From a virus (Duplodnaviria > Caudoviricetes): a DNA stretch of 39,255 bases. The stretch is from positions 1 to 39,255 of the IMG/VR virus record IMGVR_UViG_3300024286_000011; one strand, given 5' to 3'. How positions within the stretch are numbered: the first letter of the stretch is position 1; every line of letters begins with the position of its first letter. The translations under genes and the position numbers were made by a program. The notes below the pieces were generated by a model. The model was not told the DNA's origin and did no database searches. It saw nothing but the letters and a program-made list of their open reading frames with translations. Below, one piece after another: positions 1 through 39,255 of the stretch.

Positions 1-136
1 CGGCAGGGCAGTTAAGATGAGGAGCCGAGACACTGAACGAGAAAGGGGCAGCACCCTGCGCTTCGACCTTCACGAGCCTAGCCAAGTTGAAAGCGAATAT
101 GGCCAAAAGTAGAATCGCAAATATGGTTTTCTTCAT
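1..136 (-). CDS. Partial (5' end only) predicted secreted protein
   Basis: Hand translation MKKTIFAILLLAIFAFNLARLVKVEA-QGAAPFSF...; ATG at 136 overlaps the upstream TGA (ATGA); not in the ORF track. Confidence 0.75.
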   Translation of the reverse strand, partial: MKKTIFAILLLAIFAFNLARLVKVEAQGAAPFSFSVSAPHLNCPA

Positions 137-3015
137 TTCTTCACCTGCCCAGAAAGATTACTTATATGGCCTGCCATCTGCACGGCGGGAATCGCCGGTG
201 TGGGGTTTGTGGACGTAAATGTGAACCACAAGGCGTTAGCGGTCTTGTACGACTGCGCCCCTGTTAAGCCGTTTGCACCGAGGAAATTAGCCGAGACGGA
301 CTCGGTGCCACAACTCAAAGAACTTAACGGCGGCTGGCAAGAAACTGTAGGCACCACGTTATCCAGGCCGTTGTAGCAATTGTCGAGGTCAGTGCAAAGG
401 CCGAAAGGAGAGCTTTGGAAGTTGTGCGTGCCCCAATGCAAAAGTCCAGCTAGCTGGTAAGTTCCATTTACGCCCTGCGTCTGATTGACCATCCAGTTGA
501 GAAGGTTGTACCAGCCCTGCCCACGTGCAGCTTGCGTTGCGTAGCAGGGGAAGTTCGTATTGCAGTTCGCCGTTGTGATGGCGTTCTGCGTCGAAGAGTA
601 GGACGTATAGAGAAAGATCGGGCCGGTGTAATCTCTTGTAATGAATTTGTACTTGGCGCTGCCGTTTGGGTCAAACGACGGGTCAGCAAGCGTTGTGTAG
701 TAGACATCCGAATACAGCTCCATTGCTTGAGAGATTTCTCTGCGGCAGGGATTGAACCATACGCCGCACTGGTCTGGCCCTTGATAGATCATGTGCGGAG
801 CAAGAGTTTTTACGGCGGTACGGATTGGCTTCAGGTATTGAGCTGCGTATTGGGGCAACCAGCCGTCTAGGTCTGCGCCGACTGTCTGGTTGATATTGGC
901 GATGCCGAAGTCACTACCCGATTCCGTTCCACAAACGGGCTTTCCGATGCTCTCCCAGACTGCCGTTCCGTCCACTACATCGACTCCGGCAGTTGCAGAG
1001 AAGGCCGGAGCGCCGCCACTCGATGATGTTCCAGCCACGAGAACTACTTGCCATGTGCCCGTCGATACGTTGTGGATGACATCGCCAACGCCGTAGGCCG
1101 TTGAAGCGACCCGGTCAGGAAGGATTTTCAGGCAAACAGAATTCGTCCCGAAAATGCTTGTATTGGTTCCTGCTTCGTCTACGAAGCCGGTTCCCGAAGC
1201 CTTGTAGCCGCCCGTTGTGTAATTGACGGAGATTGTCGCGCCGGCAGGTAGAGGATGATTCGTTGTAATCGTGTAGGCTCCGCTTGAAAGCGTGACGTTT
1301 CCAGCGGAAACGCTTGACCCTCTACAGGTGAAGGTAACAGAGCCGCTGACCGTGGTCTGAGTGCCTGTGCAGGAACCAAACGCAGGCCAAGCCGGAGGGG
1401 TGCTGGCAGTAGTTCCTGCCGTTGTTACTTCTTCGATGTCGCTATTGGAGTCCGTGATGACGTAGTGCAGTGGATAGGCATTTGACCCGACAAACGCGCC
1501 AGCAGCTTTCCAGACAGACTGCCCTGCCGAGCCGCCGCAATTGTTGAGGGAATTCCAGCAACCAAAACCAAAGAAGACTGGCGAGCCACCCGAAGGAGTT
1601 AAATATAACTGCACACTTGTAGGTGTTACGTTTGAACCGGAAAAGGTTCCACTAAAGACTGTCGTCGCCCCGTTCCCTGTGGCAATGGTCTCTGCCGTGT
1701 GAACAGTTTCACTCGAACCCATCGTGGTATAGAGCGGCCAGCCAGCGGCGTTCATCGCAGCAAGCGAAGCGTACTTCGATTGAGAACCACAGCACAGATA
1801 ATCGGCCAAACGGCAAGGGGTGACCATGTTGCAGGTTGCTGGTGGAGTGCAGGTGGTGGAAGTTCCGTAAGGATTGTAGGTGCAAGGGGTTTTGGAATAA
1901 ACCACGGGGTCTTTGTAGAGGTAAGGACGAGCAGGACCATCAAACCGGAGAGGATTACTTGTAGCATTTCCAGCCTGGATTGGCGCGGAAATTAGAATTT
2001 GATAGGCCGGGTCATTATCATTCGCGCCTACATTTCCGTTCGTGTGAAAGTGCCATGTCGCGTTGGTGAGGGCATTCGTCCCCGTATCGTCTACCGTAAC
2101 CATGCCAAACCAGGGGCTTTTGGTAAATGAAGTAAAACTCGCGTTGAAGTTCTGAAGGAACGACTGGATGAAAGACCCGAAGTTCGGATTGTAATAATCG
2201 AGAAGCGCCCGTTTTGGGCCTGTGAGCGTGGAAGTTAGACTATAAGTTGTATTGATGAACGGCTGTGGAGCGAAAGCACCGAGGTCCACGCTCATGTAGG
2301 AAGTGGCGAACTGTTCCTGGTCGAATGGCTCTTTTGTATTGCTAGGACAAGCTCCATTCCCTGTTGGGTCATACTGTCCGGAAGAATTGTTACTGATTCC
2401 ATTGAAGTTGAGCGACAGCATTTGCGAATAGACGTTCGTCGCCATCGTACAGTTAGAGCCGCCGTATTTGGTCGTCAAGGTGCCAGCGGTAATAGTGCAA
2501 GCAGCGGTTGAAGCGCATGCAGCCCCAACTTCCACTTTGAACCTGTAATGATCAAGGAAAGAAACGAATACAGTGCGATTCTTCCCTGCCAGTGTGACGC
2601 CCTTCTTCACCCATTCATGTGCGGGCGTCACGGTACCAGAAACACCGGACTGTGTAAGCGAAGCAGGAGCCGTCATGGTCAGTGTGTTCGTTCCGAGATT
2701 GATACCCGTGATGATCGAAGCGCCTGCATCAGACCTTCCCGTATTGCAGGAAAAGTCCATCGAAGTACTCGTGCCCTTGACCATCATCGGTTCGTTTATG
2801 GCATATTTGGTTGCGTCTGCGACAACAGCCGTCTGCGTAGTTCCCGCTTGCGAGATGGTTGCGTTTTGTACGTCGGGATGGCCTGAGATAGTTGGGGCGG
2901 CGGAGCCGTCTGAATACGTTAGCAACCCGTTATCGCAGTCATAGGTCGCCTGTGCGCGGCAAGCCGGAGCAGCCAGAAGCAAAAGCCCTAGAATTACTTG
3001 CGTTGTCCGTTGCAT
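133..3015 (-). CDS. Signal-peptide-bearing Cys-rich protein; GH50/GH42-like TIM-barrel segments with inserted small beta modules (putative virion-associated glycan-binding or depolymerase protein)
   Basis: 960 aa; signal MQRTTQVILGLLLLAAPACRA-Q; motifs KYASLAAMNAAGW, AQYLKPIRTAVKTLAPHMIYQG, TQAARGQGWY...LAGLLHW; two CBM5/12-like modules (e.g. ASTAYGVGD...DGTAVW); about 27 Cys. Confidence 0.6.
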   Translation of the reverse strand: MQRTTQVILGLLLLAAPACRAQATYDCDNGLLTYSDGSAAPTISGHPDVQNATISQAGTTQTAVVADATKYAINEPMMVKGTSTSMDFSCNTGRSDAGASIITGINLGTNTLTMTAPASLTQSGVSGTVTPAHEWVKKGVTLAGKNRTVFVSFLDHYRFKVEVGAACASTAACTITAGTLTTKYGGSNCTMATNVYSQMLSLNFNGISNNSSGQYDPTGNGACPSNTKEPFDQEQFATSYMSVDLGAFAPQPFINTTYSLTSTLTGPKRALLDYYNPNFGSFIQSFLQNFNASFTSFTKSPWFGMVTVDDTGTNALTNATWHFHTNGNVGANDNDPAYQILISAPIQAGNATSNPLRFDGPARPYLYKDPVVYSKTPCTYNPYGTSTTCTPPATCNMVTPCRLADYLCCGSQSKYASLAAMNAAGWPLYTTMGSSETVHTAETIATGNGATTVFSGTFSGSNVTPTSVQLYLTPSGGSPVFFGFGCWNSLNNCGGSAGQSVWKAAGAFVGSNAYPLHYVITDSNSDIEEVTTAGTTASTPPAWPAFGSCTGTQTTVSGSVTFTCRGSSVSAGNVTLSSGAYTITTNHPLPAGATISVNYTTGGYKASGTGFVDEAGTNTSIFGTNSVCLKILPDRVASTAYGVGDVIHNVSTGTWQVVLVAGTSSSGGAPAFSATAGVDVVDGTAVWESIGKPVCGTESGSDFGIANINQTVGADLDGWLPQYAAQYLKPIRTAVKTLAPHMIYQGPDQCGVWFNPCRREISQAMELYSDVYYTTLADPSFDPNGSAKYKFITRDYTGPIFLYTSYSSTQNAITTANCNTNFPCYATQAARGQGWYNLLNWMVNQTQGVNGTYQLAGLLHWGTHNFQSSPFGLCTDLDNCYNGLDNVVPTVSCQPPLSSLSCGTESVSANFLGANGLTGAQSYKTANALWFTFTSTNPTPAIPAVQMAGHISNLSGQVKK

Positions 3016-6000
3016 GTCAGCGAGTAATTATCCGTTCCTGTCCCGGTCAGTACGACCGTCGTTGCCGTGAAAGTCCCTAAAGTGATTGCGTTCGCCGGTG
3101 TCGTTGTATCGCGCACGGTGCAGTTATAAGTCGATGCGGAGAAAAATCCGTTTCCTGGGAAGGTAACGGTTGCCGTGCCTGCCGCAAGGGCGCCTGTCTG
3201 GGTATGCGGAGTGCTTTCGATGATGGTTCCAGTACCGGAGTCGGAGATTGAGAGCGTATCGGCGGAATCAAATATATTGTCCGCACCGATGAAGGTCTTG
3301 GACATCGCGGCGTTGTTCACGTTGATGTCGATGCTTGTCGCGCCGTTGAAGCCGTCGAAGCTGCTGCCGATGACCTTATTCCATAAGCCGGTTGAGGAGT
3401 TCCCGATGTCGAGTACCACGCCAAAGGAACTAGCGTTGCCGTTTCCGTGACAATTGACAGTGACTTGATTGAAGTTTGCGGCCTTGCCGTTGGCATTGCC
3501 TTTGATGGTTACGCACGTCGCGTTCGCCGCCAGCCGACAAACGCCTGTAATGATGTTGTGGTTGAAGGGATTCTGCGAAGAGGAACCGGTGAAGCAGTTT
3601 AGTCCACCGCCCACGTTATCCGCGATGAAGTGGATGTGGTTATTCTCGCAGTCTACGCAATTGACTTCATTCTCATTCGCTCCGCCGTGAATCGTGACAT
3701 CCACCTTGAAGTCGTAAAAGTCTCCCAAGTTGAATGCAGCGGAAGAGGTTGCGTGACCATTTAGGTCAATGACATTCCCCGTAGCTTGACCGTTGTATGG
3801 TCCGAATATCTTGATGGCTCCAGCCCCGCCAGTTGTAGTCTGGCTAACCTGGTTCTCGTTTATCACCCAACCCTTATAAGCTGCATTCTGGACAGCCGCT
3901 TGGCCGTTGATGGAGATAGACGTAGCGCCGGAAGTCGTCTGCACGATTTTGTTCTTTATGATAGTCGTATCGGTGACGGTGCTGCCGGAAACCTGATTCG
4001 AGATGATGCAGCCAGTGGAAGCGGAAGGCCCGAAAGCTGCTACTCGGTTATTTTCAATCACTGTTCCTTGAATCGTACCGGAAGCGGTAGAAGCCGAGTT
4101 GATGCCGATACATGGGTCAACCTGCGTGCCTAGAAAAACGTTGTTCGTGATAAGCCCGCGAGTCGCAGAGCTTGTCAGATCGACCACAGGAAGCGCCGAA
4201 GAAACCGTTCCTGGATTTTGGTGGATTGAGTTCTTTACAAAGTCATCCGTACCTTGAATCTCCACAAACCGCGCCGTAGAGGTAAACGTTCCATCGTCAA
4301 GCGTGCAGCCGTCAATGCCTGATTCGTTTCCGGTGAACTTTAGACCGGAGGCTCCAGAGCCGCGTTGAATGATTGCTCCGAAGGTGGGGCAATAGATAAC
4401 AAATCCGCTATTAGCTAGAGTCGTCACGGAAGTCGGAAGTGTATACGTCCCAGGAGCTAAGCATTCTCTCGTGTTCGCTGTGCCGCTGGGAGTGTAAGCA
4501 CCAGGTGCAGGGTTGGTGCCGCAAGCATTCGTGGATGCGCCACCGCCACTGGAATTGATCGTTACGTCCGTGCTATTCGAGCCAGCATTGTCAGCAAATC
4601 CGAACGTTACGTTTGTTCCGGGGATGAGGTTCAAACGGCCCCGCTGCGTCTGTGAAGTTCCATTGTTGCCGACTAGCTGATAGAAGAGGCTCGCGCAGGG
4701 TAAACCCGTCGAAGAATTGAATGTAATAGCCTGACAGCCACCAATGAAAGCACTGAATGTCGGAATAAGATCGGCAAACCAGTTCGGCGCATTGTCCTGC
4801 GTCACGTCCGCCCGCCAGCCGGGAAGTACAGTTAGCGCAGAACCTCCATTGATAAGTTGTGTTGTAGGCGTGATTGTCAGATTGCCGGAATTGTAGTTTG
4901 GTGCCCTAAAGGGGAAGTTAGAAGCGAACGGAGCCGCAATCGCGGGAAGCGTTAGCGTAGCTGTTGTGCCACCGCTAAAACGAATGCTCGCAGCCCTATC
5001 TCCGGCCACGGCTGTGTAGTTTGTGCTTTGCGTATTTGTAAAAACGCCCAATTGTCCGACTTGAGGAGCTGTAGCGCCAGGGGAAGGATTATTCCAGAAC
5101 GGGATATAAAGACCGGCAAGCGCAGGAGGTCCGAATCCGGTAATCGTGTTAGATACCCCTACGCCAGAATAAGCGGCAATAGCGAACTGCGAACTAGGAA
5201 TGACGTTTGCCGAACCACCGGAATTGGAGCTTTTTAGTTCGCAATTTGTTCCATCGCAATCAAACAAATCAGAAACGCCGCTTGATAAGGTTACGGAAGA
5301 TACTGATCCACCGGCAATAAGAATCGTTCCGCTATCGGGCTGTACAGTTACAAGGTTAGGTCCACCTGTGATGTTCTGGATATGCCACGGCTGGCCGACG
5401 ACGGCGTGAGGGAGCGTGACAGTGAATGCTCCGCCTGTCGGGTCAGCCTTGATGTCGAAATCGTTGATTGTTGCGGTGTAATTTGATGTGACGGTAACTT
5501 GCGTACCGCCGATTCCACCGCCTCTAACCTGCGACCCCCAGAGCAATGTTTTCGACATGCCGCTAGGACCGCCACCAGCAGTCGTTGGTATGGCCTGAAA
5601 TAAGTTGCCAGTGGCTACAACGCTTGTCCCGGTGATGAGCGTGCCGCTGTTGACCGCTGTCCCATTGAAATACACGTAGTACCCAGCTGGAGGAGGAGAT
5701 GGGGCAGTCCAGGAAATCTGAACAGTTTGATTTCCGGTTGTAGTGGTTACATTTATTGGGATGCTTGGGCCGCTTTGTCCGCCGTTTGAATCCACTGCGG
5801 TTACGGCCACTGGGAATGTTCCCACGGGAAGAGTTCCGCCAGCCGTAGGCGCTCCGGCAGTTACGTTCGTTGGCGGGTCGCCCTGCACGATAATCACTCC
5901 TGGCGGGATGGCCCTGATAACGGAATTCGCCTCTATGACCTTGCCAACTTTTCGCACCGCCCCTGGCGCACCATAAACGGTGGAAAGTTGCGGAGCGACG

Positions 6001-8951
6001 TAGGAACTGCCAAAGTTGTATTGGTCATTCTCGCTTTCGCTGTAGAACGATACGTTGGAAGCGGCGGTTCCGATATTGACAGAGCCTCCTCCGGTTCCGC
6101 CTTGTTCCATGCTGCTCAGCCGAAGTCCGTCTAAGAGGGACACGCCAGCGGACATTTCCACTGAAGGGGCAAGCCCGCAAGTCGGGTCAGCCCTAACAAT
6201 TTGTTCAATCGACCAGTTAAACCAGTTGGAATTGTTGATGTTATGGAATCCGATGAGAGGGCCGCAACTGTTTTCCGAGAATATGTCCGAAAACAACCAC
6301 GGCGACCCCATCTGAGCGACGGCGAAGTTAGGTATCGCATCGTTATCAATTCCGATGGCTTGCGACATCTGAAAAATAGTGTGAAGGAACTTACCTTCTC
6401 CGGGTGCCGCATTAGCTACGCTTGAACCCATGAGTCGGAAGCCTGGAGGAGCAAAGTACTTGCTGGAAGTTGTTGCAGAAAAAACATTTCTCTCAAACAG
6501 GTAGTGGAAACCTACTCCGCGAAGAACCATTGGAGCTGAACCGGAATCGTTCGCGCCAACGCTGATAAAAGAATCGTGAATGTTTTCTGTAGTGCAATTC
6601 TGGTCGCACAGCACAATCCATTGACCCGGATTAGTTCCGCTCGAATTGGAGATGAACATATGGTCGATTTCGTTCTGGTTTCCCAGGAACATTACCGGGT
6701 AGGATGAGCCGCCCCAACTTCCGTAATTTGTCGTCGCAAAAGAAGGTGTGCCGTGATTGTTAGGGGCACCGCCAATGATGCGCGTCGACAAAGTGTTTTT
6801 GGTTGGCTGCGTAGCAAATACTCCACCGCTCACTGTGTACGTTACGTTCCCGTTGTTGCTAACAGCGGGCATCACGTACGGGAAATTCAGATAGAAAAGG
6901 TTCCCTGCCGCATTGGGAACAAAAACCTCTCCGCCTTTAACGGCGAGCGCCGCATTGTGCGCCGCAAGAAAAGCCGCCGTATTGTCATGCAGAGCCGCTA
7001 CTCCGGAAATGGTATTTGAAGCCGCATTCGCTACGACGATTGACGTTCCCGGCGCACCGGAAACGATGGTTGTGGCTAAAGCCTGATTCGTAGCCGAGGC
7101 TGGGGCCGTTGTGGGGACTTCCGGCATTCCCGTAAGAGTTGGAGTACCCCAGTTGTAATCATCGTAGAAAGGCTCTGATCCTTGTGCGATTCCCACGAGA
7201 TTGTACGAACCAGACCCATTATCTTGGCGGTAGATCAAATACCGCATGGCGGTCGCTTGTGAAGTGAAATAAACGAAGTTATGGGCCGGAACTTCCACAG
7301 TTCCAGTACTACAAGTTGAAGTTATGTCAGGGCGGCTTTTTGATGGGGTATCAATCGTCAGTGTATTAGCCGATGGCGTTGTTTTCACCATCCATACGCC
7401 ATTCATGTTCGAGTTGCAACCAGCTATCTTTATTGGAGAATTGAGTTCAAAGTTGTGTGTCGCTGCTGTGGTAATGGAAATCGTACCTGAAACAAGCGAC
7501 GCCGTGGTGATGTTCACGGGATTTGTTTGAAATGTGGCCGCCCCGGTAGTTATCGTAGTCGCAGGGCTGGCGGCCGTTACGCCTAGACTAAAATCCTCCG
7601 CCGCCACCTTATAGCTTCTCGTGGTGCTGCCGTTGATAATTCCCTTGGGCACCACGCTAGAAGGTGCTGTCGGAGTCGTCAGCGAAGTAGCCGCTCCGCA
7701 TTGGTGAAGAACTATTCCATCTCCATTGATGAAATCTAAAGCACTCGCCAGTGTTACGGACGTTGAACTGGCGCAGTTAGCGGTAGTTGTTAAAGCTGGA
7801 AATGCTAAAGCTCTAGCGCCTTGACGTGTGACGTCAAAACTTGGATTCGGTCCTTTTCCGTGAACATCATCATCAACGTTGAGCGTTGTTCCAGTTTCGC
7901 AGGCATTCGATGCTCCGAAAGAGCCGGAAGCGTTTTTTTGCAAGCAGTTCAAGGGATTAGCCGGAGTTCCGCCTCCACCGCCGCCCGTTCCGCCACCAAT
8001 GCCAATCCAGGTAGTTCCTGTCCATGAATACAAAATACGATTGCAGTGCGCGGCTGTCGTATCGAAGGTAAATCCTTGCGGGTTGCTGACATTTCCGGGG
8101 AAGGCGAAAGTTCTTCCGCCGACACCATCCTGACAAGCGTTCAAAATTAATTGCGTTCCAGGCCGTCCTGTAGTTGTGAAAATAGAAGAGGTTACGTTCC
8201 CCGTAAGCGTTATGTCAAAAATGGCTGCTCTGGAATTGGATAGCGTCGGAGTAGCTGAAAATGTGACGGGATAGTAGTCGAAAGCGCCATCCGGTATATT
8301 GTCCAGTTGATGCCAATTCGTTCCGTTATAAACAAAAGTTACTTTGTTATTGGCGAGCGGCAAAATCCTGAAAGCGAAATCGTCTGCAAAGATGAAATTC
8401 CCCGGCCACGCCACCGTATGACCGCCAGTGGCATCTTGATCGAAAGCGAAACGAAGCAAGTTCCCGTTAACAGGAGTGCCGGTAATCGTTATCGCCGTGA
8501 TGTTGGCTGTCAGCGTCGTGGAATAGCTGGCATTCTGGCTCGCAGCGAAAGACGGTGTGGCAGAAAAGGCCACGGAACTGTTGGGCAGGCCGCCAGCCGA
8601 AGCGCAAGAAGCTCCTACGATGCAAGGCAGAATGATTTGGAATGGACCGTGAGCAATGACGTTCAGGCCGGTTACGGTGTATGAGTAGGAACCTGGTACG
8701 GCCCAAAAACCAAAGTTCCCGAAAGCATCTGTGACGATAGGATTGGACTGCGGAATCGTAAGAGCTTGGTCTTGGTAGATATTCACCGTAGGGGAGCAAG
8801 GAACGCCGGGAGCATTTGCCGCGCAGATAGTGATTTGTGCGCCGCCAACAGGTCTCCCCGTAGAGCCTAGAATTATGGCTTGGTAATTGCTGCCTTGCCC
8901 ATAAGCGAGGGCAGGAAAGAAAAGCGCCAGTGCTAGAAACAAACGTTTCAT
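2994..8951 (-). CDS. Giant tailspike/tail-fibre-like protein with signal peptide, head-binding-like domain and two beta-helix regions
   Basis: 1985 aa, T/S/G/N-rich; MKRLFLALALFFPALAYG-Q; IYQDQALTIPQSNPIVTDAFGNFGFWAVPGSY; FDVTRQGA...DNTAAFLAA...GGEVFVP beta-helix cap; second region after CLAPGTY; ATGA-coupled to the upstream gene. Confidence 0.75.
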   Translation of the reverse strand: MKRLFLALALFFPALAYGQGSNYQAIILGSTGRPVGGAQITICAANAPGVPCSPTVNIYQDQALTIPQSNPIVTDAFGNFGFWAVPGSYSYTVTGLNVIAHGPFQIILPCIVGASCASAGGLPNSSVAFSATPSFAASQNASYSTTLTANITAITITGTPVNGNLLRFAFDQDATGGHTVAWPGNFIFADDFAFRILPLANNKVTFVYNGTNWHQLDNIPDGAFDYYPVTFSATPTLSNSRAAIFDITLTGNVTSSIFTTTGRPGTQLILNACQDGVGGRTFAFPGNVSNPQGFTFDTTAAHCNRILYSWTGTTWIGIGGGTGGGGGGTPANPLNCLQKNASGSFGASNACETGTTLNVDDDVHGKGPNPSFDVTRQGARALAFPALTTTANCASSTSVTLASALDFINGDGIVLHQCGAATSLTTPTAPSSVVPKGIINGSTTRSYKVAAEDFSLGVTAASPATTITTGAATFQTNPVNITTASLVSGTISITTAATHNFELNSPIKIAGCNSNMNGVWMVKTTPSANTLTIDTPSKSRPDITSTCSTGTVEVPAHNFVYFTSQATAMRYLIYRQDNGSGSYNLVGIAQGSEPFYDDYNWGTPTLTGMPEVPTTAPASATNQALATTIVSGAPGTSIVVANAASNTISGVAALHDNTAAFLAAHNAALAVKGGEVFVPNAAGNLFYLNFPYVMPAVSNNGNVTYTVSGGVFATQPTKNTLSTRIIGGAPNNHGTPSFATTNYGSWGGSSYPVMFLGNQNEIDHMFISNSSGTNPGQWIVLCDQNCTTENIHDSFISVGANDSGSAPMVLRGVGFHYLFERNVFSATTSSKYFAPPGFRLMGSSVANAAPGEGKFLHTIFQMSQAIGIDNDAIPNFAVAQMGSPWLFSDIFSENSCGPLIGFHNINNSNWFNWSIEQIVRADPTCGLAPSVEMSAGVSLLDGLRLSSMEQGGTGGGSVNIGTAASNVSFYSESENDQYNFGSSYVAPQLSTVYGAPGAVRKVGKVIEANSVIRAIPPGVIIVQGDPPTNVTAGAPTAGGTLPVGTFPVAVTAVDSNGGQSGPSIPINVTTTTGNQTVQISWTAPSPPPAGYYVYFNGTAVNSGTLITGTSVVATGNLFQAIPTTAGGGPSGMSKTLLWGSQVRGGGIGGTQVTVTSNYTATINDFDIKADPTGGAFTVTLPHAVVGQPWHIQNITGGPNLVTVQPDSGTILIAGGSVSSVTLSSGVSDLFDCDGTNCELKSSNSGGSANVIPSSQFAIAAYSGVGVSNTITGFGPPALAGLYIPFWNNPSPGATAPQVGQLGVFTNTQSTNYTAVAGDRAASIRFSGGTTATLTLPAIAAPFASNFPFRAPNYNSGNLTITPTTQLINGGSALTVLPGWRADVTQDNAPNWFADLIPTFSAFIGGCQAITFNSSTGLPCASLFYQLVGNNGTSQTQRGRLNLIPGTNVTFGFADNAGSNSTDVTINSSGGGASTNACGTNPAPGAYTPSGTANTRECLAPGTYTLPTSVTTLANSGFVIYCPTFGAIIQRGSGASGLKFTGNESGIDGCTLDDGTFTSTARFVEIQGTDDFVKNSIHQNPGTVSSALPVVDLTSSATRGLITNNVFLGTQVDPCIGINSASTASGTIQGTVIENNRVAAFGPSASTGCIISNQVSGSTVTDTTIIKNKIVQTTSGATSISINGQAAVQNAAYKGWVINENQVSQTTTGGAGAIKIFGPYNGQATGNVIDLNGHATSSAAFNLGDFYDFKVDVTIHGGANENEVNCVDCENNHIHFIADNVGGGLNCFTGSSSQNPFNHNIITGVCRLAANATCVTIKGNANGKAANFNQVTVNCHGNGNASSFGVVLDIGNSSTGLWNKVIGSSFDGFNGATSIDINVNNAAMSKTFIGADNIFDSADTLSISDSGTGTIIESTPHTQTGALAAGTATVTFPGNGFFSASTYNCTVRDTTTPANAITLGTFTATTVVLTGTGTDNYSLTCNGQRK
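8001..8573 (-). repeat. Tandem duplicated ~95-aa tail-fibre module
   Basis: VAFSATPSF...TLTANIT...QDATGGHTVAWPGN...YNGTNW versus VTFSATPTL...TLTGNVT...QDGVGGRTFAFPGN...WTGTTW. Confidence 0.8.
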
Positions 8952-10309
8952 TGTGAGAGCCGCCTATTTAATTCGTTTTGTGCCAACTTGTCTCCAAATC
9001 TCGCCAACGTCTTTAGCTTTTCTGTTGAAACTTGAGTGAAATCACCCGCTCGCTTCAAATCCGCCGCGCTTGGCTCTTCGCCCGGTACTGCAATCTTCTT
9101 CATGCGCGAAATCAAATCTTGCGGGTCCGAAGAAACATTGCTCCGCGTCGTGCCTTGTTCTGGTGCTGCTGTTGGGTCGAGCGGACTGACGCGAGGCTGG
9201 AATGGGTCGCCGCGAAGATTCGGCGGCAATCTGGTGGGCAACTTAGAGAATAGGCCGGGATTCTCAGGGCTGCCGAGTTCCGGCTGAACTGGTGTGGCCG
9301 ATACTTCAGGGATTGTCGGAGAAAACGGGTCGCTGCGCAAGTTCTTTGGCAAGCGTGGCGATAACTTACTCATTGGTCCGGGAAAGTCAGGACTACCAAA
9401 AACATCCATGTGTGAAGGCGATTCCCATTCCGGGACCGTTTCTCCACTTGGTGGCGTGAATGGGTCGCCGTGATATTGCGGAGGCAGTCTATTTGGTAGT
9501 TTTGAGAACGGGCCGGGATTCTCTGGACTGCCAAGTTCTGGCGGAACGGGTGTTGCTTCGACCATCGGAGGAGCAAATGGGTCGCCACGCATTGCTGCTG
9601 GCAACCGCGTAGACAGTTTGCTCATTGGCCCTGGAAAATCAGGGCTTCCATATATGTTTGTATGTTGCGGCGATTCCCATGTCGGAGGCTCTACAGCAGG
9701 CGGCGGGAATAACGCGGAAGCTCCAGCCTTCACTAATTTCCCTGGTATGGTTGTTGGATGTTCCAGCGCATCTCCGATGCTGGCCAGTTTCGGATTAAGA
9801 GCGCCATCTTCATAAGCTAGTCTTGAAACACCAGACCGTAGCCCCCTGAATGCTCCAGCCCCGCCTAAACCTCCTAGCGTGCCTCCGATAAACTGTCCAT
9901 AATCTTCTGAACCTTCTGGTGCTAAAGCTCCCCCGATGGAACTGCCAATCTTTGAGCCAATGAGCGCCTTAGCTGAGGCTGCTGGGAAATAGGCCATCGA
10001 AGCGTTTGTGACCGCCGATGGATTGTTGTTTGCCCATTTGACAGCCCTGTTTTTCCTTTGCTGCAACTCTGCCTGCTGTTCTTCGTACGGAGCTGTAGCT
10101 CGTTTTTCGAGATATTGGGCTGCTTGCATCCGTGAATTTGCTTCCATCCCTTCTCCTGTTTTAAGGTCAGGATTGGAGCGCGGCAAATCCGAATATTCTG
10201 GATGTTTCGCCAAAACGTTCTTTTCGAGCGTAGCGTCGTCCATGTCGTCATACGCTCCAGGAAACTTGGAACGAAGAAGCTGCGCTAGGGTTAGTTGCGT
10301 TACGCTCAT
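8948..10309 (-). CDS. Putative internal virion (ejection) protein with Pro-rich repeats
   Basis: 453 aa; N-terminal LRSKFPGAYDDMDDATLEKNVLAKHPEY; Gly/Ala-rich hydrophobic middle; position after the tail genes. Confidence 0.6.
   Translation of the reverse strand: MSVTQLTLAQLLRSKFPGAYDDMDDATLEKNVLAKHPEYSDLPRSNPDLKTGEGMEANSRMQAAQYLEKRATAPYEEQQAELQQRKNRAVKWANNNPSAVTNASMAYFPAASAKALIGSKIGSSIGGALAPEGSEDYGQFIGGTLGGLGGAGAFRGLRSGVSRLAYEDGALNPKLASIGDALEHPTTIPGKLVKAGASALFPPPAVEPPTWESPQHTNIYGSPDFPGPMSKLSTRLPAAMRGDPFAPPMVEATPVPPELGSPENPGPFSKLPNRLPPQYHGDPFTPPSGETVPEWESPSHMDVFGSPDFPGPMSKLSPRLPKNLRSDPFSPTIPEVSATPVQPELGSPENPGLFSKLPTRLPPNLRGDPFQPRVSPLDPTAAPEQGTTRSNVSSDPQDLISRMKKIAVPGEEPSAADLKRAGDFTQVSTEKLKTLARFGDKLAQNELNRRLSQ
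9195..9690 (-). repeat. Four-unit ABAB proline-rich coding repeat
   Basis: Four copies of GSP(DF/EN)PG(P/L)(M/F)SKLxxRLPxxx(R/H)(G/S)DPFxP, preceded alternately by WESPxH or ATPVxPEL. Confidence 0.9.
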
Positions 10310-11727
10310 CTAATCCCCAATGGGTCATTTGTCTTGGCGGTAGTTCCACTGAGCGACGGATGCGGAGTAATTTCTTCCATGCCGCGCACCACAGGCACTC
10401 TGTTTCTCAGTCGGTCGATGTTTGCCTGAAACTTCTTAGCCTGTCCAATTGCATACTTAGAATCTACTGATGCGCCGCTGGGGAGTGTCTGAAATAGAGC
10501 ATTACCCTGAATTTCGCTGGTGCGCGAGCCGCCAGTAATCTCTTTTGGAAGTCCGAGAGCCGATTCCTTTAGGGAAAGTACGGATTGAATGTAATTCTTG
10601 GTTTTATCCGATGCTCCGTTAAGCATCGTGCTTTTCACAAGGTCATTCCACATTCCTGGTTCCGCATGGGAAAGAACCTTGGAGATAATGGCTCGCTGCG
10701 TTCCTCCTTGGTCTAGTGCATCGGCAGACGAAACCACATCATTTAACTTGCTCTGCATGTCGTTCAGGACAACGGCGTGCGTTTTGGCGTCGTTCAAATC
10801 TTTGTCGGATGCCTTGATTACGTTGCTGTAGCCGGAACCCGGAGCCATTGCCTCAGACTTCGGTACTATGTGCGCCTTCCCCTGTTTGTCGTAAGCCATG
10901 ACTGGTTCCATATCATGCTCGCCAGCGCCCTGCGGAGTCGGCTTTGTGTCCTGTATGCTCTGTGCCAACTTCACCCTCGCCTCGAATGCCGTGTATGGTT
11001 TCTTTGTTCTGGGGTTAATCGTTTTAAGTAAATCCCCCATTGCCTGCTCATCAGGAGTTAAAGTCTTCGCAGCATCTGGCTTAACGTCTTGCATTGCCTG
11101 AGCGCGTTTAACGGAAGCCTCAAAATGCGTGAACGGTTTTCCAGTCATTGGATTCACTTGCTTCATCAAATCCCCAACATCCTGCTCCTCGCTAGTCGGC
11201 TTGGGCGCCATTGCAATCTCTGGTTTTTGCTCGAAATAATCAGCCTGAGCATTGTGTAAACGATTAGTGATAGCCGAAGTCTGTTGCGCACGCTCCTGAT
11301 TTATGGCGTCTTCCGTTAGGCCGTATTGCTTTGTGAGTCCTGCAATTTGCCGCTGTCTCTGGTAGTCTCCGCTGATGATACTGCCAAGTTGAGGATTCCT
11401 CTGGGACATGATTGCGCCGAGAACGTGTCTGATCGTACTGCCCACACCCCCTTCTGGAGGGTTGTAGGCTTCACTGAGCCTTGAGCTGATGTCTCTCAGT
11501 TGTGGCTGGTAAATGTCTCGCGCCACGTCGGGCTGGCCATTGGTGTTGGGATTAAAAGCAGGTGAAAGAGATACTCCGCTACGCGCATTGGCTGGAGCCG
11601 GAGCTGGTCGCATCGCATCGTCAGGAGCGGCATTCTCGTCGCCGGAGTAGGAAGATGTTCTACTCGTCCACGGGCTGAATGCTCCTGCGAAGGTCTGCGG
11701 ATTCAGAATTTTCCTGATGATCGCCAT
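10306..11727 (-). CDS. Putative internal virion (ejection/DNA transfer) protein
   Basis: 473 aa, helical, Cys-free, C-terminal NDPLGIR; internal duplicated ~45-aa unit. Confidence 0.6.
   Translation of the reverse strand: MAIIRKILNPQTFAGAFSPWTSRTSSYSGDENAAPDDAMRPAPAPANARSGVSLSPAFNPNTNGQPDVARDIYQPQLRDISSRLSEAYNPPEGGVGSTIRHVLGAIMSQRNPQLGSIISGDYQRQRQIAGLTKQYGLTEDAINQERAQQTSAITNRLHNAQADYFEQKPEIAMAPKPTSEEQDVGDLMKQVNPMTGKPFTHFEASVKRAQAMQDVKPDAAKTLTPDEQAMGDLLKTINPRTKKPYTAFEARVKLAQSIQDTKPTPQGAGEHDMEPVMAYDKQGKAHIVPKSEAMAPGSGYSNVIKASDKDLNDAKTHAVVLNDMQSKLNDVVSSADALDQGGTQRAIISKVLSHAEPGMWNDLVKSTMLNGASDKTKNYIQSVLSLKESALGLPKEITGGSRTSEIQGNALFQTLPSGASVDSKYAIGQAKKFQANIDRLRNRVPVVRGMEEITPHPSLSGTTAKTNDPLGIR
10938..11205 (-). 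repeat. Two-copy ~45-aa coding repeat
   Basis: TSEEQDVGDLMKQVNPMTGKPFTHFEA...AQAMQDVKP versus TPDEQAMGDLLKTINPRTKKPYTAFEA...AQSIQDTKP. Confidence 0.85.
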
Positions 11728-11730
11728 AGA

Positions 11731-12000
11731 TTAGATGAGAAACTTCGCAACGTTGCCCAGCCCCCCCATGAATCCGCCGCTCCCTGAAAATCCTGACAGC
11801 CCTTGCAATAGCCTGTTCCCTCCAGGCTGACCATTCTTTATGCCACCAAGAAACATCTGCCGTGCGCCTGGCCTGCCCGGTTGTTGTTGTCCGGCATCAA
11901 GCATACTGGGCATGTCTCCGTATTGCCCCATGTCGATTCCTTCCTCATCTGGGTAACCCTGTCCGGGCCGTTTCATATTCATAAATGAATTAAGCATCAT
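11731..12000 (-). CDS. Small Gly/Met/Gln-rich protein, probable minor ejection protein
   Basis: 89 aa; GGAG upstream; amphipathic Gly-rich C-terminus; operon position. Confidence 0.6.
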   Translation of the reverse strand: MMLNSFMNMKRPGQGYPDEEGIDMGQYGDMPSMLDAGQQQPGRPGARQMFLGGIKNGQPGGNRLLQGLSGFSGSGGFMGGLGNVAKFLI

Positions 12001-12014
12001 TAGGACATCTCCGG

Positions 12015-12089
12015 TGCTACAATAGGAAAAGCCCCGTTACGCTGTAAACGCAACGAGGCCAAACACAACGCCCTGATGAGGAGAGCGTC
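12015..12089 (+). promoter_or_regulatory. Extended -10 promoter and structured leader of the inserted HNH gene
   Basis: TGcTACAAT 12015-12023; imperfect hairpin 12031-12059; acgc-cct/agg-gcgt hairpin 12068-12088 covering AGGAG. Confidence 0.5.
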
Positions 12090-12623
12090 ATGCCGGAAAC
12101 AATTCTCGTTCACTTCTGTACTACCTGCAAGCAAGAAAAACCTATTTCTGAGTTTTACGAAAGCACATTGCGAGTTGGCAGCCATCGGTGCAAGGAATGC
12201 AACCGTATATATCAGCGTTTTTACCACAATGATGTTTATTACCCAAAACACAAAGACAGAAGAAGGCGCAGGGCGCGGGACAAGAAGACTTATGACAACG
12301 AAAGGAATAAGCGACCTGATGTCTTGATGAAAAGGCACGCCAGAATTTCTGTGATTCATGCCATAGAAAGAGGAGAAATGAAAAGGTCGCCGCATTGCGA
12401 AAGATGCGGAGTTATTTGCAAGACAAACGCCCATCATCACAAAGGATATGAAGATGAGAATCGCTTCGACGTGCAGTGGTTGTGTTCCCCTTGTCATTAT
12501 TTCATTCATCGTAAAAATTCCTATCTGCCGGTCAATAACCCACCCAAACCGCTACCAAATGAACCACCAAAATTAGACATAAAGGAATCACCGAAACCTG
12601 GGTGTGATTTTGTTGTCCCGTAA
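12090..12623 (+). CDS. HNH-like endonuclease with N-terminal Zn finger (antisense insertion)
   Basis: CTTCKQEKPISEFY...CKEC; CERCG...AHHHKGY...VQWLCSPCHYFIH; AGGAG RBS. Confidence 0.8.
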   Translation: MPETILVHFCTTCKQEKPISEFYESTLRVGSHRCKECNRIYQRFYHNDVYYPKHKDRRRRRARDKKTYDNERNKRPDVLMKRHARISVIHAIERGEMKRSPHCERCGVICKTNAHHHKGYEDENRFDVQWLCSPCHYFIHRKNSYLPVNNPPKPLPNEPPKLDIKESPKPGCDFVVP

Positions 12624-13123
12624 AGATTATTTGCGGCGCCAATTAACTGGTTCTGTTGACTATTTAAACTATTGAGAAAGCTACTATCGATGCCATACAA
12701 CCCTGCAATTCCCTGCAAACCCATCATTTTCCTGCGCAGCGTTTCGTCGGCAAATGACTTCTGGTTATCGAGATTCTGCTGAGCAAGGTCTCTGGCCTTG
12801 CTTCGCGTCGCTTCTCCGAGAAATGAACCAAACCCTGCTGAGTTGTTGGTACGCGCCATGCGCCGCGTGGCCGCATCCGTTGCTCCGCCGTAGGCACCTT
12901 GAATCGCTCCAAGAGTTCCTTGCTCTATCCCTGACTTTTCCTGCGGGGAATAGCCGGAATTAAGCAGACTTTGGAAACCAGGCATGAGAGAGCCAAATTC
13001 CGAGCCTCTCTGTCTTGACGTTGCTCCAGCTTGCGCACCGAGGTTTCCCGCCTGCGAGGTGATTCCCTGTTGCACGCCCTTGCGTGTTCCGAGATTTCCG
13101 AATGTGGGTCCAAGAAAACTCAT
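12521..13123 (-). CDS. Putative internal virion (ejection/pilot-like) protein
   Basis: 200 aa, G/S/Q/A-rich with a Gly-rich C-terminus; ATGA coupling; position. Confidence 0.6.
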   Translation of the reverse strand: MSFLGPTFGNLGTRKGVQQGITSQAGNLGAQAGATSRQRGSEFGSLMPGFQSLLNSGYSPQEKSGIEQGTLGAIQGAYGGATDAATRRMARTNNSAGFGSFLGEATRSKARDLAQQNLDNQKSFADETLRRKMMGLQGIAGLYGIDSSFLNSLNSQQNQLIGAANNLYGTTKSHPGFGDSFMSNFGGSFGSGLGGLLTGR

Positions 13124-13650
13124 AGTGGTGATGGCCTCGGCGGTCCTGGGAGCCTAGTTTTACCGTAACCATATCCAGGAATCTGTGATTCTCCGCTTCC
13201 CTGCGAAGGAGATGGTGCCGGACCAGGAGAAACAGTAGATAGGTTTCCTGGCGTCACTGGAGTAGGAGGATTGCCGAATACAACTCGCTCACTAAGTCCG
13301 CCTAGTTTCGTGCTCTTGTACCAACGCCAATAAGTCGTAAGCCCGGCAAGATTGCTTGTCCGGTAATTTCTGGCTGGCCCTAGCTGTATGGTATGCGCAT
13401 CAACAAAAGAGGGCACTTGCCCATATTCCAGAAAATAATCCTCGCCTGCTTTCGGATGCTTGTCGATGATTTGCACGTCTATAATCCCATTCGCTCCAGT
13501 TACGGAAATTCCACCGGCTGCAACCGGCTCAGCCCCTCCAAGCTGCGCTGTAATGACATTGATATGCTGCTGCATTTTCACGAGGTCTTCATAAACTCCT
13601 GGATGAGTCTCACGCAAAGCGACGATGTTATTGAGCGCCAGAAGTTTCAT
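13120..13650 (-). CDS. Hypothetical virion protein
   Basis: Start moved to ATG 13650 (ATGA overlap with the upstream stop); short coiled coil, beta domain, Pro-rich tail. Confidence 0.65.
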   Translation of the reverse strand: MKLLALNNIVALRETHPGVYEDLVKMQQHINVITAQLGGAEPVAAGGISVTGANGIIDVQIIDKHPKAGEDYFLEYGQVPSFVDAHTIQLGPARNYRTSNLAGLTTYWRWYKSTKLGGLSERVVFGNPPTPVTPGNLSTVSPGPAPSPSQGSGESQIPGYGYGKTRLPGPPRPSPL

Positions 13651-16544
13651 GCGTTGATTCCTCGTACTGGTGCCCAAGCCGATTCCTGCACGAACATCGT
13701 GAGGCCCTGCATACTGAAAAAAGAGTTTAGTGCCGATGCTCCGAAACGGATAGACATGCGCTCGCGTTGCTGCTGAATCTGGCGCTCCATGTTATGAAAA
13801 CCTAAAGAGTTTAAGAGCCATCCACGAACCTGCTTTTGCCATCCCTGGTCGCCTGAAAATAGATTGATATTCAAAATCCCACTACCTACGACATTGGATG
13901 TAATGTATCCGAAATTCAGGCGGACCGTATCCTGGAAATAGCCGCTTTGCCAGTAAGCGATGATCGGAGCGCCATCGTCGTTATAGATTGTTCCGGTTGT
14001 ATCAGGCTGGTAGATTTTCCCGGTTCCCGCTCCATTGCCGAGAAAAAGCTGTTCCGTACCGTCCGGCCTCAAAATCAGGTTCATGGAATTGACCCGGTAG
14101 GCCCACGGAGACCATTTACGGCCCACGCCTTCCTGCGATTCCGGCTGGCCAAATCCTTGTACATAATCGAGCGTAAGAATCTTGTTTGGCGTGGTAGACG
14201 AACCAAAAGGAGCGGCAACGTAAATTCTCTTCCGCTTTTTGTCAACCTTCACATCCACTAGATGCCCGTAAGTCCAATTGATCGAATCCCAAGTGGCCTG
14301 AATTTCTTTTGATAGCTTGTAATCCTCGGAAATCAAGCCGCCAGTGAAATACCAAAGTCCTTTCTGGTTTGCAATAACAAGCCATTCGTCGCCAAGCCCC
14401 ACGCCGCGAACCGAAGGCGTTCCCACGCTTGAAGATATTTCCTGAATCGACCAGCTTGCAGGTTCGTTCGTGCCATCATCCTGAGTCACGTACAGGCTTC
14501 TCTCTTTTACAAAATAAAGATTGTTTCTTATGACGGCACCCGCGCGAACTGCTTGTCCGTTTTCAGGCGCTACGTTCAGGAATCCGTTTACGCCGTCATA
14601 GCTGTCGGGGTCTTCTATGCGCGAAGACCGCACAATCGTCTGGTTATATGGGGAATTTGTGGGAAATATCTCGATGCAATCAACCGTAAAGGAAAATCCT
14701 GCCGGAATGGGAGTTCCGAATATCTGTAAATTCAGGTCCGAGGGAATCGAAGAAAGCGGCGCAGTAAGATTTCCCGTGAATTCTATGTAATCCGATGAGG
14801 ACATGGAAGAAGCAGGAACCACAAGCCCGGCAGTCGTGAATCCTCCTAGAATGCTTTGCAGATTGATGGTGAAGTTTCCGCTAGTCGTTCCTGGCGATTT
14901 CTTGAGCCTTACTCTGACGCTGTAATCGGTATTCGGGGAAAGAATTGTATTGCCCAAAGAGTCGTTTGCGGCCGATTGCGTCATCTTCCCCTGATTGGTT
15001 CCCGGCCCGTTGGAGATAATGGTGTAAGCGTCCCCGAAATATGCGGCAATTCCTTGATCTAATGCCGAATTACCTCCTGCGCCATTGGCGGAATCTCGCG
15101 TCCATCCTGCCGGAACGGTTCTATTGCCGGTCCATCCCCCGTCGAATGTTAAATTGTTGAAATTCTGAATCTTGTTTCGCTCTCCCCACCAGAAAAGACG
15201 GGAAGAGTATTCCGTAACGCCGGAACATTCTCCAAGCTCAATCAAGGGAAAAAGATTGTCGGCATTGACGCCATTTAGAAGCGTTGTGTCGCTGAAATCG
15301 ACCGTAGTCGTTGTAGTTGTATTGTCCTGAATGATGAAATTTCCAGTGTAGAGCTGAGCAATGTCCTGGTAGAAGAAACTTGCCCCTCCAGAGGCCGTAA
15401 AAAGCAGAATCCTTGCAACAACGTTTGGCGGTCCAGTGAGAATGTTGGTTACAAAAGCTCTCTTGCCTCCGGCAGCAGTCCATGAAGCAGCAGGCGCAGG
15501 AGCCGTGATGTACCCATTGCGCGTGACAAAAACCACGGAAATCTGATGAATCCCGGCAACCACATTCCCATTGATTGTTACCGTTCCATTGCCTGAAGCT
15601 GCAAGAGCATATTGGCCCGGAATGATTATCTGAAAAGACAGATTAGCTCCTCCAGGAGCAAGCCGCATCGACCATGTGCCGTTGTAGCCCGCAATCCCGG
15701 CACCCGCAATCGTCACGGTGGGCAAGGTTCCGACAGGCGCGGGAAAACTTAACGCTGGGATGGGAACAACATTGTAAATCGCCGTGCTGGCCGTCCCGCC
15801 ACCAGAAGAAGCAAGACCGGAAGTTGGGTTGTAGTACGTAAACGAATTGAAATCAACGCCAATGGAAAGAATCTTCCATGTTCCGTTGTAAGCTCCGACA
15901 CCTACTCCTGCTACAACCACGGAATCACCGGGCTTGCTGACCAGCAAATCAGGACTTGGATTTGGAGTTACTCTTGTGATTGTGACGATATTGCCGGTCT
16001 CTGAGGCTGTGGCGATTGTGTTCACGTTGATAGGAACTAGCCCATTGGGTGAAGCCTTTAGCGCCAAAGCACCAGCCTCATCCTGCACGGAAGGTGCAAT
16101 CCCCGGCCCTACCTGGCTTACCCTGTCAAGATTCGTGTCGTCATAAGCGCGTGGAATATCGAGGCCAAATTGCCCGTCACTGCTTGCAAGATATTCCCTG
16201 CCAAACAGCGATACTGAATTTCCATATGTTCCCGCCAGCACTTGCTGGATGAATTGCAAAGTGCCTATGGGGTTTTCCTTATAGAGATTGCCGAGAGAAT
16301 CGAGCGCCAGCATTCTCTGCGCTAGTGCAGGGGTAACGAAAGTTTTCAGATAGTTGACGGTTGGGTTTCCCGGCAACGCCGAAAATACGGAAAATGTTCC
16401 AGGACGCGTTTTAACAAGGCCCGGCAGGAATTCGACATCCTGACAATCAGGCGACATGAAGTGAGGGATATTCGTAGCATCTGTGTACGTGCACAGACCG
16501 CCGAACTCCCTCACTTTCATTGCTTGATAGCCGTTAAGCGCCAC
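13647..16544 (-). CDS. Tail nozzle/DNA-stabilisation protein (P22 gp10 / T7 gp12-like) with inserted beta domains
   Basis: 965 aa; N-terminal FGGL...SPDCQDVEF...VKTRPG; beta-propeller-like C-terminal half; two GxGxYNGTW-type inserts; position after the connector gene. Confidence 0.65.
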   Translation of the reverse strand: MALNGYQAMKVREFGGLCTYTDATNIPHFMSPDCQDVEFLPGLVKTRPGTFSVFSALPGNPTVNYLKTFVTPALAQRMLALDSLGNLYKENPIGTLQFIQQVLAGTYGNSVSLFGREYLASSDGQFGLDIPRAYDDTNLDRVSQVGPGIAPSVQDEAGALALKASPNGLVPINVNTIATASETGNIVTITRVTPNPSPDLLVSKPGDSVVVAGVGVGAYNGTWKILSIGVDFNSFTYYNPTSGLASSGGGTASTAIYNVVPIPALSFPAPVGTLPTVTIAGAGIAGYNGTWSMRLAPGGANLSFQIIIPGQYALAASGNGTVTINGNVVAGIHQISVVFVTRNGYITAPAPAASWTAAGGKRAFVTNILTGPPNVVARILLFTASGGASFFYQDIAQLYTGNFIIQDNTTTTTTVDFSDTTLLNGVNADNLFPLIELGECSGVTEYSSRLFWWGERNKIQNFNNLTFDGGWTGNRTVPAGWTRDSANGAGGNSALDQGIAAYFGDAYTIISNGPGTNQGKMTQSAANDSLGNTILSPNTDYSVRVRLKKSPGTTSGNFTINLQSILGGFTTAGLVVPASSMSSSDYIEFTGNLTAPLSSIPSDLNLQIFGTPIPAGFSFTVDCIEIFPTNSPYNQTIVRSSRIEDPDSYDGVNGFLNVAPENGQAVRAGAVIRNNLYFVKERSLYVTQDDGTNEPASWSIQEISSSVGTPSVRGVGLGDEWLVIANQKGLWYFTGGLISEDYKLSKEIQATWDSINWTYGHLVDVKVDKKRKRIYVAAPFGSSTTPNKILTLDYVQGFGQPESQEGVGRKWSPWAYRVNSMNLILRPDGTEQLFLGNGAGTGKIYQPDTTGTIYNDDGAPIIAYWQSGYFQDTVRLNFGYITSNVVGSGILNINLFSGDQGWQKQVRGWLLNSLGFHNMERQIQQQRERMSIRFGASALNSFFSMQGLTMFVQESAWAPVRGINA

Positions 16545-16546
16545 TA

Positions 16547-16891
16547 TTACCTCAGATCGAATTGTGCCGTGAAGCTAATCAAATCTCCGGTAGCCGCAGC
16601 AGGATAAGCGCCAGCAGCAAGCTCGGCAACGGCTCCAATAAAAGCCCTGATTTTTCCGTTGGCTTGTGTCGTTCCAGGCACCCACGTGTAGTTGTTGAGG
16701 GCCTGTGCTGCTGTACCAATCTGACTTTCAAACTGAACAGCAAAGGGTACAAGCGAAGATTGAATGCCGAGTCCAGCAAATGTTAAAGTGTCGCCGCCTT
16801 GAACATAGCTGCCGGATAGTGCAATCGTTCCGTAGACCCACAACTGTTTCCCATCGTATTTCTTTTTCGTGATTGTTGCTGCTGCCGCCAT
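16547..16891 (-). CDS. Small virion structural (decoration-like) protein
   Basis: 114 aa, beta-rich, GTIALSGSYVQGG; AAGGAG RBS. Confidence 0.55.
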   Translation of the reverse strand: MAAAATITKKKYDGKQLWVYGTIALSGSYVQGGDTLTFAGLGIQSSLVPFAVQFESQIGTAAQALNNYTWVPGTTQANGKIRAFIGAVAELAAGAYPAAATGDLISFTAQFDLR

Positions 16892-16936
16892 TTGCTGCTC
16901 CTTTTCCGGGTTGAGTTCACCCGTTTGTTTTTGACT

Positions 16937-17896
16937 CTACAAGATTCTATTTGTTCCCCAGTAGCGGTTTGAGCCGCGCCCGGAGTTGTTTGCCCTGCGC
17001 CTGCCCACAAGATAGTTCCTTGCGTGCGCTTGCAGATTGAGCAATTCCTTCATGTCCTCGTTGAACATGCCGAGGAAGATACTGGCGTTCTGCGAACCTC
17101 GTGCGTTCGAAGCCAGAAATGCCGTGTACGTCGCAATCGCATCCTGCGAGCCGCGAATCGTGAATTGGCCATTTCCATCTGAAATATCAGGAAAAGCCAC
17201 GAAGTAGCGAAGTCTAATGTCCATCGCATTGACGGAACCTGGAAAGAAAAGGCCGTCCTCATACCAAGCAAAGACTCCATTTCTCTGCCTTACGGAAGAA
17301 TCGGAAAAACTCGGAAGGACATTCACTTGTCCCATCGGGGCATAAGCTAGTCCCGAACCGTTAATTCTTTCCGAAAGATCGCGTGGACCTAGAAAATCGG
17401 CTGGCAATGGAGGATTGGTCGTATCAAGTAGCTGCGTCGCATTGGCAGGAAGCGTCAGAAAGACTTCCGTATTCATCGTCTTGCTGCCGTTTTCCTGCAA
17501 TCTGCTCTGCACTTTGCGATAAGCCTTGTTAGCCAGAGGAAGAAGAACGGCGTCTGTCGCCCAATCTCCTTGTACTATAGGAGAAATGATTCCGTTACCG
17601 CTCGTGACGTTAGATCCCGTGCTTGTGTAAGTGAACTGCGTCGGACTGAGAATCGCCAGAACGGTTTGCGTTCCGTTGAAGCTAATGTCCGACACGCTTT
17701 GCACCTGAATGATGCTTCCCTGCTGTAGATTGTGCGGGGAATTGGTAGTCATCGTGACGAGACTGCCCAGAGTGCGAACTGCTCCAGTAGGAGGAATCGT
17801 CACAGTGAACGGAATATCCGCATCATTCAGCATGGAGCGAGTGAGTTGAAAGACCTCGCTACCGGATGGCCAAGCGGTGGTGGCTAGTGCGGGAAT
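16937..17896 (-). CDS. Head-tail connector/adaptor protein; probable AUU start
   Basis: The frame stays open upstream of ATG 17833 to ATT at 17896-17894, which has GGAGG 6 nt upstream and overlaps the previous TAA; helical N- and C-termini around a beta core; FNGT insert. Confidence 0.6.
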   Translation of the reverse strand: MPALATTAWPSGSEVFQLTRSMLNDADIPFTVTIPPTGAVRTLGSLVTMTTNSPHNLQQGSIIQVQSVSDISFNGTQTVLAILSPTQFTYTSTGSNVTSGNGIISPIVQGDWATDAVLLPLANKAYRKVQSRLQENGSKTMNTEVFLTLPANATQLLDTTNPPLPADFLGPRDLSERINGSGLAYAPMGQVNVLPSFSDSSVRQRNGVFAWYEDGLFFPGSVNAMDIRLRYFVAFPDISDGNGQFTIRGSQDAIATYTAFLASNARGSQNASIFLGMFNEDMKELLNLQAHARNYLVGRRRANNSGRGSNRYWGTNRIL

Positions 17897-18570
17897 TATA
17901 TGCCTCCGATCGGTCCATCCAAATCCTGCTCAGGAATAGGTTCCTTTTTCGGTCGTCCGGGTCCGCGTTTGGGCGGAACATTTTCTTCTTCTTGAACAAG
18001 ACCGAAAGCCTTTGCTTTCTCGAAATCCAGAATGGCGTGACAACCCTTGCAGATAGCCACTCCAACGTTGATGGATTCTCCGCAAGCGGGACAAACCGTC
18101 ATCGGCGGAGGAGCGACAATCGCCCATTCTCTTTTGAGTCCCAGTTCATCAACGGCCATTTTGCAAATGTCGGGAATCTCTTCAATCTTCTTCGTGCGCA
18201 TGAACTCCTTGTCGCCAGCTTCAATGAGTTTTTGCAGCCACTTGATGCGTGTCTGGCGTGCGGCGGTGACTTCCGCTTCCGTGGGGATATGGTCGGGCGC
18301 ACAGGTAAAGCAGCCACGCTCTGTAAGCCGTTCATTGGCGAAGTAGTCCGCAACTACCTGCTCGTAGGAAATCGGGACAGGAATCTTCTCTGCTTCGCTT
18401 TCCGCATACGTGACGTAGATTTTTTTCACATCCATCTGGTCGTCAATCACGATGCTGGTGAAAGGTTTTTCCGGGGGACAAGCGGGGATTCTCCAGCCGA
18501 GCGTGTTGTATGTCCTTCGCGGAAGCTGAATCTGTTCCTTTGAAGTATTGCAAATCTGAATGCTTCCCAT
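17896..18570 (-). CDS. Hypothetical protein with Zn ribbon and AT-hook-like tail
   Basis: 224 aa; CPACGE...CKGCH; KRGPGRPKK; AGGAGG RBS. Confidence 0.8.
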   Translation of the reverse strand: MGSIQICNTSKEQIQLPRRTYNTLGWRIPACPPEKPFTSIVIDDQMDVKKIYVTYAESEAEKIPVPISYEQVVADYFANERLTERGCFTCAPDHIPTEAEVTAARQTRIKWLQKLIEAGDKEFMRTKKIEEIPDICKMAVDELGLKREWAIVAPPPMTVCPACGESINVGVAICKGCHAILDFEKAKAFGLVQEEENVPPKRGPGRPKKEPIPEQDLDGPIGGI

Positions 18571-18578
18571 CTTTCCTC

Positions 18579-19223
18579 CTAGCTGAATTTAGAAATCTCA
18601 AAATCACTGGGCATGACGACATGCTCGTTCTTTGCCCATTCGGGCCGCGCTTCTTCAATCTTCCTGATTTTGTCGCACAACTTTTGGTCTTCTGCTTTCT
18701 CTTGCTCCGCAAACATGGCTCGCTTCGCTTCTTTCTTGATGCGCTCCGGCAAATCCTTGTTGCGAATCGCTGTATCCACGATGGCATCGCAGATAGTCGG
18801 CGTCAAAGGAACGAAATTTCTTTCAAGGACCGCTCCGGTCTTTCTGTCCCGAACTTCTTGTTCTATGACTTTGACAATCTCGTATTCCCCTTGACGAGGG
18901 AATGGCCCCATCGTTTCAACTCTCTGGCCATCAATCCATTCCGTGAACATCGTCTCCCAAACCAGTTCGGAGCCGTAGTTTTCCGGTGGACACAAGACTT
19001 CCAGGATGTAGCGGTCTTTGGTTTCGGGATATTTGAGACATTCTTTCGTTCCAATCCATTCGCCGGTTATATTTCCGTTGCCGTCAAAGGTCTTCCAGCG
19101 CCCACCAATATGCGTGAAGCGGTCGCACCCTCTGATGATTCGGAAGATAGGAAGGCCGTTGTCAGCCTTACCGCCGCGTTCAGTTACGCGCTTTGTGAGC
19201 CGATGTGGGATTGGTGGAATCAT
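18579..19223 (-). CDS. Hypothetical phage protein
   Basis: 214-aa ORF co-oriented in the head operon with a globular-looking composition. Confidence 0.75.
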   Translation of the reverse strand: MIPPIPHRLTKRVTERGGKADNGLPIFRIIRGCDRFTHIGGRWKTFDGNGNITGEWIGTKECLKYPETKDRYILEVLCPPENYGSELVWETMFTEWIDGQRVETMGPFPRQGEYEIVKVIEQEVRDRKTGAVLERNFVPLTPTICDAIVDTAIRNKDLPERIKKEAKRAMFAEQEKAEDQKLCDKIRKIEEARPEWAKNEHVVMPSDFEISKFS

Positions 19224-19258
19224 GTTTACTTGTAATCCCTACCCTGAGAGAATTGGTT

Positions 19259-19822
19259 ATGCCCCTCAAAGACTTGGTTGCCCGCAAGCTGTACATGCAG
19301 CAATATCGCGCTAAATGGACTCCTGAACAAAGGGCGGCTCATAACAAAAAATGCAGCGAATACCAGAAGAAAAACCGCATTAAGAAAAACGCCTATCAAC
19401 GCGAGTGGATTGCCAAGAACAGAGCCAAGAAATCCGCCTATTCCATGAAAGGTTACAAAAAGTGGAAAGAGCGAGACCCGCAGGCAGTTAAAGAAATGGA
19501 GCGCCGATACAGGAATAAAAATAGACTCAAGATTAGGCACCATAACCACATAAGAAAGGCAAGAAAGAAAGGAAATGGAGGCTCCCACACTCAGATTGAG
19601 TGGATTCAAAAAGTAGAATCTCTTGGGTGGAAATGTTTCTATTGTTCCGTGATCCTTACTGTTCTGACTCTTACCAAAGACCATTTTATTCCTCTGGGGA
19701 GGGGCGGCAGGAACGATTTGGAAAATATCGTTCCTGCCTGTCTCCATTGCAATTGCTCTAAGAGCGCGATGACTGGCGATGAATTTATCCAGTATCGGAA
19801 AAGTAAAACTACTCTTCAGTAA
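19259..19822 (+). CDS. HNH homing endonuclease (antisense insertion after the capsid gene)
   Basis: Basic helical N-terminus; CFYC...LTKDHFIPLGRGGRNDLENIVPACLHCNCSK; ATG 19259 preferred as start. Confidence 0.9.
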   Translation: MPLKDLVARKLYMQQYRAKWTPEQRAAHNKKCSEYQKKNRIKKNAYQREWIAKNRAKKSAYSMKGYKKWKERDPQAVKEMERRYRNKNRLKIRHHNHIRKARKKGNGGSHTQIEWIQKVESLGWKCFYCSVILTVLTLTKDHFIPLGRGGRNDLENIVPACLHCNCSKSAMTGDEFIQYRKSKTTLQ

Positions 19823-21108
19823 ATGCTCGATGAACCAATTACGGGCAATCCGAGCGATTTAATATACGAACTCCCCGCTGGCTGGCGGTTGAAAATTTGG
19901 ACCCCAGCCTTCATCCAGAACTGCTCTTGTGCAAGCAAGCCGCCTGGAACGGTGGAAGTGTCGATTTTCGGCCAGACGATCTTGTCGCCAATCGTCAGGA
20001 AACCGGTATCGGTGGCCACGATGCGCCCCCAATAGCCGAGGCAGAGGAAGTCAATGCGCGTACGGTCTTGGTGGATGGACTGTACCACTGGAACGTTCGA
20101 CATCTTGAGTCCCGACTGGTTATTGAACATCAGGTCTACTGCTTGGTTGCCGGTTGGGTCTTTCCAGATATTGCTGATGAGCAGTGCAATCGACTCGTAG
20201 GAATCGGCTTGTGCCGGATGCAGGTAGGAAATGAGTTTCGTCATTTCCGTGTTGAAGAAATTGTCTCCCAGATTCAAACGGATGCGGTTCAAAGCTGCAC
20301 GAACCATGCCCGTTGTCAGCGTGGAAGAGCCTGCATTGACGCTAGGCGTCACAACTTGCGGAACAGTTGCCCGGTTTAGGCCCAGCCATGTGCCGGAAGT
20401 CGCGTCCGACTGATGGTACTGGATGCCGAACAGGGAAGACTGCGCCGTAAGCGTGCCGGAAAGTCCGCCGATAACCAGCAAGTCCGTGGCGATACTGCCG
20501 CCTGGAGCCGCCGCTACCGTGATCGTGTGCGCTACTCGGTCAAACGCCGTAACCGTGGAAGCTCCTCGGTTCGTGGTAAGCGCCGCGTTGTACACCTGAA
20601 CGTTCTGGCCAACCATGACGAGTTCTTCCTTGAAGCCGTCAGTGGTCATTGTGAAGGTATTGGTGGACACCGAGGTAATCGTGCCGATTACGCCGTTGCC
20701 CGCCGTGTTCATCAGCATGTCGAGGAACGTCTTGAACTGCTTTACCGCAAGACGCATAACCTCGCCCGTTGCCGATTTCACGCCGCGCTCAGCTCCCGTG
20801 GTTGCGTACTTCGCAAGCAGCGTATAGCTGAAGCCAGACGTGTAATAGAACGGGGTAAGTGTTGCGGTCTGCCACACTGGGCCTCCAGTGTCGCCAACCG
20901 AACCGCCGTCCATACTCACCTGCTGGAACGTCCCACCAATCGACTGAAGCAACGGAATGCGTGTTGCCCTGTTCGATGCCGGGTCTGCTTCCTGCTTTTC
21001 CATTAGGTTGTAGAGGACCGAATCCATCTCCAAAAGTTCGGGGATGCCATCCTTGTAAACAATCAGCTCGCGTTCCAGGCCTTGAACGTTTGCCTCAACT
21101 GAAGCCAT
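19816..21108 (-). CDS. Major capsid protein
   Basis: 430 aa directly after the scaffold; AAGGAG RBS; HK97-like segment order with a central beta insertion; call is mainly positional. Confidence 0.8.
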   Translation of the reverse strand: MASVEANVQGLERELIVYKDGIPELLEMDSVLYNLMEKQEADPASNRATRIPLLQSIGGTFQQVSMDGGSVGDTGGPVWQTATLTPFYYTSGFSYTLLAKYATTGAERGVKSATGEVMRLAVKQFKTFLDMLMNTAGNGVIGTITSVSTNTFTMTTDGFKEELVMVGQNVQVYNAALTTNRGASTVTAFDRVAHTITVAAAPGGSIATDLLVIGGLSGTLTAQSSLFGIQYHQSDATSGTWLGLNRATVPQVVTPSVNAGSSTLTTGMVRAALNRIRLNLGDNFFNTEMTKLISYLHPAQADSYESIALLISNIWKDPTGNQAVDLMFNNQSGLKMSNVPVVQSIHQDRTRIDFLCLGYWGRIVATDTGFLTIGDKIVWPKIDTSTVPGGLLAQEQFWMKAGVQIFNRQPAGSSYIKSLGLPVIGSSSIY

Positions 21109-21139
21109 TAAATCTCCTTTTTGGCATCCCCGCTAAAAA

Positions 21140-22414
21140 CTAGACCCTCTTTGAGGGCGGAACGTACGTCCCGGCTTCCATCTGCTTGAAAATATCCTCC
21201 GATGTCAGTTTGCCGTTCTTCGGCACGGCAGCGGCAGCGGAAGAAGTTGCTTGTGGACCGGAACCAACGTCTTTGGTCTTTGCGGCGATTGCCTGCTTTG
21301 TCTCAATCGTCTGTTTGCTCGTCTGCAAGATGGATTTATTCCACTCGCTTGCAATATCTCGCGCCACACGCGGAATGACGAGCTTTGCCCGCTTTGTGGC
21401 GTAATCAACGATGGCATTGTGATCGGAAATTCCCTGCCGCCCTTTTTGTGCGCCTTGACGGTAACTTTCCATCTGAGCGACGAATTGCGGCTGTTCACTT
21501 AGCGCTTGAAGCGTCTTGTCGTAGACTTCCCTGACCATGCGTTTCATTGTCGCTTCCGAAGCATTTGGAGCCGCCTTTTTTAAGGTGGCTTCAATCTCCG
21601 TAACCGTGCGGTCAATGACTACGCTGTCGGTCTGTCCCCAGAACGATTCAAACGCTTGCGTGCCTTCCGATTGTTCCTTCTCTTGCAGCTTCTTTCGCAA
21701 CTCTTCGACTTCGGGATTGCTGGCTGGTGACGCAGTTCGTCCCGGAGCAATGCCGAGTGATTGAGCTACGAGTTGGACCGCTTGAGCGAGTGCCTCGTTT
21801 TTATCCCGCGCTGCAATCCCATAGAGATTATTCAGCACAGGGTCAATGTAACTGGCTGCCTGATCGCGCCAGGCGTTCAGGTCCGTTTTGGCAAGAATCT
21901 GCGGCAGTTCGGAAACCAGCTTCGTAAACGCATGGGAATCGGACTGTTTCAGGCTTTCCATGAACTCGGCAGGGCTTTCGCGGAATGTCTTTCCGAATTC
22001 CCGCGCCTGCTCCGACTCTTCCACTAGCTTTTCAGCATCGGCAAGTGTCGGTACACGTTCATGTATGCCTTTGAACTCTTCCCACGGCTGGTCCCCACGC
22101 ATTTCTACGTAGGCTTTGTGCTGGCCAAGAATCTGTCTGAGCTTCGGAGCTGCCTTGATTTGGTCCTTGAACTCCGCAAACTCACCAGTCCCTTCCGGCA
22201 CTTCGTCCAGGTTAACTTCTGTTTCTTCCGGTTCCACGCCTTCAATCGGTTTTTCGGCAGTTTCCTGTCCCGGCACCGCTGCCGGAGTTTCAGGCGTTTC
22301 TGTGCTTGGCGGAGGCACTTCCGGTGTCGCAGCCGCGCTTGCTGCGCCGCTTTCAATCTTGGCAAACTTCTGCTCAAGAGTGTCGGCAGGGGGTGTTACT
22401 ACGGTTGTTGCCAT
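21140..22414 (-). CDS. Capsid scaffolding protein
   Basis: 424 aa; acidic, Pro-rich disordered N-terminus; helical body; between portal and capsid; AAGGAG RBS. Confidence 0.7.
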   Translation of the reverse strand: MATTVVTPPADTLEQKFAKIESGAASAAATPEVPPPSTETPETPAAVPGQETAEKPIEGVEPEETEVNLDEVPEGTGEFAEFKDQIKAAPKLRQILGQHKAYVEMRGDQPWEEFKGIHERVPTLADAEKLVEESEQAREFGKTFRESPAEFMESLKQSDSHAFTKLVSELPQILAKTDLNAWRDQAASYIDPVLNNLYGIAARDKNEALAQAVQLVAQSLGIAPGRTASPASNPEVEELRKKLQEKEQSEGTQAFESFWGQTDSVVIDRTVTEIEATLKKAAPNASEATMKRMVREVYDKTLQALSEQPQFVAQMESYRQGAQKGRQGISDHNAIVDYATKRAKLVIPRVARDIASEWNKSILQTSKQTIETKQAIAAKTKDVGSGPQATSSAAAAVPKNGKLTSEDIFKQMEAGTYVPPSKRV

Positions 22415-22464
22415 TCATTGTCTCCTTAGAGCTGCGTCATTTAACGCTGACTAGGCGATTTGCT

Positions 22465-24846
22465 CTATGCTCCCGCTCCTGAACTTCCAGAAGCAGAACT
22501 CGGTTTAGGCGGATTGGCTTCCGCTGGCTTTAGATGAGGCGGAGCCTGCATTGCATCGGCTCCTGCCAAATCAGCCATCGGCCCAGTTCCCGAAGCCGCC
22601 TGTGCAGCCATTAATTGCTGCAATTCCTGCTGCTTCTCCATCATTGCGCACGCTTTTGAGAACAGATATACATTGATGTATCCCGCAGGATTCGCCTGCT
22701 TTACCTGTAATCCTTTATCGCTGATAAGCCACGCTTTTGCCGTCGCAGCCGCTACTTTTAGGTCATCGATGTTGGCGTCTGGAACGATACTCGGTACAGG
22801 CTGCGGCGGAGTTGGTTTCCCTGTCTGCGGATCAACTCCCGGCTGGCCAGGTTGCGGCTGTTCCTGAGAAAGCTGGGCAATATCCAGATTGGTTTTCTTT
22901 CTTTGCTGCTCGCCAGGCACCTGAATATCGGAAATGCCCATCATGCGAAAAATGTATTCAAGATTGTCTGCGGAGGCGACCGTCTGAAGGAAGATCGGGT
23001 TACCGCCATTCCACAAGTTCAGCAAAAGCGCCCGTACATCGGCTTCGAGGACAGGAAATTGCGCATCAACTTCAGGAAAAGCCACGATATTGCCCTGCAT
23101 GTCCTCAAGCCGCACGTAATCGGTGTCAAATTCTCCCGTATCGCCTTGCTGCGCAACTTCCATGTCCTCAGTCCGATTATTTGCGAAGCATTTCACTGCT
23201 TTGGCATCGACATTCGCCAGAAATTGCTGGAAATTGCGCCAAACACGTCCAATCCGACCCATTGCCTGGTTTCTCTGAATCGCAATGCCTGCTGCTGTAT
23301 CGTTTGAGCCTGTATCGCCGCCAAAAAGAGCCGGATAATTTCCTGATAGAAACTGAGGAATGGCGTTCATCAGCATGTCGATATACTTCATCATGGCCAT
23401 CGAAGGCTCTACGGCTTGCGTGAACTGCATTTTCTGCCGGATATCCTGATTCGGGGCCAAAGTTACAGGAGTGATATTACCAGCATTCGCTACTTGCTCG
23501 TTCCGAGCCTCAATGTCGAACAGAGAAGTATCCGCAAAGCCTTCTGGCACGCCATTCATGCAGATTTCAAACAAAAGATTCGTGCAATCGTTCAGTTGGT
23601 CCTGAATCGGCAGAATCGAGCTAATCAGCGTCTCTCGGATTGACCCTTCTCCGGGCATCGTCTGCATGGATTCCCACGCTTCATCCATGCCCTCCGCCTT
23701 CGATTCGCAATACTGGCCATTGTAGAAAACAATCTTGACGCCCTTTGGATACATCTGGAGATATTGCGCACGAAGTGTCTTGTCCTGAATCCGGTAAAAG
23801 GCTTTTGGCCGTATCCATGCCCGTTGAAACGTTCCGAGGCCCTCAAGTGTCACTCCTGAATGTCTGCCTGTGCCAAGATAAAGAAGTCTTCGTGCGATGC
23901 GCTCATAACTAGCTGCCGTTCCTGCATCGTCGCCGCCAGTCGTGCCTGAAAGTAAGTCCTCTTTCTCGGGGTAAGTCGCAATTGCTATGGACTTGTCGAT
24001 GTCCGTTACCCAGTCCATGTACAGGAAGTCAGATTGCTCATCGGCGTAAGCCGTTCTGCGAATCTGCAACGCTGGAACCATACTGACAACTTCCTGCCCT
24101 TTGGGAATCTGCAAAGTCCCTAGGGTTTCAAGGCCTGTAGCAGTTGGAGGAGGATTGTCTGTAAGCGGCTCCCCGCAATCTGGGCACGTAGGCTGAGTCT
24201 CGGTAGTGCCTTCCGACTCATACCCACAAGACGGGCAGGAAACCGTCGCTGGCCCTATCGGAACTTCTACCGGCGAAAGAATGTCCCTTTCATCATGGCC
24301 GAATTTGTCGCCATCGCTCACATAACGCACATGAGCGGCAAAGAATCCGTCCGTGCACATGAAGTAGCCGCATTCATCCATGCGTTTAGCCCAGTCGTTC
24401 TTCCTATGCATCTGATCGGTGAACTTGCTGGCATTTTTCGCCGTTGATACGTCTTGCGGGTCGGAAGCCTTTGTAGGAAAGAATTGTGCCCTCGTATTGT
24501 TTTGCGTGATGACGCTCGAAAGCGAAAGCCCTGTCGCCTGAAAAATGTTCGTCACGTTCCTGAAATTGCCGCTGTTTGTGTCCGTTTCGTCAAATCCTAC
24601 GGGCAGCATGTTCGGCGGATACCAGGCTCCTGCCGAATTGTCGTACCACCAGTACTGCTCGCCGCGCATGTAAAGCCGTCGCTGAAGAATCAGTTTCACT
24701 TCTTCCCGGCGCGGGATGTCGTCTATGCGTTCGAGGTCTACGAGCAGTTGCCAAAGCGGGAACCACAAATCACGCGTAAGATTATTCGGGTCAGGCGGAG
24801 CGCCTTGCGGTTGCTGTGCGGTCGGTGTTGTGGGGTTCGTCGCCAT
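22465..24846 (-). CDS. Portal protein with Zn-ribbon insertion
   Basis: 793 aa; YMRGEQY, VTNIFQ, ILPIQDQLND, DTAAGIAIQRNQA; Q/P-rich tail; position. Confidence 0.8.
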   Translation of the reverse strand: MATNPTTPTAQQPQGAPPDPNNLTRDLWFPLWQLLVDLERIDDIPRREEVKLILQRRLYMRGEQYWWYDNSAGAWYPPNMLPVGFDETDTNSGNFRNVTNIFQATGLSLSSVITQNNTRAQFFPTKASDPQDVSTAKNASKFTDQMHRKNDWAKRMDECGYFMCTDGFFAAHVRYVSDGDKFGHDERDILSPVEVPIGPATVSCPSCGYESEGTTETQPTCPDCGEPLTDNPPPTATGLETLGTLQIPKGQEVVSMVPALQIRRTAYADEQSDFLYMDWVTDIDKSIAIATYPEKEDLLSGTTGGDDAGTAASYERIARRLLYLGTGRHSGVTLEGLGTFQRAWIRPKAFYRIQDKTLRAQYLQMYPKGVKIVFYNGQYCESKAEGMDEAWESMQTMPGEGSIRETLISSILPIQDQLNDCTNLLFEICMNGVPEGFADTSLFDIEARNEQVANAGNITPVTLAPNQDIRQKMQFTQAVEPSMAMMKYIDMLMNAIPQFLSGNYPALFGGDTGSNDTAAGIAIQRNQAMGRIGRVWRNFQQFLANVDAKAVKCFANNRTEDMEVAQQGDTGEFDTDYVRLEDMQGNIVAFPEVDAQFPVLEADVRALLLNLWNGGNPIFLQTVASADNLEYIFRMMGISDIQVPGEQQRKKTNLDIAQLSQEQPQPGQPGVDPQTGKPTPPQPVPSIVPDANIDDLKVAAATAKAWLISDKGLQVKQANPAGYINVYLFSKACAMMEKQQELQQLMAAQAASGTGPMADLAGADAMQAPPHLKPAEANPPKPSSASGSSGAGA

Positions 24847-24863
24847 TACGGATTCACCACGAC

Positions 24864-27224
24864 CTAGTTGCTCAGAATCGGGCTGATATTATAACTAACC
24901 GAGAAATTCGTGGGTGCCGTAGTGCATGTTCCCACCGTGTTCGTAACCTGAATCGTTCCATTCGGCTTAAAGATCGTTGTGCCGACTCCCGTGCTGGTAT
25001 CTACAGAGCTATCCCAGAGAGACTTTGCCGTGGTTAGAGTTAGAGTTACAGTCGCTGTTCCGTCCGAGATCGTGACAACGGGAGCCACGGTGCATGCCGT
25101 GACCGTCGTGGAAGCGGCCTTAATGTTCGTCACATTTGTAGCGGATTGCGTTTTGAACGCGCACATGGGAGCGCCAGTTACAGTCGCTCCGAAGGTTCCA
25201 GTGACGTAGCAGGTATTCGGAACCGGGTTATTGAGGAGCGCCACCGGAAGATTTCCAGAAAAGCTTTGCAGGTTCCGGCAAGTTACGCTGCCTCCAGCGC
25301 CCAAAGCGCCCATATTGCTGCCTACGCTCGTGTAGCTAATCGTGGTCGCTGTCGCTGCCGTTACTGCTGCCTTAAAATACCCGTTATATCCAGCTACGCC
25401 AGCGCCTTCGACCACGAGACTATCACCTGCTGTACAATTCGTGTTGGCATTGGCTCCAAGCGTCGTAACCGTCAGAACCGCTGCCGTGCCGGTTGATGTT
25501 CCGCTTGCAATGGGAAACATCGTCTCACAGGCGTTTCCGCCGTTATCATTAAAGATGCCGTTGTTTGTCAGGCATTTCCCGGTTCCTGAACCGATCATGC
25601 GAAGATCAGAAGCCTGTAACGTGCCGCCCGCCGCTATGCGAGGGCCGTTCGTGTTGTTGTCGGTGCCGAAGGTGCCGCAAATCCCGCCAACCCAATGCAA
25701 GAATGAATTGGCATCCACGTTCACGCAAAAGCCGTTGGGAGTTCCAAACAGAGATGGACCGATGAACCACACGTCATTCGAGTTAATTACCTGTGTGCAC
25801 CCCGTTGCATTGGTTCCACACTCATCTATCAAAACTGAACGCCCGACTCGGAACCCGAGTCCTGAATTGCTTCCAACGACGCCAGAAACTACCAAGTTCG
25901 CAGAGTTGCCGTTGTTAGAACTTCCACCACTGGTCCACTCCCCGCTACACCCAGTGCAATTAAATCCTGCGCCGATATTGTTCACCGTGAGTGTGTGGTC
26001 CAAGAAATTGTTGCTCCCAGCCACAAAGAGAGCCGGAGCGGAATTCCCACCCCACCGCTGTATGATTATGTCATCCGTGTGTACGTTCCCACCCAGCGAC
26101 ATGGCATTGCTCTGGTTGGAAAAATTGAACACACCATCAGTCGTAAACTTATGAAAATGAATGTTGGCCGCCCCGCTAGCGGATTGGACTATGCTGCCAA
26201 GCGTAGAGTTATTCGTAAGAGGACAAGCTGCACTGCTCCCCGAATATATGAAAGTCTGGTCGGACCCGTCACCCTCCATAAGGAACCCGTCTACGGTGCT
26301 CCCTAGAACCACCACACCGTTAAGCAAAGTGGTGCATAGAAGATACCCACCGGCAGGAAAATAAAGGCGTGGAGTTGCGGAAAATATACCCTTGTTACCG
26401 GTTGATACAACGCCTAGAGATGCCGCTTTGGCTGCCGTGACAGCGGTAGACACAGGAGTGTCATCGAGCGTTCCCCATACGCATACACCAGCGGCGGTTG
26501 CTCCAGCTGTAGTGCTCGCCGTAGCTGTCGTTGCATTCTGCACCGATGCGATTGTCTGGAGACTGGCCCCGAAGAAACTGAATCCAGCGTTCAAGGAATT
26601 GCAAAACAGGTTCTTGCCGACATCGGTGGATGCGCTAAAGGCCGCACCGGAACAAGTGAACTGTGCAACCCCGCTGGTGAAGGAGCACCCTCCAGCCGCT
26701 TGAGCATCACCCTTCGCGCCATAGTTCTTGACGTTGAAACCTGGCCCAACAGATGCTTGTGGAATAGGGGAATTTACAGAAGCCCCAGTATTTCTTAGCT
26801 GAGAAGTTCCTACGCTATTTATATTCGTGCTGACATCCTGCGTTGCGCCAGTGATGGTCACGCCTGCGCTTGAAAAATTCAACGTGCCATTGCCGGAGGG
26901 AGGTGCAGCCCCTGAAGCCTGCACAGTAAACACCCATGTCGTTGAAGCAGGAACAATATTTGCATTCGGCCACAAAGCCATTGAGAAAAACCCAGAACTG
27001 CTGGTGCTGGTCGGCCCTACGCAATAGTTGGAGCCTGGATTGGGATTCACTGCATTTCCGCCAACCGTGGGATTTAGTGTTGAAGGAGAAAGGCAAGCCT
27101 TCACCGTTGCTGGATAATAGGCTACGCCGTTGGGGTCAGTCAGCGTCCCTGAGACAAGTGTCTGTGTCTGCGCTGATGCCGCAGAAGCAAAGAGAAACAA
27201 TGCGAGAAATCTTAGTTTGAACAT
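24864..27224 (-). CDS. Signal-peptide-bearing spike-like protein with pectate-lyase-3-type beta-helix
   Basis: Likely start ATG 27224, giving MFKLRFLALFLFASAASA-Q (786 aa); VSGTLTDPNG domain; FNVKNYGAKGD...DDT...LYFPAGGY; about 20 Cys. Confidence 0.75.
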   Translation of the reverse strand: MFKLRFLALFLFASAASAQTQTLVSGTLTDPNGVAYYPATVKACLSPSTLNPTVGGNAVNPNPGSNYCVGPTSTSSSGFFSMALWPNANIVPASTTWVFTVQASGAAPPSGNGTLNFSSAGVTITGATQDVSTNINSVGTSQLRNTGASVNSPIPQASVGPGFNVKNYGAKGDAQAAGGCSFTSGVAQFTCSGAAFSASTDVGKNLFCNSLNAGFSFFGASLQTIASVQNATTATASTTAGATAAGVCVWGTLDDTPVSTAVTAAKAASLGVVSTGNKGIFSATPRLYFPAGGYLLCTTLLNGVVVLGSTVDGFLMEGDGSDQTFIYSGSSAACPLTNNSTLGSIVQSASGAANIHFHKFTTDGVFNFSNQSNAMSLGGNVHTDDIIIQRWGGNSAPALFVAGSNNFLDHTLTVNNIGAGFNCTGCSGEWTSGGSSNNGNSANLVVSGVVGSNSGLGFRVGRSVLIDECGTNATGCTQVINSNDVWFIGPSLFGTPNGFCVNVDANSFLHWVGGICGTFGTDNNTNGPRIAAGGTLQASDLRMIGSGTGKCLTNNGIFNDNGGNACETMFPIASGTSTGTAAVLTVTTLGANANTNCTAGDSLVVEGAGVAGYNGYFKAAVTAATATTISYTSVGSNMGALGAGGSVTCRNLQSFSGNLPVALLNNPVPNTCYVTGTFGATVTGAPMCAFKTQSATNVTNIKAASTTVTACTVAPVVTISDGTATVTLTLTTAKSLWDSSVDTSTGVGTTIFKPNGTIQVTNTVGTCTTAPTNFSVSYNISPILSN

Positions 27225-27553
27225 GCCCATAGATTGATTGACCCTGAAGCCGCTGTGTAGTTCACGCGGTATAAAGCGCCACAAATGACCGGAGTTACCG
27301 CTTTGTTCGTTACCGCATTTGTGGGAAAGAAATTTGCGCCTGTAACCGCAATGGCCCAGGTCGTGCCGCCATCCAGGCTGATCTCTAGCTGAGCGGTAAT
27401 GGTCGTAACGGTTCCGACTGCCTGGAAGATCGCGCTGAAGTCTCCGCTGCCATGATGCTCTGCGAAGGAAAACACATTGCCGATAACCGGGGCGGTAACT
27501 GCGGAGTCGATGAGCGTTGGATTCGAAACTTGGAGTACTTTGTTGGCTGCCAT
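27212..27553 (-). CDS. Small beta-sandwich virion-like protein
   Basis: 113 aa; LEISLDGGTTW; YRVNYTA. Confidence 0.7.
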   Translation of the reverse strand: MAANKVLQVSNPTLIDSAVTAPVIGNVFSFAEHHGSGDFSAIFQAVGTVTTITAQLEISLDGGTTWAIAVTGANFFPTNAVTNKAVTPVICGALYRVNYTAASGSINLWACSN

Positions 27554-27739
27554 TTATATCTTGAATCCCTTCTTGAGAGGTTTCCAATGGCGTTTGGCCA
27601 TTCTAGCGAAGTTCGCTTCCTTGCCAAGTTTCCCGCCAGCACCAGCCTTCTGATTTGCATATTCTTGCACCGACTTTCCAGCCGCATGCGCTTTCTTCGT
27701 GAAGAGGCCACGGTGACTCGGCTTGATATTGATGCTCAT
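27554..27739 (-). CDS. Small highly basic protein
   Basis: 61 aa; INIKPSHRGLFT...ANFARMAKRHW; ATGA coupling. Confidence 0.75.
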   Translation of the reverse strand: MSINIKPSHRGLFTKKAHAAGKSVQEYANQKAGAGGKLGKEANFARMAKRHWKPLKKGFKI

Positions 27740-27909
27740 ATGCGGAAACCTTTCTTGCTCTGGTACTCCGCTTTCCCGCCCTTGGCCTTACGTTTCTCGC
27801 TGAGCATAATCGCCACGGCCTGCTTCTGATTCTTCACAACTGGCCCTTTCTTAGAACCACTGTGCAGGCTGCCCGATTTCCACTTGCCCATTACTTCGTC
27901 GTAAGGCAT
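27736..27909 (-). CDS. Small basic DUF6496-like protein
   Basis: Hand translation MPYDEVMGKWKSGSLHSGSKKGPVVKNQKQAVAIMLSEKRKAKGGKAEYQSKKGFRI (57 aa); fills the gap exactly; below the ORF-track cutoff. Confidence 0.8.
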   Translation of the reverse strand: MPYDEVMGKWKSGSLHSGSKKGPVVKNQKQAVAIMLSEKRKAKGGKAEYQSKKGFRI

Positions 27910-28260
27910 TTATTTGACCGGAGCGATAGGTTCAACAGGCTGTGGCTGAACAACGGGAGCAAGTGGCACAACGGGCTTGGGCGGCACTACAGGCACTACG
28001 CTCACAAATGGCCGAAGATCAGGCGCTCCATGCCGCCGTTCTTCTCTTGGTTCGGGCCTTGTATCCTTCGCTGCGTTGCGGCGTTCGGGCGGAGCAAAGG
28101 CGCTTACGTCCTTCGAAAACAGTGTAAGATCGGCCGCACTTAGCTTTGCTTCCTTTGGAGTCTTGCCCAGTACCTCGAGCAGCCATTCCCGCGCATCAGT
28201 CTGATTTCCTCTATTCACCACGCCAAAAAACCTGTCGAGTAGTTCCTTCGTCAGAATCAT
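27910..28260 (-). CDS. Hypothetical protein with Pro/Val-rich tail
   Basis: 116 aa; AAGGAG RBS. Confidence 0.75.
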   Translation of the reverse strand: MILTKELLDRFFGVVNRGNQTDAREWLLEVLGKTPKEAKLSAADLTLFSKDVSAFAPPERRNAAKDTRPEPREERRHGAPDLRPFVSVVPVVPPKPVVPLAPVVQPQPVEPIAPVK

Positions 28261-28271
28261 TCTCTTCTCCT

Positions 28272-28508
28272 TTAGCCGTCAATCGCTGCTGAACCACCTG
28301 GGTCTTGCGTCACTACTTGTCTGGGCACAGGCGAACTTGGCGTAACTGTAATCACCAAGTCTACCTGCGAAGGGTTTGGATTTGTCGCTACGCCGGTCAC
28401 GACTGCTCCGGCAAACGAAGCTGCTACCGTTGGATTGATGTCTGCCGACAAAGTAACCGTCATCGTGCCATCGAGATTCATTCTCACATTGTCGATGTGC
28501 ATGGACAT
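28272..28508 (-). CDS. Hypothetical small beta-rich protein
   Basis: 78 aa; abuts the upstream stop. Confidence 0.65.
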   Translation of the reverse strand: MSMHIDNVRMNLDGTMTVTLSADINPTVAASFAGAVVTGVATNPNPSQVDLVITVTPSSPVPRQVVTQDPGGSAAIDG

Positions 28509-28595
28509 TTACGCCTTCAATTCTTTCACAAGTGCATCCAAAACCTTTTTTGGCGGTAAATCTTTACGCGGTCTTCCGGGTTTACGCGCCGCCAT
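28509..28595 (-). CDS. 28-aa AT-hook-like micro-protein
   Basis: MAARKPGRPRKDLPPKKVLDALVKELKA; GGAG 9 nt upstream; fits between neighbouring genes. Confidence 0.55.
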   Translation of the reverse strand: MAARKPGRPRKDLPPKKVLDALVKELKA

Positions 28596-28758
28596 TGGAT
28601 TTATCTCCGTAAAGAGGAGGAATAGTAGGAACCCAATAACGCAAATCCAAGAAATCCACGCGGTTCTCACTTTCCAATACCGCCATGATATTGGCCTCAT
28701 CCTCAAACCTGATTCCGTAAAGCTGCTCTAGCTGCAACATGTACTCAGTTTTTGCCAT
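28582..28758 (-). CDS. Hypothetical protein
   Basis: 58 aa from ATG 28758 with AAGGAG RBS. Confidence 0.65.
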   Translation of the reverse strand: MAKTEYMLQLEQLYGIRFEDEANIMAVLESENRVDFLDLRYWVPTIPPLYGDKSNGGA

Positions 28759-29005
28759 CCTGCTTCTCCTTTGGCATCGTGAATGCCGATAGCTTCTGTT
28801 TGAACTGGCTGGGCAGCATTCGGCCATGCGTCTTCGGCAAAGGCTGTACTGTTTGGGGTGTCAGTTTGGGAAGGCCCTGCTCAGTGAGGAATATCTCTTG
28901 CCACGATCTAAGCTCAGCGCGAGTTCGCTCTAGCTCCTGCTCAAGATAGCAGGTGTAACGGCTTTTTGTAATCCAGTTCCATGCCACGCGCAAGGATTCA
29001 CGCAT
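28745..29005 (-). CDS. Hypothetical coiled-coil protein
   Basis: 86 aa; probably leaderless. Confidence 0.65.
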   Translation of the reverse strand: MRESLRVAWNWITKSRYTCYLEQELERTRAELRSWQEIFLTEQGLPKLTPQTVQPLPKTHGRMLPSQFKQKLSAFTMPKEKQDGKN

Positions 29006-29012
29006 GGGAAAC

Positions 29013-29031
29013 AGTCTACCACCTTTGTCAA
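29013..29031 (-). promoter_or_regulatory. Putative extended -10 promoter (leaderless)
   Basis: TGgTAGACT ends 7 nt before ATG 29005; a TTGACA at 29031-29026 is only 7 nt from the -10, so its spacing is non-canonical. Confidence 0.4.
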
Positions 29032-29042
29032 GGGGGTATTTT

Positions 29043-30575
29043 TTACCTAGCGAATCTCCAATGTCTCCGCTTGATGGGGAACGTTACTGGCTTCTTATGT
29101 TCGCTATCCAAAACCTTCTGGTACTGATACATCAAATCCGGTGGCGCTGCCTTTATGAGCGGTTCTAGCTTCTCTCGTAACCGTTCTTCGATGGGCTTTT
29201 CTCGCGGCTTGCCAAACATAGCGTACAGCCCGTAACCACTAGACTGTAAAGCATCATCTCCCAGAAACTCCGCTATCACTTCGCGGTTCTTCTCGTCGCG
29301 TGGCGAGCCTGGTATCGTTCGAATCAGGTTCGGGCACGCATCGCTGATCTGGAGCTTGGCTACCATTACTGGTTCTGTTCTGCCTTCCGCGTCGTTGAAT
29401 ACTTCGCCCGTCTTGACTCGTCCTTTGAGGAAATCATAGAGAATCTGCTCGCGGCCAGGCTTATCCTTCGTGGACTCTGACGCTGCAATAAGTCCATTCT
29501 TTACAAGACATTGGCTGATTCTTATGCCGATTGGCTGTGTATCGTGCCGTTGCGCAAACGCATCGTGGGATAGGCTGAATAGCTCGTAGTTCTCAAGATT
29601 GCCGTTTTCATCTCGGCTCATCTTGACTATCCTCTCGGCTAGTTCTTCTGGCGTATGGTGATTGCAGACCAGCTCCCGGTAGATGCGCACAATCCCTAAA
29701 TCATCCATGCAAAACCAATGAATGACCGAATTGTGCTCAAATCCCCAGTCTCCGCCTAACCAACGCTTGTGCCAGCGCTCAAACTTAACCGATTCAGCAG
29801 GATAGACGTTATATGCTTCGTCCCATGCGCCATCGAAATAACCTCCAGCAACACCCCAAATTCCATGTTTCAAAGCGTCTGAAACCGCTTTCTGGTAGCT
29901 GTCGAGATTCTCGATGTATTTTGCGTCGGTTGCATAGATCGGATTGTCGAGGTAGGTTGCCGGAAAATAGCCGTAATCGGCTGGATTGTATCGGGCCTTC
30001 TGATTCGCATCCATTTCCGCGCAAGGCTCTTTCTTTACAAAGACATCCTCGACCCAACGCGCTCCAACGCCAATCGGATTTGTCGCTCCGTCTTTCGTTG
30101 CTTTTTGACTGACCGGACAACGATTCCAAGCAGAAATGTTCTGCCACTGGCCGAAAGTGAATTCCGTCAGCTCATCATAAGCGATCTTGTAGAATTGCCC
30201 TTGCCAGCCCCAAACGTCGTGCTCGTATTGCATTGAGCCGAATTGAGTTGTGGCTCCGTTGTGCCAAGTCACAATCCCTTTTTGCTCGTTGAAGTCTCGA
30301 TAAAGTTCAGATGGAATCTTCTCTCTGAATCTGGTGATGACCGTTGAAAGAAGTTTCGGATGCGTTCGCCTGAGAATCAGCGTGTGGACTTCTGGCGCTG
30401 TCTCTCGCGGAAACTGATTGCAGGCAAACATGTGGTCTTCGATGAGAGCTAGTGTTTTGCCCGGTCCTGCTGCTCCGCCTAAGAGCCTGAATTTGCACGT
30501 AGATTCGTGGAACGCTTTCTGATGAGGGTATGCATGGTATTCGTAGCGCTGGATGCCGTTTTCTGTTTGAATCAC
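29043..30575 (-). CDS. terL: Terminase large subunit
   Basis: Walker A GGAAGPGKT, Walker B IAYDELT, ATNP coupling motif, ATYLDNP, nuclease GGDWGF. Confidence 0.95.
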   Translation of the reverse strand: MIQTENGIQRYEYHAYPHQKAFHESTCKFRLLGGAAGPGKTLALIEDHMFACNQFPRETAPEVHTLILRRTHPKLLSTVITRFREKIPSELYRDFNEQKGIVTWHNGATTQFGSMQYEHDVWGWQGQFYKIAYDELTEFTFGQWQNISAWNRCPVSQKATKDGATNPIGVGARWVEDVFVKKEPCAEMDANQKARYNPADYGYFPATYLDNPIYATDAKYIENLDSYQKAVSDALKHGIWGVAGGYFDGAWDEAYNVYPAESVKFERWHKRWLGGDWGFEHNSVIHWFCMDDLGIVRIYRELVCNHHTPEELAERIVKMSRDENGNLENYELFSLSHDAFAQRHDTQPIGIRISQCLVKNGLIAASESTKDKPGREQILYDFLKGRVKTGEVFNDAEGRTEPVMVAKLQISDACPNLIRTIPGSPRDEKNREVIAEFLGDDALQSSGYGLYAMFGKPREKPIEERLREKLEPLIKAAPPDLMYQYQKVLDSEHKKPVTFPIKRRHWRFAR

Positions 30576-30874
30576 GGTTGAGGAAAGCTCGCGTTTGTAA
30601 TGACTTGCACAGCGATTGGACCGCCGTCTTTGCCTGTATGCTCTGTAGTTTGTTTAGGCCTGCCATATTTCATTTCGAGCATTCGCAAGAGGGCTGTGAG
30701 GGAAAGCGCAGCGTTTTTACCGTCGCGCGTAAGATGCCTGCAAGTGAGATTGATGAAGCTGTCGTTCCATTGGCCTTTAGCTAAAGTTCTTTCGACTTGC
30801 CGTACGAAGCACTCAGCAGACTCGGCCTTGTTCTGCCCTTTCACTCTACCGCCAGTTTTGTGCCCTTTTGCCAT
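30572..30874 (-). CDS. terS: Terminase small subunit
   Basis: KTGGRVKG N-terminus and YGRPKQTTEHTGKDGGPI C-terminus; GTGA-coupled to terL. Confidence 0.8.
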   Translation of the reverse strand: MAKGHKTGGRVKGQNKAESAECFVRQVERTLAKGQWNDSFINLTCRHLTRDGKNAALSLTALLRMLEMKYGRPKQTTEHTGKDGGPIAVQVITNASFPQP

Positions 30875-30885
30875 CTAACTCTGTC

Positions 30886-30914
30886 TATTTACTCTCTATT
30901 TTTGCGCTTGTCAA
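30886..30914 (-). promoter_or_regulatory. Putative sigma70-like promoter for the packaging genes
   Basis: TTGACA-17 nt-TAAATA. Confidence 0.45.
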
Positions 30915-30918
30915 CGTT

Positions 30919-31098
30919 CTAGTACTGCTTCTGCTTTCTGTGCCGTGGCCATAAAAGCCACGCGATCATAAGCGAAGTCGCTGCCATGCCCCATAAAGCT
31001 AGAACGAGAAGTGTGCCGCCGCGCGAAGCTGATGCGATCTGATAGCTGAAAGCCAAAGCGCATAGAGCCAATATAATCATGGAGATGGAGGCTTTCAT
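30919..31098 (-). CDS. Two-TM small membrane protein (holin-like)
   Basis: Hand translation MKASISMIILALCALAFSYQIASASRGGTLLVLALWGMAATSLMIAWLLWPRHRKQKQY (59 aa); ATGA coupling. Confidence 0.6.
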   Translation of the reverse strand: MKASISMIILALCALAFSYQIASASRGGTLLVLALWGMAATSLMIAWLLWPRHRKQKQY

Positions 31099-31334
31099 TG
31101 CTTTGGGCAGACCGCATCATTTGCGTCTGCTGTGATGCAGGATTTGAGTCTTTGCGTATCGAAGTAGACTGGCCCATCGTCGTAGACCAATACGTAGCCA
31201 CCTGAGTTTAGCTCATAAACTGAATTGGGATAAGGGCTTGCGCACCTGATAGTCCTTTGTCCGGCCTTGTAGCCCGCCCATACAAGGCAAATCATTAGAA
31301 CAAATCCTAGCGTCCAAATGATCTTATTTCTCAT
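31095..31334 (-). CDS. Small protein with N-terminal TM/signal anchor
   Basis: 79 aa; MRNKIIWTLGFVLMICLVWAGY; several Cys. Confidence 0.7.
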   Translation of the reverse strand: MRNKIIWTLGFVLMICLVWAGYKAGQRTIRCASPYPNSVYELNSGGYVLVYDDGPVYFDTQRLKSCITADANDAVCPKQ

Positions 31335-31753
31335 CTCTTGCGCCGCTTGGGTTTCTGTTTGTGCTGGAGTTGCTGCTCAATTGCGCTTAATCTTTGGTTC
31401 ACCACTGCGAACATATTTGCCATCTCTGTGTGCGAAGCTATGACATGCGCTCGGCCAAGAATATCACTTCCTTGCTTCTCCAATGCGCTTAGGCGCTCCG
31501 CAATTGCTTTCAGTTGCTGATTGATTTCTTTGTCGAATACTACATGCCAGTTGATTGTTCCTTGCTGTTGTAGCCCTTCAAAACCCAGCCGAATCTGTTC
31601 GCTGATGGCCTCTAAAAGTCCGTTCCTGCTCACAATTGCGGCTCGAAGTGCGTCTATTTGCGCTTGTAGGCCGTCCCGCTGCACATCTGGATGCGAATTC
31701 CCTGCTTTTGCGTAAGCCGCTCCAACATCTTTTGCTGTCAGCATCTCGCTCAT
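31331..31753 (-). CDS. Hypothetical coiled-coil protein
   Basis: 140 aa; repeated RLSA(L/I)E; ATGA coupling. Confidence 0.7.
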   Translation of the reverse strand: MSEMLTAKDVGAAYAKAGNSHPDVQRDGLQAQIDALRAAIVSRNGLLEAISEQIRLGFEGLQQQGTINWHVVFDKEINQQLKAIAERLSALEKQGSDILGRAHVIASHTEMANMFAVVNQRLSAIEQQLQHKQKPKRRKR

Positions 31754-32139
31754 CCTTCGCGCCCTTTCTGCCCCAATAAATGCTCTGCTATGAATGACTT
31801 AGCCCTGCCTCGAAGCACATCAGTCGTGCTGAATCTGAATACGCGAAATCCCATCGCGGTTGCCTGATTGTACTTGTCAAGGTCTGCTTGATACCCAACG
31901 CCACGTGTATGCCGACCGCGAGTGTAAATAGCTCCTTCTATTTCAAATGCCCGATACATCAAACATTTTTGATTGTCGGCGTTCAGCACATAATCTACAT
32001 AATCGAACCGCCAGCGCCGCTCAGGGTCAAAGCGCCATTCCTTGATAAGCAGCAATCCAAGCTCTGCCGCGTGCTTCTCAAAGAGCAAGTGTGCCACATT
32101 CGGCTTGCTCTTCCTGCCGCCTGCCGCTCGTTTGCTCAT
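31750..32139 (-). CDS. DUF559/Vsr-like PD-(D/E)XK endonuclease
   Basis: EWRFDPERRWRFDY...FEIEG...GRHTRGVGYQADLDKYN...GFRVFRF; start set by the ATGA overlap. Confidence 0.8.
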   Translation of the reverse strand: MSKRAAGGRKSKPNVAHLLFEKHAAELGLLLIKEWRFDPERRWRFDYVDYVLNADNQKCLMYRAFEIEGAIYTRGRHTRGVGYQADLDKYNQATAMGFRVFRFSTTDVLRGRAKSFIAEHLLGQKGREG

Positions 32140-32522
32140 GCCGCCCAACTTCTCGCCCATTCCATCATTGAGCGATAGAGTTTGGTCATTGGTACGCTTT
32201 GGTACGGTTTACGCTCTGGAAGAAACTTGCGATGATATAGAAATAAATTGGCGTGCGCCCCGCTGACAATAATGAATCTTCGGACAGCATCGCAATCTCT
32301 GAATAATTCGCTGCGTTTTTTGGCTCTAAATGCCTGCAAGCGGTAATGAATATCTATTTCCCAGTTCTTCCCGATAGGTCGGTAACATGGCAACAATCCG
32401 AGCGGCTTAAGGTTCTGTACTTTCATTCTGGCGAATGGTCTTGCCGATGCCCCTATTTTGATTAACGGCTTAGTGGAGTGCTCACCGAAATAGGTGAATC
32501 TCCACGGGAAAGTGCGTCTCAT
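32136..32522 (-). CDS. GIY-YIG-like (T5orf172/MUG113-type) protein
   Basis: FTYF...LIKIGAS.RPFARM...EIDIHYRL...ELF. Confidence 0.65.
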   Translation of the reverse strand: MRRTFPWRFTYFGEHSTKPLIKIGASARPFARMKVQNLKPLGLLPCYRPIGKNWEIDIHYRLQAFRAKKRSELFRDCDAVRRFIIVSGAHANLFLYHRKFLPERKPYQSVPMTKLYRSMMEWARSWAA

Positions 32523-32683
32523 GCCACTGCCTCTTTCTCATAGTGAGATTCCAGAATGAGGCGAATCTTGCCGGACAGCTCGCGTCCCTCTCGAAAGGCA
32601 TCGTCGCGCAGTTTCTTGCCTAGCTTTTCAGGCACCCTGACGTATAGTACTGCCGTCTTTTCTTTATTTGGTCTTCCAGCCAT
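32519..32683 (-). CDS. Arc/MetJ-like ribbon-helix-helix regulator
   Basis: Hand translation MAGRPNKEKTAVLYVRVPEKLGKKLRDDAFREGRELSGKIRLILESHYEKEAVA (54 aa); first gene of the left arm; ATGA-coupled to the next gene. Confidence 0.8.
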   Translation of the reverse strand: MAGRPNKEKTAVLYVRVPEKLGKKLRDDAFREGRELSGKIRLILESHYEKEAVA

Positions 32684-32689
32684 GCAATA

Positions 32690-32718
32690 CCTATACGCCG
32701 AGCGGGAATCTTTGTCAA
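32690..32718 (-). promoter_or_regulatory. Leftward sigma70-like promoter (leaderless)
   Basis: TTGACA-17 nt-TATAGG-6 nt-ATG. Confidence 0.6.
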
Positions 32719-32752
32719 GAGAAATTATTTTTATCCATCATGTCGATTTCGC

Positions 32753-32782
32753 TTGACAAGTATTCCAGTCTTTTGCTCTAAT
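32753..32782 (+). promoter_or_regulatory. Rightward sigma70-like early promoter
   Basis: TTGACA-18 nt-TCTAAT with a TG extension; GGGAG RBS follows. Confidence 0.55.
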
Positions 32783-32806
32783 GGGCTTGCAAGGGAGAAA
32801 CGCCAA

Positions 32807-33256
32807 ATGCAAACAGCACATCATGCTTCAGAAGATTTGAAAGTCTCAGCCTGCGCCGGAACCAAATACCAAGTAATCGACAACCAGACCGGATATGTTG
32901 TGGGCACCTATTCTAGCCGCAAGCTGGCGAGCCGCAAAGCCGACAAGCTAGATCTACAGTACGGCGCAATCCGCTACGGCGTGAAGGCGATAAATGCTTA
33001 CCGTAGACCAAGTACCGTGGACCAGGAGACCGCAATGGACTTAAGAACTAGCTGCATCTGCCCGCCAATCCCAACGCGGGATTTTGACTGGTCTGCTTAC
33101 GATTACAACACGCTAGACGGCGATTGGGATGGAGAGAAGTATATCTGCCCAAAGAATCATTTCGTTGGTTATGGCCAGACAGAGGAAGAAGCAATCATCG
33201 CGTGGGTCAGGATTCTGTTGGACAATGCCGACATTACGATTACTGAGATTTGGTAG
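32807..33256 (+). CDS. Hypothetical early protein, apparent two-module fusion
   Basis: ATG 32807 with GGGAG; internal in-frame AGGAG-ATG at 33035. Confidence 0.7.
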   Translation: MQTAHHASEDLKVSACAGTKYQVIDNQTGYVVGTYSSRKLASRKADKLDLQYGAIRYGVKAINAYRRPSTVDQETAMDLRTSCICPPIPTRDFDWSAYDYNTLDGDWDGEKYICPKNHFVGYGQTEEEAIIAWVRILLDNADITITEIW

Positions 33257-33296
33257 CAGCTAGTCAGGGCCAGCAGAAGGGGTACGGAGAGAGAAA

Positions 33297-33491
33297 ATGA
33301 CGCTACAAGACCTAGAACTTACTGAACAAGCCGCTTGGAAACGCTACCAGGAAGCGCAAGCCGAGGCTGATAGGCTGAATGCCGAATGGAGCGTAGCGTT
33401 TTCTGCTTACCGCGAAGAGTTCAATGCTACGCCGATCTCGGCTTGTGATTGGCTTAGGCGTGAAGGCGTGGACATGTGGAGGCCGGTATGA
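33297..33491 (+). CDS. Hypothetical early protein
   Basis: 64 aa, helical; GGAG RBS. Confidence 0.7.
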   Translation: MTLQDLELTEQAAWKRYQEAQAEADRLNAEWSVAFSAYREEFNATPISACDWLRREGVDMWRPV

Positions 33492-33694
33492 GACGCGAAT
33501 CGGATGATGGATACGTTTGTGCCGCTTGTGGCGAGACCGTGATTGACGATCAATGCCTTTGCGAGAGCGAGCCTCTGAGCGAAGAGGATTGGTCAGATTT
33601 AGACGATGAGGCAAGAGCAGTTTATGAAGTTTATGCAGAAGAAATACGGAGAGAAAGCGAAATCGCTGCCGCTGAGAACTTGGAGGAGAAATGA
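33488..33694 (+). CDS. Small acidic Cys-containing early protein
   Basis: 68 aa; CAAC...CLC; about one third Asp/Glu; ATGA coupling. Confidence 0.65.
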   Translation: MRRESDDGYVCAACGETVIDDQCLCESEPLSEEDWSDLDDEARAVYEVYAEEIRRESEIAAAENLEEK

Positions 33695-34140
33695 GCGAAC
33701 AAATAGAACGTGCGTTTGCTATTGAAGGTGAAGTTGTAGGGAATGAACAGCCGAAGATGACAGAGCATCAACGGTTTGCCCATGATTTGCGGGAAATGGC
33801 AAGTTTTGTGGAGGCACACCCGGAACTGATTTGCCCTATGAAGCAAACGTTCTACGTGTTTCCCGCAATCGAAGAAGTGGCCAAATACGCTAAGTCTCTG
33901 GGCAAGGCAAAGAAAGAAGTTCAAGAGGATAGCTGGTTTAACCTCGTAAAAGATTTTGCTACTGCCGCAGAAATTCAATATTCGTGGGGCCGTGACCAGG
34001 TTTGCGAAAAGGTTGTCATTGGCACCGTGGAAGTTGAAGAGCCTGTCATGGTGCAACAGGGTACGCGCACGGTACAGAAACAGCAAATCGAATGGCGTTG
34101 CCCGCGAATCCTTAAACCGGAATTGGAGGCAGGGGCATGA
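33691..34140 (+). CDS. Hypothetical protein
   Basis: 149 aa; GGAGG RBS. Confidence 0.75.
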   Translation: MSEQIERAFAIEGEVVGNEQPKMTEHQRFAHDLREMASFVEAHPELICPMKQTFYVFPAIEEVAKYAKSLGKAKKEVQEDSWFNLVKDFATAAEIQYSWGRDQVCEKVVIGTVEVEEPVMVQQGTRTVQKQQIEWRCPRILKPELEAGA

Positions 34141-34979
34141 GCAGCGACCAGCCAGCAGCAACGCCAGAGCAGCCCAAACACCGCTTTTCAAACACAAAGA
34201 AAATCAGAGAGGAAATCATGGAACTTGCCACACGCGAAGTGAAGGAAATCGAAACGGGCTTAGCTTTGCTGCGAACACGGGCCAAGTCAATCATCGTACG
34301 GGATGCAGATTCCTATGCCGCTGCCTGTCAGATTGCCTTGGATGGACGCGCCTACATCAAGAAAGTTGGCTTTGAATTAGACCCCGGAATTCAGTCCGCC
34401 AAAGACCACATGGACCTGCTGAGGAACCAAAAAGCTAAGTTTGTTGACCCGGCCAAGCAAATCGTGGAAGTCGCTGCCCAGAAAGCCGAAGCATGGAAGG
34501 CAGAAGAGCGCCGCAAAGCCGAAGCTGAACAGGAACGAGTCAACGCCGAACGCCGCCGCGAGGCTGCACGGCTGGCTGATGAAGAGCGCCGCAAGGCTGA
34601 TGCCGCTGCCGCCGAACAAAAGAAGATTCGGGATGCCCAAATCGAAGAGGCCCGCAAAGCCGGAGAGATTGGGAAGCGCGAGGCTGCACGGCTGGCAAAG
34701 CAGGCCGAAGAGGATAAACTCGCTGCCCAAGAGCTTGCCCGTAAACAGGCGTTGGAGGCTGCTTCTAGCGTGCAGGAGGTGAAAATAGCCCCATCTGTGC
34801 CCAAAGTCGCCGGAATTAAGGCGCGTGTAAATTGGAAGTTCCGCATCGTAGATGCTTCCAAACTTCCCCGCCAGTTCCTTATGCCGGATGAGGTCGCTAT
34901 CGGCCAGCATGTCCGCTCAGTGAAGCAGGCTGGCGAGGTTATTCCCGGCGTGGAGGCTTACAGTGAAGACGGCATCTAA
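34137..34979 (+). CDS. Coiled-coil protein of the recombination module
   Basis: 280 aa; A/E/K/R-rich coiled coil; C-terminal WKFRIVD...PDEVAI...IPGV; adjacent to the recombinase. Confidence 0.75.
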   Translation: MSSDQPAATPEQPKHRFSNTKKIREEIMELATREVKEIETGLALLRTRAKSIIVRDADSYAAACQIALDGRAYIKKVGFELDPGIQSAKDHMDLLRNQKAKFVDPAKQIVEVAAQKAEAWKAEERRKAEAEQERVNAERRREAARLADEERRKADAAAAEQKKIRDAQIEEARKAGEIGKREAARLAKQAEEDKLAAQELARKQALEAASSVQEVKIAPSVPKVAGIKARVNWKFRIVDASKLPRQFLMPDEVAIGQHVRSVKQAGEVIPGVEAYSEDGI

Positions 34980-35754
34980 ATCCCTCGCGATTGCCAAACC
35001 TCGCAGGCTCCAAAAGAACGAAGTCGAGCTTCTTAAGCGCACGGTCGCTAAGGGTGTGACCGATGATGAGTTTGCCCTATTTCTCTGGGTATGCAAGAAG
35101 CACAAGTTAGACCCGATGTGCCGACAGGTTCACGCCGTGCGCCGCTACGTCCAGAAGCACCATCAAGACGAAAAGGGCATTTGGGTGGCTGGTTATCAAA
35201 TGGTGATACAGATTGGAATAGACGGATATAGGGCGCTTGCAGGCCGTGACCACGGTGATTTTGGCGGATGCGACGAGCCGGAGTTTGTCTTTGATACCGA
35301 CAAGAGAATCCCGGTACTAGCCCGTATTCGCCTTTGGAAGAAGGGATTGGAACACCCAATAGTCGGCGTAGCGTACTGGGATGAATATGCCCCGCGTGAC
35401 CTGACCAAGGCCGAAGCCTTTATGTGGAACAAAATGCCTAAACACATGCTGGCCAAGTGCGCCGAGGCCCTCGCTTTGCGCAAGGGATACCCTGAGTTGG
35501 CCGATATTTACACCAACGAGGAAATGTCCCAGACGATGGACGAATACGCGCCTAGCGGGCGGCAAATCGTTTCTGAGGCCACTCCACAAGCAGCCATTGA
35601 CGCCGAAGTGGAGCGCCAGAAGAAAGAACACGTCGAGAACGCTAAGGCTATCGAAACGAAGGCCAAAAAGGCCAAGCATGCGAAACCCGTTGAGCCAGCT
35701 ACGGTTCAAGCCGACATCTGGCCCAAACGGCAGGAAGGACCCTCGGTGCCCTAA
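34963..35754 (+). CDS. bet: Single-strand annealing recombinase, Bet/RecT family
   Basis: EFALFL..C...LDP..RQVH, IGIDGYR, WNKMPKHMLAKCAEALALRKGYP, IYTNEEM. Confidence 0.9.
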   Translation: MKTASKSLAIAKPRRLQKNEVELLKRTVAKGVTDDEFALFLWVCKKHKLDPMCRQVHAVRRYVQKHHQDEKGIWVAGYQMVIQIGIDGYRALAGRDHGDFGGCDEPEFVFDTDKRIPVLARIRLWKKGLEHPIVGVAYWDEYAPRDLTKAEAFMWNKMPKHMLAKCAEALALRKGYPELADIYTNEEMSQTMDEYAPSGRQIVSEATPQAAIDAEVERQKKEHVENAKAIETKAKKAKHAKPVEPATVQADIWPKRQEGPSVP

Positions 35755-36077
35755 TGGAGAAAGTCAAGGACGTTTTCGAGCACTGCAAGTGGCTTATCGA
35801 GAAGGGCCGAGGCGAGGAACCGGGCAAACTTTTCATGCCCCGCGTAGAAAGTCAGAAGCGCAAGGAAAATAAGGAAGGCTATAAGCGGATAATCTTCCAA
35901 GTGGATGAACAGCTTTATCGCGACTGGCACGAGCAGAAAGACCGTTTTATCACGCTTTGCGGAGGCAATCCGCCTTTGGCTTACGGAGTCATACTAAGAA
36001 TCCTTGCAGCAATCAGCAACGAAGCCATCGAAGGGCTGTACCGCGACGAACAGCAGGAGGACCACAATGAGCAATAA
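35754..36077 (+). CDS. Hypothetical protein (possible RHH-like segment)
   Basis: 107 aa; KRIIFQVDEQLYRDW; TAATG coupling. Confidence 0.65.
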   Translation: MEKVKDVFEHCKWLIEKGRGEEPGKLFMPRVESQKRKENKEGYKRIIFQVDEQLYRDWHEQKDRFITLCGGNPPLAYGVILRILAAISNEAIEGLYRDEQQEDHNEQ

Positions 36078-36258
36078 GACTTCGCATCTTCGCCTATTGG
36101 AACTGCTCAAAGACCATCGCTGGCACAAAATCTACGCTTGCGTGGCTGCTATGAAATCCTACCGCCTATCGAGCGCGATCTACCGACTGAGGGCTTTAGG
36201 CTTCCGCTTTGAGTGGAAGCCAGACAAGCCCCGCGGCACGAAATGGCGGATGCTTTAA
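36067..36258 (+). CDS. Small winged-HTH protein
   Basis: RLLELLKD...RLSSAIYRLRALGF; AGGAGG RBS. Confidence 0.7.
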   Translation: MSNKTSHLRLLELLKDHRWHKIYACVAAMKSYRLSSAIYRLRALGFRFEWKPDKPRGTKWRML

Positions 36259-36572
36259 TGCTTCATAATAGGCCAGACCCAGAACGGACAAAAGCCGCGA
36301 ACTTCCACAATAAGCGGTCTTACATCAGCTTTGCCGGTCACACCTACCTTCGAGGCGAGCAAGATCACGGCATGATGCGGCTCGCTATTTACGAACGAGC
36401 AAAGGGAATGTGCCAGACCTGTCCTGTTCCCCATTTCGTTGACTGGAATTCCGGGCATTGGTCGCACACGCAGAAAACTCTTGGCGGGAAGCGTTGCGAT
36501 GGTCTTTGTTGCGGAGAATGGAGTTGCAAGGCAGGGCATAAGAAATACCGGCATAACGGGAGGGATTTTTGA
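36258..36572 (+). CDS. HNH-like Zn-binding protein
   Basis: RLAIYERAKGMCQTC...HWSH...GG..CD...CKAGH; TAATG coupling. Confidence 0.55.
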   Translation: MLHNRPDPERTKAANFHNKRSYISFAGHTYLRGEQDHGMMRLAIYERAKGMCQTCPVPHFVDWNSGHWSHTQKTLGGKRCDGLCCGEWSCKAGHKKYRHNGRDF

Positions 36573-36751
36573 CGCTACCAACAATAGAACAACCAAATTA
36601 CGGGTATGTGCCGCTAGAGAAGCACACAGCGGAATCCAAATGGCAGTTCTGTAATTGCAAAACTTGCCAGGATACGCGGCGGCGGATTGAGCAAGCGCCC
36701 GGTAAGGACATTGACTTCAAGACCTATCGCAGAAAGGACGAAAAATACTGA
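36569..36751 (+). CDS. Small Cys/His protein
   Basis: 60 aa; CNCKTC; TTG start with GGAGG. Confidence 0.55.
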   Translation: MTLPTIEQPNYGYVPLEKHTAESKWQFCNCKTCQDTRRRIEQAPGKDIDFKTYRRKDEKY

Positions 36752-36927
36752 TGGCCTTATCTCATAGGGAATACATGCGCCGCTGGAGAAAGAGACATAA
36801 GAACTATGATCGGGATTGGATGCGTCTCGCTCGCGGCAAACCTTATGAAGCCGTGGGCAACAAGCCAGGCCACCGAGAGATACTTGGCGTGCGGGTGCAG
36901 GTTGATTTGCTGAAGAGGTTCCTATGA
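36751..36927 (+). CDS. Small basic protein
   Basis: Hand translation MALSHREYMRRWRKRHKNY...LKRFL (58 aa); coupled at both ends. Confidence 0.6.
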   Translation: MALSHREYMRRWRKRHKNYDRDWMRLARGKPYEAVGNKPGHREILGVRVQVDLLKRFL

Positions 36928-37094
36928 ACGAAACAATCAAGCAACTGGCAGCCGATGGCATGCTGCGCGGCTCCTACGAAACGTCCGCTGAAACGCCGCT
37001 GGAATCACCGCTTCAGTTTTGTCTCTGGTTAGCGTTCCAGCAGGTCTTGCGAAACAACCGCACGGCTGTTTCTGATGTGGCGGCAGGAGAATAA
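36924..37094 (+). CDS. Hypothetical protein
   Basis: Hand translation MNETIKQLAADG...VAAGE (56 aa); GAGG RBS; ATGA coupling. Confidence 0.55.
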   Translation: MNETIKQLAADGMLRGSYETSAETPLESPLQFCLWLAFQQVLRNNRTAVSDVAAGE

Positions 37095-37096
37095 AA

Positions 37097-37567
37097 ATGG
37101 GAATGTTCGATTATGTTCGCTGTGAATATCCTTTGCCGGATTATCCGCTGAATGCCCCACAGGAAGAAATCCACTTTCAGACGAAGGATACCGACGAGCA
37201 ATATCTCAAGACCTACGTCATCTCTGCCGAAGGGCAGCTAATACTTGAAGATGTTTTGCAGGATTACACAGGTGGAATCTGCTTCTACGATTCCAATGTT
37301 GTCGCCATTGGACCCGGAACTTATACGCGCGACGGCGAAGATTCTCACTGGCTAGAATACATCTCGACGTTCGTTCATGGGAAACTGACGCACATTGAGC
37401 GTTCGCATTACAGTTTCGAGCCTGCACAGAAAAGCTCGCAGATGTGGCGCGACCAGCCTAAATTTGCAAATGAGAAAGAGCGTATGGATTGGTGGAATGC
37501 TCAGCGCAAGGAATTTGAGGACTGGCAGGCAGCAGAGCTTAAGCGGCGAGCGGAAGCAAAAGCCTAG
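37097..37567 (+). CDS. Conserved-looking phage hypothetical protein
   Basis: MGMFDYVRCEYPLP...FQTKD...FVHGKL; AGGAG RBS. Confidence 0.8.
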   Translation: MGMFDYVRCEYPLPDYPLNAPQEEIHFQTKDTDEQYLKTYVISAEGQLILEDVLQDYTGGICFYDSNVVAIGPGTYTRDGEDSHWLEYISTFVHGKLTHIERSHYSFEPAQKSSQMWRDQPKFANEKERMDWWNAQRKEFEDWQAAELKRRAEAKA

Positions 37568-37653
37568 CCAGCAGCCGGTCAAGTCGAGGGAGCGCCGCTG
37601 GAACACCGAGCTTTCGCATTTGTTGGGTGGCGACCGCATCATGAATTTTGTAG

Positions 37654-37683
37654 TTGACGAGCGGTTAAAGAATTTTCTAATAT
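37654..37683 (+). promoter_or_regulatory. Putative sigma70-like promoter
   Basis: TTGACG-18 nt-TAATAT. Confidence 0.5.
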
Positions 37684-37689
37684 GAACGA

Positions 37690-38075
37690 CAAGGCCGTTG
37701 GAAGGGTCTCTGGTTTTTATCCTTTGCCGGAAACCTTCCAGAACTCTTCCAACAGCCCCAAAAAGGGATTCCGGCAAATGTCCAAATACCTTTTCCAGTC
37801 TACACGGTTCACTCTGGCGCTCCCGCTCAGCGAAATGAACTATCCGTGTCACAGAAGCAAGGTACTTCCATCCAAAACAGGACGCATCTCTAAAAGAGTT
37901 CTCCGGGCAACGGTCGGCTACTTGATGCCGAGCTGGGAATGGAGCGAATTTGCTCCAGCACCCCTTCTACCACTACGTCCCGGTCGTATTCTGATGTTCT
38001 TGTAAAAGTGTTCTGAGGGGACGGATGCAAGTGCTGGGAGCGGCTTTGGGAAACATCAGACGGGAAGTGGTGTCT
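37690..38075 (+). ncRNA. Candidate structured RNA or long structured leader
   Basis: Hairpins 37693-37757, 37787-37864, 37940-37957 and 37969-38071, plus a 10-bp pairing 37723-37732/37769-37778; starts just after the promoter. Confidence 0.45.
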
Positions 38076-38091
38076 TCAAAGGAGAAAAAAA

Positions 38092-38406
38092 ATGAAGAAA
38101 ATAGTAGTGGACGGTCACGCATTCACAATCGGGCGCGTAGTGCATTACGTCATCAGTGAAACAAAGCAATTGCCGATGATGATTACGGAATGTCGGATAG
38201 TTAATGGGAACTATTATGCGGATGGAGTTGTTTTCGGCATCCACCATCAGGAGCCAGCGCGATTTGAGTCTGCCGTACCCTACAACACTTCGAAGATTAA
38301 TAATACTTGGCATTTTCCTTCGATGTGGAGACCCGCAAAGAAGAAAGGCCCAAAGCCCGGACAACCGCTCGTCAATCCTCACAAGATAGCCGCAAAAGTA
38401 GGTTAG
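38092..38406 (+). CDS. Conserved-looking phage hypothetical protein
   Basis: TIGRVVHYV...P.MIT...VF...TWHFP; AAGGAG RBS. Confidence 0.8.
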   Translation: MKKIVVDGHAFTIGRVVHYVISETKQLPMMITECRIVNGNYYADGVVFGIHHQEPARFESAVPYNTSKINNTWHFPSMWRPAKKKGPKPGQPLVNPHKIAAKVG

Positions 38407-38409
38407 CCA

Positions 38410-38568
38410 ATGACGACGCCGCTAGAACGCCTTACCGCTGAGATGCTGGTGTGGCATCACGCGCGATTTATTTGCCCTCTCTGTCACAACAGCGGCGGTG
38501 AGGGCAAGCATGTCGAGGGTTGTAAATGGAAGGCGATGATTGACGGTTGGAGAAAAGCCAATGATTGA
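38410..38568 (+). CDS. Small Zn-finger protein
   Basis: Hand translation, 52 aa, with CPLC...HVEGC. Confidence 0.6.
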   Translation: MTTPLERLTAEMLVWHHARFICPLCHNSGGEGKHVEGCKWKAMIDGWRKAND

Positions 38569-38869
38569 GCTTGGTTTCTTCCGCGTCCACGAATTGCAAC
38601 TAGTAGAATGGGAGCGCGTCTACGCTCCGCTGAACGTGGCAGGCGAACTGGAGAAGATGCGGCAATGGCTAACCGCTAATCCGAAGCGAAGGAAAAAAAA
38701 CTATCAGCGTTTCGTAATCGGCTGGCTGAATCGTGAAGCCGCAAAGGTGCAGCGAGCGCAGATAGAATCGCGGCTGTACGCAAGCGTGGGCAGCGGCAAC
38801 AGACTTCCCTCAGCAGAACAGCATGAAGAGAACTTACGCATTATCGCGGAGCTGGAGGCCGACATGTAG
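38561..38869 (+). CDS. Stand-alone C-terminal domain of a phage replication initiator (DnaD/O-like)
   Basis: WERVY..LNV..EL.KMRQWLTANPKRRKKNYQRFVIGWLNR; GGAG RBS before ATG 38561. Confidence 0.65.
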   Translation: MIELGFFRVHELQLVEWERVYAPLNVAGELEKMRQWLTANPKRRKKNYQRFVIGWLNREAAKVQRAQIESRLYASVGSGNRLPSAEQHEENLRIIAELEADM

Positions 38870-39025
38870 AAAGCTAGCGCAGAAATGATTCGCGTGACAG
38901 GCGAGGAGTCTTGAATCCCGTTCTCTAGCGCAAAAACGGGTGATTGAGCGGGCAGGCCCGGGGAATCTCAGAAGGGGCGGCGGGGCGAGAAGAGTGTGTT
39001 AGCCGAAAATTCCTGAATTATTCCC

Positions 39026-39054
39026 TTGACAGACAAAGTACGACAATGTAGGCT
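39026..39054 (+). promoter_or_regulatory. Sigma70-like promoter (leaderless)
   Basis: TTGACA-17 nt-TAGGCT-7 nt-ATG. Confidence 0.65.
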
Positions 39055-39061
39055 ATCGAAC

Positions 39062-39238
39062 ATGAAGATGGAACACAAACTTACGATGCGGTTGGAGTAC
39101 GAGCTTTTGAAGCATCTGTCTTGCGACGCCTGCGATGAACAGGTGCCGATTAGTTGGGTGGTGCGCAGGATACTTCGCCAGTATTACAAGATTCCTCGCG
39201 GGGCCGCACGCCGCCAGCAAAAGGAGAGCGCGAAATGA
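39062..39238 (+). CDS. CopG/RHH-like regulator
   Basis: LTMRLEYELLKHL...ISWVVRRILRQYY (58 aa). Confidence 0.7.
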   Translation: MKMEHKLTMRLEYELLKHLSCDACDEQVPISWVVRRILRQYYKIPRGAARRQQKESAK

Positions 39239-39255
39239 GCCGACTACGTCACCGA
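39235..39255 (+). CDS. Partial gene start
   Basis: AAGGAG RBS and ATGA overlap; runs off the window. Confidence 0.45.

What the first reader, a model, noticed from the sequence alone, without database searches (positions are those of the whole stretch)
1..8951. Tail spike/fibre-like proteins that all carry Sec signal peptides: candidate periplasmic virion-appendage assembly system
Seen: three consecutive, coupled or overlapping genes in the tail-fibre position (starts 8951, 3015, 136), plus the spike-like gene at 27224, begin with a basic n-region, a hydrophobic core and an A-x-A-like cleavage site. In the 1985-aa protein the signal is followed directly by an NPIVTDAFG...F...GSY domain resembling podovirus head-binding modules. 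The three complete proteins are rich in closely spaced Cys, whereas the scaffold and ejection proteins have none and the capsid has one. Known: tailed virions assemble in the reducing cytoplasm, and their receptor-binding proteins normally lack signal peptides. Inference: these proteins are exported, disulfide-folded in the periplasm and docked onto particles only at lysis. This would delay infectivity and allow the phage to use secreted-type glycan-binding folds. The alternative is host-surface (lysogenic conversion) proteins.
Basis: partly seen in the sequence, partly recalled or inferred. Interest (0 to 1): 0.88.

Follow-up and report, generated by a model that had tools for sequence, protein, structure and literature searches.

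The report
Phage tailspikes carrying export signals
This short-tailed phage, likely of Acidobacteria, starts its spike-like genes with predicted bacterial export signals placed directly before a predicted tail-docking domain, so these host-gripping parts likely fold outside the cytoplasm and would join the virus particle only when the cell bursts, a route I found in no paper on tailed phages.

Summary
Observation confirmed. Four genes (starts 8951, 3015, 136, 27224) begin with Sec-type leaders by my own heuristic (SignalP unavailable); none of 16 other structural-region and packaging proteins does. Behind the leader of the 1985-aa protein lies a 91-aa domain whose best sequence and Foldseek matches among solved structures are tailspike head-binding domains (Pam1, Pan3; P22 and Sf6 by fold). 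The statistics are modest, and generic transthyretin-like domains tie on VIA-align Z.

A profile of the mature domain alone found 132 of 142 assessable relatives with a hydrophobic core and a -3/-1 site before Gln (control 4 of 2380). Mature chains have even Cys counts (34, 26, 22; 77 of 88 relatives). No conserved internal start was found. The gene sits among head-tail genes, and 0 of 10 viral relatives had a tyrosine integrase. Cultured podophage Tunturi 1 has the same arrangement; Tunturi 3 and 4 do not in the genes examined.

Best reading (0.62): Sec export, periplasmic disulfide folding, docking at lysis. Export, cleavage and presence in virions are untested, and a leaderless lectin-like protein may also bind the host. 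The scan has noted this before on other DNA (81 notes, at least 79 genomes).

The parts
2994..8951 (-). g1985: 1985-aa tailspike/fibre-like preprotein (leader, head-binding-like domain, two tail-fibre repeats, predicted C-terminal beta-helix); 34 Cys in the mature chain
8898..8951 (-). Predicted Sec/SPI leader of g1985, 18 aa, predicted cleavage AYG|Q
   Evidence: sequence
8622..8894 (-). N-terminal docking-like domain (residues 20-110) with a conserved Cys pair (C43, C52); P22/Sf6/Pam1/Pan3 head-binding-like fold predicted
7986..8606 (-). Two ~100-aa repeats matching PHROG tail-fibre families (phrog_9017 E 9.6e-7, two stretches); in G003 this region matches the start of the second SP-bearing fibre (36% identity)
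2994..4514 (-). C-terminal region (residues 1480-1985), right-handed beta-helix by language-model features (score 0.89, a lead only)
133..3015 (-). g960: 960-aa preprotein, leader 21 aa (2953-3015), 26 Cys in the mature chain; glycoside-hydrolase-like (GH42/GH5) by features (0.77, a lead only); no docking domain detected
2..136 (-). Truncated gene, 45 aa seen, with a predicted 26-aa leader (59-136); function not assignable
24864..27224 (-). g786: spike-like preprotein, leader 18 aa (27171-27224), own N-terminal domain with a Cys pair, 22 Cys; lies before the portal here, while a homolog with an 85% identical N-terminal part lies in the tail cluster of G001
16937..17896 (-). SU10-type adaptor (PF24175, E 1.1e-6), leaderless, 0 Cys; likely ATT start at 17896; candidate docking partner
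13647..16544 (-). Nozzle/tail-hub-like protein by position and size (965 aa, leaderless, 4 Cys); candidate docking partner
   Evidence: weak virion-protein PHROG hit; identity inferred
16547..16891 (-). g114: leaderless 114-aa protein with a predicted fibre-tip lectin-like fold (AP22 gp53, Z 7.4); a cytoplasmically made appendage candidate
8948..13123 (-). Ejection-like genes (Cys-free, leaderless) directly upstream of g1985
   Evidence: role inferred from position and composition
19816..24846 (-). Major capsid (phrog_14242, E 1.5e-9), scaffold-like and portal-like genes, all leaderless

Best explanation
The phage encodes its spike-like proteins with export-type leaders and even cysteine counts while its head and tail core have no leaders, so the spikes are likely sent through the host Sec pathway, cleaved to an N-terminal Gln, folded with disulfides in the periplasm, and would dock by a predicted P22/Pam1-type head-binding domain onto spike-less particles only when lysis mixes the two compartments. 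Steps: (1) late co-expression with head-tail genes (shown by overlapping genes; transcription inferred); (2) Sec export and SPI cleavage (predicted from sequence and conservation, not measured); (3) disulfide pairing by host Dsb enzymes (inferred from parity and a conserved Cys pair); (4) retention as soluble periplasmic protein, since no membrane helix, lipobox or C-terminal anchor was found (trimer state inferred from the family); (5) docking on adaptor/nozzle at or after lysis (inferred: P22 tailspikes are added last and attach to spike-less heads in vitro, recalled from established knowledge); (6) g960 and g786 attach through g1985 or their own N-terminal domains, or are released as free glycan-degrading helpers (open).
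For: Leaders on 4 genes and 0 of 16 core proteins. 132 of 142 assessable hits of a leader-free profile have an h-region plus -3/-1 site before Gln, against 4 of 2380 internal control positions. Leader identity 26% vs domain 68%. Domain: best PDB sequence hit is the Pam1 head-binding domain 7eeq (E 0.0021); top three Foldseek rows are Pan3 and Pam1 tail spikes (E 0.008-0.046); VIA Z 7.4 Pam1, 6.7 P22, 6.5 Pan3 and Sf6; the named top viral models are tailspike, tail-fibre or pectate-lyase-type phage proteins. Even Cys: 3 of 3 in the window, 12 of 13 in G001-G005, 77 of 88 (90% dereplication) and 17 of 21 (45%) against nozzle 32 of 53, portal 20 of 45, capsid 14 of 23, terminase 6 of 12. The gene changes place but stays inside the morphogenesis module; 50 of 50 full-length host-genome loci have it beside a nozzle gene. 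No tyrosine integrase in 10 viral relatives, no serine recombinase in 5. Plaque-forming podophage Tunturi 1 has a leader on gp12, directly after its tail protein gp11, with a related domain (E 1.9e-5 by profile; 5e-15 via P0012), and on gp13, 14, 16 and 17. No conserved internal start codon.
Against: No direct evidence of export, cleavage or presence in particles. The fold is shared with secreted host domains: a Bacteroides protein fragment ranks first in VIA (Z 7.7), and CnaB and carboxypeptidase-D domains tie within 1 Z unit; no Foldseek PDB match reached E 0.001. The phage has leaderless candidates for host binding (g114 lectin-like fold; insertions in the 965-aa nozzle), so exported proteins are not the only possible receptor binders. 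g960 lacks a detectable docking domain and has no N-terminal homolog in the held loci. Most of the 150 profile hits belong to one subgroup, largely a chromosomally fixed element of Acidiferrales, so they are not independent. Tunturi 3 (gp1-28) and Tunturi 4 (18 head-tail genes tested) have leaderless, Cys-poor tail proteins, so export is not required to infect these hosts. The window is about 86% complete and lacks its lysis end.
Confidence: 0.62

Rival explanations
1. The proteins are exported but stay free of the particle. They are periplasmic or released glycanases and lectins, derived from tailspikes, that strip the host capsule during infection (aiding release or blocking superinfection), while g114 and the nozzle do the binding.
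For: g960 looks like a glycoside hydrolase without a docking domain. Relatives add GDSL, LamG and HYDIN-type Ig domains typical of secreted proteins. A leaderless lectin-like protein exists. This may hold for some of the four genes even if g1985 docks.
Against: The head-binding-like domain is far more conserved (68% mean identity) than the rest of the protein, which varies from about 530 to 1970 aa. That is expected of a part that must fit the particle. The adaptor is of the SU10 type, which carries a fibre-dock domain in SU10 (PMC9509320 passages), and no leaderless long fibre was seen in G001-G005.
Confidence: 0.2
2. Lysogenic-conversion or host-surface adhesins: fibre proteins expressed from an integrated or domesticated copy and displayed on the cell, like Bdellovibrio MAT fibres.
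For: A related module sits at one chromosomal site in Acidiferrales (5 of 5 genomes read; capsid gene in 63 of 101 family genomes). MAT fibres are phage-like fibres with a signal peptide (PMC10769870 passage). The Tunturi paper says its isolates' genomes hold putative integrases and recombinases.
Against: Genes overlap late structural genes. No integrase in 10 viral relatives or among the 106 annotated CDS of Tunturi 1. No anchor found. In host genomes the gene was never seen without head-tail genes in 50 full-length loci.
Confidence: 0.1
3. The virion uses a cytoplasmic pool: a leaderless isoform from an internal start, slow export, or an uncleaved leader that tethers spikes or assembling tails to the inner membrane.
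For: The phage appears to use a non-canonical ATT start for its adaptor, so unusual starts are possible; ATA/ATT codons lie at mature residues 26-27.
Against: No ATG/GTG/TTG between the leader and codon 56 of g1985. Codons at the Ile column vary freely among 17 homologs, with no conserved Shine-Dalgarno site. The -3/-1 site and Gln are conserved, the h-regions are too short for a membrane helix (19-residue hydropathy at most 1.43), and Cys parity implies an oxidising compartment.
Confidence: 0.08

Closest known systems
Podovirus tailspikes with an N-terminal head-binding domain: P22 gp9, Sf6 gp14, cyanophages Pam1 (7EEQ) and Pan3 (9VYG)
   Same: Predicted fold of residues 20-110 and the best sequence hit among solved structures; beta-helix-like body; podovirus adaptor/nozzle/ejection layout.
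   Different: Those spikes are leaderless and fold in the cytoplasm (recalled); here a conserved leader precedes the domain, the domain has a conserved Cys pair, and the chains have even Cys counts. Trimer state and docking are not shown.
Filamentous (Ff) phage pIII/pVIII (recalled, no call)
   Same: Virion proteins made with Sec-type leaders; pIII folds with disulfides in the periplasm.
   Different: Ff proteins stay membrane-anchored and are assembled during extrusion without lysis; here the proteins have no anchor and belong to a lytic tailed phage.
Bdellovibrio bacteriovorus MAT fibres (PMC10769870; two passages read)
   Same: Phage-like fibres with a signal peptide followed by a conserved beta-rich domain.
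   Different: MATs are host chromosomal genes with S74 chaperone domains; no S74 hit here, and the genes lie inside a virion module.
Sec-exported and SAR endolysins (fOg44 Lys44, P1 Lyz; PMC6116005 passages)
   Same: Tailed phages using the host Sec system to park a late protein outside the cytoplasm until lysis.
   Different: These are lysis enzymes, not particle components.
Tunturiibacter phage Tunturi 1 (PP887698; PMC11924767 passages)
   Same: Cultured podophage of Acidobacteriota with leaders on gp12, 13, 14, 16 and 17, even Cys counts on the four large ones (20, 10, 20, 32), and a related N-terminal domain on gp12.
   Different: Core proteins show no detectable similarity to the window's. 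The passages read do not discuss signal peptides, and 'mass spectrometry' has 0 occurrences in the main text.

Membership tests
P22/Pam1-type tailspike | N-terminal head-binding domain fold | tested here: met
   Model pLDDT 80; Pam1 Z 7.4, rmsd 3.2, 79 aligned; P22 Z 6.7, rmsd 3.5, 85 aligned; Foldseek top rows Pan3 and Pam1; HMM E 0.0021 to 7eeq. Moderate strength; generic transthyretin-like domains tie.
P22/Pam1-type tailspike | Right-handed beta-helix receptor-binding or enzymatic body | tested here: inconclusive
   Atlas features 0.89 for residues 1480-1985; no Pfam hit; not folded.
P22/Pam1-type tailspike | Homotrimer docked at the adaptor-nozzle junction | not testable with these tools
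   Needs cryo-EM or biochemistry.
P22/Pam1-type tailspike | Leaderless synthesis and cytoplasmic folding | tested here: not met
   Conserved leader, no internal start. So it works like such a spike but is not a plain member.
Sec/SPI preprotein | Basic n-region, uncharged h-region, small residues at -3/-1 | tested here: met
   (own heuristic, not SignalP).
Sec/SPI preprotein | No lipobox, no twin-arginine motif | tested here: met
   neither pattern found in the first 35 residues of the three complete proteins.
Sec/SPI preprotein | Actual translocation and cleavage | not testable with these tools
   Needs PhoA fusions or N-terminal proteomics.
Lysogenic-conversion (moron) gene | Temperate phage with an integrase | tested here: inconclusive
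   None in 37 window proteins (genome 86% complete); 0 of 10 relatives for PF00589, 7 of them at least 90% complete; 0 of 5 for PF07508. Plasmid-type lysogeny was not tested.
Lysogenic-conversion (moron) gene | Own transcription unit apart from the late operon | tested here: inconclusive
   Three genes overlap their upstream neighbours by 4-22 nt, which argues for co-translation; promoters were not scanned and no RNA data were available.
Bdellovibrio MAT fibre | S74 chaperone domain and host chromosomal location | tested here: not met
   No S74 hit; the window is a virus record.

The most novel reading that the evidence does not exclude
A widespread lineage of tailed phages of Acidobacteria builds its particle in two compartments: head and tail core in the cytoplasm, a branched set of disulfide-locked spikes and glycanases in the periplasm, and the two snap together only at lysis. 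The lysis step thus completes assembly, and the phage can recruit modules from the host's secreted proteins as receptor binders.
Probability: 0.55. Interest if true: 0.88.

Novelty: new variant of a known kind. Interest (0 to 1): 0.74.

Why it matters
Tailed phages are held to finish assembly in the cytoplasm before lysis. If these spikes mature in the periplasm and attach at lysis, that rule has a large exception: the domain profile has 1640 representatives at E 1e-10 or better (only the best 150 were inspected). Annotation pipelines that read a signal peptide as 'not a virion protein' would then miss the receptor-binding genes of many phages of an abundant soil phylum, and would count some spike glycanases as auxiliary metabolic genes. 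The question is directly testable, because the cultured phage Tunturi 1 has the arrangement and Tunturi 3, isolated on the same host strain, is a leaderless control in the genes examined.

Tried and rejected
Complex prediction of adaptor (2 copies) with the N-terminal domain (3 copies): no verdict, score 0.00 against a mark of 0.32; not counted for or against.

Pfam and PHROG scans of the whole proteins gave no family for g1985, g960 or g786; only slices hit. PF26209, listed for homologs, is not in the library and stayed unnamed. The PDB sequence search with the g960 C-terminus found nothing useful, and its homolog search gave only itself and one relative.

tblastn of the N-terminal domain, capsid, nozzle and g786 domain against cultured phages: no match. 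Profile comparison of the g786 domain with leaderless Tunturi 3 gp14/gp15 was weak (probability 32%), and with the g1985 domain negligible (4.7%); neither is used.

Artefact readings rejected: chance leaders (control 4 of 2380); mis-called starts (homologs begin at the same leader); a general host-composition effect (Tunturi 3 and 4 tail proteins are leaderless and Cys-poor).

Literature: ten searches. None of the listings showed a paper on signal-peptide-bearing tail appendages of tailed phages. The library lacks most subscription papers, and I did not open supplements; the Tunturi annotation tables could bear on this.
Full report
What the window is. It is a 39,255-nt linear virus record, estimated 86% complete. 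The minus strand carries a short-tailed-phage module: large terminase (phrog_979), portal-like, scaffold-like, major capsid (phrog_14242), SU10-type adaptor (PF24175), a 965-aa nozzle-like gene and Cys-free ejection-like genes, then g1985, g960 and a gene cut off by the window end. g786 lies between terminase and portal. The plus strand carries RecT and small early genes. The lysis end is missing; in near-complete relatives a holin-like gene, an endolysin (SLT or M15 family) and lipoprotein-like genes follow the same cluster. The host is inferred: 72 of the 80 host-genome loci kept (of 143 found) with a close form of the g1985 N-terminal domain have Acidobacteriota titles, and the nearest capsids in a sample of 401 genomes from the class of one of those hosts are at most 44% identical (57 genomes with a match).

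The observation. All four leaders are present at the stated starts. My heuristic (basic n-region, uncharged 8-residue core, small -3/-1 residues; not SignalP) flags the three complete genes and none of 16 other structural-region and packaging proteins. It flags 7 of 161 ORFs in six frames, four of them these genes. Each predicted cut leaves Gln at +1. There is no lipobox, twin-arginine motif, membrane-length helix or C-terminal anchor.

Is the leader under selection? I aligned only the mature domain behind the g1985 leader (25 sequences) and searched 1.84 billion representatives: 5839 hits at E 0.001 and 1640 at 1e-10, of which the best 150 were returned. Eight had too little upstream sequence. 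Of the other 142, 137 had a hydrophobic core and 132 had that core plus a -3/-1 site before Gln; random internal positions of the same proteins gave 4 of 2380. Among 127 hits the leaders share 26% identity against 68% for the domain, yet the core positions stay uncharged and -3/-1 stay small. That is how working signal peptides evolve. Many hits belong to one subgroup and are not independent. In the window's closer group, 11 of 13 database homologs and 28 of 33 distinct locus sequences passed the heuristic; four of the five misses show a leader by eye with a non-ATG or distant start, and one is an internal match. No conserved internal start could give a leaderless form.

What lies behind the leader. 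The domain profile's best hit among solved structures is the Pam1 tailspike head-binding domain (7eeq, E 0.0021), with Pan3 spikes lower (E 0.2). The model (pLDDT 80) ranks Pan3 and Pam1 first in Foldseek (E 0.008-0.046; none under 0.001). VIA-align gives Pam1 Z 7.4, P22 6.7, Pan3 and Sf6 6.5, tied with a Bacteroides fragment (7.7) and with CnaB and carboxypeptidase-D domains. The named top viral models are tailspike, tail-fibre or pectate-lyase-type proteins. The following repeats hit PHROG tail-fibre families, and the C-terminus resembles a beta-helix (0.89, lead only). g960 resembles GH42/GH5 hydrolases (0.77, lead only) and has no detected docking domain.

Disulfides. Mature Cys counts are 34, 26 and 22, and even in 12 of 13 leader-bearing proteins of 300 aa or more in five near-complete relatives (2.2% Cys against 0-0.9% in capsid, scaffold, adaptor, nozzle, g114, g177 and ejection proteins, and 1.5% in portal). 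Among complete homologs of 450 aa or more, 77 of 88 are even at 90% dereplication and 17 of 21 at 45%; nozzle, portal, capsid and terminase give 32 of 53, 20 of 45, 14 of 23 and 6 of 12. The docking-like domain has exactly two Cys in 142 of 150 hits.

Virion part or cargo? In G001-G005 two to three large leader-bearing proteins follow the last ejection-like gene. In other relatives the gene sits between adaptor and nozzle, before the adaptor, or straight after the nozzle. All 50 full-length host loci have it beside a nozzle gene. No tyrosine integrase was found in 10 viral relatives and no serine recombinase in 5. The cultured, plaque-forming podophage Tunturi 1 has leaders on gp12, 13, 14, 16 and 17. 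Its gp12 follows the tail protein and shares the domain (profile E 1.9e-5 among 53 proteins; 5e-15 through P0012; hhalign probability 50%), and none of its 106 annotated genes is named integrase. The paper does state that the Tunturi genomes contain putative integrases and recombinases. Tunturi 3 (gp1-28) and Tunturi 4 (18 genes tested) are leaderless, so the trait is lineage-specific. Against exclusivity: g114 is leaderless and has a predicted fibre-tip lectin-like fold (AP22 gp53, Z 7.4, rmsd 2.6, 89 aligned), so the particle may have a cytoplasmically made binder too.

Mechanism. Most likely (0.62) the spikes are exported by Sec, cut by signal peptidase I, oxidised by host Dsb enzymes, held soluble in the periplasm, and docked on the adaptor/nozzle junction when lysis opens both membranes. 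Fibre docking at that junction is described for A4 and SU10 (PMC12002296 and PMC9509320, passages read); late, spontaneous attachment of P22 tailspikes is recalled knowledge. Rivals are free exported glycanases (0.20), host-surface or lysogenic adhesins (0.10) and a cytoplasmic or membrane-tethered pool (0.08). The roles may be split among the four genes.

Novelty. The parts are known kinds: a P22/Pam1-like spike and a Sec leader. Their combination in a tailed phage appeared in none of ten literature searches; papers were seen as listings and abstract openings, or as passages for PMC12002296, PMC9509320, PMC11924767, PMC10769870, PMC6116005 and PMC7824862; no supplements were opened. Earlier scan notes report the same trait in at least 79 other genomes. 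They are not independent proof, but they pointed me to cultured Acidobacteria phages and the MAT paper, and my reading and wording match theirs. I rate it a new variant of a known kind, interest 0.74; if two-compartment assembly is confirmed it would deserve about 0.88.

Noticed in passing
L077-L166 (host genomes G011-G015 and relatives): A related podovirus head-tail module with the same leader-bearing spike sits at one chromosomal site, with a DsbA-like gene and NAD synthase downstream, in 5 of 5 genomes read; its capsid gene is in 63 of 101 family genomes, mostly as one copy. I noticed no integrase-like gene in the translated flanks (read by eye, not scanned). It looks like a domesticated, GTA-like element; noted before as e1-8534095.
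   Followed up: partly
L158:4381-5313 and equivalents: The gene bordering that element is a DsbA/Thioredoxin_4 protein (E 1.3e-26), a suggestive neighbour for a disulfide-rich exported spike, but it faces the other way and is coupled to NAD synthase.
   Followed up: partly
window 17894-17896 (-): The adaptor likely starts at ATT, overlapping the upstream stop and following GGAGG; relatives start with Met at the same place.
   Followed up: partly
window 16547-16891 (-): g114 is a stand-alone predicted fibre-tip lectin-like domain (pLDDT 92), conserved beside the adaptor across the family, with a weak look-alike in Tunturi 1 gp10 (E 0.035).
   Followed up: partly
window 16937-17896, 13647-16544 and g1985 residues ~480-550: A ~70-aa module occurs in the adaptor and in the nozzles of relatives, and g1985 hits the same PHROG family as the adaptor module (phrog_9998); the Acidiferrales-type adaptors lack it.
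   Followed up: no
window 22465-24846 and 17896-18570 (-): The portal carries an inserted CxxC...CxxC zinc-ribbon-like stretch, and g224 ends in a double zinc ribbon (weak Pfam hits); g214 and g224 are conserved across the family with no assigned role.
   Followed up: no
window 8948-10309 (-): The last ejection-like protein has Pro-rich internal repeats and is only patchily similar to its counterparts in close relatives.
   Followed up: no
window 12000-12509 and 19226-19747: Gaps in the late operon hold only poor minus-strand ORFs; homing-endonuclease-like insertions on the opposite strand are possible, and relatives have insertions after the capsid gene.
   Followed up: no
window 30919-31334 (-): Two small ORFs before the small-terminase-like gene have hydrophobic N-termini that pass the signal heuristic.
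   Followed up: no
L025 and L026 (G003): Record G003 repeats the nozzle-to-ejection block at both ends, so it is probably an over-assembled circular genome.
   Followed up: no
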